Below are positions 1 to 64,000 of a stretch of DNA of 64,000 bases, piece after piece. The translations under genes were made by a program, and so were the position numbers. Every line of letters starts with the position of its first letter. Positions within the stretch are counted from its first letter, which is position 1. This DNA comes from Nanobdellati archaeon. Lineage in GTDB: Archaea > B1Sed10-29 > JAGVWA01. A model generated the notes under the pieces. That model ran no database searches. It was not told the origin of the DNA and was given only the letters and a program-made list of their open reading frames with translations. Location of the stretch: NCBI GenBank assembly GCA_018304505.1, contig JAGVWA010000001.1, positions 1,537 through 65,536 of the forward strand, read 5' to 3'.

Positions 1-422
1 ATGGGGCTGACCGTTATCACAGACGCCGACACAATAACCACGCCGGCCATGGCAGGCAGAAGGAGGTCTACGAAATAGCCCGAAAAACCGAGCGCCACGG
101 TCGCGGCTGACGCGACGCCCATGGCGATCATGCTCCAGCCTACGAGGAATGATAGGAGTTTTTTCTTGAAAGCAGCCTCCACGTAGTGTGCTTCTGCCGC
201 GGTCTTTGCCGAGATACAAGACAGCTCGGCATAGCTAAACGCGGTGAAGGTCGCGATAAGGGCAGAGATTATGAATGAAATCCAGACAGAGTTGCCAGCC
301 ATGAGCGCTGTCTTGCCGATCAGGGCGTAGATACCTGCACCAAGGATGACGCCAACGCCGTAAACCAACAGGTCCTTGAATTCCAGTTTTCTAGCTAGTT
401 CTGTGTCTGGTGCTGTTTCCAT
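1..422 (-). CDS. APC-family amino acid permease, N-terminal part (gene runs off window start)
   Basis: Translating the minus strand from ATG (complement of 420-422) gives METAPDTELARKLEFKDLLVYGVGVILGAGIYALIGK... Glycine-rich TM1 is typical of APC transporters. No stop codon occurs before position 1. Confidence 0.55.
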   Translation of the reverse strand, partial: METAPDTELARKLEFKDLLVYGVGVILGAGIYALIGKTALMAGNSVWISFIISALIATFTAFSYAELSCISAKTAAEAHYVEAAFKKKLLSFLVGWSMIAMGVASAATVALGFSGYFVDLLLPAMAGVVIVSASVITVSP

Positions 423-511
423 CACTTGGATTTACAGCCATTGCATATTTAACAGTTCTTCTAGCATCATCTTACAGCCTACTTTTTAAATCAAGCCGGA
501 TTATTTGCGTC

Positions 512-1261
512 ATGAGCCAATTGGTGTACATCGTTGCGAGCACAGCCATTGTGAGCCTCGTATCGCTAGTGGGCATTGTAACACTGTCTGTTACGGACAG
601 GGCATTACAGCGTGTTTTGCAGCCCCTGGTGGCCTTGTCAGCAGGCGCCCTGCTTGGCGGGGCTTTGCTTCACTTGCTGCCAGAGGCTGTAGAGTTAATC
701 GGCAACACAATCGAGGTTTATGCCACGGTGCTAATTGGCTTTTCAATGTTCTTCTTCCTGGAAAAATTCATCCAGTGGCACCATCACCACGGGTCCGCCA
801 AGGAGCACAAGAAAAACAAGATCTCGCCGGTGTCGTACCTTGTCCTGGTTTCAGATGTTATACACAATTTTGTTGACGGCCTAATCATTGCGGCAAGCTA
901 TCTCGTAAGCATTCCACTGGGAGTCATAACAACCGGCGCGACAATACTCCACGAGATCCCGCAGGAAATCGGCGACTTTGCCTTGCTGATTCATGGCGGC
1001 ATGTCGAAAATCCGCGCGCTCAGGGTCAACTTCTTCACAGCATTGTCCAGCGTCGTCGGCGGGCTTGTTGGTTTCTATTTTGCGGGCACAATCGGGAATT
1101 CATTTGCGCTGCTGTTACCCCTAGCAGCAGGCCACTTTATTTACATCGCAGCAACTGACCTGATGCCAGAACTGGCAAAAGAGGGCTTCAAGGAAGGCAT
1201 GCAGCACTCGGCGTTCTTCATCACAGGGCTAGTCATAATGTACCTTCTCACACTCATTTGA
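512..1261 (+). CDS. zupT: ZIP-family divalent metal (zinc) transporter, ZupT-like
   Basis: Multi-TM protein with His-rich loop (HHHHGSAKEH) and HEIPQEIGDFALL, the ZIP signature. ATG at 512 chosen; the track ORF 410..1261 starts at a GTG that would overlap the divergent permease start. Confidence 0.8.
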   Translation: MSQLVYIVASTAIVSLVSLVGIVTLSVTDRALQRVLQPLVALSAGALLGGALLHLLPEAVELIGNTIEVYATVLIGFSMFFFLEKFIQWHHHHGSAKEHKKNKISPVSYLVLVSDVIHNFVDGLIIAASYLVSIPLGVITTGATILHEIPQEIGDFALLIHGGMSKIRALRVNFFTALSSVVGGLVGFYFAGTIGNSFALLLPLAAGHFIYIAATDLMPELAKEGFKEGMQHSAFFITGLVIMYLLTLI

Positions 1262-1301
1262 AGCACATAACTATTTATAGCAAAACACGGTAGTGAAATG
1301 C

Positions 1302-1997
1302 ATGACGATGCTGCAAATCCAGACGCAAGCCGCGGACATTCTGGGTCAAGTAAACGGGCAACAGCTTGTCCAAACGGCACAGGCACTGCAACTTTCGCCC
1401 GAGCAGACCTTCGTCATTCTGCAAAACCTCGCAATGTTCATTGTAGGCATAGCGATTTACTCCCTTGTAATATTCTATTTCTACAGATACATCGCTAAGC
1501 GGGACTTCCTAGTACTTGACTTGTCGAGATACGAAGGAAAGCGCTTTGGCCTAGCAAGGATGATCATCCCATCTATACTATACATAGTGAGGTACGTCCT
1601 CATTGTGCCGGTAACCATCTTCGCTAGCCTATTGATTTTGTCAGGCCTGCTGCTCCTACTGTCAAGGACTACAAACGTCGCCAACGTTCTGTTGATGAGC
1701 ATGGCCATTATTGGCGCAGTCCGAGTAACAGCATATGTGAATGAGGACCTATCAAAAGACCTGGCCAAGCTCCTGCCGTTCGCGCTGCTTGGCGTATTCA
1801 TAATTGACGCGACGTTCTTCAACCCGCAAGCAGCAATAGATGCCCTAACGACAGAACTTGGAAACATCGACCTCTGGGTCACGTTGACATACTACTTTGC
1901 ATTCATTGTCGCGCTAGAGTTCGCCATCAGGATACTACACCTAATTGGATCAAAGCTGTTTTTCAGGCAACCCGAAACCAAGATAAAGAATAAATAA
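1302..1997 (+). CDS. hypothetical integral membrane protein
   Basis: ORF 1293..1997; hydrophobic helices, no recognisable motif. TATA-like ctatttatag sits ~25 nt upstream. Confidence 0.4.
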   Translation: MTMLQIQTQAADILGQVNGQQLVQTAQALQLSPEQTFVILQNLAMFIVGIAIYSLVIFYFYRYIAKRDFLVLDLSRYEGKRFGLARMIIPSILYIVRYVLIVPVTIFASLLILSGLLLLLSRTTNVANVLLMSMAIIGAVRVTAYVNEDLSKDLAKLLPFALLGVFIIDATFFNPQAAIDALTTELGNIDLWVTLTYYFAFIVALEFAIRILHLIGSKLFFRQPETKIKNK

Positions 1998-2021
1998 AAC
2001 CAACAGCATTAATTGAAGCGC

Positions 2022-3149
2022 ATGGAAAAAATCACAGCCAATGGAAAGCAGATACACCTTCTTGGGGTGGCGCACGTCTCACGGCAGAGCATCCGCGACG
2101 TCAAGGACGCAATTGAAAAGGTCAAACCAGACACAATCGCGGTTGAACTGGACAAGAAACGCGCAGAGATTCTAAAGAAGAAAAAAACCTGGGACAACAA
2201 GCAGCTCTCGCACATCGTCACTGAAGGCAACACAAACCTCTTTCTGACCCAAGTGCTGCTTGGGAACTTCCAAGCCAAACTCGGAAAAGACCTAAAGGTA
2301 AAACCGGGCGCGGAAATGCTGGCCGCTGTCCGCGAAGCGGAAAAACGCGACATTCCAGTGGTGCTGGCAGACCGACCGATTGACGTGACACTGCGCCGGG
2401 CCTGGGCCGCAATGGGAATTTTCGAGAAATTCAAGCTGCTGGGTAGCCTCGTATCCGGAGTCTTCAGCAGCGAAACCATAAGCAAGGAAGAGATTGAGCA
2501 GCTCAAGAAGACAGACGTCATTACCGAGTTAATGAACGAAATGGCGCGCGAGATGCCAAAAGCCAAACACGTTCTTGTCGACGAGCGCGACGCATACCTC
2601 GCCAAGAAGATCAAAACCGCGCAAGGCAAGCGCATACTTGCTGTCGTAGGGGCCGGCCATGTCAATGGAGTCAAACAATGGCTCAAAAAGAAAATCCCTG
2701 AAGAGCAACCCATAAGGCCAAGCAAAATCAAATACCTGCTCTGGCTCATCCCCCTCATTTTCATTGCGATCCTCTACCAGGGCTTCACAAAAGGCGGCCT
2801 AGACTTCACGATAGACTTGTTCATGAAGTGGTTCATCATCAACGGCGCACTCAGCGCCGCAGGTGCACTGCTTGCACGCGGCCACTGGAAATCAGTATTA
2901 GCGGCGTTTGTCGCGGCCCCTTTCACTTCATTAAATCCCGGCATTAGCGCGGGCATTGTCGCGGGCGCAGTAGAATTGAAGGTGCGCATGCCGAAGGTCA
3001 AGGATGTCGAGAGCTTGAGAAAACTAAAATCATTTTCTGATTATACAAAAAACAGCGTGACGCGGGTAATGATGGTGGCCGCGTTTTCAAACATCGGCAG
3101 CACAATCGGCACGTTCTTGGCGCTACCTTATTTAGGAAGCTTGCTCTAA
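2022..3149 (+). CDS. TraB/PrgY-family protein with C-terminal transmembrane domain
   Basis: N-terminus ...HLLGVAHVSRQSIRDV...PDTIAVELDKKRAE matches the TraB family signature (GTAHVS...VELD). C-terminal ~120 aa is hydrophobic. Confidence 0.7.
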   Translation: MEKITANGKQIHLLGVAHVSRQSIRDVKDAIEKVKPDTIAVELDKKRAEILKKKKTWDNKQLSHIVTEGNTNLFLTQVLLGNFQAKLGKDLKVKPGAEMLAAVREAEKRDIPVVLADRPIDVTLRRAWAAMGIFEKFKLLGSLVSGVFSSETISKEEIEQLKKTDVITELMNEMAREMPKAKHVLVDERDAYLAKKIKTAQGKRILAVVGAGHVNGVKQWLKKKIPEEQPIRPSKIKYLLWLIPLIFIAILYQGFTKGGLDFTIDLFMKWFIINGALSAAGALLARGHWKSVLAAFVAAPFTSLNPGISAGIVAGAVELKVRMPKVKDVESLRKLKSFSDYTKNSVTRVMMVAAFSNIGSTIGTFLALPYLGSLL

Positions 3150-3157
3150 CCCATTTC

Positions 3158-3790
3158 ATGGCAGAGAAGCGCATCGTTTTCAAGAACAGCGCCGGGCAAA
3201 AACTCGTTGGCATTTTAAATATGCCGAAACCAGGATCCCCCATAGTAGTTTTTGGGCACGGCCTGCACAGTGGCAAAAACAGTCCGCGCAACACCATGAT
3301 CGCTGGCGAATTGAACAAAAAAGGAATTTCGACATTTCTGATCGACTTGCGCGGGCACGGAGAAAGCGAGGGCAACGTTGAAGAATCAACGTTGGAAGAC
3401 CTAGGGAACGACCTGGCGAGCGCTGTAAAAGCGCTAGAGGACGAAGATGTTGACCTAACGCGCCTTGGGGGTTCTGGTTCTAGTACCGGCGGCGTAGTGT
3501 GTTTATTGAGCAAAGTTAAATTCAAGACCTGCGTTTTCCGGGCCACACCGTGGCAGGACTACTATCAACTTGCCAAGGGTGTGAAGTTTCCATGCCTCTT
3601 CATCATCGGCGGCGACGACCAAATCATCCTGGACATGACGAACGAATTCCTGAACAACTTCAAGGCGCCACATGAAGTGCATATAATTCCAAATGCCGAA
3701 CACTTGTTCGAGGGCCATGAAACGGAAATGCTTGATAAAACAGTGAAATGGTTCACAAAGCACCTGCTGAGTAACGACAACATTAAATAA
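3158..3790 (+). CDS. alpha/beta hydrolase (dienelactone hydrolase-like)
   Basis: GxSxG nucleophile elbow (GSSTG) and a terminal His (NAEHLFEGHE); fold pattern HGLHSG...DLRGHGESEG. Confidence 0.6.
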   Translation: MAEKRIVFKNSAGQKLVGILNMPKPGSPIVVFGHGLHSGKNSPRNTMIAGELNKKGISTFLIDLRGHGESEGNVEESTLEDLGNDLASAVKALEDEDVDLTRLGGSGSSTGGVVCLLSKVKFKTCVFRATPWQDYYQLAKGVKFPCLFIIGGDDQIILDMTNEFLNNFKAPHEVHIIPNAEHLFEGHETEMLDKTVKWFTKHLLSNDNIK

Positions 3791-3812
3791 CCCGGCGTCA
3801 TTATTGAGCATT

Positions 3813-5168
3813 ATGAAGCTACGATGGTACGTGCTGTTGCTGCCAATGCTAATCCTGACGGCACAACTTGGCTTTTCGCAGGCGAGCGTTTGCATTGACT
3901 ATGAACTAAACGCGACAAATGCGCAATTACTTGGGCAGCAATCGCTGGCAGCGCTGAACTTCGAAAAGGCAGGCCTGTGCAACGCCCAGAATCTTCAACT
4001 GACACAATGCACATCGAATTACAAAAAGGCAGCAGACATCTATGTTCAACTTAAGAAAAGCCGCGAAGCTGCTGCTGATTATGACGGCGCGGCAATCTGT
4101 GCACAACAGAACAGCAAGAACACGGACTGCGCGACCCTGTCCATTAGTGCTGCGGAACTGTACAACCAGCTTCTTGATTCCGGAAAAGCAGCTGCCGCCT
4201 ACCTGCGGGCCGCGGTGTGTTATGAAAAAACAACCATGAAAACACCGACCCTTGACAATTACATAAAAGCAGCAGAGGCCTTCAAGAACAACAACGACTA
4301 CGAACAGGCTGACAAGCAATACGAAAAGGCCATAGCGCTTGTTGAAACACAACGCACGCGTACAGCACAACAGTGCAGCCTGTATGCAGAGCGCGGCGCG
4401 ATTTACGAAGATGCAGGCCTGACAACAGGCGCTGCTGCATTCCATAGCCAAGCAGCAGAATGCTACTCTGAAATCAAAGAAAGAAACCTCTGCGAACAAG
4501 CAGCAACAAAGGCAGCGCAACTCACTGCAGACTTTTCAGACATCCAAAGCACACAATATTATGAGCTCGCAGGCAAGTGCTTTGAAAACCCGGGAACTGA
4601 CTTTTCATTAATACAGAAGTGCGACTACTACAACAACCTCGCGGCCACGAAATACAAAAACCTCGAAACCCTAGATAAGGCAGCAGAGGCATACAAAAAC
4701 GTCGCGCTGTGCCATGCGCGCGACCAGGTAAAAACCCTCGTGTCAGATAACTATTACCTGTGCGCAGGAGCTTATCTGCAGGCCGCGCTTGAAGTCGAGA
4801 ACATCCTAAACGCCCTTGACACCTATGACGAGGCCATAGCGTGCTTCATTGCAAACAAGGACACTGAAAAGGCAGAACTTGTACGGCAGTACGTGCGGGA
4901 AATGCAAAGCACCGGCTCATCAGGCATTGACATTGTCGACCTTGCGAACAACCCCGGCAAAAGCCTGAGGCCAAAACCAGCAGCAAACGCCACAGAGCAG
5001 GAACCAGAAGCCACAGAGCCAACAGGGCCAGAGTCAACATCAAGGAGCCCCATTTTTCTCGTGCTGATTCTGATCCTCGGCATCGTCATAATACTCGGGT
5101 TTTTCTACTACCAAAGGATTAAAAAGATGAAAGAACAAGAAGACACTGAACAACCGATGCGGTTCTAG
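3813..5168 (+). CDS. secreted Cys/Ala-rich TPR-like repeat protein with C-terminal membrane anchor
   Basis: N-terminal signal peptide (MKLRWYVLLLPMLILTAQLGFSQA). Repeated KAAEAYK / KAAEAFK helical motifs, a Pro/Thr/Glu linker, then a TM helix plus basic tail (IFLVLILILGIVIILGFFYYQRIKK). Confidence 0.45.
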   Translation: MKLRWYVLLLPMLILTAQLGFSQASVCIDYELNATNAQLLGQQSLAALNFEKAGLCNAQNLQLTQCTSNYKKAADIYVQLKKSREAAADYDGAAICAQQNSKNTDCATLSISAAELYNQLLDSGKAAAAYLRAAVCYEKTTMKTPTLDNYIKAAEAFKNNNDYEQADKQYEKAIALVETQRTRTAQQCSLYAERGAIYEDAGLTTGAAAFHSQAAECYSEIKERNLCEQAATKAAQLTADFSDIQSTQYYELAGKCFENPGTDFSLIQKCDYYNNLAATKYKNLETLDKAAEAYKNVALCHARDQVKTLVSDNYYLCAGAYLQAALEVENILNALDTYDEAIACFIANKDTEKAELVRQYVREMQSTGSSGIDIVDLANNPGKSLRPKPAANATEQEPEATEPTGPESTSRSPIFLVLILILGIVIILGFFYYQRIKKMKEQEDTEQPMRF

Positions 5169-5188
5169 CAACACAGAAGGAATGTAAA

Positions 5189-5995
5189 ATGGTAGTTTTC
5201 GAAACCATCGCAGGCATTATCATTGGGATCATCATACTCAAAGGCATAACCATAGTGAACCAGTACGAACGCGCAGTAAAACTGAGGCTGGGCAAGTACA
5301 CCGGCATACTAGAACCCGGCATGCACTACGTCATCCCATTAGTTGAGCGCATCGAAATGGTAGACACCAGAATCATGACCATTGACATACCAAAACAAGA
5401 GGTCATGACCAAGGATAACGTGCCAGTGGGCATCAACGCAGTAATCTATGCGAAGGTCAAGGACCCGGAAAAAGCCATCCTAAACGTGCGCGATTTTCAT
5501 TATGCCGTGTCAAAATACGGCCAGACCTCATTGAGAAACGTGACTGGCGAAGCCACACTAGATGAGGTTCTTTCTGAACGAGAAAAGATAGCAAGCAAGC
5601 TAGAAAAAATCGTCGACATTGCAACTGCCCCGTGGGGCATTGATGTAACGAATATTGAACTACAGGACATCGAATTACCTGAATCGCTAAAGAGAACAAT
5701 GGCGAAACAAGCAGAGGCAGAACGGGAAAAGCGAGCCACCATTATCAATGCTGAAGGTGAAGTCATTGCAGCTGACAACGTGGCCAAGGCGGCAAGGACA
5801 CTAGCAAGCGCGCCAGGAGCACTACACTTAAGGACATTGCAGACCATCAACGACTTGTCAAGCGACCAATCAAACACCGTGATTTTCGCCGTCCCACTAG
5901 AAGTGCTAAGGGCCTTCGAAGCCGTCGCCGAGTCAAACCCCGAAGTGGCCAAGAAGTTCACAAGCGCCATTAAGAAAGCCACAAAGAAGAAATAA
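5189..5995 (+). CDS. SPFH/band-7 (stomatin/prohibitin-like) membrane protein
   Basis: N-terminal TM followed by an SPFH domain (IVNQYERAVKLRLGKY...PKQEVMTKDNV...) and a coiled-coil tail; GGA RBS upstream. Confidence 0.85.
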   Translation: MVVFETIAGIIIGIIILKGITIVNQYERAVKLRLGKYTGILEPGMHYVIPLVERIEMVDTRIMTIDIPKQEVMTKDNVPVGINAVIYAKVKDPEKAILNVRDFHYAVSKYGQTSLRNVTGEATLDEVLSEREKIASKLEKIVDIATAPWGIDVTNIELQDIELPESLKRTMAKQAEAEREKRATIINAEGEVIAADNVAKAARTLASAPGALHLRTLQTINDLSSDQSNTVIFAVPLEVLRAFEAVAESNPEVAKKFTSAIKKATKKK

Positions 5996-6085
5996 CTCGT
6001 ACCTTTTTTTGAGCACGAGCAGCTTTGCACTTTAATTGACGTGATTTGTCATTGTGAACTACATACAAGCCGTTCCATTACACAA

Positions 6086-6097
6086 CATTTATAAACC
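6086..6097. repeat. 12-nt direct repeat CATTTATAAACC, left flank of AT-rich island
   Basis: An identical 12-mer recurs at 7250-7261. Both lie in a longer imperfect repeat (ccattacacaac...catttataaacc vs ccaccacaacc...catttataaacc). Confidence 0.6.
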
Positions 6098-6179
6098 TAT
6101 AAAATTAGAATTTTCACATCTTTAGGATTAATTACATTCAAGAATAAGTTTATATATCCTAAGATTTTCGTCATAGTAG

Positions 6180-6419
6180 GTGATAAATATCAATATAACA
6201 TTTGAGGATTCGGCAAAGGGAGAAATACTCACATTGCTAGACAAAAAAATCAATGCTGATGGCTTAATTGTTGAGAGAGCAAATCCTAATCAAAAAGTTC
6301 TAACTTTTGAGGGCGAAGAAATATCAATAAATGACTTTGGAGGCGTTAAAAAAGGCTCTGAAGTTTTTATAAAAGATAATTTAATTTCTTTAATGAAACT
6401 CTCAAAAGAAGGCATATAA
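6180..6419 (+). CDS. hypothetical small protein, gene 1 of AT-rich island
   Basis: 79-aa ORF in a ~30% GC island. Its stop TAA shares 1 nt with the ATG of the next ORF, suggesting translational coupling. Confidence 0.4.
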   Translation: MININITFEDSAKGEILTLLDKKINADGLIVERANPNQKVLTFEGEEISINDFGGVKKGSEVFIKDNLISLMKLSKEGI

Positions 6420-7204
6420 TGACTTGGTTTGATAAATTAAAAGGAATTCTAAACATTGATATTAAAACCCCAATCCTTTCTCTCAATTTTAATTCTAACA
6501 ACAAAGTGACTAATAAATACTATGTTAGTCTTGAAAGAGAACTTGATATTAATTTAGCGGCCCTAAGTCCGAAACAAAAGCAGGATATCAAAAAAATCTT
6601 CCCACAAATTTTAGCCAATGAAAAAACTATTTTTAAAAAAGAAACTTTAGACTTATTTGATAGTATTAATGACTACAATAAGAATAAAGAAGGAAAACAA
6701 ATATTGACATTTTTTGAGAATAAAATTCCAAAATATGATTTAGAAGCACTAAATGCTTCACTTTACTTGAGGAGTGTATTTAGAAAAAGAAAAGATATTA
6801 AGAAATTAAAACAGGATATAAATACTACTTTTGGAACTCGCGGAAACAATATCTCAAATTTATGTACTGCAGGCTATTTTGATAATTTTTTAATGGAACT
6901 CTACAATTCTTCACCAGGAACTTTTAATGGCTTATATGAGGATATTGTTTCAAATAAGGCATTAGCTGTTTTTGTAAATGAGCATATGACTAAAGAAAAG
7001 ATTACAGAAGATATTAAAAATAAATTGGATGTATCTAAAAAATATGGAATCAAATTTGTCCATATCCATGGAATAGGAACATCCACTGTTAAAAAAATCA
7101 ATGAATATATTGAAAATAAAGAAAAAAAAGATTTTGATACATTTCATCCTAAGAAAATCCTTAAGGAAGAAAATATTATCATAGTCGAATTAATATTAAA
7201 ATAG
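6419..7204 (+). CDS. hypothetical Lys/Asn-rich protein, gene 2 of AT-rich island
   Basis: 261 aa with strongly AT-biased codon usage unlike its neighbours. C-terminal ...KFVHIHGIGTSTVKKINEYIE is weakly Smr-like; no confident family assignment. Confidence 0.4.
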   Translation: MTWFDKLKGILNIDIKTPILSLNFNSNNKVTNKYYVSLERELDINLAALSPKQKQDIKKIFPQILANEKTIFKKETLDLFDSINDYNKNKEGKQILTFFENKIPKYDLEALNASLYLRSVFRKRKDIKKLKQDINTTFGTRGNNISNLCTAGYFDNFLMELYNSSPGTFNGLYEDIVSNKALAVFVNEHMTKEKITEDIKNKLDVSKKYGIKFVHIHGIGTSTVKKINEYIENKEKKDFDTFHPKKILKEENIIIVELILK

Positions 7205-7249
7205 AGTTTTAACAGATATAACTTATGTGCAAAGCCACCACAACCAAAG

Positions 7250-7261
7250 CATTTATAAACC
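7250..7261. repeat. 12-nt direct repeat CATTTATAAACC, right flank of AT-rich island (may double as dys TATA box)
   Basis: See 6086-6097. Confidence 0.6.
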
Positions 7262-7369
7262 CCAAAAACACGAATAATATTGGCAATGAGGATACCGTCC
7301 CGGACTGATTTGGACACATGAAGAACGGAGTAACTACTGAGCCACTGACATTAACTTGTTATCCCAACT

Positions 7370-8341
7370 ATGCTCTGTGGTCAAATGGAAAAGAAAGACC
7401 TGAAACCAATAAACGACATCAAACTAAACAAGGGCACAACCCAAGACGACATGGTACGGCAAATGCGCGACTCTGGAGGCTTTGTTGCCAAAAAACTCGG
7501 CATTGGAGTTGACATTCTCCAAGACATGGTTTCTGATTCTGACATGCGCGTCATCCTAAGCTTCCCAGCAGCGATCATTTCTACCGGCTGCCGCGGAATA
7601 ATTAAAGACTTAGTGAAGAACAAGCTTGTCGACGCCGTAATAACAACATGCGGCACGCTAGACCATGACCTCGCCCGCGTGTGGCGCGACTACTACCACG
7701 GCGCATTTGAAATGGATGACAAAAAACTCCATCAAGAAAACATCAACCGCGAAGGCAACATATTAATTCCAAACGAATCGTATGGGGAAATTCTTGAGCA
7801 AAAAATGCAGCCGCTGCTATTGAAGTGGTACAATGACGGAGACCGCGACATGGCGCCGCATGAGCTTGTTTGGAAATTCGGCGAAGCACTGGAAAACGAA
7901 GAAAACCGAGAAGAGTCGATCACGTACTGGGCTTGGAAGAACCAAATACCAGTGTTCATTCCGGGCCCGACAGACGGAGCCTGGGGGTGGCAAATGTGGT
8001 ACTTCTACCAGCAGGGCCACAAGGACTTCAACTTAAACTTAATGAAAGAAGCCGATGCTGTTTCTGATTTTGTGCACTCCTCTAAACGGCTTGGCGCACT
8101 GATGCTGGGCGGCGGAATCAGCAAGCACCACACCATCTGGTGGAGCCAGTTCAAGGAAGGGCTTGACAAGGCAGTGTACATTACAACTGCGCCGGAGTGG
8201 GACGGATCGCTCTCGGGCGCACGCTTGCGAGAAGCCGTCAGCTGGGGCAAAGTAAAAGAAGACGCCGACTACGTGACGATTGAAGGCGACGCCACTGTGC
8301 TTTTGCCCCTAATGATTGCCTCATTGTATCAGAGGTTGTGA
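7370..8341 (+). CDS. dys: deoxyhypusine synthase
   Basis: Motifs GGFVAKKLG, ITTCGTLDHD, GPTDGAWG, LGGGISKHH and EAVSWGK are characteristic of deoxyhypusine synthase. Confidence 0.9.
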   Translation: MLCGQMEKKDLKPINDIKLNKGTTQDDMVRQMRDSGGFVAKKLGIGVDILQDMVSDSDMRVILSFPAAIISTGCRGIIKDLVKNKLVDAVITTCGTLDHDLARVWRDYYHGAFEMDDKKLHQENINREGNILIPNESYGEILEQKMQPLLLKWYNDGDRDMAPHELVWKFGEALENEENREESITYWAWKNQIPVFIPGPTDGAWGWQMWYFYQQGHKDFNLNLMKEADAVSDFVHSSKRLGALMLGGGISKHHTIWWSQFKEGLDKAVYITTAPEWDGSLSGARLREAVSWGKVKEDADYVTIEGDATVLLPLMIASLYQRL

Positions 8342-8430
8342 TTTTCGGTATATGGGCACGCGCAGGATCAGCAGACGACTACATGCTGTGATAGAAATAA
8401 TTGGGCATGGCAAAACCGTTTTATATCATG

Positions 8431-8446
8431 TAGTACATATGTACTA
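8431..8446. promoter_or_regulatory. 16-bp perfect palindrome TAGTACATATGTACTA overlapping the RHH start codon; putative autoregulatory operator
   Basis: Read directly. A second inverted repeat aaaac-c-gtttt lies at 8412-8422, with TATA-like ttttatat at 8419-8426. Confidence 0.5.
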
Positions 8447-8681
8447 CGGTGATTTTACGGCAACAGTGCAAGTTAGGCTGACTGCTGATCTTGAAAAACT
8501 CATAAGTGCAGCTGTAAAAAAAGGATTTTATGCGAACAAGTCAGAATTCATAAGAGACGCAATACGCGCGAGGTTTGAACCTGAACTTAGAGACGAGGTG
8601 CTTGCTGAACTCGCCAAGCGATCCAAGTCAAAGAAATTCGTTAGTCATGAAGCAATTATGCAAGAGTTCGGATTGGCATGA
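8439..8681 (+). CDS. ribbon-helix-helix (CopG/ParD-like) DNA-binding protein, putative antitoxin
   Basis: VQVRLTADLEKLISAAVKKGFYANKSEFIRDAIRARF is a canonical ribbon-helix-helix fold. The ATG sits at the centre of a 16-bp perfect palindrome. The stop overlaps the ATG of the RelE remnant as ATGA. Confidence 0.6.
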   Translation: MYYGDFTATVQVRLTADLEKLISAAVKKGFYANKSEFIRDAIRARFEPELRDEVLAELAKRSKSKKFVSHEAIMQEFGLA

Positions 8682-8818
8682 CATTCACCATAGCATGGGA
8701 CTACCGGGCTTTGATCGAAATAAAACTGATCGAAAAAGAAGTAAAGGTGCAGATGATTTCTCACAGAAAAAACATTTACAAGCGACTGGTACACATGGTG
8801 CAATCGAGGAAAAAATGA
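8678..8818 (+). pseudogene. truncated RelE/ParE-like toxin remnant (46 codons)
   Basis: MTFTIAWDYRALIEIKLIEKEVKVQMISHRKNIYKRLVHMVQSRKK resembles only the C-terminal half of RelE (R/WxDYRhhYEI...v.il.IgHRK.iY). The 4-nt ATGA overlap with the upstream RHH gene is typical of a toxin-antitoxin pair. Confidence 0.35.
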
Positions 8819-8840
8819 GCTGCTGTGCCCCTAATCGCTT

Positions 8841-9254
8841 TTAGTGGCCCTTCTTCTTGTCGCCGTAAGTCTGATCTTCGAGAAGGATTGCGTTTACGAC
8901 TCCATGCTGGCCCGGCCTGCTGGTGATCCTGGCTTTGCCCGCCTCGGTGTCAATTATGGCGCCTTTTGTGAGGATGTTTCGCCGTGCCAGATTCACATTA
9001 GCCTTGTTCTCGATCTCGGTCTTTATCTTGGCCTTCTTGTAGGCCTTTGTTTTTGGATCTAAAACATTGGCTTCGTCAGCGTGTTTCAGCTTTATCGTCA
9101 TAGCCCCACCTTTCTGTTTCTTCGTAACCTTGCTGGTCTTTCCAATAGTGGTATTCGTCGGTAAACTGCCCATTTCGTACTTTTTCTTCTCACGAATGTA
9201 GCGCTTTCTTCCGCCTGTTGGTTTTCTTAAATCGTGCCTGTGCGTAACTGCCAT
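8841..9254 (-). CDS. rps8e: 30S ribosomal protein S8e
   Basis: N-terminus MAVTHRHDLRKPTGGRKR matches the S8e signature. Confidence 0.9.
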   Translation of the reverse strand: MAVTHRHDLRKPTGGRKRYIREKKKYEMGSLPTNTTIGKTSKVTKKQKGGAMTIKLKHADEANVLDPKTKAYKKAKIKTEIENKANVNLARRNILTKGAIIDTEAGKARITSRPGQHGVVNAILLEDQTYGDKKKGH

Positions 9255-9340
9255 GCATGCTCACCAATATAGGAATATTTTGTGCTTGGCTGGGTTTAAA
9301 AAGCTTTGCGTATATATACCCTGAAATGCACAATAAGCAA

Positions 9341-9757
9341 ATGCTCATTCAACACGTGGCCTTTGAAGAAACACCAAGTCAGGTGGCAATCCGCGGGTTT
9401 CTAGAAAAACACCCTAAAACCCAGGTAGCCAACGCCACCTTAGTGTTTGGGGAAAAGCACGCGCAGCACGCCATTATTGAGACAAGGCGCGCGTTTGCGG
9501 AGAAACGAAACATCTCTAAAACAGAGGAAATGGAATTCCTCTTACGACTAATGGGCGTCAGGCAAATCAACAAGGCCCTAGAAGCCGCTCTTCCAAACCA
9601 CGAGGCGGTGTTCATCTCGTGGAGCGAGAACGCGAAAGAAAGCTATGATGATTTTCTCGCGCAATTCGGGGCAAAGCACGCCGAGGCAAAGGCGCATACA
9701 CAAGACGAAGTGCTCGACGCCATTGAGCAAACAAGCACCTTCTGGCTAAACAACTAA
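9341..9757 (+). CDS. KEOPS complex subunit Cgi121-like
   Basis: ...LVFGEKHAQHAIIETRRAF...EFLLRLMGVRQINKALE resembles the archaeal Cgi121 motif ILVRASGQRQIHEAI. Leaderless start chosen ~25 nt downstream of TATA gtatatatacc (9310-9320). Confidence 0.5.
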   Translation: MLIQHVAFEETPSQVAIRGFLEKHPKTQVANATLVFGEKHAQHAIIETRRAFAEKRNISKTEEMEFLLRLMGVRQINKALEAALPNHEAVFISWSENAKESYDDFLAQFGAKHAEAKAHTQDEVLDAIEQTSTFWLNN

Positions 9758-10486
9758 CAGCTGCTGCTTGTAATGCTCAAGCATGGCCTCGATTTCATTT
9801 TTCAAATACTTAACAGGGTAAGCCTTGCACTCGCTGCTGGATTTAGGCAGGTGTACGATAACCAAGTCATTGATTTCCAACCCCGGAATTCTGCTCTGCA
9901 AGAGCTTGGCGTATAACGATAACTGCAACGCGTACTGCGTGTAATTATTCGCGCTCAAATATTCAATAGGCGGCTTTGCATAATTCCCCCTGCCATTCGA
10001 CATGTCAATCGATTTACTAGTCTTCCAGTCATATACACTAATGTTATTGCCATCCTTGACGATTAGGTCTGCGGTCCCCGCAACGCCAAAATCAACGTTA
10101 AACATTTGCACTTCAGGATGTAATTCATAACTTCTTAGCGGCTCCAGGAATTCCTTGATGGCACCCTCGTGGGATTTTTCAATATCATCACAACCCTCAT
10201 AACTTGGGTCTTTGACAATGTTCTCCGCCAGCGCATGGATCTTATGGCCATAACTGGTAGCGAAATTCTTGTTTTGCTGCCACATGTCAAGCACCTGGGC
10301 CTTTGTCCAGCCCATCTGCTGCGCCTTGAATTCGGCCCAGTACTCTTCTTCAAAACCCGGAAAGAAAGAGTGGATAAACGTGGTCGTTGAAATCAGGGCC
10401 TTGCCGTTGTACGTGTACTCGTGCTTCTCCTCGTCAAACTCCAAGCCCTGCGACAAGAACATCATATATGTATTGGATGGGAACAC
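9746..10486 (-). CDS. PD-(D/E)xK nuclease, phage-type (GME1/YqaJ-like exonuclease family)
   Basis: N-terminal HEYTYNGKALISTTT, then core GTADLIVKD...VYDWKTSK (D...D/E-x-K) and YALQLSLYAKL. This architecture is seen in mobile-element exonucleases. Confidence 0.55.
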   Translation of the reverse strand: MFPSNTYMMFLSQGLEFDEEKHEYTYNGKALISTTTFIHSFFPGFEEEYWAEFKAQQMGWTKAQVLDMWQQNKNFATSYGHKIHALAENIVKDPSYEGCDDIEKSHEGAIKEFLEPLRSYELHPEVQMFNVDFGVAGTADLIVKDGNNISVYDWKTSKSIDMSNGRGNYAKPPIEYLSANNYTQYALQLSLYAKLLQSRIPGLEINDLVIVHLPKSSSECKAYPVKYLKNEIEAMLEHYKQQLLVV

Positions 10487-10554
10487 GTACTAAAAGCTAA
10501 CTATTTTTGGGTTGCAACAAAAATAAACCGAAGAACGAGTTAACGAGTTGCAAC

Positions 10555-10567
10555 TAGAAACCACCAG
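10555..10567 (+). promoter_or_regulatory. conserved upstream element CTAGAAACCAC(C/T)AG of the PIN gene family (copy 1)
   Basis: Near-identical element upstream of all three copies (10555, 25470, 34309). Confidence 0.5.
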
Positions 10568-10596
10568 ACCGCATCGCAAAAAACATATAACTTACA

Positions 10597-11025
10597 TTGT
10601 TTACAATACTATACATGGCGCGGTTGTACATCGACACAAACGTTCTTGTTTATGCCATAGAAGACAGCAAAAACATTTATGGCCAAGACATCGGGAGTTC
10701 TTCATCAAAACTGTTTTGGGAAGCTGCATCTTGTAAGCATCAAGTGATTATCTCCGATTGGACGCTGAATGAATTTAGGCGAATAAGACAAGCTGAAGAC
10801 CTAAAAATGCTGTACTCTATTGCAAAAAAGAAAATAATCCCCATATCATTTGCAAGAGAAGACATTGCTCTGGCTAAACAAGAAAATCCTCATCATTTTC
10901 AAGATGAGCTTCACGGAATCCTCGCCGTACGAGCCGGTGCCGATTATATAATTACTCGAAACACAATTGATTTCGATAAATTCAAGAACCAGATTAAGGT
11001 AGTCAGGCCAGAAGACTTATTCTAG
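10597..11025 (+). CDS. PIN-domain ribonuclease (VapC-like), family copy 1
   Basis: LYIDTNVLVYAIED (first acidic residue of PIN) and C-terminal GADYIITRNTIDFDKF. Paralogous to 25494..25931 and the remnant at 34366..34512. Confidence 0.7.
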   Translation: MFTILYMARLYIDTNVLVYAIEDSKNIYGQDIGSSSSKLFWEAASCKHQVIISDWTLNEFRRIRQAEDLKMLYSIAKKKIIPISFAREDIALAKQENPHHFQDELHGILAVRAGADYIITRNTIDFDKFKNQIKVVRPEDLF

Positions 11026-11238
11026 ACCCACCCTTCGTCTTAACTCCTTTTGTAAAGCTTCCAACCCATCTTCTCGCTCAATTCTATCAAGCTCTTCGTT
11101 CTGCTTTCGAAGTTCTTCTGGATCAGGAGCTCGCTGCAAATTCTCTAACGCAGCCTTGATTTTCCAATACAATGGATCATCAGGCTCGTCAACGACACTC
11201 AATGGAATTACAACCGATTCCTGTTTTGTATGCCCCAT
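11017..11238 (-). CDS. hypothetical small acidic protein convergent with PIN copy 1
   Basis: 73-aa ORF overlapping the PIN gene 3' end by 9 nt; no known motif. An analogous convergent small ORF follows PIN copy 2. Confidence 0.2.
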   Translation of the reverse strand: MGHTKQESVVIPLSVVDEPDDPLYWKIKAALENLQRAPDPEELRKQNEELDRIEREDGLEALQKELRRRVGLE

Positions 11239-11407
11239 ACCTATTATTTACACAAACAGGTATTTAAAACACAACGCAATAAGTGAAAATACCCGTCTCA
11301 TTCAATCGGCTATAATCCATAGCAGCAATGTATAAGTACCATGCCGTGCAGAACTAATGCCAAGAACTAACATAACGCTTACTTTCGAAAAAAGGAGGAT
11401 GAACAAA

Positions 11408-12007
11408 ATGGAACTGACTGTTAAACCACTAAAATACAAGGAACTGCCGGGCTTGTCAGAAAAACAACTAAGTGAACATCACGACAAACTCTACGCGGGC
11501 TACGTAAACAAAACCAATGAAATTAGGAAGAAGCTCGAAACAGCAGACCGGGGCACTGCAAATGGAACATACAGCGACTTCAGAGAACTAAAAGTTGAAG
11601 AAACTTTTGCCCTTAATGGAGTGAAACTGCACGAGAACTACTTCGACAACATGGGTGGAAACGGAACACTTGATGGCACTATCGCAGACTGGATCGCTGC
11701 AGACTTCGGCTCATTCGAGAACTGGAAAGCCGATTTCGAAGCCTGTGGAAAAAGCGCGCGCGGCTGGGTCGTGCTGGCGTTCGACCTTGACTCTGGAAAA
11801 CTATTCAACGTCCTTTGTGATTTGCACAACATCGGCGGGGTATGGAACACAATCCCCTTATTGGTAATGGACGTTTACGAGCACGCGTACTTCATAGACT
11901 ACGCCACGGCGAGGCCAAAGTACATCGAGGCGTTCTTCAAAACAATTGATTACGCAGAAGTGAACGCGCGCATCGAGAAACTAAACCTGGCACAGTACAG
12001 GCAATAG
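11408..12007 (+). CDS. sod: Fe/Mn superoxide dismutase
   Basis: LSEHHDKLYAGYVN, NGVKLHENYF and DVYEHAYFIDY match the Fe/Mn-SOD metal-ligand motifs; GGAGG RBS 9 nt upstream. Confidence 0.85.
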   Translation: MELTVKPLKYKELPGLSEKQLSEHHDKLYAGYVNKTNEIRKKLETADRGTANGTYSDFRELKVEETFALNGVKLHENYFDNMGGNGTLDGTIADWIAADFGSFENWKADFEACGKSARGWVVLAFDLDSGKLFNVLCDLHNIGGVWNTIPLLVMDVYEHAYFIDYATARPKYIEAFFKTIDYAEVNARIEKLNLAQYRQ

Positions 12008-12096
12008 TTTGGGCAATAGCTTACCCGTGCCTTTTTTTTCTTTAACCTTTTTTTAATTAGACAAAACTATTTATATGTGTGCATTGTTGATTAACA

Positions 12097-12237
12097 ATGG
12101 CAAAAAAAGAAGACAGCTGTTTCAAATGCGGCAAGCTCATAACAAAAAAGGGCTTTACAAAAGACGCGTTAAAATTTTGCTCCCCTGAGTGCATTGAGAA
12201 GTACGAGAAAGACCCAAAGGTATGTGAGTTCTGTTAA
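12097..12237 (+). CDS. small Cys-rich zinc-ribbon protein (TRASH/YHS-like metal-binding domain)
   Basis: 46-aa ORF below the ORF-track size cutoff: MAKKEDSCFKCGKLITKKGFTKDALKFCSPECIEKYEKDPKVCEFC. Cx2C-x16-Cx3C spacing is close to TRASH; lies immediately upstream of the DsbD/CcdA gene. Confidence 0.35.
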   Translation: MAKKEDSCFKCGKLITKKGFTKDALKFCSPECIEKYEKDPKVCEFC

Positions 12238-12239
12238 GC

Positions 12240-12968
12240 ATGGTGACAACAATAGACCTGCCCCTAATTATAGGCGCAGCAATAATCGATGGAATCAACC
12301 CCTGCGCCTTCGGCGTGCTGATATTCATGATAGGCTACCTGAGCCAGGCCTTCAAGTCATCCAGCAAAAAGTTCACCCCCTCCCAAATAAACAACAAAAT
12401 CCTGGTAAACGGAACGATATACATCGCCGCCGTGTTCCTGACTTACCTAGTTGCCGGCCTCATCCTACTGCCTGTAATCAGAACCATCGGCGCCGCGTCA
12501 GTTGTAGCTTACCAAGTCATAGGCGCCATTATTATACTATTCGGCCTGCTGGAAATCAAAGACTTTTTCTGGTACGGCAAGGGCCCCAGCCTATCAATAC
12601 TGCCCGGCCAGTCTGCAAGGATACACGCTTACACCGAACGAGTCGGGCAAAGGAAAACCGCAGCCTTCTTACTTGGGGTATTTGTAGCGCTTGTAGAACT
12701 GCCATGCACTGGCGCAGTCTACCTCGGCGTCTTGGCATTAATGAGCTTGAGCGGATTGACGATTTCAAACCTCACGTTCCTGCTGCTCTACAACGTCATT
12801 TTCATAATCCCATTGTTCATTATCCTCGGCGCCTTCTTCAAGGGCTCTAATGTCGAGTGGCTTGAAGCCTGGAGAAAACGCCACCGGGGCCTGATGAGGC
12901 TGTTTATCGGCTCGCTTCTTGTAGGCATGGGAGTGTGGATGTTCATGATTCTGCAAACCGGAGGTTGA
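12240..12968 (+). CDS. ccdA: DsbD/CcdA-family transmembrane thiol-disulfide electron transporter
   Basis: Two TM-embedded Cys motifs, DGINPCAFGVL and ELPCTGAVYLGVL, typical of the CcdA/DsbD beta core. Confidence 0.75.
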   Translation: MVTTIDLPLIIGAAIIDGINPCAFGVLIFMIGYLSQAFKSSSKKFTPSQINNKILVNGTIYIAAVFLTYLVAGLILLPVIRTIGAASVVAYQVIGAIIILFGLLEIKDFFWYGKGPSLSILPGQSARIHAYTERVGQRKTAAFLLGVFVALVELPCTGAVYLGVLALMSLSGLTISNLTFLLLYNVIFIIPLFIILGAFFKGSNVEWLEAWRKRHRGLMRLFIGSLLVGMGVWMFMILQTGG

Positions 12969-12975
12969 TAAAAAA

Positions 12976-13773
12976 ATGAAAAAGGCATTAACACTAGCAG
13001 CACTGCTTGCATTGGTTGCAGTATTACTAATTACCCCATTGGCATTGTCGCACGAAGAAGGAGACGACACACCGGCTGGCGAGCCGCACATTAACGAAAC
13101 AGCGAAGCCAGCAGGCCCGGCGATATGCGATTTTGAAAACGGATGCGCCGCTGAAAACGGCAATGGGGCAGCAAATGCAACGCTACTTTACTTTAACTAT
13201 GGCCTTGGAGGAACATGGGCCCTCATTACAACGTTGCTTATTTACTTCGCTTTTACTGGAAAGAAGAAAAAACCCAACGCCAAGGCCCTGGGAATAAACA
13301 TCGCCATCGTTTCTATACTCGCAATCCTGGCGTACTTTGGGGGACAGTACGGTGGAGAAAACATACCAGTTGTAGTTTGCGCCGAAGGCACGTGCTACAT
13401 GACAATGCACATACACTCAGAAATCACTGCACGCGTTTGCGGCGAAGCTTTCGCGTTTGGATTAGAAACCGGCGAGCTTAACGAGAGCCATACACACAAG
13501 GAATCCGGGGTAGTGCACTGGCACGACCGCCTCGAGGTAAATCCAGAAACGCAAGTTCCGTATGACTGGGGAACATTGAGGTTGGTGAACTTCTTTGAAA
13601 ACCTGGGCCTTACTTTCAATAGCACGACGTTTGATGGCTACTCAAACGGCGACGCGTGCCCCGATGGTTCCCCCGGCGTCCTGAAAATGACCGTAAACGG
13701 GATTCCAAATAGCGAATTCGGCAACTATGTCTGGGCAGACGGCGACGTCATACAAATCGAGTTTGGGCCGTAA
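12976..13773 (+). CDS. secreted/membrane protein, hypothetical
   Basis: Signal peptide (MKKALTLAALLALVAVLLITPLALS), one internal TM, several Cys pairs and a His-rich stretch (HTHKESGVVHWHD). Confidence 0.4.
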   Translation: MKKALTLAALLALVAVLLITPLALSHEEGDDTPAGEPHINETAKPAGPAICDFENGCAAENGNGAANATLLYFNYGLGGTWALITTLLIYFAFTGKKKKPNAKALGINIAIVSILAILAYFGGQYGGENIPVVVCAEGTCYMTMHIHSEITARVCGEAFAFGLETGELNESHTHKESGVVHWHDRLEVNPETQVPYDWGTLRLVNFFENLGLTFNSTTFDGYSNGDACPDGSPGVLKMTVNGIPNSEFGNYVWADGDVIQIEFGP

Positions 13774-13812
13774 AACAACACAAGGGATAGCAACAGGACT
13801 AATGATAACAAC

Positions 13813-14184
13813 ATGAATGATAAGAAGATTGAGAATATGACTGCGGGAATTACTGGGAAACTGACAGATAAGAAGTGCGTGCCATGCGAAGGCGGAATTC
13901 CCCCGTTGACACGCAAAGAGTTTGAACCAATGCTGGAACAAGTACCCAAATGGGGCGTTACGCAGGACGAAAAATCAATCAGCAAAGAATTCGAATTCAA
14001 AAACTTCAAGCAGGCCATGTTTTTCATCAATGCCGTTGCGTACATTGCGGAACAAGAAGGGCATCACCCTGACATCCACTTGCACGGCTGGAACAAAATA
14101 AAATTCGAGTTATCAACGCACGCCATCAAGGGGCTCTCGGACAACGATTTTATTCTCGCGGCGAAGATTGATCATCTCCTATAG
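13813..14184 (+). CDS. pterin-4a-carbinolamine dehydratase (PCD/DCoH)
   Basis: EQEGHHPDIHLHGWNKIKFELSTHAIKGLSDNDFILAAKID matches the PCD signature (EGHHPD...THD.GLS..D..A.KID). Confidence 0.8.
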   Translation: MNDKKIENMTAGITGKLTDKKCVPCEGGIPPLTRKEFEPMLEQVPKWGVTQDEKSISKEFEFKNFKQAMFFINAVAYIAEQEGHHPDIHLHGWNKIKFELSTHAIKGLSDNDFILAAKIDHLL

Positions 14185-14469
14185 CGTGGGGTTAAGCAAG
14201 TCCTGAACCTCATCTACTAATTGGGCTTCTCCTGGCCTGTGAATAAAAAAACGGTCCTCATCAGACGTAAAGCCGCACGGGACGTGGACGAACGTTTCTT
14301 CCGACGACAAGACTTTCGTGCCTATATTCACCGTTCTTCCATTGACGCGCACCGAGCCCGGAGACCTCTGCCAAAAAACGCCTTCATCCCAATATATATC
14401 CAACGCTGACTCTTCTGGTAGTTCTATGAGTGTCCACATGTGTATTCTAACCTCATTATAGGCGGGCAA
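14179..14469 (-). CDS. hypothetical small protein (paralog B of a tandem pair)
   Basis: Shares W-x-hEh...WD...(R/K)VNG(R/K)xV...TFV...DEV(Q/T) with the adjacent 14456..14740 ORF; the two overlap by 14 nt. Confidence 0.4.
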   Translation of the reverse strand: MPAYNEVRIHMWTLIELPEESALDIYWDEGVFWQRSPGSVRVNGRTVNIGTKVLSSEETFVHVPCGFTSDEDRFFIHRPGEAQLVDEVQDLLNPTL

Positions 14470-14740
14470 GTATGTCCTTGCGCTGCGACAGCCACTCCGT
14501 TACCTCGTCCTTTACCGGAGTATTGCTGCCGTTATCAGCAGTGCGCCTGAGGCAAACTTCGGTGAGGCCCCTAAGAACCACAAAGGTGTCAGGCGATCTG
14601 GGAATGCCCTTGCTATCCATGCGTACGCGCTTGCCATTAACCTTTAAATCAACAGCAGGGTCCCAACTCGTAAGCTTATCGTTCATGAGAACCCGCGCAT
14701 CACTGTTGCTAACCTCTTCGACTTGCCACACATTAATCAC
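14456..14740 (-). CDS. hypothetical small protein (paralog A of a tandem pair)
   Basis: DLKVNGKRVRMDSKGIPRSPDTFVV parallels SVRVNGRTVNIGTKVLSSEETFVH in paralog B. Confidence 0.4.
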   Translation of the reverse strand: MINVWQVEEVSNSDARVLMNDKLTSWDPAVDLKVNGKRVRMDSKGIPRSPDTFVVLRGLTEVCLRRTADNGSNTPVKDEVTEWLSQRKDILARL

Positions 14741-14822
14741 CTCTAATGTTCTCTGTCATTAATTTTAATTATATTTCAGTTTTGCCCACGGGCATTTTTA
14801 TACCTTGCCCATGCCCCCTGAC

Positions 14823-15074
14823 TTAACCCTTGATGTCCTCATTATACGGGCCTAAGAGGGCTTCGTGCAGGCGTGTTATTGCGCCGTCTTCATTGTTCTC
14901 CACGCCCCTTAGAAGGTCAGATGCTGATGGGGGGTAAATCCGCTCTAATTGCTCGCCCTCTGCGGGGTCAAGAATCAAGGCCTCATCAGTGTCCCCTATC
15001 TGTATTACAACTGCGGCATTGCCACTTTTTAGATGCACCTCAGCCTGTTCCATTGACGCTTTCTTAAGCCACAT
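14823..15074 (-). CDS. hypothetical protein
   Basis: 83-aa ORF co-directional with the paralog pair; no recognisable motif. Confidence 0.3.
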   Translation of the reverse strand: MWLKKASMEQAEVHLKSGNAAVVIQIGDTDEALILDPAEGEQLERIYPPSASDLLRGVENNEDGAITRLHEALLGPYNEDIKG

Positions 15075-15134
15075 GTTTTAACCAGTTATTTTTTGCACAT
15101 AATAGTATTTAAAGCTTCCCCGTCTCACTCATGT

Positions 15135-15425
15135 ATGAACTTGCTGTTCGTGTGCCGCGCAGGCCTCCAAAGATCGCCGACTGCAGCCAAGCTCTTTAAT
15201 GGCAAGTACAGTGGGATGTACGACGTGACGAAAGAAAACGTGGAATGGGCCGACCTCATTATTGTTTTCGAGGACACGCAGGAAAACCTCATAAAATCAT
15301 TGTATCCAGAGCACGCGCACAAGCTCAGGAATCTCAACATACCTGACCTGTACCCACGCGATGACCCTGAGCTAATTCGGCTGCTGAATGAGAAGGTGCC
15401 GCAATTACTTGATTCGGGCCGTTGA
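15135..15425 (+). CDS. low-molecular-weight phosphatase / ArsC-like family protein (short form)
   Basis: MNLLFVCRAGLQRSPTAAKLF contains the CX5R(S) P-loop of LMW-PTP/arsenate reductase. Only ~97 aa. Confidence 0.55.
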   Translation: MNLLFVCRAGLQRSPTAAKLFNGKYSGMYDVTKENVEWADLIIVFEDTQENLIKSLYPEHAHKLRNLNIPDLYPRDDPELIRLLNEKVPQLLDSGR

Positions 15426-15956
15426 TGCTGCTGACGGATGAACCACGTTGCAATTGGCGCAGCTCTCTGGATTCAAGCAGTTGTTCCTCTGGACTTCCGA
15501 AACCAAATTTAGTTTGAACAGAAAATCGTTGCTCGCCGAGACAACAACATTGACGTTAATGTCTGAGACCCCCTCCTCGCTGCGGATGTGGTTAGTGATG
15601 ATCTCGTCAATCTTCTTGAGACCCTCTGACACGAGGAAAACTGAAACGTTGTTCTTGCCGCTCATTATAAAGCCGTTGACGAAGAAGCTGCATTTCCTCA
15701 TTTTCTCAAGGAACATGTTGGGGTTGCTGGCCGTCAAGTCAACGCGGGCGAGGAACAAGCCCGAGTTAGTGAAACTCAAGCCCACGTGGTGGTTTAGCAT
15801 CCCTGTTCTTGTAAGCTTCTGAATCCGGGCGTTGACGCTGGGCTGCGATACCTTTAATCGCTCGGCTATGTCGGCCTGTGAAATTCCAGGGTTTTCCATC
15901 ATCCACGTCAGGATCTTTACGTCCCTATCATCTAGGCCAAGTTTCTGCTGAATCAT
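15405..15956 (-). CDS. Lrp/AsnC-family transcriptional regulator
   Basis: N-terminal HTH (LDDRDVKILTWMMENPGISQADIAERLKVSQPSVNARIQKL) plus a RAM-like domain; C-terminal Cys-rich tail. Confidence 0.75.
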   Translation of the reverse strand: MIQQKLGLDDRDVKILTWMMENPGISQADIAERLKVSQPSVNARIQKLTRTGMLNHHVGLSFTNSGLFLARVDLTASNPNMFLEKMRKCSFFVNGFIMSGKNNVSVFLVSEGLKKIDEIITNHIRSEEGVSDINVNVVVSASNDFLFKLNLVSEVQRNNCLNPESCANCNVVHPSAASTARIK

Positions 15957-16046
15957 ACCTAGTTTCTTATTCCCCAACATATATAAAGCTTTCTATATTT
16001 TATAGGGCAATAACTTATCTTACCCTAGTTTAGATATGCACCTGTT

Positions 16047-16059
16047 TTATATATATAGC
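16047..16059 (+). promoter_or_regulatory. TATA-box-like promoter element upstream of sufB
   Basis: ttttatatatata lies ~30-40 nt upstream of the sufB start, in the divergent Lrp/sufB intergenic region. Confidence 0.4.
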
Positions 16060-16084
16060 CATACAGAACTATGCTAAGCACAAA

Positions 16085-17509
16085 ATGGGGATCAACATGG
16101 CTTCACAAATGGACTCGACATTCCAGATAAACCGGGAAAACTACGACCACTACAACCCTGAGGACCTGGCGTTCAAGGCCAAGCCCGGCATAACAGAAGA
16201 GCTGGTTAGAGAAATCTCTGCCTCCAAAAACGAGCCGAACTGGATGCTGGAAAAGCGGCTCGAAGGCTACCGAAAATTCCGCGAAATGAACATGCCGGGG
16301 TGGGGCCCGGACCTCTCCAAACTTGACTTAGACGACCTGCACTACTACATCAAGCCTAACGCCAAAGACAGCGCGACAACGTGGGATGAAGTACCAACAG
16401 ACATAAAAAACACGTTCGAAAAACTCGGAATCCCCGAAGCAGAACGCAACAGCCTCGCCGGCGTCGGGGCACAGTACGAGTCGCAGACAGTTTATCACAA
16501 GCTCAAGGAAGAATGGGAAAAACAAGGGATCATTTTCACTGACTGTGACGAAGCCCTCAAGAGATACCCTGATTTAATGAAGAAGTACTTTATGACGAGT
16601 TGCGTTCCAATCGGCCTACACAAATTCTCAGCACTGCACGCCGCGGTATGGTCTGGGGGGACTTTCATCTACATTCCAAAGGACGTCAAACTCAAAACGC
16701 CGCTACAAGCGTACTTTAGAATGAACGCGCGCAAAGGCGGACAATTCGAACACACGCTCATCATAGTAGACGAAGGCGCTGAGTGCCAGTATCTTGAAGG
16801 GTGCAGTGCCCCAACTTACACCAAAAACGCGCTGCACGCAGGCTGCGTAGAGATCCATGTAATGAAAAACGCGCGCTGTCGTTACAGCAGCATTGAAAAC
16901 TGGAGTTCCAATACATACAACCTAAACACCAAGCGCGCCGTAGTCGAGGAAAACGGCATCATCGAATGGGTAAACGGCAATTTAGGTTCAGGAGTCACTA
17001 TGCTCTACCCGGCATCGATTTTGAAAGGCGACCGCTCAAAAAGCTACTTCATAGGAATCGCGTTTGCAGGCAAGAACCAGAACCAGGACACTGGAGCAAA
17101 GATAATACACATTGGCAAGAACACCAGCTCGACAACAGTTTCAAAATCAATAAGCAAGGACGGCGGAATCAGCAGCTACCGCGGCCTGCTTTCAGTAAAA
17201 CCCAGCGCAAAGAACGCCAAGGCCTCGGTGAATTGCGACGCACTCATGATGGACAACATTTCAAAGAGCAACACGTACCCATCAATGGACATCAAGACAA
17301 ACACGGCAAGCGTTGCACACGAAGCCACAGTAGGAAAAATTAGCGAAGAACAAATATTCTATTTAATGTCACGGGGCCTGTCCGAACAAGACGCCACGCA
17401 AATGATCGTCTCTGGCTTCATAGAACCAATAGCCAAAGAGCTCCCCCTAGAATACGCTATCGAATTCAACCGTCTAATCCAGCTTGAGATGGAAAACAGC
17501 ATCGGCTAA
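16085..17509 (+). CDS. sufB: Fe-S cluster assembly protein SufB
   Basis: SufB/SufD beta-helix core. TATA-like ttttatatatata ~30 nt upstream. Confidence 0.9.
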   Translation: MGINMASQMDSTFQINRENYDHYNPEDLAFKAKPGITEELVREISASKNEPNWMLEKRLEGYRKFREMNMPGWGPDLSKLDLDDLHYYIKPNAKDSATTWDEVPTDIKNTFEKLGIPEAERNSLAGVGAQYESQTVYHKLKEEWEKQGIIFTDCDEALKRYPDLMKKYFMTSCVPIGLHKFSALHAAVWSGGTFIYIPKDVKLKTPLQAYFRMNARKGGQFEHTLIIVDEGAECQYLEGCSAPTYTKNALHAGCVEIHVMKNARCRYSSIENWSSNTYNLNTKRAVVEENGIIEWVNGNLGSGVTMLYPASILKGDRSKSYFIGIAFAGKNQNQDTGAKIIHIGKNTSSTTVSKSISKDGGISSYRGLLSVKPSAKNAKASVNCDALMMDNISKSNTYPSMDIKTNTASVAHEATVGKISEEQIFYLMSRGLSEQDATQMIVSGFIEPIAKELPLEYAIEFNRLIQLEMENSIG

Positions 17510-17533
17510 AGTAATTTTCAGTGATGTGGGAAA

Positions 17534-18787
17534 ATGCAGGTAACTGAACAGGAATTCGAAAACTTCATAAAACAACTAGACGAACCGGAATGGTACACAC
17601 AATACCGCAAGGACTGTTTCAAGAAATTCCAAACCCTGGACATGCCAGGCTTCAAGCAAGGCCTCAACATCAAGATCCAGCCTGACTTTGACTTCAACAG
17701 TGTACGGCCAAAGGCAAAACCAGAAGTCATCAAAAAAATCACCAACCCACACGATAGAATACAGATATACTCAGGAAACCAAATGCCGCACAACGATGAG
17801 CTAAAAGAATTCATCGCAGACAAATGGAAAGAGCCCGAAGACGAAAACAAGATCTACTACTTCAACGAAGCATTCGCAAACGACTTCAGCATAATAACAG
17901 GAACACCAGAAAAGCCAGCAGAAATACCAACAGAAACACCAACACAAAACCAAACAGAAACACCAACACAAAACCAAACAGAAACACCAACAGAACTGAA
18001 CGACTTTGCATACATAGCATATGAAATAACCGACACGCCCATAATAACAAAAACAATCATCCTCAGCAACAAGTTCATCCATGAAATAATCAACACAAAA
18101 ACAAGTTCAGGAAACACCATAAAGTACACAAGCGATGACGTACGAATTCTCGGTAACGGAAATCACGACCTTGGCTACTCAACAATACAAACCTTGGACA
18201 AACAGACCGTGCACATCCAAAAAAGAAAAGCCATCTGTGAAGCACAAATAAAGTGGAACCACTTCTGCTTCGGATCTATGTATACAAAATCAACAACCAA
18301 CAGCGATGTTAATTGCCCAGGGGTGGCAAACACGAACACTACACTTTTTATTGGCGACCAAGATCAGCAATTCGACCTATATGAAAACGTTAACAATAAC
18401 GCCCCTAAAACAAGGGCGTTTATAAAAACAGTTGGCGCGCTAAAAGGTAACGCAAAGGCCCTAACAGAAAGCCTGATCAGGGTTGACAAAAACGCTCATA
18501 ATTCATATGGACATGAAGCACAGCGCACAATACTATTAAGCGAAACTGCTGAAGCGGACGCAATCCCAAAACTTGAAATAAACAACAATGACGTCCAATG
18601 CAGCCATGCGTCAAGCGTCGGGCAAATTGATGAAGACCTGATGTTCTACCTACAAAGCAGAGGCCTAGACGACAAGACCTCGCAAAACATAGTAGTTAAA
18701 GGAACGTTCGAACCATACCTCAACATTTTCGACGAGTCTTTAGGTCAAGAGCTCGACCAAATTGTAGACAGGGCACTGAGCGGATAG
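17534..18787 (+). CDS. sufD: Fe-S cluster assembly protein SufD (with low-complexity insertion)
   Basis: C-terminal SufBD core (…HASSVGQIDEDLMFYLQSRGL…). Position and synteny after sufB support the call. Contains the (ETPTQNQT)n repeat. Confidence 0.8.
   Translation: MQVTEQEFENFIKQLDEPEWYTQYRKDCFKKFQTLDMPGFKQGLNIKIQPDFDFNSVRPKAKPEVIKKITNPHDRIQIYSGNQMPHNDELKEFIADKWKEPEDENKIYYFNEAFANDFSIITGTPEKPAEIPTETPTQNQTETPTQNQTETPTELNDFAYIAYEITDTPIITKTIILSNKFIHEIINTKTSSGNTIKYTSDDVRILGNGNHDLGYSTIQTLDKQTVHIQKRKAICEAQIKWNHFCFGSMYTKSTTNSDVNCPGVANTNTTLFIGDQDQQFDLYENVNNNAPKTRAFIKTVGALKGNAKALTESLIRVDKNAHNSYGHEAQRTILLSETAEADAIPKLEINNNDVQCSHASSVGQIDEDLMFYLQSRGLDDKTSQNIVVKGTFEPYLNIFDESLGQELDQIVDRALSG
17906..17996 (+). 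repeat. 24-nt tandem repeat (~2.5-3 units, acagaaacaccaacacaaaaccaa) inside sufD
   Basis: Direct reading: unit at 17930-17953 and 17954-17977 plus partial flanking copies. Encodes TETPTQNQ repeats. Confidence 0.8.
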
Positions 18788-18788
18788 C

Positions 18789-20027
18789 ATGAAAATAGAC
18801 AACAGCAGAGCAAAACAACTACGACTAGACTTTCCTATTCTAAATTCTAACAAAAACGGCAAGCCGATAATCTACCTCGACAACGGGGCCACGACACAAA
18901 AGCCGCAGCAAGTCATCAACGCAATCTCAGCATTCTACGAAACACAAAACGCCAACATACACCGCGGATTGTACAAACTGAGCCAAGAAGCGACAGAAGC
19001 ATACGAGCAAGCCCACGCTTTTACAGAAAAATTCATCAACGCAAACCCCCATGAAGTGATCTTCACAAGCGGCACAACCGACTCGATCAACATGCTAGCG
19101 TTCACACTCCCAGAGATTACAAATGGAAAAAACATCGTGCTAACAGAAATGGAGCACCACGCCAACCTCGTGCCGTGGCAACAACTAGCCAAAAGAAACA
19201 GCATGAAACTTAAGTTTATCCCAATTAAAGACGACTTCACCCTAGACTACGCGGCAGCAGAACAACTAATAACAGAGGACACTGCGATCGTTTCCATTGT
19301 GCACACATCAAACGTGCTGGGCACACAGAACGACGCCAAACGCATTTGCGCGCTCGCAAAGGACAACAACGCAATTTCAATAATAGACGCCGCACAGTCA
19401 ATTCCTCATTCAAAAATCGACGTCAAGCGCATTGACTGCGACTTCCTAGCATTTTCAGGGCACAAGATGTGCGGGCCAACAGGCACAGGGGGGTTGTATG
19501 GAAAACATGACCTTCTTGAAGAATTGCCACCATACAAAACTGGTGGGGACATGATCAGGTCAGTCAGCAAAGAAAACGCAGAATGGAACGACCTGCCGAT
19601 GAAATTCGAGGCAGGCACGCCGAACATTGCCGGCGCAATCGGCCTAAGCGAGGCCATAACCTATTTGGAAAACATCGGCATGGAAAACATAGAAGCGTGG
19701 GAAAAACAGCTGCTAAAATACGCGCTGGAAAAAACGCAAGAAGTCGGCGCAATAACAACATTCAACCCCGGCGTAGAGAAAAGCGCCGGCATCCTCTCAT
19801 TCAACATAGCAGGGATACATTCCCACGACCTGGCATCATTACTCGACGATGACAACATCTGCATCAGGGCCGGACACCACTGCGCCATGCCCCTAATGAC
19901 AAAGCTTGGCATACCCGGAACGGCAAGGGCGAGCTTCTACGTGTACAACACAACAGAAGACATCGACGCCCTCATCACTGGAATTAAACACACAAAACAA
20001 GTATTCGCAAAGGGAATACCAAAATGA
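18789..20027 (+). CDS. sufS: cysteine desulfurase SufS (class V aminotransferase)
   Basis: PLP-lysine region FLAFSGHKMCGPTGTGGLYGK and C-terminal RAGHHCAMPLM (catalytic Cys). Confidence 0.9.
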   Translation: MKIDNSRAKQLRLDFPILNSNKNGKPIIYLDNGATTQKPQQVINAISAFYETQNANIHRGLYKLSQEATEAYEQAHAFTEKFINANPHEVIFTSGTTDSINMLAFTLPEITNGKNIVLTEMEHHANLVPWQQLAKRNSMKLKFIPIKDDFTLDYAAAEQLITEDTAIVSIVHTSNVLGTQNDAKRICALAKDNNAISIIDAAQSIPHSKIDVKRIDCDFLAFSGHKMCGPTGTGGLYGKHDLLEELPPYKTGGDMIRSVSKENAEWNDLPMKFEAGTPNIAGAIGLSEAITYLENIGMENIEAWEKQLLKYALEKTQEVGAITTFNPGVEKSAGILSFNIAGIHSHDLASLLDDDNICIRAGHHCAMPLMTKLGIPGTARASFYVYNTTEDIDALITGIKHTKQVFAKGIPK

Positions 20028-20431
20028 GCAACATTGAAGAAACGCTATCAGAAGAAATGTACAGAGAACACATACTTGACTTGTACAAGAGCCCGCACAA
20101 TTTTGGAGACCTTGAGGGTGCAACCCATAAACACAAGGGTTTCAATCCACTATGCGGCGATGAAATAACAGTCCAATTAATAATAAAAGACGGCAAAGTA
20201 CAAGCCGTAAAATTCAAAGGCCAGGGTTGTGCAATCAACATTGCATCATCATCATTACTGACTGACGAGATTAAGGGAAAAACAACACAGGCAATTATGG
20301 AAATGAAAACGCCGGATGTCCTTGACCTGATGAAGATACCGATAAGTAGTGTAAGATTCAAGTGCGCCCTACTGGGCCTTGAGACATTGCAAAAAGCAGT
20401 ACAAGGAAGTGAACCCGATGGAAATGCTTGA
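20024..20431 (+). CDS. sufU: SufU/NifU-like Fe-S scaffold (SufE-like domain)
   Basis: HNFGDLEGATHKHKGFNPLCGDEITVQL...GQGCAINIASSS...RFKCALLGL carries the three conserved Cys of SufU/IscU-type scaffolds. Confidence 0.8.
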   Translation: MSNIEETLSEEMYREHILDLYKSPHNFGDLEGATHKHKGFNPLCGDEITVQLIIKDGKVQAVKFKGQGCAINIASSSLLTDEIKGKTTQAIMEMKTPDVLDLMKIPISSVRFKCALLGLETLQKAVQGSEPDGNA

Positions 20432-21167
20432 AATCAAAGACCTGCACGTTAGTGCTAACGGAAAAGAAATCCTGAGAGGAATAAACCTGAAAATAGAACA
20501 GGGCAAGGTGACGGCGCTGATGGGCCCAAACGGCAGTGGTAAAAGTACCCTGTCAAATGTTATCATGGGCAACCCAAAATATGAAATAACCAAAGGACAA
20601 ATCCTCTTCAACGGAAGCGACATCCAGAACCTGAAACCGAATGAACGGGCGCATCTTGGAATTTTCATGTCGTTTCAGTACCCGCAAGAAATCCCGGGAG
20701 TCAGGCTCTCCAATTTTCTCAGAACAGTTCTGAACAGCTATCGAGACAAGAACGACAAACTCTCAGTAGTTGACTTCCACAACATTCTGAACGAAAAGCT
20801 TAAGCTTTTAAAAATGGACAAGGGCTTCGCAGCCAAATGGTTTTCTGGATTTTCTGGCGGAGAAAAAAAGCGGGCAGAGGTGTTGCAAATGGCAATGCTC
20901 AACCCGAAACTAGCGATACTTGATGAAACAGATTCGGGGCTTGACATCGACGCGTTAAAAGCAGTAGCTTACGGAGTCAATTCAATCATGACAAAGGACA
21001 AGGCAATACTCATCATTACGCACTACAAACGCATTCTCGATTACATAAAACCTGACCAACTCTACGTTATGCACGATGGGAAAATAGTAAAATCAGGCAC
21101 GGGCGACCTAGTAGACAAGCTTGAACAGGAAGGGTATTCTTGGATTGCCAATGAAAACGAAAATTGA
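20418..21167 (+). CDS. sufC: Fe-S cluster assembly ATPase SufC
   Basis: Walker A (GPNGSGKST), ABC signature (LSGGEKKR) and Walker B (ILDETDSGLD). ATG at 20418 overlaps the end of sufU. Confidence 0.9.
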   Translation: MEMLEIKDLHVSANGKEILRGINLKIEQGKVTALMGPNGSGKSTLSNVIMGNPKYEITKGQILFNGSDIQNLKPNERAHLGIFMSFQYPQEIPGVRLSNFLRTVLNSYRDKNDKLSVVDFHNILNEKLKLLKMDKGFAAKWFSGFSGGEKKRAEVLQMAMLNPKLAILDETDSGLDIDALKAVAYGVNSIMTKDKAILIITHYKRILDYIKPDQLYVMHDGKIVKSGTGDLVDKLEQEGYSWIANENEN

Positions 21168-21297
21168 CAAGAATCCGAGATGTCGGCAATCCCCAACACT
21201 TGCGACAATGCGCGAAGAAATCGGTGTACGTCGCGAATACCTTTATAAATGAAACTCAGGTTTAATTATCACCAACATAAAAGAAGGTGGCAAAACC

Positions 21298-21429
21298 ATG
21301 TGGCAGAACACAATTAGCGGCACCGGGCTAGAAAATACTGATCCGGACATCGAAGCAGTCTTGAGAGAATTGGACATAGGATTAAACAAAACCACACCGA
21401 CCATACCCTCGGCAAAACAACTAACATAA
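21298..21429 (+). CDS. small SD-led ORF (43 aa), hypothetical
   Basis: Strong RBS aagaaggtgg 8 nt upstream. TATA-like tttaattatcac at 21261-21272. Confidence 0.2.
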   Translation: MWQNTISGTGLENTDPDIEAVLRELDIGLNKTTPTIPSAKQLT

Positions 21430-21457
21430 ATCCAATAAAACAGAAGGAGAAATTAAC

Positions 21458-21727
21458 ATGTGGGAAATTAAGCCAGTTAACAGTTTCGAAGCAATCGACT
21501 TAATAGACACCAGTAGCCCTGAAAGGCGAATGAGGTTCCAACACACGGGTCTAGACCTGAAAGAAACAATTTTCCCTGCAATTGATGGCGGCTTTGTAAT
21601 ACAAAGGGTATTAAACGATGGAGACGCAGTTTCGTCAGAAGCGTTTGTAGCAGAGACCGCACATGACCTTGATCAACTTCCATCAAGCAGGGAGCCGGAA
21701 AACTGGAAGAAAGTCGAGATTTTCTAG
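21458..21727 (+). CDS. hypothetical protein
   Basis: 89-aa ORF with GGAG RBS (cagaaggagaaattaacatg). Confidence 0.35.
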   Translation: MWEIKPVNSFEAIDLIDTSSPERRMRFQHTGLDLKETIFPAIDGGFVIQRVLNDGDAVSSEAFVAETAHDLDQLPSSREPENWKKVEIF

Positions 21728-21803
21728 GCAAGGCAAAAGCTTTAATTATCACTTGTGCGCCAAAGAACATCGAACCACCAAAATACAAAGGAGGAACAAT
21801 AAC

Positions 21804-22061
21804 ATGGCGAAATACAAGGTAACGCTAAATCGGGAAGAATGCATCGGCGCAGGAGTCTGCGTGGCAGAAGCCCCAGAAAAATGGAAAATGAACAATGACG
21901 GAAAAGTAGACGCGCTAGATGGAACAAAAAATGGCGACAATTCGCTGCATGAATTCGAGATCAGTGAAGAGCAGCTAGACAAGGTGCTAAGGTCCGCGCA
22001 AGTGTGCCCAGTGACAGTTATACACATCAAGAACCTTGACACTGGCGAGGAACTCATCTAA
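21804..22061 (+). CDS. mono-cluster ferredoxin (Fer4_13/15-type)
   Basis: KVTLNREECIGAGVCVAEAPEKW...QVCPVTVI gives CxxGxxC...CP ligands. GGAGG RBS; tttaattatcac at 21741-21752. Confidence 0.6.
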   Translation: MAKYKVTLNREECIGAGVCVAEAPEKWKMNNDGKVDALDGTKNGDNSLHEFEISEEQLDKVLRSAQVCPVTVIHIKNLDTGEELI

Positions 22062-22149
22062 ACAAAAAACCCCATTTTGAAAAAACCAAGAAAAGTATAA
22101 TAACCATTAGTGATTAACTCCACTAAATAACGAAATTGGAGGGTCACTG

Positions 22150-22419
22150 ATGGCAGAAGAATCGCACTTACTGGAGTTCTATGGAGACGAATGCGGACCG
22201 TGCAAGCTAATGAAACCCATAGTCGACAAACTAAACGAAGAAGGCCTCAACATCCAACGACTAGAAGTGTGGCACGATGCAGAAAACGCCGCGCTGATGG
22301 AGAAATACGATCAAGGACGATGCGGCGGCGTTCCTTACTTTTACAACACGAAAACCGGGAAAAGCCTTTGCGGCGCGCAAGATTACGAAACAATCAAGGC
22401 ATGGGCGCAGGGAGCATGA
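22150..22419 (+). CDS. thioredoxin/glutaredoxin-like small protein
   Basis: FYGDECGPCKLMKP contains a CGPC active site; GGAGGG RBS. Confidence 0.7.
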   Translation: MAEESHLLEFYGDECGPCKLMKPIVDKLNEEGLNIQRLEVWHDAENAALMEKYDQGRCGGVPYFYNTKTGKSLCGAQDYETIKAWAQGA

Positions 22420-22422
22420 CAA

Positions 22423-23343
22423 ATGCAGCTCACAATACTTGATCAAGGCACGCACCCATTACAAAAACCCGACTGGCTCAAACTCAAAATGCAACCCACC
22501 TGGGCGTTCAATAGCATAAAACAAACCATAAAGGAACTAGAGCTACACACCGTGTGTGAAGAAGCGCACTGCCCAAACCAGAACGAGTGCTGGTCAAGCG
22601 GCACAGCAACATTCATGGTCCTCGGCGACACGTGCACCCGGGCATGCAAATTCTGCAACATCAAAACTGGATTTCCCGGAAAACCAGTAGACCAAACTGA
22701 ACCAAAAAGGCTGGCGCAAGCAGTCAAACAATGGAATCTCGATTACGTCGTCATCACGAGTGTTGACAGAGACGACCTAGCAGACCAGGGCTCGACTCAC
22801 TTTGCAAACTGCATTGCTGAAATCAAAAAGCAGCGCCCTGAAACCATCATTGAAGTGCTCATTCCCGATTTCAGGGGCAGCATGGCGTGCCTCGACAGAA
22901 TCATCAATGCTAAGCCAGACGTCATTGCCCATAATATCGAAGTTGTCAAAGAACTTCAAAAGACAGCAAGAGACCCGCGGGCAAACTACACACAGTCATT
23001 GGCAGTGCTTGAATACCCAAAACTGGTAAACCCTGAAATCGTGACAAAGACCAGCATCATGCTCGGCCTCGGTGAAACCCGGAGCGAGGTAATAGAACTA
23101 ATGCAAGACCTGCTTGATCATAAAGTCGACATTCTCACCATAGGCCAATACGCGCGCCCATCGCCCAAACATCTACCTGTAATCGAATACGTGCACCCAG
23201 ACACGTTCAAGTTCTACGAAAAACAAGCGCTAGAAATGGGCTTCAAGTACTGCGCATCAGGGCCATTTGTACGGGGCAGTTACAAGGCACGCGACGTATT
23301 CGATAGCCTATTAAATAAGAATCACTTAATGACAACAATATGA
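22423..23343 (+). CDS. lipA: lipoyl synthase
   Basis: Both LipA cluster motifs are present: CEEAHCPNQNEC and radical-SAM CTRACKFC. Confidence 0.9.
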   Translation: MQLTILDQGTHPLQKPDWLKLKMQPTWAFNSIKQTIKELELHTVCEEAHCPNQNECWSSGTATFMVLGDTCTRACKFCNIKTGFPGKPVDQTEPKRLAQAVKQWNLDYVVITSVDRDDLADQGSTHFANCIAEIKKQRPETIIEVLIPDFRGSMACLDRIINAKPDVIAHNIEVVKELQKTARDPRANYTQSLAVLEYPKLVNPEIVTKTSIMLGLGETRSEVIELMQDLLDHKVDILTIGQYARPSPKHLPVIEYVHPDTFKFYEKQALEMGFKYCASGPFVRGSYKARDVFDSLLNKNHLMTTI

Positions 23344-24422
23344 CGCTCGCAACTGATTTCGACCCCATGAAAGGGAAGATGCTCCAAATCCTCGACAAGA
23401 CTGGGAAGGTCATAAATAAAAAACTAGAGCCAAAACTATCAAAACAAGACTTATTGAAGATATACAAACTCATGGCCCTCGCGCGGAGAGCAGACGACAA
23501 AAGATTAAAAATGCAGCGCACGGGCCGCATGGGAACTTTCGCAGAATCAAAAGGCCAAGAAGCAGCCCAAGTACCTGTAGTAATGCAACTGACGAAAAAA
23601 GACTGGCTAGTACCTTCATTCAGGGAACTGCCTGCGCAAATTACGTTTGGCCTGCCAATCGAAAATGATTACCTTTATTACATGGGGAACGAAAAAGGCA
23701 TGCAGCAAATCCCAAAAGACCTAAACATGGCGCCAATCAGCGTGCCAGTTGGCACCCAAACGTTACACGCAGTCGGCATTGCGTGGGCTGAAAAACTCAA
23801 GAAAACCAAGAACGTCACGGTGTGCTATTTTGGCGACGGCGGTACAAGCGAAGGAGATTTCCACGAAGCCATGAACTTCGCAGGCGTATTCAAAACACCA
23901 GTAGTGTTCATTTGCCAAAACAACCAATACGCTATCAGCGTGCCAAGGGAAAAACAAACAGCTTCCAAGACAATAGCGCAAAAAGCCATCGGGTACGGCA
24001 TGGAGGGAATACAAGTCGACGGTAACGATCCATTGGCAATGTACGTGGCAGGAAAATACGCAATCGAAAAAGCCCGAAAAGGCGGAGGCTCGACGCTTAT
24101 CGAAGCATACACGTACCGGCTAGCGAACCACACAACAGCAGACGACGCCACCAAATACAGGACTGAAAAAGAAGTCAAGGAATGGGAAAAGAAAGACCCC
24201 ATACTTAGATGGACCACATACTTGAAAGCAAAGAAAGCAATCACGGACAAGTTCATAAAAGAAACCGATGAGTGGGTTGAACAGGAAGTGGCGCGGGCAA
24301 CAAAAGCAGCAGAAGAAACCCCAAAGATCAGCATTGATGACATCTTTGATTACACTTACGAGACAACGCCACAATACCTAGAAGAGCAAAAGCAAGAAGT
24401 GAAGAAGTACTATCCAGAATGA
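23340..24422 (+). CDS. 2-oxoacid dehydrogenase E1 component alpha subunit (TPP-dependent)
   Basis: TPP-binding motif YFGDGGTSEGDFHEAMNFAGVFKTPVVFICQNNQYAIS. Confidence 0.9.
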   Translation: MTLATDFDPMKGKMLQILDKTGKVINKKLEPKLSKQDLLKIYKLMALARRADDKRLKMQRTGRMGTFAESKGQEAAQVPVVMQLTKKDWLVPSFRELPAQITFGLPIENDYLYYMGNEKGMQQIPKDLNMAPISVPVGTQTLHAVGIAWAEKLKKTKNVTVCYFGDGGTSEGDFHEAMNFAGVFKTPVVFICQNNQYAISVPREKQTASKTIAQKAIGYGMEGIQVDGNDPLAMYVAGKYAIEKARKGGGSTLIEAYTYRLANHTTADDATKYRTEKEVKEWEKKDPILRWTTYLKAKKAITDKFIKETDEWVEQEVARATKAAEETPKISIDDIFDYTYETTPQYLEEQKQEVKKYYPE

Positions 24423-25411
24423 CATTGCAGAGTGACTTAATGACGAAAATGAACATGGCAGAAGCATTGAACCTGGCATTGAAGCAGGAAATGCAACGCG
24501 ACAAAACAGTGCTTGTGTTGGGAGAGGACGTCGGCGTAGACGGCGGAGTCTTTCGAATAACGGACGGCCTGCTCGAAAAATTCGGGGAAAACCGCGTCAT
24601 AGACACCCCCCTCGCAGAGTCTGGAATTGTAGGCACATCAATCGGCCTGAGCATGAATGGCTTCAAGCCAGTTGCTGAGATACAATTCTCTGGCTTCTCA
24701 TACCTCGGTTTCGACCAGCTTGCAGAGCACGCCAGCAGAATGAGGAACAGATCCAAAGGACGCTTCAGCTGCCCAATGGTAGTTAGAATGCCGTACGGCG
24801 GCGGCGTAAGGGCGCTGGAACACCACAGCGAAAGTTACGAAACGATTTACGCTCATCCCCCCGGCTTCAAGGTAGTCATCCCGTCAAGGCCATACGACGC
24901 AAAAGGTCTCCTTATTTCAGCAATACGAGACCCCGATCCAGTAATCTTCATGGAACCAAAGCGCGTATATCGAATGATCAAGGAAGAGGTTCCAGAAGAA
25001 GAGTACACAATACCACTAGGCCAAGCCAACGTGGTACAAGAAGGCAGCGACGTGACGCTGATAACTTATGGCTCGATGCTGCACACGTGCCTACCAGCAA
25101 TGGAACAGCTCAGCAACGTCAGCATAGAACTCATAGACTTGAGAACTGTAAAACCGCTAGACAGCGCAACAGTGATAGAAAGCGTCAAAAAAACCGGGCG
25201 CTGCGTCATTGTGCATGAAGCTCCAAGGACCTGCGGCATCGCTGCCGAGTTGATTGCACGCATCAATGAAAAAGCCTTTTTCAATTTAAACGCGCCCGTG
25301 GAGAGGGTGACTGGCTACGACACGATCATCCCATTGATGCAGCGCGAACAGGAATACCTGCCACAGCCAGCAAAAATAGTTGACGCAATAAACAGGACAA
25401 TGCAATACTAA
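24419..25411 (+). CDS. 2-oxoacid dehydrogenase E1 component beta subunit
   Basis: Transketolase-like pyrimidine-binding and C-terminal domains (…VLVLGEDVG…GGVF…, …PKRVYRMIKEE…). Start is translationally coupled to E1alpha. Confidence 0.9.
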   Translation: MTLQSDLMTKMNMAEALNLALKQEMQRDKTVLVLGEDVGVDGGVFRITDGLLEKFGENRVIDTPLAESGIVGTSIGLSMNGFKPVAEIQFSGFSYLGFDQLAEHASRMRNRSKGRFSCPMVVRMPYGGGVRALEHHSESYETIYAHPPGFKVVIPSRPYDAKGLLISAIRDPDPVIFMEPKRVYRMIKEEVPEEEYTIPLGQANVVQEGSDVTLITYGSMLHTCLPAMEQLSNVSIELIDLRTVKPLDSATVIESVKKTGRCVIVHEAPRTCGIAAELIARINEKAFFNLNAPVERVTGYDTIIPLMQREQEYLPQPAKIVDAINRTMQY

Positions 25412-25469
25412 TTCTAAATATCAGCGTAAATAATTAACGTTAACAAGAGATAGAGTAAACTAGTTAAAA

Positions 25470-25484
25470 CTAGAAACCACTAGC
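25470..25484 (+). promoter_or_regulatory. conserved upstream element of the PIN gene family (copy 2)
   Basis: ctagaaaccactag followed by cccccgttctat, shared with copy 3. Confidence 0.5.
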
Positions 25485-25493
25485 CCCCGTTCT

Positions 25494-25931
25494 ATGAGCT
25501 ATCTATTCAATAAACCCTACTATGGGGCAATGCCAAAACTAGCATACTGCGACACGTGCGTATATCTAGATTACTATAGCGAAAGAAAACGCTCAGTAGA
25601 AGCCTTCAAATTTTTCACAGAGGTTATATCCTGTAGATACAATTTAGTGATTTCCAACTGGCTATTAACAGAGCTCAAAAAATTCGTTGAGGCAGATCAA
25701 ACAAACTCCCCCCTGTTACAGCATCTACGCAACATGAAAAAAATCGTGTGCGTTTCTGCATCTGAAGCAGACTTTGAAAATGCGAAGAGAATAAACCCAA
25801 TCAATTGGCAAGATTCATTACACGCGCTCCTTGCACAAAGAGCCAGCGCTGACGTTTTTATAACTAGAAATTTAAAAGATTTCGTGCAGTATAGCGAATT
25901 ATTCGAGATTAAACTCCCTGAAGATAGCTGA
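25494..25931 (+). CDS. PIN-domain (VapC-like) protein, family copy 2
   Basis: AYCDTCVYLDYYSE...ISNWLLTELKK...QDSLHALLAQRASADVFITRNLKDF parallels copy 1. Shares the upstream ctagaaaccac(t/c)ag element. Confidence 0.6.
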   Translation: MSYLFNKPYYGAMPKLAYCDTCVYLDYYSERKRSVEAFKFFTEVISCRYNLVISNWLLTELKKFVEADQTNSPLLQHLRNMKKIVCVSASEADFENAKRINPINWQDSLHALLAQRASADVFITRNLKDFVQYSELFEIKLPEDS

Positions 25932-26111
25932 TCTGTTTGGGTCAAGCTCAAACTCTTCAGCAAGCTTTCTCCTAGCTACTTTGGTGAACTTTCGAATTTT
26001 TGAACTCTGAAAATCAACTAACCCAATTGCTAAAGCAGCTTCATTAGGTGATTTTTCCGTAAGCTCAAGTGCAGCCAGCTCCTGCTTTGCACTAATTGAT
26101 AAACCCATCAT
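25899..26111 (-). CDS. hypothetical small ORF convergent with PIN copy 2
   Basis: 70-aa ORF overlapping the PIN gene 3' end. Same arrangement as 11017..11238. Confidence 0.2.
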   Translation of the reverse strand: MMGLSISAKQELAALELTEKSPNEAALAIGLVDFQSSKIRKFTKVARRKLAEEFELDPNRSAIFREFNLE

Positions 26112-26232
26112 TTATCTTATCACTAACCAAATATTTAAAACCTCTTAAACCATATATTAAAACTAAACTATTCCAAGCAAGGAAAAAATCAGCGCTATTT
26201 CTTAGTTGGAATCAACTTGTTGAACCCCCATG

Positions 26233-27003
26233 TTACTTCACAAACCGATTTAGTAACGGCACAAACAAGTCAGCCACTACAAGGCCCCCAATTACGCCCA
26301 AGCCCCACGGCGTGAACGACAAAGCGAACGTGGCAAGGGCTGCGATGCCAGCAAAAATCATCCTTCCCTTACGCCGCGGCAGCGTCATGGGCTCGACAAG
26401 CATTATGCACGCGAAGAAAAACGTTGTCGGGTCAAGCACAAAGGCCTGAACAAAACCAAAGCCGATGGACCCTGTAGACAAAAATGCCTGCACGCCAAAC
26501 AGCGCCGTTAAGATTGCAAGGAACGGCACAGTCACGCTCCATAGTGTCCTCTGGCGATACGTGAGATAGAAAACAGCCACTATGAACAACGATCCGGTGA
26601 ACCACCAAGACTGGCTCGCGTTGGCGAACAGCAATGACGTAAGGAAAATTCCGAAATTTGCAGGGTTGAAAATATGCCCCTTATTTATCTTGATGATGCG
26701 CTTGCCCAACATCGCTATCGGCCCAACGAGCGCAGCTACCAAGAAGTCCTGCGTGAAAAACACGCCGCCAATGATTAGGGCGCTCACCATGGCGCTGTCG
26801 CTGACAATGAGCTTTTTTTCGTCAATGTACTTGATAACGGAATCAGACGCGAGGGTAGAGAACACGATCAAGAGCCAGAACGGCAAATAATCGAGGCCAA
26901 CGACTTGGTAATTAACAGCGCTCAGGATCAGCAGCACTACAATTAGTAAGTGCTTCAGAGGCATCATTTTGAACTTGTTGTATAACTCACTGAGCTGCAT
27001 CAC
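26233..27003 (-). CDS. polytopic membrane protein, RnfD/NqrB-like
   Basis: GHIFNPANFGI and FFFACIMLVEPMTLP resemble the NPA and FMiTDP.T.P motifs of RnfD/NqrB. Protein is short (256 aa). Confidence 0.35.
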   Translation of the reverse strand: MMQLSELYNKFKMMPLKHLLIVVLLILSAVNYQVVGLDYLPFWLLIVFSTLASDSVIKYIDEKKLIVSDSAMVSALIIGGVFFTQDFLVAALVGPIAMLGKRIIKINKGHIFNPANFGIFLTSLLFANASQSWWFTGSLFIVAVFYLTYRQRTLWSVTVPFLAILTALFGVQAFLSTGSIGFGFVQAFVLDPTTFFFACIMLVEPMTLPRRKGRMIFAGIAALATFALSFTPWGLGVIGGLVVADLFVPLLNRFVK

Positions 27004-27053
27004 TTCTAGAAATCAGGCGTCTTTTAAATACATTGCCATATACAATTAGTTGC

Positions 27054-27599
27054 ATGGTATTACTGGAAGGAAAAGGGGGCCTAGAGCTCGGAGACGAGAT
27101 ACCACAATTCAATTTGAAGAACATCGACAATTCACTGCTGTCTAGCGATTCCCTAAAGAAGCAAGTGAAGCTAATCGTTTTCACGTGCAACCACTGCCCA
27201 TATGCGCAAGCAGGGTGGCCAAAATTAGTCCACATATACTCGAAATTCAAGGACAGGGTCGACTTCGTGGCGATCAACAGCAACGACGCGGTCAATTACC
27301 CAGAAGACAGTTTTGAAAACATGAAACCGTTTGCACAAGAACACAGCATACCTTTTCCGTACCTGCACGACGAAACCCAGGAAGTCGCAAAAGCGTATGG
27401 GGCAAAGTGCACGCCAGACGTGTACGTTTTCCACAATGACACATTGCAGTACAGGGGCAGAATCGATTCACAGTTCGACGCTCCATATTCAGAGACAGAA
27501 CATGACCTCGAAAACGCACTGCAGGAAATCACACAAACAGGAAAGTTCACAGGCACATCAAAACCATCAATGGGTTGCTCGATAAAATGGAAGACATAA
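27054..27599 (+). CDS. thioredoxin-fold redoxin (AhpC/TSA-like thiol-disulfide oxidoreductase)
   Basis: VKLIVFTCNHCPYAQAGWP supplies a CxxC in a thioredoxin-fold context. Confidence 0.6.
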   Translation: MVLLEGKGGLELGDEIPQFNLKNIDNSLLSSDSLKKQVKLIVFTCNHCPYAQAGWPKLVHIYSKFKDRVDFVAINSNDAVNYPEDSFENMKPFAQEHSIPFPYLHDETQEVAKAYGAKCTPDVYVFHNDTLQYRGRIDSQFDAPYSETEHDLENALQEITQTGKFTGTSKPSMGCSIKWKT

Positions 27600-27907
27600 C
27601 AATATCCCCTTACGACGTAAAGGAAAAAATCCACAACGAGGAAGACGTTCTATTGCTCGATGTTAGGGAACCCGGCGAGTTTAAGACTGCCCAGATACAC
27701 GGAGCAAAACTTATTCCGCTCAAGGAACTATCCCTACGCACAGGCGAGCTGCCAAAAGACGCCGAGATAATTGCATACTGCCACCACGGCGTAAGGAGCT
27801 TGCAAGCAGCACACCTGCTCACAAGTAAAGGCTTCAACGCGAAATCGATGGCGGGCGGCATTGATTCCTGGAGTCAACAAATCGACGGGCATGTACCGCG
27901 ATACTAA
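27587..27907 (+). CDS. rhodanese-domain sulfurtransferase
   Basis: Active-site loop YCHHGVRS (Cys-x-x-G-x-R) and a typical ~100-aa rhodanese length. Confidence 0.8.
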   Translation: MEDITISPYDVKEKIHNEEDVLLLDVREPGEFKTAQIHGAKLIPLKELSLRTGELPKDAEIIAYCHHGVRSLQAAHLLTSKGFNAKSMAGGIDSWSQQIDGHVPRY

Positions 27908-27960
27908 CAAAACCAATAAACAAAAAGCTTTAAATCAAACCACAGAGTAAGTGAAAAGCA

Positions 27961-29283
27961 ATGGTGTACGAATTCAAATTCCCAGACGTTGGAGAAGGCA
28001 TAACAGAAGGCACAATAGTCAAATGGGTCATCAAGATCGGAGATGCGATAAAGGAAGATCAGGCACTAGGAGAAATCGAGACTGACAAGGCAGTAGTCGA
28101 GATACCTTCGCCCAGGACTGGAAAAATACTCCAGCTGCACATTGCCGAAGGAGACAAGGTCAAGGTCGGCCAAGTCATGGTCACGATCGACGACGGAACA
28201 GGACCTGAAAAACCAGCAGCAGAGAAACCAGCACAAGCTGCGCCAGCAGAACCCCCAAAGAAAAAATCAATAGGCGTCGTAGGCGAGTTGCCGAGCGATG
28301 AAACCGAATTCACGCTGCCTATTTCTGCAAAATCTGCAAAACACGAAGCAATGAAACCGCAAGCAGCACCAGAGCCAGGAGCCACAAGACCAGCAGCTGT
28401 GAATGCGTCTCCAAAAGTTCGGAAGCTCGCGCAAGAAAGGGGAATCGACTTATCAAAGGTAACAGGAAGCGGCCCCAGGGGCGCGATAACCGAAGCTGAC
28501 TTGACTGGAGAAGCAAAACAACAAGCAGCAACGCCAATAGGCGAGGTTCCGAAGTTTAAGGTTCAGAAAAAGTACGACCTATGGGGGCACGTAAAGCGAA
28601 TTCCATACAAGAGCATCCGAAAAACAATTGGGGATCACCTCAGTACAGCGTGGGCAGAAGCAGTGCACGTAACGCACATTGAAGAGATCGACGTGACGCA
28701 TCTTGTAGAGATCCGCGAGCGGGAAAAGAAAAACGCTGAAACAAAAGGAATCAAACTCACTTATTTGCCGTTCGTCATGAAAGCTTTGGTAAAAGCAATA
28801 GAGGAGAACCCGATTGTTGCTTCAGAACTTGACGAGCACGATGAGGCGATCATCATCAAGGAGTACAGAAACATCGGCTTCGCAGTCGCTACCGAGAATG
28901 GCCTTCTTGTTCCTGTGATAAAAGGCGCAGACCAAAAATCAATAATGCAAATAGCGGATGAAATTGTGAAGCTCGCAGATGCAGCCAGGACCAGAAAGAT
29001 CAACTTGAACGACATGAAGGGAGGCATCATAACCATTACCAACATCGGGGGCCTCGGAGGCATTGCAGCCACGCCGATATTGAATTACCCCGAATCAAGC
29101 ATCATCTCCACAATGGCCATACGCGAATTGCCAAGGTACATTGATGGCAAGCTTGAAAAAAGAAAGGTCATGAACTGCGGAATCACGTTCGACCACCGTA
29201 TTTATGACGGTGCAGAGGCAGCGCGATTTATGAACTCGCTCAAAAAATACCTCGAGGATCCCGATTCGTTGTTGCTGGATTAA
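27961..29283 (+). CDS. 2-oxoacid dehydrogenase E2 (dihydrolipoamide acyltransferase)
   Basis: Lipoyl domain (GEIETDKAVVEIPSP), Ala/Pro linker, E3-binding region, and catalytic DHRIYDGAEAARF. Confidence 0.9.
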   Translation: MVYEFKFPDVGEGITEGTIVKWVIKIGDAIKEDQALGEIETDKAVVEIPSPRTGKILQLHIAEGDKVKVGQVMVTIDDGTGPEKPAAEKPAQAAPAEPPKKKSIGVVGELPSDETEFTLPISAKSAKHEAMKPQAAPEPGATRPAAVNASPKVRKLAQERGIDLSKVTGSGPRGAITEADLTGEAKQQAATPIGEVPKFKVQKKYDLWGHVKRIPYKSIRKTIGDHLSTAWAEAVHVTHIEEIDVTHLVEIREREKKNAETKGIKLTYLPFVMKALVKAIEENPIVASELDEHDEAIIIKEYRNIGFAVATENGLLVPVIKGADQKSIMQIADEIVKLADAARTRKINLNDMKGGIITITNIGGLGGIAATPILNYPESSIISTMAIRELPRYIDGKLEKRKVMNCGITFDHRIYDGAEAARFMNSLKKYLEDPDSLLLD

Positions 29284-29287
29284 AAAA

Positions 29288-30100
29288 CTAGAACAGCACC
29301 TTCCTCGGAATCGAGGTGCTGAGGTTCTGCTCTATCATTCGCCTCAGTGACAATTTATACTCGCTGTTTTTCAACAACTCTTTAACACGAGTCTTTTTTT
29401 CTGGAAAGAATTCTTCAACTGTTTGCTCGAACATTGGCCATGTGCTCCTCGCGATGACCGTGTCAAAATATGCATAACTTGGCTGAACTTCATTCAGCCT
29501 GCTAATCAGCCTTTCAAGATTAGTGAACAGTGGCAGTATTGGGGAAACCATGGCGTTGGCCTTAAGGCCTTTCTCAAGCACGGTTTCCATGGCTGCAAAG
29601 CGCTTTTCGATGCTGGCTGCATTTGGCTCGAAAATTCTCGTGTATGTGTCATCGTGAAACGCTATGGATAAGCCAACTTCGTCAGTCTCATCGAGCAAAT
29701 CGAGATCCCTAATAACGTTATGCGACTTTGTCAGAATGCTAATTGTGCAACCATGGTCTTTAAGCAGCTTGATGCATCGCCTAACGATTTTTTCTTTTAA
29801 TTCAATGGGCTGGTACGGGTCAGTAAGGCCACTAACCAAGACCTTGCCTGGCGCGGTTTTTTCGAGTTCCCTCTCCAATTTCTGGACAAAGTCTTTCTTC
29901 ACGTCAACAAAACTGCCCCATTCTTCAGTTGCATGATGGCATGCCTTTGTATACGCAGCATAGCAATACCGACACCCTGAATGGCAACCAACATAAGGAT
30001 TAATTACGTAGTCCAGGCCATTTATTCTTGTTTTTGTGAAGGCGTGCTCTTGTTTGACCCTTGCGAGGATCGTTTCATGCTCTTGGACAGCTATCTTCAT
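29288..30100 (-). CDS. radical SAM protein (SplB-like)
   Basis: CHSGCRYCYA forms a Cx3Cx2C radical-SAM cluster motif. Confidence 0.7.
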   Translation of the reverse strand: MKIAVQEHETILARVKQEHAFTKTRINGLDYVINPYVGCHSGCRYCYAAYTKACHHATEEWGSFVDVKKDFVQKLERELEKTAPGKVLVSGLTDPYQPIELKEKIVRRCIKLLKDHGCTISILTKSHNVIRDLDLLDETDEVGLSIAFHDDTYTRIFEPNAASIEKRFAAMETVLEKGLKANAMVSPILPLFTNLERLISRLNEVQPSYAYFDTVIARSTWPMFEQTVEEFFPEKKTRVKELLKNSEYKLSLRRMIEQNLSTSIPRKVLF

Positions 30101-30106
30101 TTCAAT

Positions 30107-30859
30107 TTACCTCGATAAGTTCCATGAATCGTTTGCATATTTCTCTTCAACAAGTTGCCATGCGCGCGTTCTCTCAGCATCAGTAAAATCCCCGATGTAG
30201 TGCTCCTTGTCTTCTGAAAAACTCTCTGCCAGGGCTTGTGCTGTTTCTTCTATCGATTTTTCGCAGAGGTTTCGGATACAAGTTACCCTTTCCTCAACTT
30301 GCGCAATGTCCTTGTCCGAGATTTTTTCCCTGCCCACATTCAGGTAGGAAAACATCTTCTCTACATTGAGGTCATAAAGCAGCGTGCCGTGTTGAAGTAA
30401 AACACCCTGCCGCCTCGTCTGGGCATTGCCCGAAATTTTCTTTCCGCTCTGCGTTACTATTATGTCGTTGATTGGCTTGAAATGCGCGCTGATGTTTATT
30501 TTCCCGAGGGCATTGACGACGTAGCCGCAAATCAGCTGGTATGACTCTGTAATGCCATTCGGCATCATGCTTTCTGGCGCTATGAGTGAGTACGTTATTT
30601 CCCCGTCTTTGTCATTGTAGACCGCGCCGCCGCCGGTGATGCGCCGAATCACCTGAACGTGATCTTCAATGCACTTGTCATAATGCGTTTCTTTTTTTGC
30701 GTTTTGGAAACAACCTATTGTTACTGACGAGTTTTTCCAGCGGTAGAATCGAATTGTTGGTGGACTATGCTTATCACGAATTGCTTCCATGACTGATTCG
30801 TCGAGGGCCATGTTCATGGTGCTGTCATTGCACTCTGGGGAGATGATGCGCCACTTCAT
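30107..30859 (-). CDS. lplA: lipoate-protein ligase A, catalytic N-terminal domain
   Basis: RRITGGGAVYNDKDGEITYSLI and KISGNAQ match the BPL/LPL catalytic motifs. Confidence 0.85.
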   Translation of the reverse strand: MKWRIISPECNDSTMNMALDESVMEAIRDKHSPPTIRFYRWKNSSVTIGCFQNAKKETHYDKCIEDHVQVIRRITGGGAVYNDKDGEITYSLIAPESMMPNGITESYQLICGYVVNALGKINISAHFKPINDIIVTQSGKKISGNAQTRRQGVLLQHGTLLYDLNVEKMFSYLNVGREKISDKDIAQVEERVTCIRNLCEKSIEETAQALAESFSEDKEHYIGDFTDAERTRAWQLVEEKYANDSWNLSR

Positions 30860-31128
30860 TTGCCTGCCGCCTCCCGAATTAATCCCTGGATATCAGCTGC
30901 TGTTATGCCTATCAGTATTGCGTTTTTCAGTTCCAATGCGTCTATGACCGTGTCTTCTATGCTTGATTCTATGTTTTGCCCAACAAGGGCATTTTCAATG
31001 TCATAGATGCTGTCCTCAGGCATAAGGAAAAAATCCCCCGTAATCTGTATCCCGTTAATGACGTTGCCATCTAACTCAACGTTTATCCTTACCATCTTGC
31101 CCTGCGGAACCTTTTTAACCAGCTCCAT
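30856..31128 (-). CDS. lipoate-protein ligase C-terminal domain protein (separately encoded LplA-C/LplB)
   Basis: 90-aa ORF translationally coupled upstream of lplA-N; archaeal LplA is typically split this way. Confidence 0.65.
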   Translation of the reverse strand: MELVKKVPQGKMVRINVELDGNVINGIQITGDFFLMPEDSIYDIENALVGQNIESSIEDTVIDALELKNAILIGITAADIQGLIREAAGK

Positions 31129-31403
31129 CTTATATCTATATGGTTCGATGAATAAGTAACTTTGCCACTGGCAAATTTACCAAAAAGTAAATAATCCCCG
31201 GTCTAAAAAATCGAGAAAATAACCGAAAACATGGCCAATCATGGCAAATTTTCAAAATGGTTCGGAAAAACAACCATATTTTGCACAACAACTTTGATTT
31301 TCAAACCTATTTATTAATAAGCCCGATTGGGTTACCTAATACTGCATGGAGACCGAACCACTCAGGATCCCAAGCAAAAAACACTAAAAAGGAGGACCTC
31401 ATA

Positions 31404-34262
31404 ATGACACCAACCAAAATCGAGACAGAACAGGGATTTACAATGACACAACTTAAAACAGGCAAAATTGAAGGAAAATACGGAAACGGAGTGACTTTTG
31501 AACGCGTCTTTACCAAGCCGGGTGTGCACCCATATGACGAAATAGAATGGGAGCCCCGCGATGCGGTAATCAAGAACGAGCGCGGCGACGAGGTTTTTAA
31601 GCAGACTGGGGTCGAGGTACCAAAGTTCTGGTCACAAACTGCGACAAACATAGTGGCACAGAAGTACTTCAAGGGCATCCTTGGGACCACGACAAGGGAG
31701 TACTCAGCAAAGCAGCTAATCGACCGGGTCGCAATCACAATTACAAACTGGGGCCGCAAGGATGGATACTTCCAGACATCAGAAGACGCCGACGTGTTTG
31801 AACACGAACTCACGTACCTGCTCATAAATCAGCTGATGGCCTTCAATTCCCCTGTGTGGTTCAACGTAGGCGCAGTTGAGCAGCCTCAATGCTCTGCCTG
31901 CTTTATCAATGAAGTGAAGGACAGCATTCAGTCAATCCTCGACCTCGCAAAAACAGAAGGCATGCTCTTCAAAAGCGGCTCAGGCTCAGGGGTGAATGTA
32001 AGTCCACTCAGGAGCAAAAAAGAATCGCTATCACTAGGAGGCACATCTTCTGGCCCAGTCAGCTTCATGAAAGGCATCGACGCAATGGCAGGCTCCATCA
32101 AGTCCGGCGGAACCACAAGGCGCGCTGCAAAGATGGTGATAATGAACATTGACCACCCTGACATCCTCGACTTCGTCAGAAGCAAGGCCAATGAAGAACG
32201 GAAGGCCTGGGCGCTAATCGACGCGGGCTACGACAGCAGCTTCAACGGCGAGGCATATAATTCAATTAGTTTCCAAAATGCAAACCACAGCGTCAGGGTC
32301 ACTGACGAGTTCATGAAGGCCGTGGAACAAGATAAAGACTGGACTACAAAATTCGTCGTCTCGGGCAAGCCAGCAGACACGTACAAGGCCCGGGACTTGA
32401 TGAAAGACATCTCGGACGCAGCATGGATCTGCGGCGACCCTGGAATGCAATACGACACCATGATCAACAAATGGCACACATGCCCGAATACTGACATGAT
32501 ACACGCCAGTAATCCGTGCAGTGAGTACATGTTTTTAAACAATACTGCATGCAACCTTGCCTCATTGAACTTGATGAAGTTCAGGACAGACGGCGGCGCC
32601 ATTGACACGGGCCTCTTTAAGAAAGCAATAGCAACAACAATAACTGCAATGGAAATCATTGTAGGCAACGCAGGTTATCCAACGCCGCAGATCACGCAAA
32701 TGAGCCACGACTACAGAACCCTTGGCTTGGGATACGCAAACCTCGGCGCATTGCTAATGAGCCGCGGCCAGGCCTACGACTCTGATGAAGGCCGCAATTT
32801 TGCAGCAGCGATCACAAGCTTAATGACGGGCGAAGCGTACAGGCAAAGCGCGCTCATCGCAGAATACATGGAGCCATTCCCAGGATACAAAATAAACGAA
32901 GAACCAATGCTGCACGTTATCGACATGCACAGGCAGGCCACGAAAAAAATCGAGACAGACGGCGTGTCAGAAGAACTACTGAAAGAAGCAGAATCATCTT
33001 GGGAAGAAGCATACACCCTAGGAAAGAAACACGGATACAGGAATGCCCAAGCCTCAGTGCTCGCACCGACCGGCACCATCGCGTTCCTGATGGACTGCGA
33101 CACAACAGGAATTGAACCACCAATCGCCCTCGTTAGTTATAAATGGCTGGTTGGCGGTGGTATGATAAAGATGGTCAACAACATCGTGCCAGAGGCCCTG
33201 CGGACACTCGGATATTCCGATGAAGAATCAACCGAGATACTAGAATACCTCGACAAGAACGACACCATCGAGGGGGCTCCTCATTTAAAAACTGAGCACT
33301 TGCCAGTGTTCGACTGCGCCTTCAAGCCAGCAAACGGCAAGCGAAGCATACACTACCTCGGCCATGTCAAAATGATGGCTGCAACGCAACCATTCATATC
33401 AGGCGCCATTTCAAAAACAGTTAACATGCCAAATGACGCAACGCCGGAGGAGATCTCAAAGGTATACCTCGATGCTTGGAAACTAGGCTTAAAGGCGATC
33501 GCGATCTACAGGGACGGGTGCAAGAGAACACAGCCAGTAACTACTGACAAGAAAGGCCGCTCATCAGAAGTCGTGCCAATGGACAGCTTCGGTACCACAT
33601 CAACAAAAAAGCAAGTGCAGATACAAGAAAAAATCGTGTACAAGGCACGACGGGAGCGAATGCCGGACGAGAGAAGAAGCATAACGCACAAGTTCAGCAT
33701 TGCAAACCACGAAGGGTACATCACCGTCGGGGAATACGAAGACAGCAGGCCAGGTGAATTGTTCATAGTGATGGCAAAACAAGGCTCAACCATCTCAGGC
33801 TTGATGGACACCTTTGCCACATCAGTGTCAATCGCGCTGCAGTATGGCGTTCCGATCGATGTACTTGTCAGGAAATTTACAAACACCAAGTACGAGCCAT
33901 CAGGCGTCACAACCAACCCTGAAATACGGATGGCCAAGTCGATTACAGACTACATCTTCAGATGGCTTGCCTCAAAATACCTGAACACAAAGGAACAGCG
34001 CCTTGCTGGCCTCTATGACACGGGACAACAACTTACGCTGGCCGAGACCACAACCGTGCTAACGCCAATGCCTATCGAAAACACGGTAATGACAACGGCC
34101 ATGTCTGGCATCTCCGGAAATCTGAGAAGCACTGCGAACAGCATCGTCACTTTCGAGGTAGAGTCTGACTCGCCACCCTGCCCTGACTGCGGTGCAATCA
34201 TGGTGCGCAACGGGGCATGCTACAAGTGCCTCAACTGCGGATCCTCCAGCGGATGCAGCTGA
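31404..34262 (+). CDS. nrdJ: adenosylcobalamin-dependent ribonucleotide reductase (class II, NrdJ)
   Basis: ~950 aa; core includes NPCSEYMFLNNTACNLASLNL and a C-terminal zinc ribbon (CPDCGAIMVRNGACYKCLNCG). GGAGG RBS at 31391. Confidence 0.9.
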   Translation: MTPTKIETEQGFTMTQLKTGKIEGKYGNGVTFERVFTKPGVHPYDEIEWEPRDAVIKNERGDEVFKQTGVEVPKFWSQTATNIVAQKYFKGILGTTTREYSAKQLIDRVAITITNWGRKDGYFQTSEDADVFEHELTYLLINQLMAFNSPVWFNVGAVEQPQCSACFINEVKDSIQSILDLAKTEGMLFKSGSGSGVNVSPLRSKKESLSLGGTSSGPVSFMKGIDAMAGSIKSGGTTRRAAKMVIMNIDHPDILDFVRSKANEERKAWALIDAGYDSSFNGEAYNSISFQNANHSVRVTDEFMKAVEQDKDWTTKFVVSGKPADTYKARDLMKDISDAAWICGDPGMQYDTMINKWHTCPNTDMIHASNPCSEYMFLNNTACNLASLNLMKFRTDGGAIDTGLFKKAIATTITAMEIIVGNAGYPTPQITQMSHDYRTLGLGYANLGALLMSRGQAYDSDEGRNFAAAITSLMTGEAYRQSALIAEYMEPFPGYKINEEPMLHVIDMHRQATKKIETDGVSEELLKEAESSWEEAYTLGKKHGYRNAQASVLAPTGTIAFLMDCDTTGIEPPIALVSYKWLVGGGMIKMVNNIVPEALRTLGYSDEESTEILEYLDKNDTIEGAPHLKTEHLPVFDCAFKPANGKRSIHYLGHVKMMAATQPFISGAISKTVNMPNDATPEEISKVYLDAWKLGLKAIAIYRDGCKRTQPVTTDKKGRSSEVVPMDSFGTTSTKKQVQIQEKIVYKARRERMPDERRSITHKFSIANHEGYITVGEYEDSRPGELFIVMAKQGSTISGLMDTFATSVSIALQYGVPIDVLVRKFTNTKYEPSGVTTNPEIRMAKSITDYIFRWLASKYLNTKEQRLAGLYDTGQQLTLAETTTVLTPMPIENTVMTTAMSGISGNLRSTANSIVTFEVESDSPPCPDCGAIMVRNGACYKCLNCGSSSGCS

Positions 34263-34308
34263 AACCAGCTGCGCCCCCCATTTCTAAATTAACTCGAAGC
34301 GAGATAAA

Positions 34309-34332
34309 CCAGAAACCACTAGCAGTGGTTCT
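34309..34332 (+). promoter_or_regulatory. conserved upstream element of the PIN gene family (copy 3), with inverted repeat
   Basis: ccagaaaccactag-cagtggttct: the arms gaaaccact / agtggttct are near-perfect complements. Confidence 0.5.
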
Positions 34333-34365
34333 ATTGGTTTTTTATTCTAGAATCGATACGATTAG

Positions 34366-34512
34366 CCATGTCAAAACTGGCTTACTGCGACACCTGCATT
34401 TATATCGATTACCTTGCAGAGCGAGCCAGACGCAATGAGGCATACTCCTTCTTCGCAAAGGAGCTCTCATGCAAATATAACCTTGTGGTGTCTGACTGGA
34501 CCCTGCTTTTTT
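34366..34512 (+). pseudogene. truncated remnant of the PIN-domain gene family (copy 3)
   Basis: MSKLAYCDTCIYIDYLAERARRNEAYSFFAKELSCKYNLVVSDWTLLF* matches the N-terminal ~45 aa of copy 2, then terminates. Preceded by the same upstream element. Confidence 0.5.
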
Positions 34513-34658
34513 AAACAGGCATAGTGAAGTTCCATCCTAAGCTATAGGTGATAACACCCCTCTTTATATAATTCAAGATACCGAATTAAAACCAACCAAG
34601 CAAACGACCACTAAGGTCCTATTTATCAAAAACCAAAGCAAAAATGGAGGAATAACAA

Positions 34659-35180
34659 ATGACGGTAAAAGTTGGAGAAAAAGCGCCGGAATTCGACAAA
34701 GAGGCCTACGTCAACGGCGAAATAAAACACGTCAAGCTCAGCGATTACAAGGGAAAATGGGTGGTCCTGTTTTTCTACCCACTGGACTTCACGTTCGTGT
34801 GCCCGACAGAGCTGAAGAGCTTCGCCAATGCGGTTCCTGAATTTGAAAAACTCAATACAGTGGTCATCGGCGCGTCTACTGATTCGGCACACTCGCACAA
34901 GGCATGGTTCAGCAAAGACCTTACAACAGTAAAATACCCCGTACTAGCAGACACGAACCACTCGCTGGCAAGCGACTATGGGGTGCTGATTGAAGAAAAG
35001 GGAATCGCCTTACGGGGTACATTCATAATAGACCCAGAAGGCACACTTAAATACCAAGTAGTGTCGAACAACGACGTTGGCAGAAGCGTAACAGAAACAC
35101 TGCGGGTTGTAGCAGCATGCCAAACCGGCGGCTTGTGCCCGGCTGAATGGAAACCAGGACAAGAAACGCTGAAACCATAA
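34659..35180 (+). CDS. peroxiredoxin (2-Cys Prx, AhpC/TSA family)
   Basis: FFYPLDFTFVCPTE peroxidatic Cys motif, plus a resolving Cys near the C-terminus. Confidence 0.9.
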   Translation: MTVKVGEKAPEFDKEAYVNGEIKHVKLSDYKGKWVVLFFYPLDFTFVCPTELKSFANAVPEFEKLNTVVIGASTDSAHSHKAWFSKDLTTVKYPVLADTNHSLASDYGVLIEEKGIALRGTFIIDPEGTLKYQVVSNNDVGRSVTETLRVVAACQTGGLCPAEWKPGQETLKP

Positions 35181-35289
35181 GCCCTTAGGCGTGCCCCCTG
35201 CAACCAATTTCAACCAATTTCTTTTTTTTCAATTAATTTTCTTAAAGTTCCCATTAACCTTTAAATTCTCTCGCGCCTTTTTTTCTAGC

Positions 35290-36141
35290 ATGGATGAACG
35301 CGCACAACGGTGGGTGGCAGGCCCCAAAGTTGAAGACGCACTACAACGCGTAAAGCAACAGAACGAGCACGGAATACGGGGAATCATCGACAAGCTCGGC
35401 GAAGGTACCAAGACGCAGGAAGACGTCTTACAAAACGTGGCAGAATACAAGAAAATCAGTGACATGATCCGCATCGATAAAGCACAGGCAGACATTTCCA
35501 TAAAGCTCACGTCCCTCGGCCTCGGCTTCGACAAGCAACTCGCGCAAAGTAGCATTGATGAAATTGTCCATTACGCAAGCGAAAACAACATCCTGATCTG
35601 GATTGATATGGAACACTCCCAGTACACGGACAGGACGATCGAGATTTTCAAGAACATGCACGCCAAGTATCCCGACAACATCGCCATCTGCCTGCAGGCC
35701 AAATTGAAGAGGACCCCTAGGGACCTCGAAGACCTGCTCAAGACCGGGAGCAAAATCAGGTTATGCAAAGGCATTTATTACGAAGAACCCGAAGTGGCGT
35801 TACAAGACTCCGACGAGATCAGGAAAGCATTTCTCAAGCAAATGGACACGCTGTTCGCAAAGGCAAAGGACTTCGGCATTGCAACGCACGACCAGGACAT
35901 CATAGACAAGGCACTCAAAAAAGAGCCACAAAATGATCGCTTCAGGCTGCAGATGCTCATGGGCGTCAGGGATAATGAAAAAGCCGAGTTGGCAAAGAAA
36001 CACGCGCTAGAAGAGTACATTCCTTACGGCGAAGACTGGAAGCCCTACGTGTCGCGCAGGGAAATCGAGCTTAAGCGTTCACTGGAACCGAAAAAAGAGA
36101 AGCCTAGCCTACTTCATAAGATCTCGTCAAGGTTTTTCTGA
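35290..36141 (+). CDS. proline dehydrogenase family protein
   Basis: KIRLCKGIYYEEPE (cf. RLVKGAY) and LQMLMGVRD (cf. FQMLYGM) of the ProDH TIM barrel. Confidence 0.65.
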   Translation: MDERAQRWVAGPKVEDALQRVKQQNEHGIRGIIDKLGEGTKTQEDVLQNVAEYKKISDMIRIDKAQADISIKLTSLGLGFDKQLAQSSIDEIVHYASENNILIWIDMEHSQYTDRTIEIFKNMHAKYPDNIAICLQAKLKRTPRDLEDLLKTGSKIRLCKGIYYEEPEVALQDSDEIRKAFLKQMDTLFAKAKDFGIATHDQDIIDKALKKEPQNDRFRLQMLMGVRDNEKAELAKKHALEEYIPYGEDWKPYVSRREIELKRSLEPKKEKPSLLHKISSRFF

Positions 36142-38320
36142 TCTCGCGGGCCTTCTTGTCGCCCATGTTCTCAATTGACTTGAGTTCCTGCTCTTGTGCA
36201 TTAAACACGTTTTGCACTGTACCGAATTTCTTCAGCAGTGACTTCGCCATCTGTGGACCAACAAGCGGAAGTGATTCAACGATGAACTGCAGTTGCTCAT
36301 TTTGTCCAAAGGCGCGCTTTTCGCCCTGCAGCCTGACTTCACGCTGCTGTTGCAGCTGTTCACGTTTCGCAATGAACGCGATCATCTCGGCAGTCTCTTT
36401 CACAGAATTGGTTTGGAAAACCGGAATGCCGAAGTCCACCATCAATGAAGTAAGGGCACCGCGTATGGCGTTGTCGTGAACATTACGTATTCCAAAGATC
36501 TCGCCTTCTACAATTATTATTGGCCGTTGGAAATTGCTTACCAGCTCCTGCGCCTGGTTAAAGATCCTGCCATTGATTATTGATGTGATGAAATCATTTC
36601 CTTCTTTCCTTTCAATCGCGACCCTGTCTGAGACTAAAAAATCAGCGACAGGCAACTGCTTTGCTTTTACACGAATGTCGGGAATTTCGGAGAGCTCCTT
36701 CAAGATGCCTGAAGCGCGCTCGCGTATGTCTGTATAGATTACCGCGATCTCTTTTTCAGGCTTGTCTTCCATGTACTCTGTAATCTTCTGTTGCGCCGTC
36801 GCGGTCTTGGCGTCCATTCCTTTTAGTATTGACTTCATTTTCTTCTCCTTGTTTACGCTGCTCCAGTAGTAGGCTTCGTCCTTGGTTCCCTTGGTTATGA
36901 AAATTATGACCTTGCCCGCCCTGTGCCTCGCGGTTCTTCCACTGCGCTGTATGCTCCGGATCTCTGAGGGCACAGGCTCATAAAACATTACCGTGTCGAC
37001 TTCAGGAAGGTCTAGGCCTTCTTCACCAACTGAAGTCGTTATAAGTATGCTGAATTCTCCTGCCCTAAATTTGTCGAGGATCTCTGCTTGTTTCTTCTGG
37101 GTAAAGCCCTTGTCATTTCCTCTGGTGGCCTGACCTATGAATTGGTGCGACTCTATGCCCTCTTTTTTCAGCAGATTTTCAAGATGCTTAGTCATGCCCC
37201 TGTAGTGAGCAAAGACAATTATTTTGTCTGCTGTTTCCAGTTCCTGTTTTGCTGTCTCGACTAAAGCCTTGATTTTGGGATGGTCCTGATTGTTGTTGTA
37301 AAGCCTGTCAACCAATACGCGCGCTTTTTGTATTTTCAGGTCCTCGAGTATCGCCTTGCTGGCCTTTGTCGTGTCATTCTCGAGCCTCTGGAAATATTCC
37401 CTCAATGGCTGTAGGCCTTGGGTTTCAAAGAGCTCCTTTGCGTGATTCATTTTCATCAGTGCCGCGGATACGGATAAGGCCTTATACGCATTCGGGTTCT
37501 TGTTCCTGATTTTTAGAAGATACTGCTGCAGTTTTAACAGGTCTGCCTTGTTGATGCCTCGCGTTTGGTAGTTCAAGGTTAGATTCATGTCCTTCAGTTG
37601 CGTGAACAGTTGAGTGATGTGCTCGTCAAACAGCCGCTGGATGTTCTTGAAGTCTTCTGGGAAGTCGATTTCTTTCCAAACAACGGTTTTGTCTTGCACG
37701 TACCCGATGACATCTTGGTCTTGCTCTGTTTTTATCTCGACGTTTTGGATGTAAAGGTTTGCACAGATCTCCTGGATTTTTTCCTTTGACGCGCCGGGAC
37801 TTGCTGTCAGGGCCAGAATAAATGGACGCTTGTTTTTCTTCAGATACGACTCAGCAATGTAAACATATGAGTAGCCCTGGACTGCCCTGTGCGCCTCGTC
37901 AAAAACGATTAATGCGACGTCCTTGAGGCTTATGTTGTCATTGTATACGTCATTCTCGATGCTCTGCGGCGTAGCGATAATTACCTGCTTCTGGTTCCAT
38001 AGCCCCTGGCGTAACCCTGGAGTTACTGCCCCCGTGAACGTTGCGAATTTATCCTCTGTCACGTTCAGGACTCGCTTGAGCGACTTTTCGTGCTGTAAAA
38101 CAAGTGGCTTTGTCGGCGCCAGCATCAGAATTTTTGACTCGGGGTTGTCTTTTAAAGTCTTGGCGATCACCATTGCCGCAATGTTCGTCTTGCCAAGCCC
38201 TGTTGGGGCCACGATCATTGTGTTCCCGTTTGTCAACGCGCTGGCTACTAGCACTTCCTGGTAGACCCTTGATTCGATTTCCCCATCCCGAATGTAGGGG
38301 TGCGTGATAAAATTCGCCAT
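36104..38320 (-). CDS. hef: Hef helicase-nuclease (FANCM/XPF-like)
   Basis: N-terminal SF2 helicase (APTGLGKT, FDEAHRA), C-terminal ERCC4 nuclease (VAIERKEGNDF) and HhH2. Confidence 0.9.
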   Translation of the reverse strand: MANFITHPYIRDGEIESRVYQEVLVASALTNGNTMIVAPTGLGKTNIAAMVIAKTLKDNPESKILMLAPTKPLVLQHEKSLKRVLNVTEDKFATFTGAVTPGLRQGLWNQKQVIIATPQSIENDVYNDNISLKDVALIVFDEAHRAVQGYSYVYIAESYLKKNKRPFILALTASPGASKEKIQEICANLYIQNVEIKTEQDQDVIGYVQDKTVVWKEIDFPEDFKNIQRLFDEHITQLFTQLKDMNLTLNYQTRGINKADLLKLQQYLLKIRNKNPNAYKALSVSAALMKMNHAKELFETQGLQPLREYFQRLENDTTKASKAILEDLKIQKARVLVDRLYNNNQDHPKIKALVETAKQELETADKIIVFAHYRGMTKHLENLLKKEGIESHQFIGQATRGNDKGFTQKKQAEILDKFRAGEFSILITTSVGEEGLDLPEVDTVMFYEPVPSEIRSIQRSGRTARHRAGKVIIFITKGTKDEAYYWSSVNKEKKMKSILKGMDAKTATAQQKITEYMEDKPEKEIAVIYTDIRERASGILKELSEIPDIRVKAKQLPVADFLVSDRVAIERKEGNDFITSIINGRIFNQAQELVSNFQRPIIIVEGEIFGIRNVHDNAIRGALTSLMVDFGIPVFQTNSVKETAEMIAFIAKREQLQQQREVRLQGEKRAFGQNEQLQFIVESLPLVGPQMAKSLLKKFGTVQNVFNAQEQELKSIENMGDKKAREIRKTLTRSYEVG

Positions 38321-38422
38321 GTGTTATAGTTTGTGTTGTTTGTACTATAAAGATTAGCCCCGTACCTTGCCCCATGCCCTGCCCGTGTCTTGTACACCCG
38401 TGGGCTGCGAGCGGTTACGAAC

Positions 38423-39607
38423 TTATGAGTAACTCTTGCCTTCTTCGCCAGGCGCTTCTTGCTCTCCGAGGACCTTGTCTATTGCGCTTTCGAAGTCCTT
38501 CTTCAACACGTGCGGCCTGTTGTTCCTAATAGCGAACATACCTGCCTCTGTGCATATCGATTTTATTTCAGCGCCATTAGCCTCCTGCGTTTGCTCGACG
38601 AGCCATGAATGCGGAACGCGTTTCGTATTCATTGGTTCGGTATGTATTCTGAAGATCTCGTGCCTTGCGCCCTCGTCAGGCAATGGAATTTCAATAATCC
38701 TGTCAAATCTTCCTGGCCGCAGAAGAGCAGGGTCTAAGATATCGATTCTGTTAGTGGCCCCGATTACGCGTACGTTGTCAGAGGAGTCGAAGCCGTCCAT
38801 TTCCGCCAGCAACTGCATCAAGGTCCGGTTTACTTCACGGTCGCCCCCTGTTGTTTCTTCCAATCTTTTTGTCGCCACGGCGTCGATCTCATCTATGAAA
38901 AGAACTGTTGGGGCCTTTTCCTTTGCGAGTGTGAAGACCTGCTTTACCAGCTTTGATCCCTCACCGATAAACTTCCTTACCAATTCGCTGCCCGTGAGCT
39001 TAATGAACGTGCCACCGATTTCGTTCGCAACAGCTTTTGCCAATAGCGTTTTTCCCGTTCCCGGCGGCCCGTAGAGCAGAACGCCCTTCGGTGCCTTGAT
39101 TCCAACTTTTTGGAACAACTCCGGCCGTGTTAGCGGGAGTTCTATGGTCTCCCTTATCTCGATAATTTGATCCTTCAAGCCCCCGATGTCTGCAAACTTG
39201 ATGTTGGGCTTTTCAATAACCTCTGCAGCTGTGATAAATGAGTCCTTTTCCGTAGGCAGTATTTCAATGATTGCAAGCGTGTGCTGGTTCAATCCAAGGC
39301 GTGCACCGATGTCGATTTTGTCATACAGCTCCATTGGCGTCTTGATCAGGAAATTGAGCCCATTCGGGTTTTTGACTATGAGCTTTTCGTCATCAAGCTT
39401 GTCAACTACCGTCGCTACCAATAGCGGTAAGGTCTTCAGCTTGTTTAACTCATTGCGTGCCGATTCTAAATGAGTCCTGAGCTGGACTGTGTTGCTCTCA
39501 GCTATCTTTTTCTCGAGCTCAAGCCGCTGCACCCTCTCCTCCAATTCAAAAACGTAGTCATTCAAGTCAAAGCTTGGCCTTCCCTCAGCTACCTTCACAT
39601 CTGCCAT
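38423..39607 (-). CDS. pan: proteasome-activating nucleotidase PAN (AAA+ ATPase)
   Basis: N-terminal coiled coil, Walker [12 protein letters not shown] core. Confidence 0.9.
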
Positions 39608-39722
39608 TTTTGCACCTGTATATACTTTAAAAGGTGCTTATTAAAATACTTTGTGCTCAAAATTGACGATTTACGAATGACGCTACGTCAGTGACTGTAC
39701 CTTAGTGGCTGGTGGCTGTAAA

Positions 39723-41174
39723 TTAGCTTATCTTCTTGGCGATGTCAGAAATCTGTATGCGGCTCTGTTTTGTAGAATCGCGTTCCCTCAACGTGACCGT
39801 ACCGTCCTGCATCGTGTCGTAGTCAATCGTTATGCCGTAAGGCACTCCGACCTCGTCCGCTCGCGCGTACCTTCTTCCAATGCTGCCGGCTTCATCATAA
39901 ATTGCCTCGACGTGCTGCTTTCTTAATTCATTATAGACCTGCTGCGCTTTTTCTGCCAAGCCATCCTTCTTCACCAACGGGTATACCCCCACTGGATTTG
40001 GCGCAAGCGGTTTTGGCAAACTGAAGTATGTCCTGTCCTTCTCCGTGGTGTAAGACCGGTCCAGAAAGAAGAACAAGTTCCGATCGACGCCGAACGTCAT
40101 TTCAATCACATGCGGCACGAATTTCTTACCCTCTCTGTTGATGCTGAGCTCTTTTTTCGACTCGCGCGCGTGCCCTGTCAGGTCATGATCAGTACGGTAG
40201 TGCATTGCGCCGATTTCGCGGAAGTCATCAAAGCTCTCGAACCTGCCCTCGATGTCGATGTGGTACTTGTTGTAGAACGCCTTTTCATCCTGGTTTTTTT
40301 CATAAAACCTCAGGTCATCGTTTTTGACGCCGAGGGAATCATAAAACTCCTTGAACTTGGCGAGATAATACAGATATTTCTTAGCATAGCCTTTTTTCCG
40401 CAGTGCGTCGACCTTGACTTTCTGCGCCCCCTTGTCGCGTTTTTCAGAATCAACGAAATAGATTTCCGTGCCCTTTATGGCTTCATAATTATCGTGTTCA
40501 TCTAGTGTGTCAGGGTCAAAGAAAATCTGCAGCTCTGCCTGCGTAAATTCCCTCGTTCTGAAAAGCCCCTGGCGCGGACTTATCTCATTGCGATAGGCTT
40601 TGCCAACAATCGCAAGCCCCAACGGTAGTTTTTCGCGGTTGGCCAGGTACTCCCGCTTAAAACTCAGGTAAGGGCCCTGCGCAGTCTCTGGGCGCAGGTA
40701 TCCTCTGGTTTGCTTATTGCTGCCTACCTGGAAGTTGAACATCAGATTCAGATTTTCTATTTCCTTAAATGACGAACCGCACTGGGGGCACTTGGTTTTC
40801 TTATCGTGCATGTACTGATTCATTGCTTCTACAGGGGTGTTCTCAAAACTCCTTTTTTCAATCTTGCCAAGGAAATCGTCTGCCTTGTCATTGAAGTCAC
40901 ACTTGCTGCACTGCAACACCGGGTCTACGAAATTTTCCAAATGTCCTGATCCCCTGAAAACAGCTTCCGGCATGACATTTGTCACTTCAATCTCGTGGAA
41001 ATTGTCATCCAAGTTCAGGAAGTACGCCCTCCATTGGCGTTCTAGCTTGTGCTTTATTTTTGTTCCAATGACCCCGTAGTCGTAAAAGCCTGCAAAGCTG
41101 CCGTAGATCTCACCGCTGGGGTAGAATATTCCTCGCCTGAGACAGACCTGGATTATGTCATCGTACCTTGTCAT
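39723..41174 (-). CDS. glyS: glycyl-tRNA synthetase (archaeal/eukaryal class II type)
   Basis: Class II motifs including FRGSGHLENFVDP, the …FRTREFTQAELQIF… region, and an anticodon-binding C-terminal domain. Confidence 0.9.
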   Translation of the reverse strand: MTRYDDIIQVCLRRGIFYPSGEIYGSFAGFYDYGVIGTKIKHKLERQWRAYFLNLDDNFHEIEVTNVMPEAVFRGSGHLENFVDPVLQCSKCDFNDKADDFLGKIEKRSFENTPVEAMNQYMHDKKTKCPQCGSSFKEIENLNLMFNFQVGSNKQTRGYLRPETAQGPYLSFKREYLANREKLPLGLAIVGKAYRNEISPRQGLFRTREFTQAELQIFFDPDTLDEHDNYEAIKGTEIYFVDSEKRDKGAQKVKVDALRKKGYAKKYLYYLAKFKEFYDSLGVKNDDLRFYEKNQDEKAFYNKYHIDIEGRFESFDDFREIGAMHYRTDHDLTGHARESKKELSINREGKKFVPHVIEMTFGVDRNLFFFLDRSYTTEKDRTYFSLPKPLAPNPVGVYPLVKKDGLAEKAQQVYNELRKQHVEAIYDEAGSIGRRYARADEVGVPYGITIDYDTMQDGTVTLRERDSTKQSRIQISDIAKKIS

Positions 41175-41223
41175 GGCTTAGTTAGGAATAACTCTTATTA
41201 AAAAGAACTCCGTATTATATATC

Positions 41224-42138
41224 ATGGACTTGTACGACTACTTCAATTTCATGGACCTTAATAATGATGACAACATCATGGTTGTTGGGAATAATTCGAT
41301 GATCATCGCCGCATATCTGTATGGAAAGAGCCGCGAGATCAACAAACGCCTGTTCGTAAAAGCCGTGGTACCGCCTGAGAGCAGCATAGCCAACCTGATC
41401 GTGGCCAGATCAGAAGCTGAAAAATACCCCGAAAAGAGCACCATATTCGAGGGGTTTTCCAGAATAAGCGTCACCACTTCTGATTTTCTCAGTCTTGAAA
41501 ACGGCCAATTCAACAAGATCATATTAACAACAGACGTAAGCAACTGGCTAACCCTGATCGACAAGGTAAACGAGGTGTTCACAGGCGACATAATCCTGTT
41601 TGAGCTGCCGTTTAGTTATGCCATGCCGCTGAAAACCGAGAGGCGCTTCCTGTGGCAGAAGACGCATGATTACTATTCATTCAAGCAGGTGCTCGAAAAC
41701 TCAGGCGTCAAGGTCACATATTACGATGTGCATGAAGATAAACTCAGGATCGCTTGCGTGGGCGACTTTGACAAGGTCTTCAGAGAGGCCCAGTTCCTCA
41801 CACTGGGCGAGGCAGCCAAACGTGTCTATGAAGAAATCAAGAACGAGATCATGTTTGCAAAAGACGGCAGCGGCATGGCGATCAAAAGCCAAGATGGTGA
41901 ATACCTGTATGTTTGCGAGGTCAAGGACACACAGAACCGGCAGCTTACGATGAACTTTGTGTTCTTAGACGGCTCAATAACGACGCGCGCTGATGGCAAG
42001 GTGCTGCAACAGAGCAAAGAAATCAAGGTCGCGATTGTGCCGTACACGCAAACCTTTGAACGGGAAGTGCTCGACAGAACGCTCCTGATTATTGAAAAGA
42101 AAATGATCCCCTCCTTGTTTGCGGAACCAAAGAAATAA
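41224..42138 (+). CDS. hypothetical protein
   Basis: 304 aa, no confident motif. Confidence 0.35.
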   Translation: MDLYDYFNFMDLNNDDNIMVVGNNSMIIAAYLYGKSREINKRLFVKAVVPPESSIANLIVARSEAEKYPEKSTIFEGFSRISVTTSDFLSLENGQFNKIILTTDVSNWLTLIDKVNEVFTGDIILFELPFSYAMPLKTERRFLWQKTHDYYSFKQVLENSGVKVTYYDVHEDKLRIACVGDFDKVFREAQFLTLGEAAKRVYEEIKNEIMFAKDGSGMAIKSQDGEYLYVCEVKDTQNRQLTMNFVFLDGSITTRADGKVLQQSKEIKVAIVPYTQTFEREVLDRTLLIIEKKMIPSLFAEPKK

Positions 42139-42217
42139 ACACGAACATGAATACAACATAAAATACAAAAATGAATACAAAACACAATCCAAAAATAAAT
42201 ATAAACTAACTGCCCGC

Positions 42218-43240
42218 CTATTCGTTTGCTTGCGCTGTTTCTGCCGGAGCAACTCTCTTTTTCACTGCTGCGTAGTACGGCATTGGGTTGGGCCATCTGC
42301 ACGTTTTATCGCGATAACACAACCCGTAGGATTCGATGGTTCGGCAGTTTGCAACGCTGTACACCGTTCCTGATTTCTTGCCAGCAGCATGACGCAGATA
42401 GTAACGCGTTTTTTCCTCGTCAAAGTTAGGCTGTGACGCAAACAACTTTACACACTCGTCTTCTGGCATGCCGATGTTTGCCAGGAACGTTGCCAGAAGG
42501 AACCTGGGCTGATGGCTCACGATTTCATCGCTCTGCAAATCCTGAATAATGTGAACCATGCACGGCGGGAACGCCTCGTACTTGACTTCACCAAGGTCCT
42601 TCGAGTAGTCCTTCTGCCTCTGGAATTTGAGCTGGTCTGCAAAGTACTTGAATTCCTTTGGCAGGTCTTCGCTTTCCAGCTTCATCGAAACTATTGAGTT
42701 AAAAACGTGCTGCGCAACCAGATTTGAAAGCACGTACTTGTCAATAATAACGTGGCCTTGATGGAACTTCTGGTTTATGAGCCTAAACTGCTTGTCCTCG
42801 GGTACGTTGTTCAGGTACTCCTCGAATGGCACTGCCAAGCCGTCTTGCGTTTCTGTTACATGGAAAAACTGCCGGCTCATTTCCTCAACAACCCCGTAAT
42901 CCGGTTCTAGCTGTAAGGCGTGCAGGGCCTTTTTTGCTTCATACTTCCCAAGCTTTGTCAGTATGAATCGGTCCTTGGTGAGCGCGGCAATGATTTTCGC
43001 CAGCGGGTATGTCATCAATTCCTTTTTCAGAAATTCTTCTCGCGAATTGCCCAGCTCATTGTATTTAGCCTTCACCCGTTCTGAATCATCAGACATGGCC
43101 TCCTTGATGCGTTCTGTCGCCAGATTTAACAGGTCAAGGTCGACCTTCTCAAAATCCCGCCCATTGGCCTGAAGGTATTCCTTTGATTGCCGCGTAAAAG
43201 GATACTTCGCACAGTACCGCAAGTCTGCCACCGAGCCCAT
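42218..43240 (-). CDS. priL: DNA primase large subunit PriL
   Basis: Helical N-domain, and a C-terminal Fe-S domain with four Cys (PPCMVHI...C...CRTIESYGLCYRDKTC). Confidence 0.75.
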   Translation of the reverse strand: MGSVADLRYCAKYPFTRQSKEYLQANGRDFEKVDLDLLNLATERIKEAMSDDSERVKAKYNELGNSREEFLKKELMTYPLAKIIAALTKDRFILTKLGKYEAKKALHALQLEPDYGVVEEMSRQFFHVTETQDGLAVPFEEYLNNVPEDKQFRLINQKFHQGHVIIDKYVLSNLVAQHVFNSIVSMKLESEDLPKEFKYFADQLKFQRQKDYSKDLGEVKYEAFPPCMVHIIQDLQSDEIVSHQPRFLLATFLANIGMPEDECVKLFASQPNFDEEKTRYYLRHAAGKKSGTVYSVANCRTIESYGLCYRDKTCRWPNPMPYYAAVKKRVAPAETAQANE

Positions 43241-43302
43241 GCTACCCCTTGTGACTTTTGTTGAATAAAAACGTTTTAATATGCCTCCCTCATTGTACAA
43301 CC

Positions 43303-45144
43303 ATGGCCATAGAAGCAAGCTTCACCTTTTTGTTCAACATCGCAGCGATAATGATAGGCGCCACGATAGGCGCATACGTTACACGGCTAGCCAAGCAGCC
43401 GGTGATTCTCGGTTATGTGCTTGCAGGAGCCATCATGGGGCCATTAGCGTTAAATATTATCAGCAGCCAGGCAGAGATGCTAGCCCTGGCCGAACTCGGT
43501 ATTGCATTCCTGCTTTTCGGCGCCGGTATCGAAATCGATTTCGGGAAACTCAAAGGCGTTGGCCTTGTGTCATTCTTCGCAGCCCTACTACAAGTAATAT
43601 TCACGTTCGCTGCCGGTTTCTTTGCGTCAGCGAGCCTTGGCTTAAACATCATTGAAGCGCTATACATCGGCGGCATCCTGGCATTCAGCAGCACAATGGT
43701 CGTCATCAAAATCCTCGGCGACACGCACAGCATTAACAGCCTCCACGGCAGGCTGATGATCGGCATGCTCATTGCACAGGATCTCCTGATCATTGTTTTC
43801 ATCGCCCTAGTCACCAACATAGGCTCGCTTTCTCAACAAGTTGTAATTCAAACCATGCTTAACGGCCTTGGCTTAGTCGGGATCGCATTCATAGCCAACA
43901 AATTCATATTCCCGAGCCTGCTGAAATTCGCGGCCACGTCCGAAGAGCTCCTGTTCTTGACAGCTGTCGGCACTGCATTCATATTCATGGACATCGCCAG
44001 CTTCCTCGGCTTCAGCATCGCTATCGGCGCCTTCATCGCGGGAATTGCCCTGTCAGGATTTGAATACAACGTGGAAATTGATGGACAAATCAGGAGCCTG
44101 CGGGACTTTTTCTCGACAATCTTCTTCGTGGCCCTCGGCCTGCAGATAGGCCTGCTCAGTTCGGCATTCCTCAACCTGACATTGTGGTTCCTCATCATAG
44201 TACTCGTGTTCAAACCACTGATAACAGGTTTCATACTATACACCCTCGGCTATGACGGCAGAACAAGCACTTACACCGGTTTTGGCCTGTCTCAAGTTAG
44301 CGAGTTCTCGTTCATACTTGCCGCAACTGGGCTTGCCGCTGGCCAGCTCTCTCCAGACCTCTTCTCGATCATTACTATAGTAACCATAATCACGATCACG
44401 CTAACGCCATACTCCTTCCGGCACGGCTTGGCCCTATACAATATATTGTCATGGCCTAAGAGGACCCTGAAATTCGAAACCCCCTCATTTTTCAGGCGAA
44501 GAATGCCCCATGAAAAACTACCTGAAGCGCCATTGAAGAACCACATAATAATCCTGGGGTCAAAACGAATGGGGAACCGCATCATAGCAGCCCTACACGA
44601 GAAACTGCCAATGATTGTAGTCGACCACGACCCTGACAGGATCAACACGCTGGCAAAACAGGGTATTTACTGCATCTACGGAGACGTTTACAACGAACGG
44701 GTCATACAAAAAACCAACATACGTGACGCCATTGCAGTGATCTCAACTGTGCACGACAAGGAAATAACCGAATCAATAGTAAAGCTCATAAGGAAACAAA
44801 ACCAACACGCCATAATAATAGCACGCGCCGACCACACCAAAGACGCCGTAAAACTCTATGAACTCGGCTGCGACATAGCCTTCATTCCCGAACTCTACAC
44901 TGGCAGAAAAGTAGCGCAATACCTGTCAGAGATTTTCCTCGGGGAATTCGAAGCAAGAAGCAGGAATCAGATCAGGGACAAGCTGATCAAGAACCTCATC
45001 GACGCGCTTGACTTTAAACAAGACCGCCCGACACTGGAACAGCTGAAAAAAATCCAGGCACGGGACGAGGAACGGCAGAGGCACGCGAAAACCATGGCGT
45101 TTAAACGAAAACAAACCAAAACACGCCACAGCAAGAAAACTTAA
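43303..45144 (+). CDS. CPA2-family cation/proton antiporter with C-terminal RCK (TrkA-N) domain
   Basis: ~12 TM helices, then the Rossmann motif IIILGSKRMGNRIIAAL. Confidence 0.8.
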   Translation: MAIEASFTFLFNIAAIMIGATIGAYVTRLAKQPVILGYVLAGAIMGPLALNIISSQAEMLALAELGIAFLLFGAGIEIDFGKLKGVGLVSFFAALLQVIFTFAAGFFASASLGLNIIEALYIGGILAFSSTMVVIKILGDTHSINSLHGRLMIGMLIAQDLLIIVFIALVTNIGSLSQQVVIQTMLNGLGLVGIAFIANKFIFPSLLKFAATSEELLFLTAVGTAFIFMDIASFLGFSIAIGAFIAGIALSGFEYNVEIDGQIRSLRDFFSTIFFVALGLQIGLLSSAFLNLTLWFLIIVLVFKPLITGFILYTLGYDGRTSTYTGFGLSQVSEFSFILAATGLAAGQLSPDLFSIITIVTIITITLTPYSFRHGLALYNILSWPKRTLKFETPSFFRRRMPHEKLPEAPLKNHIIILGSKRMGNRIIAALHEKLPMIVVDHDPDRINTLAKQGIYCIYGDVYNERVIQKTNIRDAIAVISTVHDKEITESIVKLIRKQNQHAIIIARADHTKDAVKLYELGCDIAFIPELYTGRKVAQYLSEIFLGEFEARSRNQIRDKLIKNLIDALDFKQDRPTLEQLKKIQARDEERQRHAKTMAFKRKQTKTRHSKKT

Positions 45145-45161
45145 TATACAACACCCCCGTA

Positions 45162-45890
45162 TTGATTGGCATGGACAAGATTTCAAGTGGCATAACCGGT
45201 TTTGACGAGCTTACTGACGGCGGCTTCAACAAGAGCACAGTCACCGTCCTTGGAGGCACTCCCGGCACTGGAAAGACAATTTTCGGTCTGCAGTTCCTCG
45301 TAAACGGTGCCAAAAAAGGCGAAAAAGGAATTTACATCGCGCTCGAAGAGCGCATCGAAGATGTCCATGAGTTTACAGAAAGCTTTGGCTGGGATCTCAT
45401 AAGCCTGGCAAAAGACGACATGATAACGCTGCACCAGTACAAGATTTCATCACTCGAGGAAAAAATGTCGCTGGCACAGTACAAAAAAGCAGAACCCCCA
45501 ACGACAAAAGACATCTTCTACGCCCTGAAACAGGAACTCGACAGCAACAAATACGCGCGCGCTGTAATAGACTCTGTTTCACTGCTCAAACTCGCAGGGG
45601 ACTCTGAAAAGGAAACGCGGGCGGAACTCGCATCATTATTGAGGTACTTGAAACTGAAAAAACTCACTGTCGTTTTGATCGCCGAACGCTTGAGCAACGG
45701 CGACAATTACGACTTCGAGGACTTCCTCGCAGACTCAGTAATCCAATTACGGGACTATCCAAGCAACGAGGAACGCAAGCGCGGCATCACGGTTCTCAAA
45801 ATGAGGGGCAGCAAGATCGACAGGACCACACGCCCCTATTTCATTACCGACAAGGGAATCACGGTTTACCCAACAGAGCATTTGTTATGA
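45162..45890 (+). CDS. KaiC-like RecA-superfamily ATPase
   Basis: GFDELTDGGFNKSTVTVLGGTPGTGKTIFGLQF, a KaiC/RadA-type Walker A. Confidence 0.7.
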   Translation: MIGMDKISSGITGFDELTDGGFNKSTVTVLGGTPGTGKTIFGLQFLVNGAKKGEKGIYIALEERIEDVHEFTESFGWDLISLAKDDMITLHQYKISSLEEKMSLAQYKKAEPPTTKDIFYALKQELDSNKYARAVIDSVSLLKLAGDSEKETRAELASLLRYLKLKKLTVVLIAERLSNGDNYDFEDFLADSVIQLRDYPSNEERKRGITVLKMRGSKIDRTTRPYFITDKGITVYPTEHLL

Positions 45891-46339
45891 AACTCCTAGC
45901 AGATGCCATGCTCGCCAAACTGGGCCGCCGCCTGCGGATTCTGGGACACGACACAGACATAATGGACAGCGTCGTATCGGACACGCAAGTGTTGAACACA
46001 GCCAAGCGCGAACATCGATTGCTCATTACACGTGACAAACAGCTGCACGAGCGGGCACGGAAGGACAAGCTCTCGTCAATCCTCATTGCACCAAAAACAC
46101 TACAACCTCAGCTGAACCAAGCCTTCAGCGACCTGAAAATCCAGAACACATTTCCGGAAAACGCGCGCTGCAGCAACTGTAACGTAAAACTAAAAGAAAC
46201 CGAGAGGCCAGAACTTGGGATTCCTATTCCATCAAAACGGTACTGGCAGTGCCCAAAGTGCAAGCAGTACTACTGGCAGGGCACGCATTACGAAAAAATA
46301 GAAAAAGCATTTAAGGAAGCTGAGGCCAAAGGAAAGTGA
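45887..46339 (+). CDS. Mut7-C RNase-domain protein (PIN-like plus zinc ribbon)
   Basis: MKLLADAMLAKLGRRLRILGHDT... with C-terminal CSNC...CPKC. Confidence 0.65.
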   Translation: MKLLADAMLAKLGRRLRILGHDTDIMDSVVSDTQVLNTAKREHRLLITRDKQLHERARKDKLSSILIAPKTLQPQLNQAFSDLKIQNTFPENARCSNCNVKLKETERPELGIPIPSKRYWQCPKCKQYYWQGTHYEKIEKAFKEAEAKGK

Positions 46340-46594
46340 ATGGAACCCACAAGTGAACTCACAGATGCCGACATCTCAGTACTGGAAAACATCAAAGATG
46401 GAAACAACGAGTTAAAAACAATACAGAAAATCCTCAACTTGGATTTTGAAGAAGCCGCCGACCTTGTAAACAACTTGGAAGCACAGGACTTTATCGACGT
46501 TGTTCGATATTACGACGACCACTACGACGATGAATTTTGGACGTGCCACCTGACGCAAACGGCCTTAGATGCGCTCAAGCTGATTAGCGAGTGA
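46340..46594 (+). CDS. hypothetical small acidic protein
   Basis: 84 aa, translationally coupled to the Mut7-C gene. Confidence 0.3.
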   Translation: MEPTSELTDADISVLENIKDGNNELKTIQKILNLDFEEAADLVNNLEAQDFIDVVRYYDDHYDDEFWTCHLTQTALDALKLISE

Positions 46595-47099
46595 CCCACT
46601 TGTCATCCATAATGCCCACGTCCTTGTTGACCTTGCGCGCCATCATGAACAGCAAGTCACTAATGCGGTTAAGGAACTTCACCGCATCGGGATTCACTTT
46701 TTCTTCACGCGCCAATGAAGTGACAGTGCGTTCAACCCGCCTGGAAACGCAGCGCGCAAAGTGAAACATCGCACCCGGCCCCTCGGGGAAAATGAAATTC
46801 TTCAGCTCCGGCAGCCCTGCAGCCAGTTCATCAATCTTCTTCTCAGCCCAGTCAACATCCTCGCCTGTTATGCGCGCTTCTGAATCTGGCTTGGAAATTT
46901 CAGCGCTCAGCTCGAAAAGTTTTTCCTGCAGTTCGTGCAGTGTTTGCTTGTCATGATACTGATTGCCAGCGACGCCGAGCACTGATGAGAGCTCGTCAAC
47001 GTCCCCATAAGCGTGAATCCGCAAGGAATCCTTCGGTACCCTAACGCCGCCGATGAGGCTCGTTTCACCTTTATCGCCGGTTTTTGTGTAAATCTTCAT
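46584..47099 (-). CDS. ATP:cob(I)alamin adenosyltransferase, PduO type
   Basis: MKIYTKTGDKGETSLIGGVRVPKDSLRIHAYGDVDEL matches the PduO/MMAB N-terminal signature. Confidence 0.85.
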   Translation of the reverse strand: MKIYTKTGDKGETSLIGGVRVPKDSLRIHAYGDVDELSSVLGVAGNQYHDKQTLHELQEKLFELSAEISKPDSEARITGEDVDWAEKKIDELAAGLPELKNFIFPEGPGAMFHFARCVSRRVERTVTSLAREEKVNPDAVKFLNRISDLLFMMARKVNKDVGIMDDKWVTR

Positions 47100-47120
47100 G
47101 TGTATATTTAGAGCGCCATA

Positions 47121-47132
47121 AGTTTAAATAAA
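47121..47132 (+). promoter_or_regulatory. TATA-box-like element upstream of rbcL (divergent from PduO gene)
   Basis: gtttaaataaac sits in the 37-bp intergenic gap between the two genes. Confidence 0.4.
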
Positions 47133-47136
47133 CAAC

Positions 47137-48468
47137 ATGAATTATGAAAGCATGGCGGGCTACGAAGACTTCATAAACACGAAATACAAACCCAAAAGCA
47201 CTGACTTGCTGGTGTCTTTCAAAGTGAAAATACCTAAAGGCGTGAAGAAAGAAAAGGCCATCGGCGCAGTGGCGTCAGAAAGCAGTGTAGGAACATGGGC
47301 CAGCACAGTAAAGGGATCAGAGTACTCGCACGTGAAAAAGGTCGCCGGCACAGTATATTTTGTAACGCAGGAATCTCCAACATCGTACTGGACAAAAATC
47401 GCATATCCACAAGACCACTTCGAGCCAGGAAACATGTCGCAAATCCTCGCGTCCATTGCAGGCAACGTTTTCGGCATGAAGGCAGTCGACGGCCTCCGTA
47501 TAGAGGACATCAAATGGCCAGCCAAAATCAGGGACAGTTTTCCAGGACCACAGTTTGGCATTGACGGAATAAGGAAGATCTTCAAAGTGAAAAAACGTCC
47601 TTTGCTATTATCAGTGCCAAAACCAAAAGTCGGAATGACAACTCCAGAACACTGCGAAATCGGCAGGCAGATTTGGAGCGGTGGAATTGATCTGTTAAAG
47701 GATGATGAAAATTTATCATCGCAGAAATTCAACCCATTCGAAAAGCGAGTAAGAACGGCAGTGAAAATAAGGGACAGGATAGAAAAAGAAACAGGTGACA
47801 AGAAGTCATATTTGATAAACATTACTCATTCAAGCTACAAGGAAATGGAGAAACGCGCCAAGCTCATTGCAGACCTCGGCTGGGAATACGTCATGATCGA
47901 CATAGTAACAACCGGATTCTCTGGAGTGCACAGCGTACGCGAGTTATGCCAAGACCTGGGCTTGGCGATCCATGCCCACAGAGCAATGCACGCCAGCTTC
48001 ACTAGAAACCCGGACCATGGTTTTTCAATGCTTGCACTGGCAGAGACTTCCAGACTCTTGGGCGTTGACAACATACACATTGGAACGGCAGGCGTTGGAA
48101 AACTTGTTGGGACAAGCGACGAAGTTTTATCCATCCAAGATCACATTACAGGAAAGAAAGTGAAAGAAAACAAGAAACTCCGGACACTCGGAGAGGATTG
48201 GGGAAGGATAAAACCCGTATTCCCTGTATCCTCAGGAGGCTTACATCCTGGAGTACTGCCTGATGTCATGAAGAAAATGGGGACAAACATAATGATACAG
48301 GCCGGAGGGGGTATCCATGGGCACCCTGGCGGCAGCCATGCAGGCGCAATCGCTGTACGTCAAGCCGTTGAAGCATACCTTGATGGAGAAACACTTGACG
48401 AGCGCGCTCGCAAGGTTCCAGAGTTACAACAGGCATTAACGCTCTGGGGAAAGAAGCACATAAAGTGA
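47137..48468 (+). CDS. rbcL: ribulose-1,5-bisphosphate carboxylase large subunit, form III
   Basis: RuBisCO large-chain motifs (GGIDLLKDDENL, GxDxxKxDE). Sits in an AMP-salvage operon. TATA tttaaata at 47121; a leaderless start at 47152 is an alternative. Confidence 0.9.
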   Translation: MNYESMAGYEDFINTKYKPKSTDLLVSFKVKIPKGVKKEKAIGAVASESSVGTWASTVKGSEYSHVKKVAGTVYFVTQESPTSYWTKIAYPQDHFEPGNMSQILASIAGNVFGMKAVDGLRIEDIKWPAKIRDSFPGPQFGIDGIRKIFKVKKRPLLLSVPKPKVGMTTPEHCEIGRQIWSGGIDLLKDDENLSSQKFNPFEKRVRTAVKIRDRIEKETGDKKSYLINITHSSYKEMEKRAKLIADLGWEYVMIDIVTTGFSGVHSVRELCQDLGLAIHAHRAMHASFTRNPDHGFSMLALAETSRLLGVDNIHIGTAGVGKLVGTSDEVLSIQDHITGKKVKENKKLRTLGEDWGRIKPVFPVSSGGLHPGVLPDVMKKMGTNIMIQAGGGIHGHPGGSHAGAIAVRQAVEAYLDGETLDERARKVPELQQALTLWGKKHIK

Positions 48469-49310
48469 AACCGATGGGCATTGACGCTAATGTAAACAAG
48501 GCCTGCAGGCAAATATCTAGGCTAGAAATCCAAGGCGCGACCAACACTGCACTGTACGCACTGGCCAGCCTGAAAAAAGCCAAATTCACAAATTTGAAAT
48601 CCAACGTCAGGGCATTGCGGAAAACACGGCCAACTGAACCCCTGATGCTTAACGGCCTCGCTTACATTTCACAAGGCAGTTCACAAAAGGAAGTGACAGA
48701 ACTCGCCGACAAGTACAAAATCCTTATTGAAAAATCACACGCAGGGATCGCAAAGCACGGACAGAAAATCGTTAACAGAAAACACACCGTGCTGACGCAC
48801 TGCCACTCTTCTACAGTCGAAGCCATCCTTAAGACGGCAAAACCACGCGCTGTGATAGCAACTGAGACGCGTCCATTATACCAGGGCCACATAACCGCAA
48901 GAAACCTTGCGAAACACAAAATCAATGTAACGCAGGTAGTAGACTCTGCAGCAAACGCCATGATGAAAAATGCCGATGTTGTCATTGTAGGGTGTGACGC
49001 GATAACCAAAAACGCTAGCCTGATAAATAAGATCGGAACCTCCGGTGTTGCCTTGAGTGCCGGGGAACACGGCGTACCGTTTTACGCTGCCACATCACTG
49101 TTGAAATACGACTTGCGAAACGTTCCGATAGAATACCGCGACCCGCGTGAAGTATGGGCAAACCCACCGCGGGGGGTAAAGATCCTGAATCCCTCATTTG
49201 ACATAACTGAGTCAAAATTCATCACAAGCTTTATTACCGAAAAGGGATTACTTAAACCAAGGCAAGTCCCTAAAATGGCAATGAAAACATACCCGTGGAT
49301 AATTAGGTAG
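48465..49310 (+). CDS. ribose-1,5-bisphosphate isomerase (eIF-2B alpha/beta/delta-like)
   Basis: eIF2B-like fold, located between RuBisCO III and AMP phosphorylase. Confidence 0.8.
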   Translation: MKPMGIDANVNKACRQISRLEIQGATNTALYALASLKKAKFTNLKSNVRALRKTRPTEPLMLNGLAYISQGSSQKEVTELADKYKILIEKSHAGIAKHGQKIVNRKHTVLTHCHSSTVEAILKTAKPRAVIATETRPLYQGHITARNLAKHKINVTQVVDSAANAMMKNADVVIVGCDAITKNASLINKIGTSGVALSAGEHGVPFYAATSLLKYDLRNVPIEYRDPREVWANPPRGVKILNPSFDITESKFITSFITEKGLLKPRQVPKMAMKTYPWIIR

Positions 49311-49316
49311 ATAAAA

Positions 49317-49610
49317 ATGATGGAAAGGCACATTGTTGAAACGAAAAAAGGCGCGGCCTTGGGCTTTAAATTCAAAATGAACAAGCTGCCATTCATGATG
49401 GTAGTAGCAGATAAGGGTTACATGGTAGCGAACTACTTCGACCAGAAGGTGCTGGAGAAAGTCAACGACTCAGCCGTACTGTTCACAAACGTAAAAAGCT
49501 TCCCGGAAATGCTCAGAGCCAAGCCCGCGTACGTGTCGAAGAAGGCCCAGAAGCTCGGAATAAAGAAAACCATGACTGGCAAACAGGTTCTGGACGAATT
49601 CATTGACTAA
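49317..49610 (+). CDS. hypothetical small protein within AMP-salvage operon
   Basis: 97-aa ORF tightly packed between the isomerase and AMP phosphorylase genes. Confidence 0.4.
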   Translation: MMERHIVETKKGAALGFKFKMNKLPFMMVVADKGYMVANYFDQKVLEKVNDSAVLFTNVKSFPEMLRAKPAYVSKKAQKLGIKKTMTGKQVLDEFID

Positions 49611-49629
49611 TAAAACTGAGTGAAAGAAC

Positions 49630-51165
49630 ATGGAAGTGAAGCTCAAGCCTAAGTTCATTGATTTGGAGAGCGGCGGAAAAAACATCGTGATAATCAACAC
49701 TGAGGACGCGAAGGACATAGACGTGAGCGCCCTCGACAGGGTTTACGTACGCGCAAACGGCAAGAAAGTGACTGCACTCGTAGATACAAGTTCTACCATG
49801 GCGAAGCAGAACGAAATCGGGTTATTCAAGGAAGTCCAAAAAGAACTGCACCTAACAAAAGAACCGCAAAGCCTCTCAATCGAAAAAATCGATAAACCAA
49901 AGTCTGTCTACCTCATCAGGAAGAAAATGGACAAGGTCCCATTGAAACAGCCAGAAATCGAGAGCATCATCGAGGATGTAATGAATGACAACTTATCTGA
50001 AATAGAACTGACGGCCTTCGTAACGGCAGTATACATTAACGGCTTGAACGAAGAAGAGACCCTTGCACTAACTAACGAAATAATCAAATCCGGCAGGACC
50101 CTCCACTTTCCAAAAAAGGTTGTCCTTGACAAGCACTCTATCGGCGGCGTTCCCGGAAACAGGACAACCATGCTGCTGGTGCCGATTATCGCCAGTGCTG
50201 GGTTGACGATTCCAAAAACCTCATCGCGAGCCATAACCAGCCCCGCAGGAACAGCAGACGTCATGGAAGTCCTGGCGCCAGTAAACCTGACTGAAAAACA
50301 GATCATAGACACCATAAACAAAACAAATGGCTGCATCGTCTGGGGCGGCTCAATGAACCTTGCAGCTGCTGATGACAAACTCATCAAAGTTCGTCATCCC
50401 CTAAGTTTGGATCCGCACGGCATGCTGCTTGCCTCGATACTGGCGAAAAAGAAAGCAGTAGGCTCAACGCACGTGCTCATCGATATCTCTATTGGAAAAG
50501 GTGCAAAGATATTCCTGAAGCAGGACGCTGAGAAGCTCGCTGACGAATTTATTAGGTATGGGAACCTGCTGAACATGAACGTCGAGTGCATAATAACACC
50601 AGGTTACGATCCAATAGGGCAAGCCATTGGGCCAGCACTTGAGGCCCGCGAGATCCTTAGGATTCTTGAAGGCGAAAACGTCTCGCCTGAGCTGAAAGAA
50701 AAGGGAATAGCAATGGCCGGCCTGATGTTGGAAATGGCCGGGCGCGCAAAACACGGCGAAGGCGAGGCAACCGCACGATCAATCATCGACTCTGGAAAAG
50801 CGTTAGAAAAAATGAAAGAAATAATTAAAGCCCAGGGTGGGGACCCTAGTGTTAGTTCAAAAGGCATAAGGATCGGCAAGAAATCCATGACGATAAAAGC
50901 AACGCAAGCTGGCAGGATTCATTACATGAACACACGTGACTTGTCAACTATTGCGCGGGCTGCTGGGGCTCCAAAAGACATAGGCGCTGGAATTTACTTG
51001 TACGTTGAAAAGGGTGACAAAATAACTAAAGGCCAAAACATATTCACGATTTACGCAGAAAGCGACAGCAAACTAAAGGCTGCAGAGGAATTGATTGACA
51101 AACTGCAACCTGTAGAACTGGAAAAAACCATAATCGGTACTGTATTCAGCAAACACAAAAGCTGA
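49630..51165 (+). CDS. AMP phosphorylase (thymidine phosphorylase family)
   Basis: N-terminal extension plus the glycosyltransferase family 3 core (SIGGVPGNRTTMLLVPI). Confidence 0.85.
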   Translation: MEVKLKPKFIDLESGGKNIVIINTEDAKDIDVSALDRVYVRANGKKVTALVDTSSTMAKQNEIGLFKEVQKELHLTKEPQSLSIEKIDKPKSVYLIRKKMDKVPLKQPEIESIIEDVMNDNLSEIELTAFVTAVYINGLNEEETLALTNEIIKSGRTLHFPKKVVLDKHSIGGVPGNRTTMLLVPIIASAGLTIPKTSSRAITSPAGTADVMEVLAPVNLTEKQIIDTINKTNGCIVWGGSMNLAAADDKLIKVRHPLSLDPHGMLLASILAKKKAVGSTHVLIDISIGKGAKIFLKQDAEKLADEFIRYGNLLNMNVECIITPGYDPIGQAIGPALEAREILRILEGENVSPELKEKGIAMAGLMLEMAGRAKHGEGEATARSIIDSGKALEKMKEIIKAQGGDPSVSSKGIRIGKKSMTIKATQAGRIHYMNTRDLSTIARAAGAPKDIGAGIYLYVEKGDKITKGQNIFTIYAESDSKLKAAEELIDKLQPVELEKTIIGTVFSKHKS

Positions 51166-51187
51166 TTCCCATTGCGAGTTCGCTACG

Positions 51188-51796
51188 CTATTTCTTTGAG
51201 ACGCGTTGCTTCAACAGCTTCACAAAAGACTCCCCATCGATGAAGCGAATGCCCCACTTGTTGGCCCAGTGCTTTATGCCCTCATCCTGAGTAACTACCC
51301 CTGCGTTGAGTTCCTTTGCCAACAGCAACACTTCAAGGTCCTCCGTTGAGTCAAGCATGCCTTGGCGTATGGCGGTTTTGTATTTTTCCCTCAGCTCGCG
51401 GATGATGTCACCCGCGTCTTCCTCTTTGCCCTTTGCGCCTTTAATGACGGCTTTTTCTGCTTCCCGCAAGCCCCTGTAAAACCTGTTCCTGACTTCATTA
51501 ACATACTGGTAGATGAATTCTGCCGGTGCCTGCATTTCCAGCGTACTAGGCGACTTCTGGATCGTGCTGGCGTCCAAGTCCTGGATGATCCTCTTTGGGA
51601 CTTTTTTGGTGCGCAGCATTTCACTCAGTTCTTGCCAAACAACCGGGGGCGTGTAACACGAAACATTCTTTCCCCTAGCTGCGCTTATCAACTCTGTCAT
51701 GTCCTTGATGTGCTTCATTATCTGCGCTTTGTTCTTTGTGCCAATGCCTGTAAATGCCGATGTATCGAGTACGAAGTACTCTTTTGTTTTCGCCAT
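51188..51796 (-). CDS. PIN-domain protein
   Basis: YFVLDTSAF N-terminal PIN strand with conserved acidic residues (...DEG...). Confidence 0.5.
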   Translation of the reverse strand: MAKTKEYFVLDTSAFTGIGTKNKAQIMKHIKDMTELISAARGKNVSCYTPPVVWQELSEMLRTKKVPKRIIQDLDASTIQKSPSTLEMQAPAEFIYQYVNEVRNRFYRGLREAEKAVIKGAKGKEEDAGDIIRELREKYKTAIRQGMLDSTEDLEVLLLAKELNAGVVTQDEGIKHWANKWGIRFIDGESFVKLLKQRVSKK

Positions 51797-51844
51797 GAAC
51801 TACAAAAGTATCCTGGATTTAAAAGCATTCGTCTGCCATGCAAG

Positions 51845-52186
51845 TCAAACCGATATTAGCGTTTGTATCAGCTTCTTTACTTGATCTTTTTTAGCAAGCA
51901 CTTGCTTCGCATGTTTTATCGCGTGCAGCATGTCCTCTTCAGTGTGCAGTTCCTGGGTGTGCGGCTCAACATAAAAAAAGTCCTCGTCCTCTTTCAGGCC
52001 TTGCAGCCTTTGAAAAATTTCTTTCTCGCTTTCAGAAAGTTTTTTCTCAACGGAGTGCGCGTTTTTTATGAGCGCTTCCCAAGTATACAATTCATAGAAG
52101 CGTTTTTCACCGCAGTATTCCGCTAACTGATCAATTAGGTCATAGTACTTGTTGAACAACTCCTGATTCCGGATGTCTTCTTCCAT
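51845..52186 (-). CDS. hypothetical protein
   Basis: 113-aa acidic/helical ORF. Confidence 0.3.
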   Translation of the reverse strand: MEEDIRNQELFNKYYDLIDQLAEYCGEKRFYELYTWEALIKNAHSVEKKLSESEKEIFQRLQGLKEDEDFFYVEPHTQELHTEEDMLHAIKHAKQVLAKKDQVKKLIQTLISV

Positions 52187-52215
52187 TTAATCACATAATT
52201 CTAATCACGCAAGCT

Positions 52216-53514
52216 TCACACGCTGACTTCTGAGTAACGCTCGGCTCTGGTAATGCGTTTTGGGTGTTCCCATATCTGCACCAGCGACTCTTCTATTACC
52301 CTCATTGCGGCATTGGCGTCCTCTTCTGTAATGATGTACGGCGGAATTAATCTAACTCCTTGCTTGCCCGCACCCAAAATCAGCAGCCCCCTGCGAACTG
52401 ATTCAGCAACAAGCTTGTCCCTCGCGTCTTTTGAAGGCATATCGAAGGCCATCTTCAAATCAATGCCGCGAATGTTCGTGATTTCCGGATGGCGGGTCTG
52501 CATGTCCTCTAAAACTTTCTTAATGTACGCTCCCATCTTTTCATTGTGCTGCAGTAGCTTTTCCTTTTTTATGATTTTTATTGTCTGCAAACCAGCAACA
52601 AGGTCAACCAATTGACCGCCACCCCACGTTGAACTGATGACGCCTGGCTGGTTCGGGAACATGCTCTTCGACGCGATCGTGGCCCCAACTTGCAGCGCCT
52701 TGGCAGCTGTCATCACGTCCGGCTTGATGTCAAAGTGCTCGTGGGCCCACCATTTTCCAGTGCGCCCCATGCCTGCTTGCACTTCATCCATAATCAACGG
52801 AATGCGATTACGCTTGGTGATCCTACGAATGCCTTGCACCATCTGCTTACTCGGAATGTTGTAGCCGCCTTCTCCCTGTATTGGCTCCATCATCACAAAT
52901 GCAATGTTGCTCGCATCAACTTCCTCTAAGACAATGCGCTCTAACACATCCGACGCCTTATCGGTAAACGGCAGCCTGAACATTGGCAGCATCGGGAAGT
53001 CCTGGCTGTATATCTTTTTCGAATTCGTCAATGACAATGCGCCGAGGGTGCGGCCGTGGAACGCGCCCTCAAAACCAATGCCCACCTTGGCTTTTTTTTC
53101 TTTTTTATAGCATATTTTCATGGCGTTCTCGACAGCCTCGGCCCCGCTGTTAATGAAGAAAGCAGCATCCATGCCCTTTGGCGTTATAGTTAGTAGTTCT
53201 TCCAGTAGGTCGAGGTGTTCCTTGATGACGTAATCGGGCGCAGCGACCTTCAACGGGTAAACACTGCGGCAAATGTCCTCCGTGACAATGCGCATTTCAG
53301 GATGGTTGTACCCCAAGGGTGAACTGGCAATATGCGAAGCGAAATCCAAAAAGACGTTGCCGTCGAGGTCTTTCAGGTACGCGCCTTCACCTTGTTTACT
53401 CATGACCAATGGAAACGGCATGCCGTAGCCGCCATCGAGCTTCTTCATTTTTTCTAAAATGCGCGCCGACTTCGGTCCAGGAAGCTTCTTGCCGACTTTT
53501 ATTTTCCACGCCAT
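52216..53514 (-). CDS. class III pyridoxal-phosphate aminotransferase (GABA/ornithine/lysine AT family)
   Basis: DEVQAGMGRTGKWWAHEHF includes the PLP-binding Lys context. Confidence 0.85.
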   Translation of the reverse strand: MAWKIKVGKKLPGPKSARILEKMKKLDGGYGMPFPLVMSKQGEGAYLKDLDGNVFLDFASHIASSPLGYNHPEMRIVTEDICRSVYPLKVAAPDYVIKEHLDLLEELLTITPKGMDAAFFINSGAEAVENAMKICYKKEKKAKVGIGFEGAFHGRTLGALSLTNSKKIYSQDFPMLPMFRLPFTDKASDVLERIVLEEVDASNIAFVMMEPIQGEGGYNIPSKQMVQGIRRITKRNRIPLIMDEVQAGMGRTGKWWAHEHFDIKPDVMTAAKALQVGATIASKSMFPNQPGVISSTWGGGQLVDLVAGLQTIKIIKKEKLLQHNEKMGAYIKKVLEDMQTRHPEITNIRGIDLKMAFDMPSKDARDKLVAESVRRGLLILGAGKQGVRLIPPYIITEEDANAAMRVIEESLVQIWEHPKRITRAERYSEVSV

Positions 53515-53592
53515 AGCCTAATCAATCCCTCGAATAATAAATAACCTATGGTACACGCAACTTTTTTAAATAACTGACGAATAACACCACTA

Positions 53593-54144
53593 ATGAAAGT
53601 AATGAAAGGTTTATTGTTACTGCTTCTTGTGCTGTTAGCCGTGGCTGCGGGATGCGTGCAACCCGCAAGCACCCAAAAAACAGCTCCTGGCGACAACATT
53701 AGCTACGGCCCTGATAACTGGCGGAACATCGAAGTCACTGATGTCACTACTGGAGAAACATTCACGCTGAGCGACTTCAGTGGCCAATACTTGCTCATCG
53801 AAACCTTCGCAGTGTGGTGCCCAACCTGCCTAAGCCAACAGATAGAAATCGCGAAGATGCGGCAAAGCAGTGATGATCCGGCATTGCATTTTTCGCTTGA
53901 CGTTGACCCAAGCGAAGACGAGAACCGAGTTAGGGAACACCTGGAGAGGTATAGCTTTGACTGGGTTTTCGTTGTAGCTCCAAGGGAAATGTCGCAGTCA
54001 CTTGTTGACGAATTCGGCGTAACTATCGTTAATGCACCAAGCGCCCCAATGATCCTAATGTGCCCTGACGGATCTGCACGGCTCTTGAGAACCGGCGTGA
54101 AGCCAGCAGGCGAACTGGCAAGCGAAATAGAAAAAGGCTGCTGA
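53593..54144 (+). CDS. TlpA/ResA-like thioredoxin lipoprotein
   Basis: Lipobox LLAVAAGC, then thioredoxin fold with WCPTC. Confidence 0.7.
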   Translation: MKVMKGLLLLLLVLLAVAAGCVQPASTQKTAPGDNISYGPDNWRNIEVTDVTTGETFTLSDFSGQYLLIETFAVWCPTCLSQQIEIAKMRQSSDDPALHFSLDVDPSEDENRVREHLERYSFDWVFVVAPREMSQSLVDEFGVTIVNAPSAPMILMCPDGSARLLRTGVKPAGELASEIEKGC

Positions 54145-54154
54145 TGATGATATC

Positions 54155-54832
54155 ATGGTGAATTTTTTAGTTGACATAACGACATCATTCATACTGGGCT
54201 TGCTGACGCCAACAACAGCAGCATGTGTATTACCATTGTATCCTGGATTCCTGGTTTATTTAACAGCGGCGCTTGGCGAGAAGTCAAACAAAAAACGGCT
54301 GGCCACCTTTGGCTTGGTCATCAGCAGCGGCGTTGTTGTGTTCATGCTTCTCCTTGGCCTGATTTTCAGCACCATTCTCCAAGTTTCACTAACAAACGTC
54401 ATAGGCATCGTGTCGCCCATCGCGTTCTTTATCCTACTAATAATTAGCCTGTTGCTGATTTTCGACATCGACATTGGCAGCAAGTTGCCGAGAATCGCTA
54501 CGCCAAGAACCAAAAATCCATTAGCACATGCTTTCATTTATGGTTTCTTTTTCGGCGCCATTGTCGTGCCATGCAATCCGGCTTTCATCGCAGCAATGCT
54601 AGCCCGGACTGCAGCTGTAATGAACTTTATCGCCAATGTATTCAACTTCTTGGCTTTTGGGGTTGGAATGGCTGCGCCCCTAATAGCGTTTTCCCTGCTA
54701 TCAACAACAAAAACGCAATCGATAATAACCTTCTTGGCAAAGAACACGCGCAAGATAAACTTAGCGTCAGGTTTAATAATGCTCGGCGTTTCTGTTTACT
54801 ACCTGGTATTCGTATTCCGTGTGCTTGGGTAA
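54155..54832 (+). CDS. ccdA: CcdA/DsbD-family membrane protein
   Basis: TM-embedded Cys motifs AACVLPLYPGF and VVPCNPAFIAAML. Confidence 0.7.
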   Translation: MVNFLVDITTSFILGLLTPTTAACVLPLYPGFLVYLTAALGEKSNKKRLATFGLVISSGVVVFMLLLGLIFSTILQVSLTNVIGIVSPIAFFILLIISLLLIFDIDIGSKLPRIATPRTKNPLAHAFIYGFFFGAIVVPCNPAFIAAMLARTAAVMNFIANVFNFLAFGVGMAAPLIAFSLLSTTKTQSIITFLAKNTRKINLASGLIMLGVSVYYLVFVFRVLG

Positions 54833-54850
54833 TAATTATAGGGGGATAAC

Positions 54851-55231
54851 ATGAATTTAATGAAACAGTATGAAGACACATCGAAAAAAATCTCGCGGGA
54901 GAGCTACAGGCTCCTGATTAGCGGAAAATTCATCGCAGTATTCGCCATCGGCGCAATGCTGAGCAGGCAACTGTTCCTGTACGCGTATTTCATAATGATG
55001 GCGTCAGTGCTTCTCGTTTTGGCTTACACGCAGATCAGCCTTGTACATTGGCATGGAAATCAAAAAACGCCATACAAGACGCATGTGATAGGCAGCCTCG
55101 GTGCCATGTTGCTTGTGCTATTCTTCGGAATCCAATCTCCACAAATGCCCTACCCGATATATGTCCTCCTGCTAGGGGTTCTATTCGGCATTCCCGCGTT
55201 ACGCGACATTCTAAACCGGAGTAAAAAATGA
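54851..55231 (+). CDS. hypothetical membrane protein
   Basis: Four predicted TM helices. Confidence 0.35.
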   Translation: MNLMKQYEDTSKKISRESYRLLISGKFIAVFAIGAMLSRQLFLYAYFIMMASVLLVLAYTQISLVHWHGNQKTPYKTHVIGSLGAMLLVLFFGIQSPQMPYPIYVLLLGVLFGIPALRDILNRSKK

Positions 55232-56280
55232 AAGCATGGATACTACTCACTATTATCCTGCTATCGTCGGCTTGCGTAGCTCCAACAACGGGAGAACCGA
55301 CCTACCCAAGCTTGCCTGAAGGCATACCCCCCGTGTTTGACAATGACATAAGCACGCCGGGAGACGTTGACATGCCGACAGACACGTCAATTATGAATGA
55401 GCGCGTAAGGCAAGACGAAATCAAGATCACGGGGCGCGGAGTAAAATACTTAATCGAGCCGAGCAAAATCATGAGCGGCGGGCCACCAAAAGACGGCATA
55501 CCAAGCATTGACAACCCGAAGTTCATCTCGGTGGAAGAAGCAGACAAATGGATACAAGACAACGAACTGATACTCGCAATCATACACAAAGGCGTCACGC
55601 GGGTTTACCCGTTGCAGATACTGGTGTGGCATGAAATAGTCAATGACGAAATCGCCGGGGACCCATTGCTTATTACATACTGCCCGCTATGCGGCTCGGG
55701 AATCGCCTTTGAAGGGAAAATCGACGGCCAGCGCGTAGAGTTTGGCACATCTGGAAAATTGTACAACTCAAACCTGGTGATGTATGACCGGAAAACCGAT
55801 TCTTACTGGACACAAATAGATGGCCTAGCAGTCGTTGGGCCATTGGCAGGGACGAAATTAAAACCAGTATCCATAGACACGGTTTCATGGCGAGACTGGA
55901 AAGCCGCACACCCAGATTCACAGGTGTTATCACAAGACACTGGCCACGCACGGCCATATGGCGTCGATCCTTACGGCAACTACTATGAAGACAGCTTCTT
56001 GCTGTTTCCAGTCGAGAACTCTGACGACCGGATACACCCAAAGACCCAAGTATTCGGAATCGAAATAAACGGTGTATACAAGGCTTACAAGGAAGACGAC
56101 TTAAAAGAACTTGGAACAATTACCGACAGGGTAAACAACGTCAACATCAAACTAGAAAGAATGAGCGATGGCAGGGTCAGCGTAACCAATACAGACGCGG
56201 GCGAGGAGATTGTGAAAGAAGTTGACTTCTGGTTCGCGTGGTACGCCTTCCACCCAACAACAGGACTATACGAAAGGTGA
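55228..56280 (+). CDS. DUF3179-family lipoprotein with CxxC motif
   Basis: Lipobox LLSSAC; DGIPSIDNPKF...ITYCPLCGSGIAF. Confidence 0.6.
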   Translation: MKAWILLTIILLSSACVAPTTGEPTYPSLPEGIPPVFDNDISTPGDVDMPTDTSIMNERVRQDEIKITGRGVKYLIEPSKIMSGGPPKDGIPSIDNPKFISVEEADKWIQDNELILAIIHKGVTRVYPLQILVWHEIVNDEIAGDPLLITYCPLCGSGIAFEGKIDGQRVEFGTSGKLYNSNLVMYDRKTDSYWTQIDGLAVVGPLAGTKLKPVSIDTVSWRDWKAAHPDSQVLSQDTGHARPYGVDPYGNYYEDSFLLFPVENSDDRIHPKTQVFGIEINGVYKAYKEDDLKELGTITDRVNNVNIKLERMSDGRVSVTNTDAGEEIVKEVDFWFAWYAFHPTTGLYER

Positions 56281-56285
56281 TTTGG

Positions 56286-57050
56286 ATGACAAAGAAAATT
56301 CAACAAAAGCGCGATCAAAAAAAGCGAGACTGGAACCTATTCATTAACAGCATGTTCTTCGTCTTAGGCTTCTCAGTAATATTCTCCATACTCGGCGTGT
56401 TGCTACAGAGCACGCTTTCAAGCGCGTCTTACGAAATCCAACTCTGGCTTGGCCGCATCGGAGGCACTGTAATCATCTTGTTCGGCATCTACCTACTCGG
56501 ATTAATCCGAATTCCATTACTTGAACAGGAACACAAGTTCCAGATCAAAAGAAAATTCAAGTATTCCTACCTAACGAGTTTTGTTTTCGGCGCAGCATTC
56601 GCCGTGGGCTGGACACCATGCGTCGGGCCGATACTCGGCGCGATCCTGGGCTTGGCAGTAACGCAACCAGGAACAGCATTCTTGCTAATGCTTTCCTATT
56701 CATTGGGCTTAGGAATCCCATTCCTCGTCGTAGGCTTGTTTGGGGATGAAGCAAAACGATTTGTGCAAACACCACCAAGGTGGCTCGGATACCTTAACAC
56801 CGTATTCGCCATATTATTGATACTGTTAGGCATTCTGGTTTTCACGAACATGCTCAATCTAATTGCGAGTTTTCCGTTGGCTTCCAAAATCCTCTTAGAC
56901 CTTCAAGTCGCAACAGCTGTCACGTCTAGCACTTTGAACATTGGCATTGCCTTCTTTGCTGGCCTTGTATCATTCTTGAGCCCCTGCGTTCTACCGTTAA
57001 TTCCAGCATTCCTAGCCTACTTGGCAAGCACTGGTGCGAAAAAACGATGA
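56286..57050 (+). CDS. ccdA: CcdA/DsbD-family membrane protein (second copy)
   Basis: Motifs WTPCVGPILGAIL and FLSPCVLPLIPAFLAYL. Confidence 0.75.
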   Translation: MTKKIQQKRDQKKRDWNLFINSMFFVLGFSVIFSILGVLLQSTLSSASYEIQLWLGRIGGTVIILFGIYLLGLIRIPLLEQEHKFQIKRKFKYSYLTSFVFGAAFAVGWTPCVGPILGAILGLAVTQPGTAFLLMLSYSLGLGIPFLVVGLFGDEAKRFVQTPPRWLGYLNTVFAILLILLGILVFTNMLNLIASFPLASKILLDLQVATAVTSSTLNIGIAFFAGLVSFLSPCVLPLIPAFLAYLASTGAKKR

Positions 57051-58150
57051 TAAGCGACACAGTTAAATTGGCATTCATAGTTATCCTCATAATCGGAACT
57101 ATATCCTACTTAGAAGCAACAAAATCTAAGATCGTTCCAATAACAGCAATCGGCCCAGACGGGGGAGATTTGTTGAAAGAAATGATGTACAAAAAAGCGC
57201 CCGAACTGGTTGGCATTTCAGGTTACCTCAACACAGACGAAAAAGAAATCAAAATTAGCGACTACAAAGGAAAAGTAGTACTGATCGACTTCTGGACTTA
57301 CACATGCATTAACTGCATCCGGACACTGCCGCACTTGACAGAGTGGGACCGCAAGTATCGTGACCAAGGACTCGTCATCATTGGAGTGCATACGCCAGAA
57401 TTCGCGTTCGAGAAAATCCGCGAGAATGTTGAAAACGCTATACATGAACACAACATAGAATACGCTGTGGTGCAAGACAACGACTATGCTACGTGGAGGG
57501 CCTTCCAGAACAGGTTCTGGCCGCACAAGTTCCTGATAGACAAAGACGGCTTCATTCGTTATGACCACATTGGCGAGGGAGCCTATGAAGAAACCGAAAG
57601 ACAAATCCAGTTGCTGTTATCCGAAACAGGGGCAGAAACAGAAGGCATGAATCTAACGGGTCTGAAAGACGAGACCCCCCGCGTGCTATTGACCCCTGAA
57701 TTGTATGCAGGCTACAATTTCGCTATCCCACGGGGGCAAAACATTGGCAATCCAGGGGGCATGAAGCCCGGACAAACAATAAAGTACGAACTGCCTGCCA
57801 CGGTAAGGAAAGACATTATTTACTTAAAAGGAACGTGGCTCAGCAATCCAGATGACCTACATGCCCAGGATTCAGAAGGTGCCGAGATCGTACTTGATTT
57901 TACTGCCAGCAAAGTCAACATAGTAGCAGATTCTGTAAACGGCCCGCTCGAATTAGAAGTACTCATCAACGACGCGCCTGCAACACAAACACAACTCGGT
58001 AGCGACGTGCAAATCATTGGCGGCAAGGCCATCATGACCGTTGACAGACCCAGATTATACAACGTCATCAACGGAGAATATGGAAACTACAAACTGACAC
58101 TGAGGGCAACTAACACGAACTTTATTTTCAGCGCCTTCACGTTCGGGTAA
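57047..58150 (+). CDS. membrane-anchored thioredoxin-like protein (TlpA-like) with C-terminal extra domain
   Basis: N-terminal TM, then LIDFWTYTCINCIRTLP (CxxC) in a thioredoxin fold. Confidence 0.7.
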   Translation: MISDTVKLAFIVILIIGTISYLEATKSKIVPITAIGPDGGDLLKEMMYKKAPELVGISGYLNTDEKEIKISDYKGKVVLIDFWTYTCINCIRTLPHLTEWDRKYRDQGLVIIGVHTPEFAFEKIRENVENAIHEHNIEYAVVQDNDYATWRAFQNRFWPHKFLIDKDGFIRYDHIGEGAYEETERQIQLLLSETGAETEGMNLTGLKDETPRVLLTPELYAGYNFAIPRGQNIGNPGGMKPGQTIKYELPATVRKDIIYLKGTWLSNPDDLHAQDSEGAEIVLDFTASKVNIVADSVNGPLELEVLINDAPATQTQLGSDVQIIGGKAIMTVDRPRLYNVINGEYGNYKLTLRATNTNFIFSAFTFG

Positions 58151-58174
58151 ATTACTTATACAACAACACACATA

Positions 58175-58630
58175 ATGAAGAGCATGAAGCTAACAAGCAA
58201 CGCGTTTCAACACAACGGAAACATTCCGGAAAAATACACCTGCGAAGGCGCCAACGTGTCTCCGCAACTCGAAATCTCGCAAGTGCCGGAAAACACAAAG
58301 ACTCTGGCGCTGATTATGGACGACCCTGACGCCCCTGCGGGCACGTGGGACCACTGGGTATTGTTCAATATGCCAGCAAACACAACCTCAATACCAGAAG
58401 GCACCGAGCCACAAGGCATTCCTGGCAAGAACTCATGGGGAAAAACCGGCTACGGAGGGCCATGCCCACCAGACAGGGAACACAGGTACTTCTTCAAGCT
58501 CTACGCACTAGACGCTGAACTTGACTTGCATAATGGGACCGCAAAATCGCAGTTAGAACGCTCAATGCAAGGCCACATACTCACAAAGACAGAACTGATT
58601 GGCAAGTACAACAAGAAAGCTAATAGATGA
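58175..58630 (+). CDS. YbhB/YbcL-family PEBP (Raf kinase inhibitor-like) protein
   Basis: DDPDAPAGTWDHWVLFNMP...HRYFFKLYALD matches the PEBP signature. Confidence 0.85.
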   Translation: MKSMKLTSNAFQHNGNIPEKYTCEGANVSPQLEISQVPENTKTLALIMDDPDAPAGTWDHWVLFNMPANTTSIPEGTEPQGIPGKNSWGKTGYGGPCPPDREHRYFFKLYALDAELDLHNGTAKSQLERSMQGHILTKTELIGKYNKKANR

Positions 58631-59694
58631 CTTACCGAAATGATCAAATGAACAAGACAATTAGCGTCCTCGCGCTTCTACTGCTTGCACTGGTTTTTCT
58701 GGTGCTTCCAAAGCCGGTCCAGGAAAAGGGTTTCGAAACGCAAGTAGTGCTTGAAAGCCTAGACACTGTCTGGAGCATCGATTTTCTTCCAGATGACACG
58801 ATGATTTTCACAGAGCGCCCGGGCCGAGTCAACTTGTACGACATGCGCGAGAAGAAAATCATTGCCACAATCCAAATCAAGGAGACCGCAGAATCCGGCT
58901 TGCACGGAGTCGCTGTTGACCCAGAGCACAGTGAAAACCGCCACATATACCTCTATTACGGCTACGACGACAACAGGGGAGTGACGAACCGGGTTTCACG
59001 ATACACATTAAACAACAATGAACTTCTTGATGAAACCATTCTCGTTGACGGCATTCCGGGCGCGCAGATTCACGACGGGGGCCGTTTGAAGTTTGGGCCT
59101 GACGGCAAGCTCTACGTAACAACTGGCGATGCAGGCATTCCTGATTTGGCGCAGGACACAAATTCAGTAGCGGGAAAAGTACTGCGGATGAACAAAGACG
59201 GCAGTGTGCCTGAAGACAATCCATTTGGAAACTTAGTCTGGAGTTACGGCCACAGGAACCCACAGGGCATTGCGTTTCACCCCACAACCGGAATCTTGTT
59301 TGAGTCAGAGCACGGGCCATCAATGCACGACGAAGTCAACATCATACAGCCAGGGAGAAATTACGGTTGGCCAACCACGTGCGGCAATGAATTGCCTGGA
59401 CACGAGAAACCGATAGCTTGTTACCCTGACTTCACTATCGCGCCTGGGAGCATAGCGATTTTCGATAAATTTATTTTCATTCCAGGGCTACGGGGAAACC
59501 AGCTGCGTAAATTGGCCCTGGCTGATGACTACAAAACCGTTATCAGTGAAGAGGCGTTGTTTACTGACATCGGCCGGGTCAGGGAGGCGACGGTGCACGA
59601 TGGCTACTTGTACATTGGAACCAGCAACCGTGATGGCAGGGGCCTGCCTCAGCTGAACGACGACAAAATAATAAGAATTAGAATAATAGACTAA
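58627..59694 (+). CDS. PQQ-dependent soluble sugar (aldose) dehydrogenase family protein
   Basis: Beta-propeller motifs LHGVAVDPEH, GGRLKFGPDGKLYVTTGD and SYGHRNPQGIAFHP; N-terminal TM. Confidence 0.8.
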   Translation: MTYRNDQMNKTISVLALLLLALVFLVLPKPVQEKGFETQVVLESLDTVWSIDFLPDDTMIFTERPGRVNLYDMREKKIIATIQIKETAESGLHGVAVDPEHSENRHIYLYYGYDDNRGVTNRVSRYTLNNNELLDETILVDGIPGAQIHDGGRLKFGPDGKLYVTTGDAGIPDLAQDTNSVAGKVLRMNKDGSVPEDNPFGNLVWSYGHRNPQGIAFHPTTGILFESEHGPSMHDEVNIIQPGRNYGWPTTCGNELPGHEKPIACYPDFTIAPGSIAIFDKFIFIPGLRGNQLRKLALADDYKTVISEEALFTDIGRVREATVHDGYLYIGTSNRDGRGLPQLNDDKIIRIRIID

Positions 59695-59705
59695 GCGAGG
59701 CAGAA

Positions 59706-60305
59706 TCAGCAAAACGAGCTGCCACAGCCGCATGTTGCCCTTGCGTTGGGGTTGCTGAACTTAAAGCCGCTCTCATTCAGGCCGTCTACGTAGTCTACCG
59801 TGACGCCTTTCAACAGGTCGAAGCTATACGGGTTCACGAATATTTTTAGGCCGTCTCGTTCTAGCACCGTGTCACCATCTGCTGGTTTTTCTTCAAATTC
59901 CATTATGTATGACAAACCTGAGCAGCCCCCGGCATGCACGCCGACCCTGAGTCCATGGTCTGCTTTTCCTTCAGATTCAAGTAGGGCCTTAACCTTGGAA
60001 ATGGCCTTTGGCGTTAATGTAACCTCTGCTAGTTGTTCTTGTTCGTTTTGTTCACCCACATCTGTTGACACGATAGCGTTGAGGTCCATGACCAGCGAGT
60101 CGAGATGGTCATTTGTCATGCCATGACCAAGGACACCTTCTTCAAGCGTTTCGAAAACCGCGGCACCGCAGCCCACACAGTGCAGGCCTGCGTTGGTCAT
60201 AGTTTCCGCGAGTTCCATTACCTTGTCTGGATGTGATTCCAGAATTGTGGCTATGGTCATCTTTGGATCGATTTTTTGAATTTGATTTTGAACTTCAGTA
60301 GACAT
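59706..60305 (-). CDS. DUF1858 redox domain fused to HesB/IscA-type Fe-S cluster insertion protein
   Basis: N-terminal ...GLHCVGCG..., C-terminal ...VHAGGCSGLSY...ATCGCGSSFC (IscA CGCG motif). Confidence 0.7.
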   Translation of the reverse strand: MSTEVQNQIQKIDPKMTIATILESHPDKVMELAETMTNAGLHCVGCGAAVFETLEEGVLGHGMTNDHLDSLVMDLNAIVSTDVGEQNEQEQLAEVTLTPKAISKVKALLESEGKADHGLRVGVHAGGCSGLSYIMEFEEKPADGDTVLERDGLKIFVNPYSFDLLKGVTVDYVDGLNESGFKFSNPNARATCGCGSSFC

Positions 60306-60384
60306 TAAATATCACCACCAGAATTATGATTATAGGGATATATAAACCTTCTTGCAAATTCATTATATTGATTGCCGCGTTACG

Positions 60385-62058
60385 TTAATACCCTGGTCTC
60401 TTTTGCGTTATCTTCGCAAACAACCAGATTACGCCTACGAGGAAAACCAGCATGAAAATTAAGAATGACAGGGAGGGTAAGCCTTCTATCCTGGGCACAA
60501 CCCCCGAATCAACGATGAGCGCTGCTGCTATGATAAGGCTTGCAATGATGACTGAGAATGAAACGTCGCTGCTAGATCGCTCGATGCTTGAGGCCATTGA
60601 CTCAAGTCCTCGGTGTTCAAACTCAATCGGAATTACGCCTTCACTAAGGCGCTCTGTGATCCTATCAAAGCGCTTTGGCAAGATGCGGAGAAGCTGCGTT
60701 GTGTCCAACAGGGTCTCACGGCCGATTTCGACAAGCTGCTCTGCAGTCACGCGGCTCCTAAGAGCTTTTATGAAATATGATTTTGATGCACGAGTAAAAT
60801 TGAAACCCGGGTCTATCTCCCTGCCAAGACCCTCGATTTCCACCACGGTCTTGAAGAGGATTGAGAATTCCGGCGGAAGTACCATGTTGAACTTTTCTAT
60901 CATTTCTTGAACTTCCTGCATAAACTCATTTAGCGGAACCTCTTTTAGTGAGACGTCATAGAAGTTCTCAACAAGATCTGAAAGTTCACGCCGTATTTCT
61001 TGCGGCTTTGCGTCTGCGGGCAGCGCGGCAATCGTCATTATTTCCGTGACCGCCTTGTCAACGTCCCTGGCCGTGACTGCATATAGCAGCCTTGATAGCG
61101 ATTTCCTAGCTTGAGGGCCGATTGTGCCTACCAAGCCAAAGTCTATAATGCCGATCTTGTCAGCGCCTATGATAAACAGGTTCCCGGCGTGGGGGTCTGC
61201 CTGGAACAAACCGTCTTCGAAGATTTGCTTCAGGTATATCGCGGTTCCCTTTCGCGCGATCTTCTCCCGTGTTTTTTTCGATACGCGTTTTTTCATCCAT
61301 TGCGTTAGCGGTGTTCCGTGGATTTTGTTCAGCGTGAGAACCTTTCTTGTTGTATAATCCCAGTGCACGTCTGGTATTACCACGTCCTTATCGCCCTTGA
61401 AGTTTTCCCTGAAACGGGTGTACATCCTTGCTTCTCTTAACAAGTTAGTTTCTTTTGATACTGCCCGGGAGTACTCTGCAAGGATGTTGGACAAGTTGAT
61501 TTTCTTTGCCTCTGTTATTGTGGCTTCTGCTGTGCCTGCGAGAATCCTCAGGGCCTCAAGGTCGATTTTTATGTGCTCCTCAACATTTTTCCTGAGCACT
61601 TTTACAACAACACGGTCTCCTTCAAGCGTTTTTGCTTCATGGACCTGGCTTAGCGAAGCCGAAGCTATTGGCTGTTCATTGAATTCACGGAATACTTCAT
61701 TTAGGGGCATCTTGAATTCGGATTCAATTTGCGCTTTCACTTCGCTAAACGGCACCGCAGGGGCATGATCTACTAGTTTTGAGAATTCTTCTATGATGTC
61801 CCTTGGCAACAAATCAGGGCGAGTTGACAAAATTTGCCCGAACTTGATGTACAATGGACCAAGGTCTTCGAGAACACGGCGCGCCCTTACCCCCCTTGAG
61901 ACAACAAAGTCCTCTGGCATTTCGAGGCCCAGCCGCTCTTTTATCGGGATGTATTTGCCCAGGCGCATCTTCGTCAGTAAGAAGCCAAAGCCATGCTTAG
62001 CTAAAGTACTAACTACGTCGCTGTATCTCTGCAGTACCTGCTTTTCAGGTATGGCCAT
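60385..62058 (-). CDS. ABC1/UbiB (ADCK) atypical kinase family protein
   Basis: Motifs ASASLSQVHEA, ADPHAGNLFII and DFGLVG; C-terminal TM helices. Confidence 0.85.
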   Translation of the reverse strand: MAIPEKQVLQRYSDVVSTLAKHGFGFLLTKMRLGKYIPIKERLGLEMPEDFVVSRGVRARRVLEDLGPLYIKFGQILSTRPDLLPRDIIEEFSKLVDHAPAVPFSEVKAQIESEFKMPLNEVFREFNEQPIASASLSQVHEAKTLEGDRVVVKVLRKNVEEHIKIDLEALRILAGTAEATITEAKKINLSNILAEYSRAVSKETNLLREARMYTRFRENFKGDKDVVIPDVHWDYTTRKVLTLNKIHGTPLTQWMKKRVSKKTREKIARKGTAIYLKQIFEDGLFQADPHAGNLFIIGADKIGIIDFGLVGTIGPQARKSLSRLLYAVTARDVDKAVTEIMTIAALPADAKPQEIRRELSDLVENFYDVSLKEVPLNEFMQEVQEMIEKFNMVLPPEFSILFKTVVEIEGLGREIDPGFNFTRASKSYFIKALRSRVTAEQLVEIGRETLLDTTQLLRILPKRFDRITERLSEGVIPIEFEHRGLESMASSIERSSSDVSFSVIIASLIIAAALIVDSGVVPRIEGLPSLSFLIFMLVFLVGVIWLFAKITQKRPGY

Positions 62059-62064
62059 TAGAAT

Positions 62065-62451
62065 CTACTTCTTTCGCTTTGCCTGCTTCTTCGCCCTTGT
62101 GGCTTTCTTTGCTGCGGGTTTTCTATTTGCGGCTTTCTTTTTAGCTGCTGGCTTTGCCTTTGCTGCTTTTTTGACGTTCCTCGCTGACGTTCGGACTTGC
62201 TTCTGCATTGCCGTGAGTTCTTTTATCGATGTCGAAAGAACACTGTTGACCTTTATGTCGATTTTCTTTGCCTCTGCAGTCGTGTCTTTTATCAGCTTTG
62301 TTGCCAGCCTTTTGCCTTCCTTTTTGTCAAAGAAGCCTTCCTCTACAAGGAAGTCTGTATAGTCCTTGAAGAGATCCCTAGCGATTTCCACCATGCCCAT
62401 GGGTATGAGGATTGCTTTTTTTGCTGCGCTTGTCGATTTTTTTGCTGCCAT
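62065..62451 (-). CDS. Lys/Ala-rich phasin-like / histone-H1-like protein
   Basis: N-terminal helical domain, then an AKPAAKKK repeat tail; architecture resembles PHA-granule phasins (PhaF-like). Confidence 0.35.
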   Translation of the reverse strand: MAAKKSTSAAKKAILIPMGMVEIARDLFKDYTDFLVEEGFFDKKEGKRLATKLIKDTTAEAKKIDIKVNSVLSTSIKELTAMQKQVRTSARNVKKAAKAKPAAKKKAANRKPAAKKATRAKKQAKRKK

Positions 62452-62514
62452 TTTCTTTAATCACCTTTTGAGTATTAGTTACTGTTCTAAAAGAAATCGT
62501 TGTTTATAAAGGTG

Positions 62515-62555
62515 ATGCTAGGCAGCATCCTATTATATAATCTTAATTCCAGCGC
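62515..62555. repeat. cassette-boundary direct repeat R1 (tgctaggcagc-N20-ttccagcgcc)
   Basis: Read directly; shares 11-nt and 10-nt conserved arms with R2 and R3. Confidence 0.85.
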
Positions 62556-62592
62556 CGTAATTAATATTAAGCAATTAGAGTTTAATAGAAAT

Positions 62593-63267
62593 ATGTCTTA
62601 CAAAGAAATTGTTCTTGAGAGAATCAAAGCAGATAAAGACTTACGAGAAAAACTCAACGTAGTTAAGGAATTTTCTCAAAAAGAAGGAGTTTTAAACCCA
62701 ATAATTACAGCAGGATACATAAGAGACTTTATTCTTGATGGCCCCCAAGGAGACATTGATTTAGTTTATACTGGCAGCATGAAAGACAATGAAGCTTTGA
62801 AGATAATAAGAGATATCGAAAAAGAACAAGGACTTAAGGAAAGCGATTGGGAACCCACAAACCAGAATCATTGGGGCTATGGCCAAACCACAGAAGAGGG
62901 AATTGCATCCTTCATGCACTCCATTAACGCTGTTGGAATAACACACAATTATAAACTGATAGACCCAACCGGCAATGGATTGAGCGATATGGAAAACAAG
63001 ATACTCAGAGCAAATCAAACTAACCAAAAAAACGGAAGAACTGCCACGGTAGGACTTATTGGAATCAGACACATGGTTAACTATAGCCTAATGCCGGCAC
63101 CAGAAACAGAAGAAATAAACAAAGATGCCCACAATTACTGGAATTTATTATCAGAAGATGACAAAAGAAGCATCAAAGGCATCTATGAAAAAACTATAGA
63201 TAAAAACAAATTTGTTGAATTGCTCAAGAAATATAACTTTTACAACCTAGTTAAAAAATACTTATAG
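62593..63267 (+). CDS. class-II-CCA/poly(A) polymerase-like minimal nucleotidyltransferase (cassette 1)
   Basis: ITAGYIRDFILDGPQGDIDLVYTGS closely matches the PolyA_pol head motif GGAVRDxLLGxxxxDxDh. Low-GC codon usage. The track ORF start at 62500 would read through repeat R1, so ATG 62593 is chosen. Confidence 0.55.
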   Translation: MSYKEIVLERIKADKDLREKLNVVKEFSQKEGVLNPIITAGYIRDFILDGPQGDIDLVYTGSMKDNEALKIIRDIEKEQGLKESDWEPTNQNHWGYGQTTEEGIASFMHSINAVGITHNYKLIDPTGNGLSDMENKILRANQTNQKNGRTATVGLIGIRHMVNYSLMPAPETEEINKDAHNYWNLLSEDDKRSIKGIYEKTIDKNKFVELLKKYNFYNLVKKYL

Positions 63268-63310
63268 AAAAAATAGATATGGCGCCATTAAGGCGTATTT
63301 AGATAAAGAG

Positions 63311-63351
63311 TGCTAGGCAGCGTCGTGCCACTTGATCTCTATTCCAGCGCC
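63311..63351. repeat. cassette-boundary direct repeat R2
   Basis: tgctaggcagcgtcgtgccacttgatctctattccagcgcc; preceded by palindrome ATGGCGCCAT and followed by TATA tttatata (63371). Confidence 0.85.
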
Positions 63352-63412
63352 CCGCAAGTGCTGCAAAACATTTATATATTACATGGTATTATAAAGTATA
63401 ATGTGATGTTAT

Positions 63413-63646
63413 ATGGTACAAGTTATGGTAGAATTAACTGAACAGGCCAACAGAACTGTTGAAATAATCAAGGCGACCTACGGAATGAACAGCAAATCAG
63501 ATGTCATTGACATGATTATTGAGAAGTACGGAGAAAAAACCCTAGAACCTCAACTAAGGCCAGAATACATAGAGAAAATCAGAAAGATTAAAGCAGGCAA
63601 ATTCATAACAGTAAAGGACATCAATAAGTATTTTGATGAACTCTAA
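63413..63646 (+). CDS. putative antitoxin (RelB/DUF2683-like) of cassette 2
   Basis: 77-aa ORF immediately upstream of the RelE-like gene. An alternative start at 63425 is possible. Confidence 0.45.
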   Translation: MVQVMVELTEQANRTVEIIKATYGMNSKSDVIDMIIEKYGEKTLEPQLRPEYIEKIRKIKAGKFITVKDINKYFDEL

Positions 63647-63685
63647 GGAGCTGACTCTCTGTATACCCACAAACTTTCAGTTAAA

Positions 63686-63922
63686 GTGGACAAGGCCTTC
63701 AAAAAATATTTGAGGAAAGACCCCCTCCAAAAAGAAGCAGTACTCAAAAAAATTGAACAAATACTAAATAATCCCAGACAATACAAGCCACTCAAGTGGC
63801 CACAAGCAGGCGAACGCAGAGTTCACATAGGCTCGTTTGTTCTAACCTTTGAAATAATTGAAGAAGAAAAAGTAGTCAGACTCCTAGACTACGACCATCA
63901 CGACAAAATTTATAAGAAATAG
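63686..63922 (+). CDS. RelE/ParE-family toxin (cassette 2)
   Basis: ...LKWPQAGERRVHIGSFVLTFEIIEEEKVVRLLDYDHHDKIY matches the RelE core (RvGdyRiiYeIdee.k.v.il.v.hRk.iY). Confidence 0.7.
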   Translation: MDKAFKKYLRKDPLQKEAVLKKIEQILNNPRQYKPLKWPQAGERRVHIGSFVLTFEIIEEEKVVRLLDYDHHDKIYKK

Positions 63923-63959
63923 ATCAAGAGAGCCCCCTTCATTATTTCATAATGAAGGG

Positions 63960-64000
63960 TGCTAGGCAGCGTCCTGTTACATACTCTCTTTTCCAGCGTC
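63960..64000. repeat. cassette-boundary direct repeat R3 (runs to window end)
   Basis: tgctaggcagcgtcctgttacatactctcttttccagcgtc; preceded by hairpin ccttcattat-ttc-ataatgaagg (63936-63958). Confidence 0.85.

Follow-up and report, generated by a model that had tools for sequence, protein, structure and literature searches.

A compositionally foreign two-gene island in an archaeal genome belongs to a widespread DPANN gene pair that may be toxin-antitoxin-like

The 64,000-nucleotide stretch of archaeal DNA analyzed here (the window) contained an island of compositionally foreign DNA made up of two tightly coupled genes, and these genes almost certainly form a real, conserved operon. The pair has no described family, yet it is widespread in DPANN archaea and is not unique to this island; its two genes co-evolve, and it was very probably acquired horizontally in this genome. 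The explanation that we tentatively favor, at somewhat less than even odds, is that the island is a recent transfer of a self-contained DPANN two-gene cassette that may act as a toxin-antitoxin-like module. DPANN archaea have tiny genomes that encode mostly hypothetical proteins, and a strictly paired, unannotated module of about 775 clusters is among the more widespread of their unknowns.

The original prediction described an AT-rich island, and windowed GC and codon usage analyses bore this out. In 300-nt windows across positions 6001 to 7350, the GC content was 0.25 to 0.32, compared to 0.469 for the whole window. This was the only stretch of the 64 kb that fell below 0.30, and the only other run below 0.36 (62301 to 63601) had minima of 0.33 to 0.34. 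The gene pair itself was 26.9% GC, and the remainder of the window was 47.3% GC. At the edges of the trough, the GC content of 40-nt windows dropped from 0.33-0.40 to 0.20 at about 6080 to 6098 and recovered at about 7227. The GC3 values of the small and large genes were 0.237 and 0.210, respectively, versus a host mean of 0.554 (standard deviation, 0.066), which corresponded to z scores of -4.8 and -5.2. Every other gene in the window had a GC3 of at least 0.355. Because the GC3 of the pair was far under that of the host genes, the AT bias is also synonymous and extends beyond amino acid content alone.

Table 1. Coordinates of the island, its genes, the predicted protein domains, and the putative promoter elements
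Feature	Position in window	Strand	Comment
AT-rich compositionally foreign segment (island proper)	6086..7226	+	Only deep GC trough of the window
Left 12-mer CATTTATAAACC	6086..6097	+	TATA-like octamer TTTATAAA inside at 6088-6095; exactly on left compositional break
Proximal TATA-like box TTTATATA	6149..6156	+	23 nt ahead of GTG start; TATA at -31
Small gene, 79 aa, GTG start	6180..6419	+	Identical to NCBI-called protein
Large gene, 261 aa	6419..7204	+	Start overlaps small-gene stop
Large protein residues 1-50	6419..6568	+	Conserved N-terminal amphipathic helix (MxW[FL]DKLKxL), then three beta-strands (predicted)
Large protein residues 51-182	6569..6964	+	Predicted all-helical domain, no structural match
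Near-invariant motif R141-G-N-N-I-x-N-L-C-T-A-G-Y-F	6839..6880	+	In helical domain, plus D107 and K131
Large protein residues 183-261	6965..7201	+	Predicted beta-alpha-beta-alpha-beta-beta domain, Alba/IF3-C/Smr fold
H217-G-I-G220	7067..7078	+	Near-invariant; at predicted beta2-alpha2 turn of C-terminal domain
Right 12-mer CATTTATAAACC	7250..7261	+	No other strong TATA-like element precedes dys; distance to dys start, 108-123 nt

AT-rich DNA is prone to mis-assembly, and several contigs ended inside or just past the island (6383 to 6396 and 7285/7314), which raised the idea that the island was an assembly chimera or non-coding AT-rich DNA with chance ORFs. However, contigs from at least six independent samples matched the window with 100% identity wherever they covered it. 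All matching contigs from other samples crossed the left junction (5996 to 6180), two of them (L088 and L095) also crossed the right junction, and a third (L091) extended to 7343. In addition, both ORFs had hundreds of homologs in which the motifs and the pairing were conserved, and the structure model was confident. The cross-sample identity of the junctions, the homologs, the conserved pairing, and the model refuted the idea, and we give it virtually no weight.

The island was predicted to lie between a stomatin-like gene and the deoxyhypusine synthase gene (dys), and the flanking genes were indeed identified as Band_7/SPFH (E value of 3.5e-45) and deoxyhypusine synthase (E value of 6.9e-103) genes. 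As to whether these two genes are direct neighbors elsewhere, they were adjacent in none of 80 dys loci. No island-free variant or close relative was found among GTDB representatives with dys, in a comparison of dys with 5.8 billion proteins, or in an exact look-up of the flanking proteins. The closest dys genes were 66 to 69% identical and were located in a different neighborhood, and the island was present in all assemblies of this organism that were found. The island consisted of the two genes only and carried no recombinase gene, no integrase was listed in precomputed Pfam annotations of the called genes in the 5 kb on each side, and neither an Rfam nor a tRNA scan gave any match in the window.

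A 12-mer at both island borders, within a longer imperfect direct repeat, had been taken as a duplicated attachment or target sequence. The repeat was real, as CATTTATAAACC occurred exactly twice in the window and the copies were embedded in a 31-nt repeat with 74% identity, but it was statistically weak. When the two intergenic regions were subjected to 1,000 dinucleotide shuffles, 8 reached its local-alignment score (P value of about 0.008), but the match ranked only fifth when the real intergenic regions of the window were compared in 190 pairs. Gapped extension brought no gain past the 12-mer, and a chance 13-nt exact repeat (D5) was also present within the island. There is an even chance that the copies are independent or shared TATA promoter elements instead of an att or target duplication, with the right copy serving as the dys promoter and the left copy as a distal promoter at the island edge. 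The 12-mer includes TTTATAAA, a canonical archaeal TATA octamer, and similar octamers were located upstream of other genes in the window, such as CCTTTATAAACAAC, which precedes the gene at 62065 to 62451. No strong TATA-like element other than the right copy was present upstream of dys, and the rank of the match among real intergenic pairs, the lack of a recombinase gene, and the absence of flanking repeats at most family loci were also consistent with promoter elements. In contrast, the identity ran 2 nt past the octamer on each side, with scattered matches over 31 nt, and only 8 of the 1,000 shuffles attained the score. The left copy was also placed exactly on the compositional break, and the 5' leaders would be unusually long (about 60 nt and about 90 to 100 nt). 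Moreover, the proximal promoter of the pair appeared to be a different element, TTTATATA. The attachment-site claim was weakened by the poor statistics, the embedded TATA octamer, the lack of flanking repeats as a family trait, and the lack of a recombinase.

Judging from its sequence and position, TTTATATA probably drives transcription of the pair, and the transcript would be leaderless or nearly so. A TATA-like box was usually found upstream of the pair in other loci; motifs of the TTTATATA type clustered between -50 and -20 upstream of the small gene (56 loci), and TTTATATA resembled the host promoter GGTTTATATATCC, which is located upstream of the gene at 59706 to 60305.

The two predicted ORFs of 79 and 261 amino acids were confirmed, and they overlapped as TAATG; that is, the TAA stop codon of the small gene (6417 to 6419) overlapped the ATG start codon of the large gene (6419 to 6421). 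Homologs of the large protein included 107 at 30 to 49% identity, and all of the named ones were from DPANN archaea, with no cultured DPANN species among them. The large-protein family comprised about 775 representatives (50% identity clusters) of about 260 to 290 amino acids with a single architecture. Wherever a locus extended far enough upstream, the small gene immediately preceded the large gene, and about 60 of 73 loci had a stop-to-start distance of -4 to +6 nt. The divergence of the small protein was correlated with that of the large protein (r of 0.72). The small protein of the window was acidic (pI of 4.9) and the large protein was basic (pI of 9.3); the family medians were 5.1 for the small protein and 9.1 for the C-terminal domain of the large protein. 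The pair was seen as one copy per contig, and the identity of the large protein was close to that of host genes at the same loci, indicating that the family diverges at the pace of host genes.

The view that the large protein had no confident family held up. Neither protein had a match at or near threshold in Pfam, NCBIfam, PHROGs, or PADLOC, and the same was true when 45 homologs of the large protein and 40 of the small protein were scanned individually. PDB searches with the full-length and C-terminal domain profiles of the large protein and with the small-protein profile returned no meaningful matches. The small protein was more conserved than the large protein, and its C-terminal block, FGGxxKGSExFIKxDLxSL, was nearly invariant. 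NHL-repeat-like matches of the small protein were rejected, as they merely reflected beta-hairpins. Structure prediction, which had been proposed for both proteins, was informative for the large protein, whose C-terminal domain was modeled with an Smr/Alba/IF3-C fold, but not for the small protein (pLDDT of 58, too low for a fold search). No DNA-binding fold was evident in the pair. The helical domain of the large protein is novel in the predicted model and carries near-invariant D, K, R, N, and Y residues. In the C-terminal domain, H217, G218, and G220 were conserved in 98%, 95%, and 94% of 227 members, respectively.

The C-terminus of the large protein had been called faintly Smr-like, and the fold and motif comparisons agreed with this description. 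In the predicted model, the domain has the two-layer beta-alpha-beta-alpha-beta-beta fold of Smr, and the Alba fold was also matched. HGIG was in register with the Smr HGxG motif (hhalign P value of about 0.01; 1 of 200 shuffled controls reached the score), and IHGIG aligned opposite the HGHG or HGKG sequences of three Smr domains. The HGxG or TGxG motif of Smr domains lies in loop 3, which follows beta2, and both its location and its role have been described (PMC3200294). The window protein had no match to Pfam Smr (PF01713) at an E value of 1 or less, only 2 of 45 members matched it (best E value of 0.033), and the C-terminal domain profile found no Smr chain in the PDB. The DxH or LDxH motif at the end of Smr beta1 is catalytic in SmrB and Cue2; the equivalent position of the family was not conserved and reads FV[H/N/Y/S/C/G]xxM, with VFVNEHM in the window. 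[quoted passage not shown] There was no Pfam match to Alba (PF01918), and hhalign against Sso10b gave P values of 0.5 to 0.95 with no aligned block. Based on the model, the domain is likely to be a nucleic acid-binding domain of the Smr/Alba fold; true Smr homology has a chance just short of even.

Across the family, the GC content of the pair followed that of its flanks (r of 0.82) with a mean offset of -7 points, and the window was the extreme outlier at -21 points. The GC3 of the pair was lower than that of host genes in most genomes (32 dereplicated loci; mean difference of -0.10; Wilcoxon P value of 2.6e-8), and the pair was the lowest-GC3 unit in 15 of the 32 loci. No recurrent neighbor gene was identified among 36 loci. 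The neighbors were mostly housekeeping genes, including the Spt5/L11/L1/L10 cluster, S4/S13, and S8e, and restriction-modification genes, integrases, or IS1 elements adjoined the pair in a minority of loci. Flanking direct repeats were absent as a family trait, with one lineage excepted, and so was tRNA adjacency. In the exceptional lineage (L117, L118, and L127), the pair was one cassette between direct repeats of tRNA-Lys 3' fragments, downstream of an intact tRNA-Lys, and every synteny breakpoint was on a tRNA-Lys fragment repeat. Other cassettes in this lineage encoded ordinary enzymes, and no integrase was found in or beside the tRNA-Lys cassettes examined. On a viral contig, a degenerate copy of the C-terminal domain was flanked by an integrase and a resolvase. 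A viral origin was considered and rejected, as a large-protein profile scan of viral contigs yielded this single degenerate fragment.

These data also bear on the idea of a housekeeping role, in which the pair would form a complex specific to DPANN archaea, such as an RNA- or ribosome-associated one with an Alba/IF3-C/Smr-type domain. Such a complex would be mostly inherited vertically, the window copy would be an occasional xenologous acquisition or replacement, and low GC would be intrinsic. The very broad family with its single architecture, the strong purifying selection on the small protein, the host-like identity of the large protein, and the correlation of pair GC with host GC all fit this idea, as do the mostly housekeeping neighbors and the lack of a match to any defence or toxin family. 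The predicted fold class is also typical of the RNA- or ribosome-binding Pop7, IF3-C, Alba, and DxH-lacking SMR domains (PMC10897456). However, a housekeeping complex is hard to reconcile with the lack of conserved synteny, the systematically low GC3, the cassette behavior at tRNA-fragment repeats, the lack of cultured DPANN species among the named matches, and the plainly foreign window copy. We consider it rather unlikely.

A role in anti-virus defence or abortive infection, in which the large protein would be an effector nuclease and the small protein a sensor or regulator, is quite improbable. A mobile, AT-shifted two-gene module with a nuclease-like fold, a near-invariant His, and occasional restriction-modification, integrase, or IS1 neighbors would suit such a system. 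However, PADLOC (PADLOC-DB 2.0) had no genuine match for either protein, and a Cas7d match (E value of 0.0064) was spurious. Matches to prok_STING in 6 of 45 members (best E value of 0.0099) were rejected; the one examined scored 14.6 bits versus a cutoff of 27.1 and straddled the helix-to-sheet domain boundary. Weak Cap4 matches were far under threshold. The 261-amino-acid protein carries no sensor-like domain (NTPase, STAND, TIR, and the like), and its sole viral-contig match was degenerate. The suspected link to defence islands did not generalize, as the PADLOC matches shown among 142 neighbor proteins comprised isolated ones to mad2 and PDC-S18 and, from a small number of loci, components of restriction-modification systems, and the neighborhoods were mostly housekeeping.

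In the cassette-transfer explanation that we favor, the cassette would have come from a lower-GC donor and landed between the host stomatin and deoxyhypusine synthase genes. The small and large proteins may form a stoichiometric complex. The large subunit might bind, and possibly cut, RNA, perhaps on the ribosome, through its Smr-like loop together with the near-invariant residues of the helical domain. The small acidic subunit would be its obligate partner or inhibitor, and the pair would be a toxin-antitoxin-like or addiction-type module. If such a module spreads selfishly, this would account for both its variable location and its persistently foreign composition. A toxin-antitoxin-like function is plausible but less likely than not. 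A more far-reaching and improbable proposal is that the family is an unrecognized archaeal branch of the Smr superfamily, namely, a DPANN-wide RNA- or ribosome-directed effector with a dedicated 80-amino-acid partner that spreads as a minimal cassette with its own promoter and, in at least one lineage, through integron-like arrays recombining at tRNA-Lys 3' fragments.

Should the C-terminal domain be a genuine relative of Smr, a ribosome rescue and RNA cleavage domain would extend to an archaeal group for which we found no report of it in the literature. If the pair is selfish or toxin-antitoxin-like, it offers a tractable means of following gene flow among DPANN lineages, and the tRNA-fragment cassette arrays would hint at how this flow comes about. 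As a housekeeping pair, it would instead be a candidate component of RNA metabolism that is specific to DPANN archaea. Both proteins are small and easy to test under either reading.

Compared to the Smr proteins (Escherichia coli SmrB and SmrA, the MutS2 C-terminal domain, yeast Cue2, and human N4BP2), the DPANN large protein lacks a significant sequence match to Pfam Smr or PDB Smr chains, is variable at the DxH or LDxH position, and has no KOW, MutS, or CUE domain or N-terminal SmrB hook. It also has an obligate small partner gene, and its hosts are DPANN archaea, whereas archaeal SMR domains are reported to be rare and mainly from Asgard and Thermoplasmatota. The C-terminal domain has no sequence similarity to Alba or the Alba-like Pop7/Rpp20 by hhalign; Alba lacks the HGxG loop and is a stand-alone dimer of about 90 amino acids, whereas here the domain is the C-terminal part of a three-part protein. 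The pair has the layout of type II toxin-antitoxin modules, in which adjacent small and larger genes are tightly coupled: the gene for a small acidic protein is directly upstream of, and translationally coupled to, that for a larger basic protein with a predicted RNase-like fold. The variable location, horizontal transfer, and AT-shifted composition are also alike. Unlike those modules, the pair has no toxin domain or antitoxin DNA-binding domain from Pfam, NCBIfam, or PADLOC, its small partner is the more conserved one, which is unusual for an antitoxin, and it occurs once per contig and diverges at the host-gene pace. Finally, the pair resembles tRNA-gene integrated elements and integron-like cassette arrays in the lineage where it lies between tRNA-Lys 3'-fragment repeats that coincide with the breakpoints. 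The tRNA-Lys repeats are not attC-like hairpins, however, and the cassettes examined have no integrase in or beside them. The window island likewise resembles tRNA-gene integrated elements in being bracketed by a short direct repeat, but this repeat is not derived from a tRNA, and adjacency to a tRNA is not general in the family.

The AT-rich segment at window positions 6086 to 7226 (the island) differed sharply in composition from its surroundings. In 300-nt windows, GC content was 0.25 to 0.31 at 6001-7350, compared with about 0.47 to 0.52 outside, and it recovered afterwards. A whole-window scan (overall GC 0.469) identified the island as the sole stretch below 0.30; the only other run below 0.36 was located at 62301-63601, with minima of 0.33 to 0.34. 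The GC3 values of the island's two genes were 0.237 and 0.210 (z -4.8 and -5.2), far below the 0.554 ± 0.066 found for the 60 other genes of the window, none of which was below 0.355. Because third-codon-position GC itself deviated, the anomaly went beyond an effect of Lys, Asn, and Ile content. Thus, the original prediction of a foreign, AT-rich insertion agreed with the data, and so did the gene arrangement that it described. The small-gene stop codon and the large-gene start codon overlapped as TAATG, and the pair was flanked by a Band_7/SPFH (stomatin-type) gene on the left (E 3.5e-45) and the deoxyhypusine synthase gene dys on the right (E 6.9e-103).

The left compositional break, at about 6080-6098, fell exactly at the left copy of a 12-mer, CATTTATAAACC; the right break was near 7227, about 20 nt past the stop codon and 23 nt ahead of the right copy. 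Contigs from at least six independent samples matched the window at 100% identity wherever they covered it, which ruled out a mis-assembly of the island. All spanned the left junction, two (L088 and L095) also spanned the right junction, and a third (L091) extended to 7343. Independent assemblies of this organism did break recurrently at window 6383-6396, where four contigs ended, and at 7285-7314, where two Logan contigs ended (7285) and another began (7314). Poor coverage of AT-rich DNA, or population microdiversity just right of the island, could account for these breaks; the pattern was unlike the overlap expected from an island-free variant. Just downstream of dys was a group of genes at 8316-8681, 9746-10486 (-), and 10615-11025, in which a 121-aa ORF had a C terminus that was ribbon-helix-helix-like by eye only, one gene had a faint match to PDDEXK_1, and one had a weak match to PIN_3 (precomputed Pfam). 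The three are possibly genes of toxin-antitoxin type close to the island.

Coordinates of the gene pair, the domains of the large protein, and the tRNA-Lys fragment arrays
Feature	Sequence	Position	Strand	Description
Small gene	Window	6180-6419	+	79 aa, GTG start
Large gene	Window	6419-7204	+	261 aa
N-terminal region	Large protein	Residues 1-50		Conserved amphipathic N-terminal helix, then three strands (AlphaFold2 model)
Helical domain	Large protein	Residues 51-182		All-helical (AlphaFold2 model)
C-domain	Large protein	Residues 183-260		C-terminal beta-alpha-beta-alpha-beta-beta domain (AlphaFold2 model)
Array span	Contig L127	62-11470
Array span	Contig L118	348-4860
Array span	Contig L117	1610-4365
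Fragment motif starts	Contig L127	3982, 5200, 7196, 8453, 9145, 11431

The 12-mer had been proposed to be part of a duplicated attachment or target sequence. Exactly two copies were present in the window (6086 and 7250), within a longer imperfect direct repeat (31 nt, 74% identity), as described. A gapped alignment of the two flanking intergenic regions found nothing that aligned beyond the 12-mer, and its score was reached by 8 of 1000 dinucleotide shuffles. We considered the border repeat to be real but ambiguous for several reasons: it ranked only fifth among 190 pairs of real window intergenic regions; it contained TTTATAAA, a canonical archaeal TATA octamer, and like octamers preceded other window genes; flanking repeats were not a general trait of the family loci compared; the island contained no recombinase gene; and no comparable dys locus was found. 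In the last case, the nearest dys was 66 to 68% identical among GTDB representatives and 69% identical among 5.8 billion proteins, the neighbors differed, and a stomatin-type gene was adjacent to dys in 0 of 80 dys loci. A shared promoter element was about twice as likely an explanation as an attachment or target duplication, and the right copy was the sole strong TATA-like element upstream of dys. NCBI places the dys start at the ATG at 7385 (318 aa, MEKKD...) and the first ATG is at 7370; with either start, the 12-mer was the closest TATA-like element, at about 110 to 125 nt upstream, and the leader would therefore be unusually long for an archaeal gene.

In the case of the pair itself, TATA-like motifs were concentrated 20 to 50 nt upstream of the small gene across family loci. 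In the window, the TATA-like TTTATATA at 6149-6156 was only 23 nt ahead of the GTG, which suggests a leaderless transcript. A 7-nt inverted repeat, TTAGGAT/ATCCTAA (6122-6128 and 6156-6162), flanked this proximal box and could be an operator or a chance occurrence in AT-rich DNA. Unrelated to the island, three intergenic regions (about 10540-10575, 25460-25490, and 34300-34330) had the motif AAC(T/C)AGAAACCAC(C/T)AG in common. Pairs sharing it outscored the border repeat in an all-against-all comparison; the motif is possibly regulatory or else a small repeat element.

The large protein had 107 word-indexed homologs (30 to 49% identity, nearly all 255 to 290 aa). Every homolog with a named source was from the DPANN group (Woese-, Pace-, Aenigm-, or Nanoarchaeota, Diapherotrites, or a generic "archaeon" label), and the NCBI label on the window's own proteins was "DPANN group archaeon." With clustering at 50% identity, an exhaustive profile search with the large protein yielded 775 representatives (E ≤ 1e-30 for 439), and essentially all had one identical single architecture. 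We then analyzed pairing at 83 loci from public assemblies. A small-protein homolog was directly upstream on the same strand at every locus with enough upstream DNA; the eight loci lacking it each offered <250 nt upstream. The distance from the small stop to the large start ranged from -4 to +6 nt at about 60 of 73 loci. The operon is real, conserved, and translationally coupled. The small protein, with its nearly invariant block FGGxxKGSExFIKxDLxSL, was the more conserved partner in 90% of locus pairs (mean identity 47% versus 39%), and the divergence of the two proteins was correlated (r 0.72). The two proteins thus evolve as a single unit and, by inference, almost certainly function together in a complex.

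The genomic distribution of the pair was that of a self-contained unit of variable location. Among 36 dereplicated loci, the pair itself provided the only genes in common, and no neighbor recurred: 142 neighbor proteins matched 123 Pfam families, each confined to one or two loci. The pair's GC correlated with that of the host (r 0.82) and was 7 points lower on average; the window was the extreme case, at -21 points. The pair's GC3 fell short of that of its flanking genes at 29 of the 32 dereplicated loci (mean -0.10, Wilcoxon p 2.6e-8), was the lowest of any unit of the contig in 15 of 32, and showed the greatest deficit in higher-GC hosts, a pattern as expected for genes that repeatedly entered genomes from AT-richer sources. 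Together, several lines of sequence evidence pointed to a moving unit. Some observations pointed the opposite way: large-protein identity was about that of another gene wherever two contigs shared one, and tRNA adjacency was no general trait among family loci, both of which suggest long residence in many lineages. The window itself, scanned from 1 to 64000, had no tRNA genes or Rfam families at the gathering threshold. The host-like pace of divergence and the extreme conservation of the small protein favor a rival reading, in which the pair is a housekeeping factor specific to DPANN, acting on RNA or the ribosome and exchanged from time to time; we consider it only slightly less likely than the toxin-antitoxin-like reading given below.

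In one lineage (contigs L117, L118, and L127), the pair was bounded by 16- to 34-nt direct repeats that were copies of the last ~35 nt of tRNA-Lys(CTT), AGAGGGTCGGGGGTTCAAATCCCCTCGGGCTCA. L127 contained the intact tRNA gene at 62-137, followed by six same-strand fragment copies. The fragments delimited cassettes of 0.7 to 3.8 kb, and the pair was exactly one cassette. All synteny breakpoints among the three contigs were on these repeats, and the pair was 94 to 99% identical across them yet beside different cassettes. The other cassettes encoded radical-SAM enzymes, an aldo-keto reductase, peptidases, and 2-thiouracil desulfurases, and none contained an integrase. The array, an intriguing side finding, resembles the outcome of tandem accretion and shuffling at a tRNA attachment site, or an integron-like array. 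Among IMG/VR viral contigs, the sole match was a degenerate stand-alone C-domain (...KYVNIHGIGQENVKKIKK...) without an intact start codon at 5960-6246 of contig L087, between a tyrosine integrase (4646-5764) and a serine recombinase (6699-7229).

Neither protein matched Pfam, NCBIfam, PHROGs, or PADLOC models or, by sequence, PDB chains, as anticipated for the large protein; the pair belongs to no named family and is undescribed in the libraries and literature searched. The missing PADLOC signal went against the suggested defense module. The neighbors were mostly housekeeping proteins, with a few restriction-modification genes, two integrases, and two IS1 transposases, and PADLOC hits among the matches listed for them were only restriction-modification components and isolated mad2 and PDC-S18. 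A dedicated antivirus system is improbable because PADLOC gave no signal and neighborhoods were mostly housekeeping. We tentatively favor a toxin-antitoxin-like reading, at less than even odds. The small protein was consistently acidic (median pI 5.1) and the C-domain basic (median pI 9.1). In the proposed complex, the basic large subunit would bind and possibly cleave RNA, and the small acidic protein would act as its obligate partner or as an inhibitor of it. The module would persist and spread in an at least partly selfish way, as in a toxin-antitoxin system. The family is both widespread and accessible to experiment.

For the large protein, AlphaFold2 gave a confident model from 45 homologs (mean pLDDT 86.6, pTM 0.70). 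The polar residues conserved among 227 members (D107, K131, R141, N147, Y153, Y173, Y209, H217, and N223) formed two groups: the helical-domain motif RGNNIxNLCTAGYF and, in the C-domain, Y-G...I-H-G-I-G..N at the turn between beta2 and alpha2. The small-protein model was poor (pLDDT 58, with <50 in the best-conserved C-terminal part), which would be consistent with a segment that needs its partner in order to fold.

The modeled C-domain has the Smr/Alba/IF3-C fold with a Smr-type invariant HGxG loop, and the pair can be regarded as a possibly toxin-antitoxin-like two-gene module built on a Smr/Alba-fold domain. We compared its profile via hhalign with reference sequences verified from PDB. The Smr references (SmrB 7qgr/7qgn, MutS2 4och, and MutS2 2zqe) aligned over 54 to 76 columns (pairwise P about 0.01), with the family IHGIG opposite Smr HGHG/HGKG, and 1 of 200 column-shuffled controls reached the score; Alba (2bky) gave no alignment (P 0.5 to 0.95). 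The faint Smr likeness originally noted was thus recovered, and Smr membership at the sequence level was not demonstrated. SMR domains were described as absent in archaea (PMC3200294), and a later account considered them uncommon there, mainly in Asgard and Thermoplasmatota (bioRxiv 10.1101/2021.08.16.456513); our literature search found no paper tying them to DPANN. Loop 3 of Smr domains carries HGXG, whose His-701 is important for MutS2 nuclease activity (PMC3200294). The family has a loop of this Smr type, its H217-containing HGIG being invariant. In contrast, the position equivalent to DxH, which is catalytic in SmrB and mutated to Ala in the 7QGR chain, was variable in the family (H/N/Y/S/C/G). 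Repeated losses of DxH are known from SMR domains that nevertheless retain binding to collided ribosomes via HGxG (PMC10897456).

Follow-up and report, generated by a model that had tools for sequence, protein, structure and literature searches.

In Bacillus, Bordetella and Mycobacterium, CcdA, ResA/CcsX and DipZ carry out the thiol reduction in System II cytochrome c maturation (PMC3781833). In Streptococcus pneumoniae, two pairs, each of a CcdA and a thioredoxin lipoprotein, feed a single surface enzyme that is not a cytochrome (PMC3914529). This pneumococcal system, CcdA1-Etrx1-MsrAB2 together with CcdA2-Etrx2, is the closest precedent for the archaeal locus described here, in which a DUF3179 lipoprotein would occupy the place held by MsrAB2. 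DUF3179 is a widespread surface protein. It has been tabulated as a selenoprotein family, with UxxC or UxxT forms at the CxxC motif (PMC9312934; PMC13188914).

The locus lies in a 64-kb stretch of a Nanobdellati archaeon contig, referred to below as the window. Our reading, to which we assign a probability of about 0.65, is that the locus encodes surface reducing relays independent of cytochrome c, the first of its two modules being dedicated to DUF3179 as its terminal effector.

Organization of the locus

Six genes of a thiol-disulfide cluster, first recognized in a sequence-only reading, are present on the forward strand at 53593-58150, and independent public gene calls match all six. They encode, in order, a TlpA/CcmG-like thioredoxin-fold lipoprotein (53593-54144, 183 amino acids; Pfam Redoxin, 30.2 bits, cutoff 26.6), a CcdA with the canonical helix order (54155-54832, 225 amino acids; DsbD_TM, 41.7 bits, cutoff 27.1), a 126-amino-acid membrane protein that has four hydrophobic segments and lacks both cysteine and an assigned family (54851-55231), a DUF3179 lipoprotein (55228-56280, 350 amino acids; PF11376, 330.9 bits), a second, circularly permuted CcdA (56286-57050, 254 amino acids; DsbD_TM, 56.2 bits), and a DipZ-C-like protein (57047-58150, 367 amino acids; Thioredoxin_10 at 74.3 bits, as well as Redoxin and AhpC-TSA). 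The five redox genes all exceed the Pfam thresholds, and each product has a minimal set of cysteines placed in motifs. As had also been reported, genes for a PEBP/YbhB-family protein (58175-58630, forward strand; Pfam PBP, 158.9 bits) and a GSDH/PQQ-type sugar dehydrogenase (58627-59694, forward strand; Pfam GSDH, 264 bits) follow. The spacing across these eight genes is -4 to 24 nt, and a convergent gene starts at 59706, 3' of the co-oriented run. The six genes form one tightly packed operon. By inspection, an archaeal TATA-box-like element, TTTTTTAAATA (53563-53573, forward strand), lies approximately 20-30 nt 5' of the first ATG (53593), and is likely to be the promoter of an operon transcribed with a short leader or none.

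The cluster had been taken for one unusually dense unit. Its gene content is real, but it consists of two separable modules: module 1, containing the TlpA-like lipoprotein, CcdA and DUF3179 (53593-56280), and module 2, a split DipZ composed of the permuted CcdA and the DipZ-C-like protein (56286-58150).

The 126-residue membrane protein, the PEBP protein and the dehydrogenase are passengers. The first has only sub-threshold Pfam and NCBIfam matches, and none of 87 other loci encodes a homologue even at E ≤ 10; its position is empty in the other cassettes, and it is a lineage-specific insertion rather than a conserved component. The PEBP protein lacks a signal peptide, and its gene, co-oriented with the cluster, is probably co-transcribed with it. 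The dehydrogenase, encoded by the last co-oriented gene, has cysteines at 252 and 265 and an N-terminal hydrophobic segment, in agreement with the membrane anchor noted earlier. It had been put forward as a candidate substrate of the pathway; neither it nor the PEBP protein has a homologue in the 87 related loci, and neither is a conserved partner. A third CcdA/DsbD, proposed at 12240-12968, was not confirmed: the protein has no DsbD_TM match, its best match being SfLAP (34.2 bits, cutoff 35), alongside a weak match to ArsG and one to DsbD at E 0.036. Its supposed TRASH-like Cys-ribbon neighbor (12976-13773) matches neither TRASH nor any other family. Other thiol proteins encoded in the window include a peroxiredoxin, a rhodanese-linked AhpC-like protein and a thioredoxin.

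The thiol-reducing proteins

The TlpA-like lipoprotein of module 1 (53593-54144) has a signal peptide, a lipobox cysteine (Cys21), and the active site W-C76-P-T-C79 (WCPTC, residues 75-79), along with weak matches to the ResA/TlpA NCBIfam models. Orthologues are found at the same position in loci L002-L005, L007 and L009-L020. CcdA (54155-54832), which in archaeal loci keeps its place between the TlpA-like gene and DUF3179, has exactly two cysteines, C24 in TM1 (ACVLP) and C140 in TM4 (PCNP), and belongs to the DsbD type of transmembrane thiol-disulfide electron transporters.

In module 2, the second CcdA (56286-57050) has the helix order TM2-TM3-TM4-TM5-TM6-linker-TM1. A phmmer alignment with the CcdA structure 5vkv_A matches query residues 19-196 to chain residues 40-209, and query residues 217-248 to chain residues 3-34. 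There are again exactly two cysteines: C112, in WTPCVGP, belongs to canonical TM4, and C234, in SPCVLPLIP, belongs to canonical TM1, which is here the last helix. The permuted order of motifs is common to 114 of the 120 closest homologues, and both cysteines are invariant in these 114 sequences. The open reading frame begins with a GTG at 56238, and the sequence AGGTGA is found 8 nt 5' of the ATG at 56286. We found no description of a circularly permuted CcdA in the literature. The DipZ-C-like gene (57047-58150) shares its first 4 nt with the end of the permuted CcdA gene. In its product, an N-terminal membrane anchor is followed by a TlpA/ResA-like thioredoxin domain containing C87-I-N-C90 (TYTCINC), and then by a Thioredoxin_10 domain; residues 50-318 match the soluble domain of Mycobacterium tuberculosis DipZ (2hyx/5cyy) with an E value of 7e-55. 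What had been seen as an extra C-terminal domain is thus the C-terminal domain of DipZ, from which it follows that the fifth and sixth genes form a split DipZ, with the permuted CcdA as its membrane half. The pair stands alone in L006, is also present in L008, and adjoins module 1 in L007, L010 and L014. The CcdA detected in L020, beside a TlpA-DUF3179 fusion, is likewise permuted.

Conservation of the DUF3179 neighborhood

The neighborhood of DUF3179 was scanned in one genome per species, which gave 80 loci. A CcdA gene or domain is near DUF3179 in 24 of these. CcdA and/or a TlpA-like gene or domain accompanies DUF3179 in all six DPANN loci, in three of five from Methanosarcinales, and in 13 of 16 from CPR/Patescibacteria, 11 of them with CcdA; CPR loci L041 and L050 have a same-strand TlpA-like gene without CcdA. 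The distances are short, with 26 of the 28 CcdA matches at most 2.5 kb from DUF3179 and all except two on the same strand. The Redoxin/DsbD_TM/DUF3179 trio occurs on four independent archaeal contigs, and the gene order is TlpA-CcdA-DUF3179 in archaea, compared to DUF3179-TlpA-CcdA in CPR. The co-occurrence of DUF3179 with CcdA-TlpA pairs that had been suggested is therefore found in DPANN, Methanosarcinales and CPR. Linkage to CcdA/TlpA is missing from Thaumarchaeota, where none of 13 loci has CcdA, and from Proteobacteria, Nitrospirota and Bacteroidota (0 of 37). In these four groups, DUF3179 could be served by a general DsbD or by another partner. Repeatedly found near the cassette elsewhere are genes related to oxidative stress and thiols, including those for a thioredoxin-reductase-like protein, glutaredoxin, rubrerythrin, desulfoferrodoxin, Ogg and DsbA.

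Fusions were surveyed in the best 150 DUF3179 representatives after clustering at 50% identity. In about 25 a TlpA-like domain is fused to one or the other end of DUF3179, and two have an N-terminal CcdA domain. By Pfam, Redoxin is joined to DUF3179 in P0244, P0249, P0243, P0262 and one open reading frame of L020, and DsbD_TM in P0286, P0359 and open reading frames of L043 and L052. The TlpA-like lipoprotein of our locus matches its fused counterparts in P0262 and P0243 with E values of 1e-38 and 3e-32, respectively.

Because unrelated genomes share the trio or quintet, and because DUF3179 is fused to the domains of its neighbors, the cluster is more than a chance grouping. Chance placement, or loose co-regulation with general surface disulfide reductases that have DUF3179 as one client among many or not at all, would accommodate the solitary module 2 of L006, the additional thiol proteins in the window, and the 50 of 80 species-level loci in which neither partner is near DUF3179. 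It does not readily account for a short-range linkage kept in two orders in both archaea and bacteria, for independent fusions at either terminus, or for the match of the lipoprotein to the fused domains, and we consider it very unlikely. The recurrence of the trio in two orders, together with the fusions, indicates that DUF3179 is the dedicated partner of the reducing relay, and its earlier nomination as a candidate substrate receives strong support.

The DUF3179 protein

The DUF3179 protein (55228-56280) has a lipobox cysteine (Cys16) and the motif C152-P-L-C155, encoded at 55681-55692. An AlphaFold2 model has a mean pLDDT of 91.4, with a low-confidence tether of approximately 45 residues and a predicted folded domain from about residue 65 to residue 350. 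Two beta repeats, homologous to each other by hhalign (probability 98.6%, E 6e-16), make up this domain. The structural check proposed earlier thus gave a confident model with a duplicated beta domain, but Foldseek returned no significant PDB match. The fold has a weak Rieske-like similarity, and the Rieske ligand pattern CxH...CxxH is absent. In the model, C-P-L-C-G is in a turn between strands 145-152 and 157-162 of the first repeat, which also carries the near-invariant H135, E136, N139, D140 and Q196. CxxC is retained in 92-95% of family members; the variants include CPLS, CPLT, SPLC and SPLT, and some members lack both cysteines. Because the cysteines are less conserved than the other five residues, the core function may not be thiol chemistry. 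The degree of CxxC conservation and the selenoprotein forms suggest that the motif is chemically important.

DUF3179 may instead bind or handle a metal at the cell surface, with Cu, Zn, Fe or Hg held by C152, C155 and perhaps H135 or an acidic residue, and the TlpA-like protein merely keeping the ligand cysteines reduced for metal loading, as Bradyrhizobium TlpA does for ScoI and the CuA site of CoxB. A beta-hairpin turn with C-P-x-C-G is also a classic metal-binding knuckle, and the modeled turn resembles that of rubredoxin or Rieske-type proteins. One homologue, P0021, carries a fused cupredoxin domain. CPR neighborhoods include an ArsR-family regulator and class I pyridine-nucleotide disulfide oxidoreductases (MerA/GR/Lpd type), and in L004/L005 an ArsR-like regulator and an HMA-type P-type ATPase are 3-6 kb away; the selenoprotein tables also list UxxC forms of metal-handling proteins (PMC9312934). 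However, these neighbors are inconsistent, there are two cysteines only, and these are both missing in some members. The CxxS/T and UxxT variants are better suited to a single catalytic nucleophile than to a chelate (PMC9312934), and fusion to CcdA places DUF3179 where DsbD and DipZ bear a redox domain. We regard a metal-handling role as possible but doubtful.

Relation to cytochrome c maturation

The families represented at the locus raise the alternative of a System II accessory locus, in which CcdA and TlpA reduce the CxxCH of apocytochromes and DUF3179 is an unrelated neighbor. CcdA, ResA/CcsX and DipZ are known in System II, as noted above, WCPTC is also the motif of CcmG, and the homologues are publicly annotated as 'cytochrome c biogenesis protein'. 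Yet the real open reading frames of the 64-kb window contain no CxxCH, and it has no WWD haem-handling motif (CcsA/CcmC/CcmF). This upholds the initial impression that no cytochrome c or maturation genes are visible there; nor was a WWD protein found in the 87 related loci. DUF3179, moreover, is a conserved third gene physically fused to TlpA-like and CcdA domains. Most carriers of the cassette belong to DPANN and CPR, groups in which respiratory chains are generally lacking. CcdA systems that do not serve cytochrome c are on record (PMC3914529). On the evidence of the window and the related loci, a System II role is highly improbable. What is supported is a locus for thiol reduction outside the cytoplasm, to which cytochrome c maturation has no visible connection.

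Proposed electron flow

In the favored reading, cytoplasmic thioredoxin, of which a CGPC form is encoded at 22150-22419, would reduce the two membrane-embedded cysteines of the module 1 CcdA, which, from what is known of the family, would pass electrons to the WCPTC of the TlpA-like lipoprotein. That this lipoprotein pairs with DUF3179 is shown, at the level of genes and domains, by synteny and fusions; it would keep C152-P-L-C155 reduced.

If the flow were oxidative, the thioredoxin-fold proteins would work in the manner of DsbA, oxidizing DUF3179 and other secreted proteins to give a structural disulfide. Thioredoxin folds are able to run in either direction, and DsbA-like genes are present in some CPR neighborhoods and in L002. 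To our knowledge, however, CcdA/DsbD_TM proteins act only as importers of reductant. The thioredoxin-fold proteins match the Redoxin, ResA, TlpA and DipZ families rather than DsbA, and neither DsbB nor VKOR was found among the cluster genes examined. Of the readings considered, this is the least credible.

In the favored reading, the permuted CcdA of module 2 is translationally coupled to the anchored thioredoxin domain with its DipZ C-terminal domain. Module 2 may be a second electron input to DUF3179, an option compatible with its repeated occurrence beside module 1 in Woesearchaeota, or a general surface disulfide reductase. The two shuttles and two thioredoxin-like surface proteins of the operon most likely serve to keep DUF3179 reduced. 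As terminal acceptor or effector, DUF3179 would have its first cysteine as the chemical center, beside the conserved H-E-x-x-N-D / Q site; a reductase or repair enzyme that depends on a thiol or selenol is its most likely identity.

Organization of the redox gene cluster

The sequence-only reading described an unusually dense extracytoplasmic thiol-disulfide cluster at positions 53593-58150 of the window. The window is from the MAG of a DPANN-group archaeon, and its DUF3179 protein is 100% identical to one that NCBI lists under that name. Every one of the genes claimed is present on the plus strand, Pfam and NCBIfam profiles bear out the families stated, and the independent gene calls of an ENA metagenome contig that covers the same stretch agree with the cluster genes. 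The first encodes a predicted lipoprotein of Redoxin fold with the motif WCPTC (53593-54144), and the second a DsbD_TM protein of the CcdA type (54155-54832). These are followed by a gene for a 126-residue membrane protein that has four hydrophobic segments, lacks cysteine and belongs to no known family (54851-55231), the DUF3179 gene (55228-56280; 330.9 bits; C152-P-L-C155), a second DsbD_TM gene (56286-57050) and a gene for a DipZ-C-like protein with a membrane anchor, Redoxin, TYTCINC and Thioredoxin_10 (57047-58150). The genes for a PEBP (58175-58630) and a GSDH/PQQ-type dehydrogenase (58627-59694) lie downstream of the redox genes, also as claimed.

Gaps across these eight genes range from -4 to 24 nt. 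A TATA-like TTTTTTAAATA can be read from the sequence 20-30 nt upstream of the first ATG, and the co-oriented run ends at a convergent gene. The tight spacing, the TATA-like element and the convergent end gene make it likely that the eight genes (53593-59694) form one operon. Cysteines are sparse and placed in motifs: each CcdA has two, the DipZ-like protein has none but those of its CxxC, and DUF3179 has the lipobox cysteine and the CxxC. The cluster is real and non-random.

The genes thus held up, but the idea of a single unit did not, since the cluster falls into two separable modules in the loci of other genomes. Genes for Redoxin (182-212 aa), DsbD_TM (221-233 aa) and DUF3179 proteins occur in that order on four independent archaeal contigs, and on three of these, L002 (Aenigmatarchaeota), L003 and L004/L005, the second pair of redox genes is missing. 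Conversely, a permuted CcdA with a Redoxin/Thioredoxin_10 partner occurs without the first module in locus L006. All five redox genes are found in the order of the window on L007, a widely sampled Woesearchaeota contig. Homologues of the 126-residue membrane protein, the PEBP and the dehydrogenase were absent from all of 87 other related loci, and these three are treated here as passengers for that reason. The PEBP and the PQQ-type dehydrogenase were considered as clients of the pathway and rejected because they are not conserved with the cassette in those 87 loci; the dehydrogenase had been among the substrates first suggested.

The TlpA-like lipoprotein, CcdA and DUF3179

The CcdA encoded at 54155-54832 matches DsbD_TM (PF02683) with 41.7 bits (cutoff 27.1) over profile positions 5-214 of 219. 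It has only two cysteines, C24 (ACVLP, TM1) and C140 (VPCNP, TM4), each adjacent to a proline. The lipoprotein encoded at 53593-54144 matches Redoxin with 30.2 bits (cutoff 26.6); an N-terminal hydrophobic segment is followed by AAGC, which reads as a lipobox-like sequence. It scores below the NCBIfam equivalog level for both ResA (20.6 bits, cutoff 170) and TlpA (19.9 bits, cutoff 230), and its predicted membership is in the broad TlpA/ResA/CcmG-like family only. As in the pneumococcal type of CcdA-Etrx-client operon, the genes for CcdA and a predicted thioredoxin-fold surface protein lie beside that of a candidate client. No cluster gene has an Msr domain above the Pfam or NCBIfam threshold, and the client gene is DUF3179.

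Linkage of DUF3179 to this pair was surveyed in a scan limited to one genome per species, which gave 80 DUF3179 loci from very diverse lineages. The CcdA and thioredoxin-fold neighborhood profiles were built from domain envelopes only, which avoided carry-over of DUF3179 from fusion proteins. A CcdA and/or TlpA-like gene or domain lies near DUF3179 in 6/6 DPANN loci, 3/5 Methanosarcinales loci and 13/16 loci of CPR/Patescibacteria (11 with CcdA, two with TlpA-like only). Co-occurrence of DUF3179 with CcdA-TlpA pairs was one of the checks that the sequence-only reading had suggested. CcdA was found near DUF3179 in none of 13 thaumarchaeal loci and none of 37 loci from Proteobacteria, Nitrospirota, Bacteroidota and others. 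Most CcdA matches (26/28) are within 2.5 kb of DUF3179, and the other two are 2.5-5 kb away. In archaea the genes run TlpA-CcdA-DUF3179, and in CPR DUF3179-TlpA-CcdA; the linkage is therefore kept independently of gene order.

Fusions tell the same story. There are 10,215 cluster representatives of DUF3179 homologues (50% identity clusters) at E<=1e-3. Among the best 150 of these, about 25 carry a TlpA-like domain fused to DUF3179, mostly N-terminal and in three cases C-terminal, and two carry an N-terminal CcdA domain. Redoxin+DUF3179 and DsbD_TM+DUF3179 architectures exceed the Pfam threshold in ten proteins. The TlpA-like protein of the window aligns with the TlpA-like domains of DUF3179 fusions at E values of 1e-38 and 3e-32. 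In the CcdA-DUF3179 fusions, DUF3179 occupies the slot that the thioredoxin-like domain has in DsbD and DipZ. DUF3179 had been named as one candidate substrate, and synteny in two gene orders together with the TlpA-like and CcdA fusions backs that choice and identifies it as the predicted dedicated partner of the TlpA-like/CcdA relay.

Several features of DUF3179 neighborhoods may be recorded here. In eight CPR loci (L025, L027, L034, L037, L042, L046, L047 and L066) DUF3179 recurs with an ArsR-family regulator, a small glutaredoxin, a DsbA-like protein, TlpA (CPFC) and CcdA. Such CPR groups often add a class I pyridine-nucleotide disulfide oxidoreductase, in some cases joined to a VTT/DedA domain. 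A fusion of DUF3179 to a VTT domain also occurs, in the representative P0360. Further DUF3179 proteins (P0322, P0334, P0362, P0287 and P0021) are fused to CarboxypepD_reg-like, NHL beta-propeller or cupredoxin domains. Locus L015, on a contig labeled Dehalococcoidaceae, has an archaeal-type TlpA-CcdA-DUF3179 cassette whose DUF3179 is 68% identical to the window protein, and L040, labeled Gammaproteobacteria, has the CPR-type arrangement; both could result from horizontal transfer or binning error. In 12 thaumarchaeal loci (within L022-L048, e.g., L024:6014-6493, plus strand) a membrane protein of about 160 residues is encoded next to DUF3179 on the same strand. The motifs LGC and VPLGCCG(W/S)W are conserved in this protein, which has no Pfam match. 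Comparison of this cysteine-rich protein with CcdA as a cryptic half-CcdA gave an hhalign probability of 1%, and that identity was rejected; the protein is possibly another kind of membrane thiol partner for DUF3179.

The DUF3179 protein

The DUF3179 protein of the window matches PF11376 with 330.9 bits against a cutoff of 27, and is 58-79% identical to many archaeal members. An alignment of 109 members was used for AlphaFold2 and for conservation. The structure prediction, which the sequence-only reading had proposed as a check, has a mean pLDDT of 91.4, rising to 96 or more from residue 70 on. In the model the domain comes after a signal peptide and a tether of about 45 residues that is poorly predicted, and C-P-L-C-G forms a turn between two strands. 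The domain is an internal tandem duplication, in which residues ~95-236 align with 255-350 (hhalign probability 98.6%, E 6e-16). Only the first repeat has kept the CxxC, and it is longer by an insert of about 37 residues.

A polar set, H135, E136, N139, D140 and Q196, is conserved in 107-108 of the 109 sequences. The cysteines are less conserved than this set, C152 in 104 and C155 in 100 of the 109, with the variants CPLS, CPLT, SPLC and SPLT. DUF3179 has been listed in two reviews as a selenoprotein family with UxxC/T at the position of the CPLC motif (PMC9312934; PMC13188914), and these selenoprotein forms point to chemistry at the first motif position. The main rival to a thiol- or selenol-dependent enzyme is a metal site in DUF3179 whose cysteine ligands are kept reduced. 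Points for this rival are the knuckle-like CPxCG turn, the cupredoxin fusion in one DUF3179 homologue (P0021) and the ArsR regulators in CPR neighborhoods.

No solved structure resembling DUF3179 was found by sequence, and Foldseek against the PDB gave nothing significant. Any likeness of DUF3179 to Rieske [2Fe-2S] domains would be at the level of the fold only. Unlike these, DUF3179 contains its domain twice in tandem and lacks the CxH...CxxH ligand set: C152 and C155 are all that the mature protein offers, with no histidine at the CxH/CxxH positions. Profile comparison with the Rieske ferredoxin T4moC (1sjg_A) was insignificant (hhalign probability 0.2%). By eye, H135...C152xxC155 could be read as a Rieske CxH-(17)-CxxH, but the T4moC comparison tentatively put C152-P-L on the box I C-P-H. 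The modeled secondary structure also places H135 at the end of a helix, and the by-eye mapping was dropped. The open-access literature searched contains nothing on the function of DUF3179.

A circularly permuted CcdA in a split DipZ

The second CcdA (56286-57050) matches DsbD_TM with 56.2 bits and DsbD_2 with 35.2 bits. It does not follow the canonical order TM1-TM6, and its Pfam match lacks profile positions 1-38. Against the solved CcdA 5vkv_A the whole-sequence E value is 4e-35, in two pieces in swapped order: residues 19-196 correspond to chain residues 40-209 (TM2-TM6), and residues 217-248 to chain residues 3-34 (TM1, SPCVLP). The permuted order is found in 114 of the 120 closest homologues, most of which are from DPANN, and C112 and C234 are invariant in these 114; a typical member has exactly two cysteines. 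Permuted-type CcdA is also present in Woesearchaeota (L010, L014 and L020) and in a CPR locus (L037). As judged from these alignments, the protein is a circularly permuted member of the CcdA superfamily. Permuted forms of CcdA or DsbD are not described in the open-access literature searched. The permutation explains why such proteins bear inconsistent names in public databases, either "cytochrome c biogenesis protein" or "sulfite exporter TauE/SafE".

Canonical CcdA (5vkv) and the beta domain of DsbD are built on six TM helices with two essential cysteines in P-C motifs, and the permuted protein shares this layout. In contrast to canonical CcdA, TM1 comes after TM6, so that the termini would move from outside to inside. 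Its basic N- and C-terminal tails fit a cytoplasmic location of both termini, which would explain why the thioredoxin partner is anchored independently and encoded apart from the CcdA, in a translationally coupled gene.

That partner (57047-58150) matches Thioredoxin_10 (PF17991) with 74.3 bits and the soluble domain of Mycobacterium tuberculosis DipZ (2hyx, 5cyy) with an E value of 7e-55. Its PDB matches also include proteins that combine thioredoxin and NHL domains (SOQ1, NHLRC2). DipZ is one polypeptide with the CcdA-like domain first. The window protein resembles DipZ in having a thioredoxin and a C-terminal domain, (S/T)CINC, and a position directly 3' of a CcdA-type gene. The window differs in that the halves are separate genes overlapping by 4 nt, the thioredoxin half is self-anchored, and the CcdA half is permuted and would end in the cytoplasm. 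The same split is seen in L006-L008, and L050 has a fused DipZ-like protein in canonical order.

Comparison with known systems

The closest documented system is that of Streptococcus pneumoniae, in which CcdA1-Etrx1 and CcdA2-Etrx2 both reduce the surface enzyme MsrAB2, and one pair is in a three-gene operon with MsrAB2 (PMC3914529). Both systems have two CcdA proteins, each paired with a thioredoxin-fold lipoprotein or anchored protein at the surface (as predicted for the window), one pair in a three-gene arrangement with a surface-exposed client (a candidate in the window), and no visible involvement of cytochrome c. The Etrx-type structures 2yp6, 4hqz and 4hqs are among the PDB matches of both thioredoxin-fold proteins of the window. 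The differences are that the client in the window is DUF3179 rather than a methionine sulfoxide reductase, both pairs are in one probable operon, the second CcdA is permuted and its partner has the C-terminal domain of DipZ. In addition, the host is an archaeon, and the roles given to the window proteins are predictions from sequence.

The thiol arm of System II cytochrome c maturation consists of CcdA/DipZ and ResA/CcsX (PMC3781833). The same families are present here and would pass reducing equivalents through the membrane to an acceptor of the CxxC type. As the sequence-only reading had noted, there is no visible cytochrome c: CxxCH occurs in no real ORF of the 64-kb window, and the two such strings present are off-frame inside other genes. 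The WWD motif W[GAS]x[FYWLIVM]WxWD of CcsA/ResC-type heme handling was found in no frame of the window or of the 87 related loci. Unlike System II, then, the window has neither the WWD motif nor a CxxCH substrate, the related loci also lack WWD, and the conserved acceptor gene is DUF3179. Within the window and these loci, a System II reading is disfavored.

TlpA-type reductants that serve a single extracytoplasmic client, or a small number of them, are familiar from bacteria. Bradyrhizobium TlpA acts on ScoI and CoxB, and Neisseria PilB has a TlpA-like domain fused to MsrA/B, a fusion of thioredoxin domain to client that follows the same logic as the Redoxin-DUF3179 fusions. The clients in those cases are copper-site proteins or Msr enzymes, to which no DUF3179 member is known to be linked.

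A proposed pathway

Synteny and fusions establish, at the level of genes and domains, the predicted partnership of TlpA-like/CcdA with DUF3179. The direction of electron flow, the donor and the substrate of the relay would be those suggested by the roles of these families elsewhere. Electrons would pass from cytoplasmic thioredoxin to CcdA, then to the TlpA-like lipoprotein and finally to the CxxC of DUF3179; the permuted CcdA and its DipZ-C partner may provide a second input or act as a general surface reductase. Oxidative-stress and thiol genes abound near the cassette in other loci, which fits a protective or repair role.

The most far-reaching reading is that DUF3179, with its duplicated and possibly Rieske-like beta domain, would represent an unrecognized class of extracytoplasmic thiol- or selenol-dependent enzyme with its own CcdA/TlpA supply in DPANN, CPR and some methanogens, and that the second CcdA would be a polytopic membrane electron transporter that is naturally circularly permuted throughout its family and still works. 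We hold this tentatively, at a probability of roughly 0.45.

Other genes of the window

A third CcdA had been proposed at 12240-12968, next to a TRASH-like protein. The former has no DsbD_TM match; its best match, SfLAP, is just below the cutoff, and those to ArsG and DsbD are weak. The neighbor matches neither TRASH nor any other family, and neither assignment is retained. The gene at 12240-12968 encodes a 242-residue membrane protein whose hydrophobic segments contain NPC and LPC motifs, and the gene 3' of it (to 13773) a 265-residue secreted or anchored cysteine-containing protein of no family. The pair (12240-13773) is a short way downstream of a superoxide dismutase gene (11357-12007), and may be another, more divergent thiol transporter pair.

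A short way upstream of the redox cluster, the genes at 47137-51165 make up the AMP salvage set of archaea, with a homologue of the RuBisCO large subunit, an IF-2B-family protein (ribose-1,5-bisphosphate isomerase-like) and an AMP/thymidine phosphorylase-like protein. Beyond the cluster, a minus-strand gene (59706-60305) joins an N-terminal DUF1858 with a CVGC motif to an IscA/HesB Fe-S assembly domain. DUF1858 is a redox-disulfide domain associated with hybrid-cluster proteins, and a stand-alone DUF1858 gene lies near DUF3179 in L004/L005. At 27033-27907, inside a lipoate/2-oxoacid dehydrogenase gene group, the gene for an AhpC/TSA-like protein (CNHC) overlaps one for a single-domain rhodanese, forming a small thiol/sulfur pair. 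The G+C content is low at 6001-8000 (0.35) and 62001-64000 (0.38), compared to about 0.47 elsewhere in the window; the latter stretch contains a DUF2683/ParE-toxin-like pair (63413-63922). Both are possibly acquired DNA.

Significance

This type of system is already known. Three elements appear to be undescribed so far: DUF3179 as a family of clients, its dedicated link to the relay in DPANN, CPR and methanogens, and the permuted CcdA. The last of these offers a natural experiment on how the two inverted three-helix halves of a DsbD-type transporter work. A very large archaeal and bacterial family, DUF3179, gains a context, that of a surface CxxC that would be serviced by a dedicated reductase relay, and synteny and fusions name its partners for work in vitro. 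The findings also suggest a role for cytochrome c-independent CcdA systems in DPANN and CPR, organisms that are hard to culture and whose surface biology is poorly understood.

What the first reader, a model, noticed from the sequence alone, without database searches (positions are those of the whole stretch)
62452..64000. Low-GC gene-cassette array bounded by 41-nt direct repeats (integron-like or novel)
Three copies of tgctaggcagc-N20-ttccagcgcc occur at 62515, 63311 and 63960, spaced 796 and 649 bp apart. Each copy is followed by a TATA-like element and a single gene module. The modules seen are a CCA-like nucleotidyltransferase and an antitoxin plus RelE toxin. Each module ends in a palindrome or hairpin just before the next repeat: ATGGCGCCAT at 63279, and ccttcattat-ttc-ataatgaagg at 63936. 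The 20-nt centre of the repeat varies while the arms are conserved. The arms are not mutual complements; in R2 they only partly pair with flanking sequence (CAGC..CACTTG / CAAGTGCTG). The segment is about 33% GC against about 50% GC for the flanking core genes. It starts exactly at a core-gene boundary and continues past the window end. Toxin-antitoxin and small NTase cargo is typical of integron cassettes, and integrons have been reported in Archaea, but no integrase is visible here. The repeat spacing and content rule out CRISPR.
Basis: partly seen in the sequence, partly recalled or inferred. Interest (0 to 1): 0.8.

Follow-up and report, generated by a model that had tools for sequence, protein, structure and literature searches.

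The report
Foreign gene modules stacked behind 5S rRNA
In a groundwater DPANN archaeon, three low-GC foreign gene modules sit one after another directly behind the 5S ribosomal RNA gene, and each junction repeats the last 14 bases of that gene; this looks like repeated site-specific insertion at an unusual target, not an integron.

Summary
Three 41-nt direct repeats (R1-R3 at 62516, 63311, 63960; none expected by chance) separate low-GC (32-38%) gene modules in a 47-49% GC genome. The array is only about 2.7 kb and ends 1.2 kb past the window at a fourth, partial repeat. That partial repeat is the 3' end of a 5S rRNA gene (Rfam 67.5 bits) on the opposite strand. The first 14 nt of every repeat (TGCTAGGCAGCRTC) are the reverse complement of the 5S 3' terminus.

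The integron reading fails. There is no R'/R'' motif, no attC-like fold and no recombinase in 62 kb upstream or 10 kb downstream. Tests for CRISPR, dif-like dyads, terminal inverted repeats and a "mini-5S" also failed.

Cargo: a truncated CCA-enzyme-like nucleotidyltransferase, a DUF2683 plus ParE/YafQ toxin pair, and a NYN nuclease.

Best explanation: serial, orientation-specific insertion of small integrase-less modules at an attachment site overlapping the 5S 3' end, with the recombinase supplied in trans. This is inferred from a single locus in one lineage. No empty site, excised circle or enzyme was seen.

The parts
62065..62451 (-). Core flanking gene: lysine-rich 128-aa protein with no family match. 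It marks the left border of the low-GC segment.
   Evidence: ORF list. Only an LMBR1 match far below the Pfam cut-off (15.4 bits against 31.9). GC 47% for the core stretch 60385-62451 (UbiB gene plus this gene). Used to fetch the extended contig L001.
62499..62515 (.). 17-nt junction GTTGTTTATAAAGGTGA between the core flank and R1. On the minus strand it carries the TTTATAAAC TATA-like box of the lysine-rich gene. Three independent assemblies break at its left edge (62498|62499).
   Evidence: Contigs L006, L007 and L008 all end at 62498. Sequence.
62516..62556 (+). R1, the outermost repeat: block A TGCTAGGCAGCATC (one A/G change), AT-rich centre, block B TTCCAGCGCC.
62593..63267 (+). Unit 1 gene: 224-aa truncated class II CCA-adding-enzyme-like nucleotidyltransferase (head and neck only). 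Belongs to a rare family.
   Evidence: Pfam and NCBIfam sub-threshold. Only 15 distant relatives among 1.84 billion representatives. G[GS]...DxD motif conserved in the family alignment. Model pLDDT 93.8. Foldseek match to 6qy6, 1miv and 3wfr at E about 1e-7.
63279..63288 (.). Palindrome ATGGCGCCAT in the tail of unit 1. Function unknown.
   Evidence: Not part of any structure shared with the other junctions.
63311..63351 (+). R2: block A TGCTAGGCAGCGTC, centre, block B TTCCAGCGCC.
   Evidence: A variant-strain contig (L266) begins inside it at 63329, with 3 SNPs in the repeat centre and one 4 nt past the repeat end.
63413..63646 (+). Unit 2 gene a: DUF2683 protein, 77 aa, presumed antitoxin.
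   Evidence: Pfam PF10884, E 1e-8, 35.7 bits.
63647..63922 (+). Unit 2 gene b: ParE/RelE/YafQ-family toxin. The frame is open from 63647 but the first canonical start is GTG at 63686, so the gene is either truncated or uses a non-canonical start.
   Evidence: Pfam ParE_toxin 1.5e-8. TIGR00053 YafQ 1.6e-12 covering residues 8-90 of the 91-codon frame. ORF list.
63933..63959 (.). Perfect hairpin CCCCCTTCATTAT-TTC-ATAATGAAGGG abutting R3, at the tail of unit 2.
   Evidence: I18. Fold z-scores of -3.1 and -3.7 for this intergenic region only.
63960..64000 (+). R3: block A TGCTAGGCAGCGTC, centre, block B TTCCAGCGTC. Beyond the window, in window-equivalent coordinates: unit 3 spans 64001-65184 (about 520 nt holding only a 40-aa ORF, then the NYN nuclease gene 64523-65176). 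Block A alone follows at 65185-65198 and equals the 3' end of the 5S rRNA gene (65188-65303, minus strand).
   Evidence: L001 coordinate = 72452 minus window coordinate.

Best explanation
The segment is a short stack of three small foreign units inserted one after another, all in the same orientation. The third unit holds two transcription units. The stack occupies a single chromosomal hotspot: an attachment site that overlaps the last 14 nt of the organism's 5S rRNA gene.

Proposed steps:
1. Each incoming module carries a 41-nt site. Block A is identical to the 5S 3' terminus. A 17-nt spacer and block B (TTCCAGCGYC) are module-borne.
2. Recombination within block A places the module between the 5S gene and whatever lay downstream. 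It regenerates an intact 5S 3' end and pushes the previous copy of block A outward.
3. The array therefore reads: core flank - R1 - NTase - R2 - toxin/antitoxin - R3 - (40-aa ORF + NYN) - block A/5S. The newest unit would lie next to the 5S gene.
4. The modules encode no recombinase, so the enzyme must act in trans, from a host or helper-element integrase that is not in view.

Shown: the repeat anatomy, the identity to the 5S terminus, the foreign composition, the uniform orientation, and the absence of a nearby recombinase.

Inferred: recombination as the cause, the crossover position, the order of arrival, and whether the units are still mobile.
For: 1. A 5S rRNA gene (Rfam 67.5 bits, full length) lies at L001 7149-7264. 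The low-GC array starts at its last nucleotides. The 14 nt TGCTAGGCAGCGTC at that junction are identical to block A of R2 and R3 and match R1 at 13/14.
2. All four copies are direct and all cargo genes point the same way, convergent with the 5S gene.
3. The units are compositionally foreign: 32-38% GC against 47-49%.
4. Blocks A and B are GC-rich islands (57-70% GC) kept at 13-14/14 and 9-10/10 identity. The centre has drifted to 8-11/17 identity and 12-47% GC. This implies constraint on both blocks.
5. Homology between junctions lies almost entirely on one side of block A. That is the pattern expected when one arm of the site travels with the element.
6. Population data hint at unit-level polymorphism. 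Three assemblies break at 62498. A 98.7%-identical variant contig starts inside R2. The NTase protein was found on no contig from those samples.
7. A 47%-identical NYN gene forms a solitary low-GC island of about 1 kb in a 60%-GC archaeon, so this cargo moves as a minimal module.
8. The array is identical in seven independent assemblies, so it is not an assembly artefact.
9. Tandem re-use of one integration site with direct-repeat scars is established for archaeal integrated elements (PMC6563490, PMC8371274).
Against: - This is one locus in one lineage. No empty-site allele, excised circle or second array was found.
- No recombinase lies within reach. About 40 kb of the contig and the rest of the genome could not be examined.
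- The array has no SNPs and no rearrangements in the main haplotype across samples, so nothing shows current mobility.
- The core is short (14 nt) and the site lacks the dyad symmetry usual for tyrosine-recombinase cores. The dyad is perfect (6-4-6) only in R1.
- The assembly break at 62498 lies 17 nt outside R1, which a simple crossover within block A does not predict.
- Unit 3 contains about 520 nt without a convincing gene, and the toxin lacks a canonical start. Both look like decay.
- My metagenome and genome scans used too loose a pattern and returned almost only chance hits, so generality is untested.
Confidence: 0.5

Rival explanations
1. Same origin, but dead relics. Three full-size integrative elements (proviruses or plasmids with their own integrase) inserted successively at the 5S 3' end. 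Each was later whittled down by deletion to one or two genes, with the addictive toxin-antitoxin pair helping retention. The repeats are fossil attR-type sites and nothing moves today.
For: - Tandem integrations and degraded elements are common in archaea (PMC6563490, PMC8371274).
- About 520 nt of unit 3 hold only a 40-aa ORF.
- The toxin lacks a canonical start.
- There is no recombinase, and the array is invariant in seven assemblies.
Against: - No integrase fragments or other element debris were seen. The translations across the repeats are not conserved as peptides.
- Each unit is a compact promoter-gene-tail package.
- Deletion would have had to stop three times just short of the same 27-nt arm.
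- The NYN gene also occurs elsewhere as a solitary 1-kb island.
- The variant haplotype appears to differ by about one unit.
Confidence: 0.2
2. Not mobile DNA. The 41-nt repeats are cis-regulatory or termination and processing elements of a local set of genes, for example a binding site for a regulator upstream of each promoter. The match to the 5S terminus reflects local duplication of the 5S end and terminator region.
For: - Each repeat lies upstream of a TATA-like AT-rich stretch and a gene.
- Both blocks contain CAGCGYC as a direct repeat 27 nt apart, which could be a protein-binding pair.
Against: - The distance from block B to the TATA-like boxes and start codons varies between units.
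- The downstream promoter regions are not homologous to one another.
- The fourth copy is the 5S gene end itself and has no block B.
- This view does not explain why unrelated, compositionally foreign genes sit between the copies, or why the first one begins at the last base of the 5S gene.
Confidence: 0.1
3. Transposition with a long target-site duplication, as casposons do. A Cas1-like or other integrase makes cuts staggered by 14 nt at the 5S end, so block A is a host-derived duplication created anew at each insertion rather than a shared recombination core.
For: - The duplicated segment is 14 nt, the size class made by casposases (13-15 bp).
- Casposases target a site abutting the 3' end of a tRNA gene and can form tandem arrays (PMC5137440, PMC6563490).
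- Homology beyond block A is one-sided.
Against: - The units have no terminal inverted repeats (p 0.5, 0.04 and 0.24).
- No Cas1 or PolB gene is in view.
- The units are 0.6-1.2 kb, against 8-20 kb for casposons (the casposon size is from my own knowledge).
- R1's block A differs from the 5S sequence by one base, although that could be a later mutation.
Confidence: 0.07
4. A true integron array without an integrase (CALIN). The 41-nt repeats are attC sites recombined as folded single strands by an IntI encoded elsewhere.
For: - It is a tandem array of short same-orientation genes separated by similar repeats, with toxin-antitoxin cargo. Archaeal CALINs show this arrangement and are reported in DPANN lineages (PMC9668308).
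- Absence of intI nearby is common for CALINs.
Against: - No R' (GTTRRRY) or R'' (RYYYAAC) motif on either strand of any junction.
- No imperfect palindrome or shared hairpin.
- At 41 nt the repeat is shorter than typical attC sites (about 55-140 nt; my own knowledge).
- The repeat sits upstream of each gene's own promoter.
- The array is anchored on an RNA gene end, not on an attI next to intI.
Confidence: 0.03

Closest known systems
Tandem integrative elements at the 3' ends of tRNA/tmRNA genes (archaeal SSV-type and pNOB8-type tyrosine integrases; cryptic integrated elements)
   Same: - Insertion at the 3' end of a stable-RNA gene.
- The gene end is regenerated, and a partial gene copy marks each junction as a direct repeat.
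- The same site is re-used to build arrays.
- The cargo has foreign composition (PMC6563490, PMC8371274).
   Different: - The target here is a 5S rRNA gene. The 2021 review of archaeal tyrosine recombinases does not contain the word 'rRNA' at all, and my literature searches found no archaeal case.
- The units are 0.65-1.2 kb with one or two genes and no integrase. The smallest thaumarchaeal cryptic element listed is 2.6 kb, and those elements carry an integrase by definition.
Staphylococcal cassette chromosome arrays (SCCmec, pseudo-SCC) at the 3' end of rlmH
   Same: - Serial insertion at the 3' end of one conserved gene.
- A short direct repeat copying that gene end at every junction.
- Composite arrays in which some units lack their own recombinase and depend on one supplied in trans (my own knowledge; the search only located papers on this system).
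   Different: - That system is bacterial, its target is a protein-coding gene, it uses large serine recombinases (ccr), and its units are several kb to tens of kb.
- No ccr-like gene was seen here.
Integron cassette arrays / CALINs, including the archaeal ones
   Same: - Array architecture: small, mostly single-gene units in uniform orientation.
- A recombination site carried on one side of each unit.
- Toxin-antitoxin cargo, and frequent absence of the integrase nearby (PMC9668308).
   Different: - No attC structure or motifs, and no attI/intI platform.
- The repeat lies at the 5' side of a unit that has its own promoter.
- The fixed anchor is the end of the 5S rRNA gene.
Casposons (Cas1-solo transposons)
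   Same: - A direct repeat of 14-15 bp at each border.
- A target site defined by the 3' end of an RNA gene (tRNA-Pro in Aciduliprofundum boonei).
- Tandem insertions are known (PMC5137440, PMC6563490).
   Different: - No terminal inverted repeats and no Cas1 or PolB gene.
- The units are about ten times smaller.
- Here the duplicated segment is the RNA gene's own terminus rather than the sequence next to it.
Xer-dependent modules (IMEX elements at dif; pdif modules of Acinetobacter plasmids)
   Same: Small recombinase-less modules, often carrying toxin-antitoxin genes, bounded by short recombination sites and moved by a host enzyme in trans (my own knowledge).
   Different: dif-type sites are 11-6-11 inverted repeats (PMC8371274). 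No such dyad is shared by R1-R4.

Membership tests
Integron / CALIN | attC site: imperfect palindrome with R'' (RYYYAAC) and R' (GTTRRRY) boxes that folds as single-stranded DNA | tested here: not met
   No R' or R'' motif on either strand of the four junction regions. Folds of the repeats with 10-nt flanks have z-scores of -0.9 to +1.0, apart from one R1 strand at -2.85, and no structure is shared. The attC covariance model itself (HattCI/IntegronFinder) was not available.
Integron / CALIN | IntI tyrosine recombinase with adjacent attI | tested here: not met
   No Phage_integrase or other recombinase family among the genes of the 64-kb window and 10 kb beyond. This is not decisive alone, because CALINs lack intI (PMC9668308).
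Integron / CALIN | Tandem short ORFs in one orientation separated by similar repeats | tested here: met
RNA-gene-targeting integrative elements (Campbell-type, tyrosine integrase) | Direct repeats at element borders that duplicate the end of the target RNA gene, leaving the gene intact | tested here: met
   Block A equals the 3'-terminal 14 nt of a full-length 5S rRNA gene (Rfam 67.5 bits, model positions 1-120) and recurs at all four junctions.
RNA-gene-targeting integrative elements (Campbell-type, tyrosine integrase) | Element-encoded integrase | tested here: not met
   The units encode only the NTase, DUF2683, ParE/YafQ, a 40-aa ORF and NYN.
RNA-gene-targeting integrative elements (Campbell-type, tyrosine integrase) | Empty attB in relatives, or an excised circular form | not testable with these tools
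   No relative is closer than 38% identity at the neighbouring UbiB gene. Look-ups were limited to window proteins, and no reads were available.
Casposon-like transposition | Target-site duplication of 14-15 bp | tested here: met
   The repeated core is 14 nt. The size class is taken from PMC5137440.
Casposon-like transposition | Terminal inverted repeats and a Cas1-solo (plus PolB) gene | tested here: not met
   Left end against reverse-complemented right end gives shuffle p values of 0.5, 0.039 and 0.235. No Cas1 or PolB gene in the gene tables.
Xer/dif-type modules | Site of two roughly 11-nt inverted arms around a 6-8-nt spacer | tested here: not met
   The best dyads differ in position and sequence between R1, R2, R3 and R4. 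Only R1 has GATGCT-AGGC-AGCATC.
CRISPR array | Regular repeats of 23-55 nt separated by non-coding spacers of 25-70 nt | tested here: not met
   Spacings are 795, 649 and 1225 nt and contain intact genes.
5S rRNA pseudogene / 'mini-5S' | Similarity of the repeat to 5S beyond the 3'-terminal core | tested here: not met
   The 27 nt outside block A show no significant local similarity to the 5S gene (shuffle p 0.41-0.86). Three competing 6-7/10 placements exist for the block B arm. Rfam at E<=1 finds only the true 5S gene in the array.

The most novel reading that the evidence does not exclude
DPANN archaea, and perhaps others, possess an active, integron-like gene-capture platform that works without attC or IntI. 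The 3' end of the single-copy 5S rRNA gene serves as the fixed docking site. Minimal promoter-plus-gene modules carry a non-palindromic 41-nt site: the 5S-terminus mimic, a spacer, and the TTCCAGCGYC arm. A recombinase encoded elsewhere shuffles these modules in and out. The assembly breaks at 62498 and inside R2 in three samples would then be footprints of ongoing cassette exchange.
Probability: 0.15. Interest if true: 0.8.

Novelty: new variant of a known kind. Interest (0 to 1): 0.5.

Why it matters
Stable-RNA genes are the classic landing pads for mobile DNA, but the known cases are tRNA and tmRNA genes. A 5S rRNA gene used this way, by modules that are barely larger than one gene and carry no recombinase, would extend the list of targets. 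It would also point to a minimal cassette-style route for gene gain in genome-reduced DPANN archaea, whose accessory-gene dynamics are poorly understood.

The finding gives a simple, general search rule: look for copies of a genome's own 5S 3' terminus within a few kb downstream of the 5S gene. That rule can show quickly whether this is a one-off scar or a widespread platform.

If it is only a scar of three old integrations, it is an ordinary genomic island with an uncommon address.

Tried and rejected
1. Integron attC: motif and fold tests were negative.
2. "Mini-5S" (repeat = 5S 5' end plus 3' end). This looked attractive by eye (GGCGCTGG against GGTGCTGG), but it is not significant and two other placements compete with it.
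3. dif-like dyad: none shared between copies.
4. Terminal inverted repeats or a casposon: none.
5. Repeats as coding sequence, for example split-integrase remnants: the three in-frame peptides are not conserved.
6. Known RNA families in the array: only the 5S gene.
7. Archaeal origin-recognition boxes (TTCCAG...GGAAA). By eye, block B lacks the second half of the dyad, the copies are direct, and no orc1/cdc6 gene is nearby. Rejected without a formal test.
8. Collection scans with GCTAGGCAGC-N{16,26}-TTCCAGCG were my mistake. The only true hits were the same organism.
9. Synteny comparison through the neighbouring UbiB gene: no relative above 38% identity.
10. A concatenated four-protein query meant to recover several families in one search returned only one NYN homologue.
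11. Viral-contig searches with the NYN, DUF2683 and NTase proteins found nothing.
13. NTase homologues elsewhere (L272, L273, L275) lie in ordinary operons, without repeats or 5S genes.
14. The single-sequence structure model was useless (pLDDT 36). The model built from the alignment worked.
Full report
**Observation.** The pattern TGCTAGGCAGC-N20-TTCCAGCGCC occurs at 62516, 63311 and 63960 on the + strand, with 0, 0 and 1 mismatches. No match occurred in 100 dinucleotide-preserving shuffles of the window. The repeat finder recovers the same family. A profile HMM built from the three copies finds no further full copy in 72 kb. The palindrome at 63279 and the hairpin at 63936 are as described. 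GC content is 35.0%, 37.9% and 32.3% for the three units, against 47.3% and 48.6% for the flanks. The arms are 13-14/14 and 9-10/10 identical between copies. The 17-nt centre is 8-11/17 identical, so the whole 41 nt is homologous, with two blocks under stronger constraint.

**Extension beyond the window.** The flanking lysine-rich protein (62065-62451, minus strand) is encoded on a 117-kb metagenome contig; L001 is the 20-kb stretch fetched around it, and window coordinate = 72452 minus L001 coordinate.
- The contig is identical to the window over 60000-64000.
- Past R3 lies one more unit of 1.2 kb: about 520 nt with only a 40-aa ORF, then a 217-aa NYN-domain gene.
- Next comes TGCTAGGCAGCGTC once more, this time followed by GC-rich sequence.
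- Rfam identifies that sequence as a full-length 5S rRNA gene on the opposite strand (L001 7149-7264, 67.5 bits against a gathering score of 38).
- Block A of every repeat is therefore the reverse complement of the last 14 nt of the 5S gene.
- The array is about 2.7 kb in total. It is wedged between the 5S 3' end and the promoter of the lysine-rich gene, and all cargo genes are convergent with the 5S gene.
- Beyond the 5S gene lie ordinary core genes: HSP20, an HTH protein, M50 peptidase, FtsZ, SRP RNA and Lon.

**Organism.** The only database protein identical to the NTase is annotated "DPANN group archaeon". All contigs come from groundwater-type samples. The neighbouring UbiB gene has no relative above 38% identity, so synteny comparison with relatives was impossible.

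**Integron test.**
- None of the four junction regions contains GTTRRRY or RYYYAAC on either strand.
- Single-strand folds of the repeats with 10-nt flanks are not better than shuffles, except one R1 strand, and they share no structure.
- Whole-junction folds are significant only where the unit 2 hairpin lies.
- No recombinase family appears among the genes of the 64-kb window or the 10 kb beyond. Instead there are SUF, lipoate, RNR, RuBisCO form III, AMP phosphorylase and similar genes.
- Archaeal integrons are defined by bacterial-type folded attC sites and, where present, IntI with attI (PMC9668308). Those features are not met here.

**Other structural ideas.**
- By eye, the distal arm (GGCGCTGGAA in the 5S sense) resembled the 5S 5' end. 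Local alignment against the 5S gene is not significant (p 0.41-0.86), and three placements compete at 6-7/10. I drop the "mini-5S" idea. Only the 14-nt terminus is securely shared.
- No dif-like 11-6-11 dyad is common to the copies (site definition from PMC8371274).
- The units have no terminal inverted repeats.
- Rfam at E<=1 finds nothing but the 5S gene in the array.
- Both blocks contain CAGCGYC in direct orientation 27 nt apart. I note this as a possible protein-binding pair but could not test it.

**Population data.**
- Seven independent assemblies of the main haplotype carry the array with no differences inside it, so it is real and currently stable.
- In three other samples the contig carrying the lysine-rich gene stops at exactly 62498.
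- In one of those samples (ERZ4903185), the toxin-antitoxin genes sit on a 98.7%-identical contig (two similar places were reported but not shown) that starts inside R2 at 63329.
- That contig has 4 SNPs in its first 27 nt, none for the next 800 nt (through R3), then rising divergence until it ends at the NYN start codon.
- The NTase protein was found on no contig from those samples.
- This suggests that a segment roughly equal to R1 + unit 1 + R2 is replaced or absent in a co-occurring strain. I could not retrieve that sequence.
- The left break lies 17 nt outside R1, which a simple crossover in block A does not predict. This remains unexplained.

**Cargo.**
- Unit 1 encodes a 224-aa protein with sub-threshold sequence matches to the CCA/poly(A) polymerase head domain.
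- It has only 15 distant relatives among 1.84 billion representatives. The family alignment keeps the G[GS]...DxD signature.
- A pLDDT 93.8 model matches class II CCA-adding enzymes over head and neck (E about 1e-7, TM 0.65-0.72).
- Its relatives elsewhere sit in ordinary operons.
- Unit 2 is DUF2683 plus a ParE/YafQ-family toxin whose frame lacks a canonical start before profile position 4.
- Unit 3 carries a NYN nuclease (5.7e-16).
- The only retrievable NYN homologue (47% identity) lies in a 60%-GC archaeal contig as a solitary island of about 1 kb at 37-45% GC, between the PolB and GAPDH genes. It is flanked by a weak direct repeat (p about 0.03). This cargo therefore travels as a minimal module.

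**Mechanism.** The combination of features is the signature of repeated site-specific insertion at one attachment site that overlaps the 3' end of a stable-RNA gene:
- an intact RNA gene;
- its terminal 14 nt repeated directly at every junction;
- junction homology confined to one side of that core;
- uniform orientation;
- foreign composition.

Tandem arrays built this way are documented in archaea (PMC6563490, PMC8371274). I infer that each unit brought block A, the spacer and block B as its own half of the site. I also infer that insertion next to the 5S gene regenerates the gene end and displaces older copies outward, and that the enzyme acts in trans. None of these steps is shown directly. 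The data cannot tell whether the units were born small (cassette-like) or are trimmed relics of larger elements. Compact, intact promoter-gene packages and the solitary NYN island favour the first view. The ORF-poor 520 nt, the start-less toxin and the static array favour the second.

**Comparison and novelty.** In logic the array resembles tRNA-gene island arrays and SCC arrays at rlmH. In architecture it resembles integron arrays. In repeat size it resembles casposon duplications (13-15 bp next to a tRNA 3' end; PMC5137440). It fails defining tests for integrons, casposons and dif modules. It meets the repeat criterion of RNA-gene integrative elements but lacks their integrase. A 5S rRNA gene as the target was not found in the literature I could search, and the 2021 review of archaeal tyrosine recombinases never mentions rRNA. 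SAR11 has a hypervariable region between its 23S and 5S genes, attributed to homologous recombination (PMC2217521), which is a different phenomenon. I rate the finding as a new variant of a known kind, based on a single locus.

**Limits.** The other 40 kb of the contig and the rest of the genome were unreachable. No reads were available.

Noticed in passing
window 6000-7300: A second sharply bounded low-GC island (23-31% GC against about 48%). It holds two genes with no family match (6180-6419 and 6419-7204), between a Band_7 gene and the deoxyhypusine synthase gene. It is flanked by an imperfect 31-nt direct repeat containing CATTTATAAACC (at 6081 and 7245), possibly a duplicated promoter or an insertion scar. 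The repeat is unrelated in sequence to R1-R3.
   Followed up: partly
L001 about 7930-7967 (minus strand; window-equivalent about 64485-64522) and L268 about 4267-4304: A stem-loop immediately upstream of the NYN start codon is conserved between two NYN genes that are only 47% identical. It has 14 base pairs, 4 of them with compensatory double changes, and an identical loop CUUGU. It may be a 5'-UTR element tied to this nuclease family.
   Followed up: partly
L268 4037-4062 and 5101-5126: The NYN island in a 60%-GC archaeon is flanked by a 26-nt imperfect direct repeat with an 11-nt exact core, GATAGGCAGGA. The upstream copy forms the last codons of PolB (…NGIKKIGRRE*), which resemble the GAPDH N-terminus (…NGFGRIGRNF) encoded by the downstream copy. 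The core shares the 7-mer TAGGCAG with block A of the array studied here. Significance is only about p 0.03.
   Followed up: partly
window 62498|62499: Three assemblies from different samples and assemblers (L006, L007, L008) end at exactly this base, 17 nt outside R1 and just past the TATA-like box of the lysine-rich gene. The alternative sequence was never assembled.
   Followed up: partly
window 63647-63922: The ParE/YafQ toxin frame has no ATG, GTG or TTG before GTG at 63686, although the family profile aligns from residue 8 of the 91-codon frame. The toxin may be N-terminally truncated or may start at a non-canonical codon (for example CTG at 63659).
   Followed up: no
window 1-64000: Neither ARAGORN nor Rfam detects a tRNA gene or any other known RNA family in 64 kb. 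The 5S rRNA, the SRP RNA and one weak tRNA hit all lie just outside the window.
   Followed up: no
window 47137-51165: A gene cluster of form III-type RuBisCO large subunit, an IF-2B-family (ribose-1,5-bisphosphate isomerase-like) protein and an AMP phosphorylase-like glycosyl transferase. This is the archaeal AMP salvage pathway often seen in DPANN genomes.
   Followed up: no
L272 1102-3910: The closest relative of the unit 1 nucleotidyltransferase (36% identity) sits in a tight operon between two PEP-utilizer-domain proteins. This may hint at the native function of this rare family of mini CCA-enzyme-like proteins.
   Followed up: no
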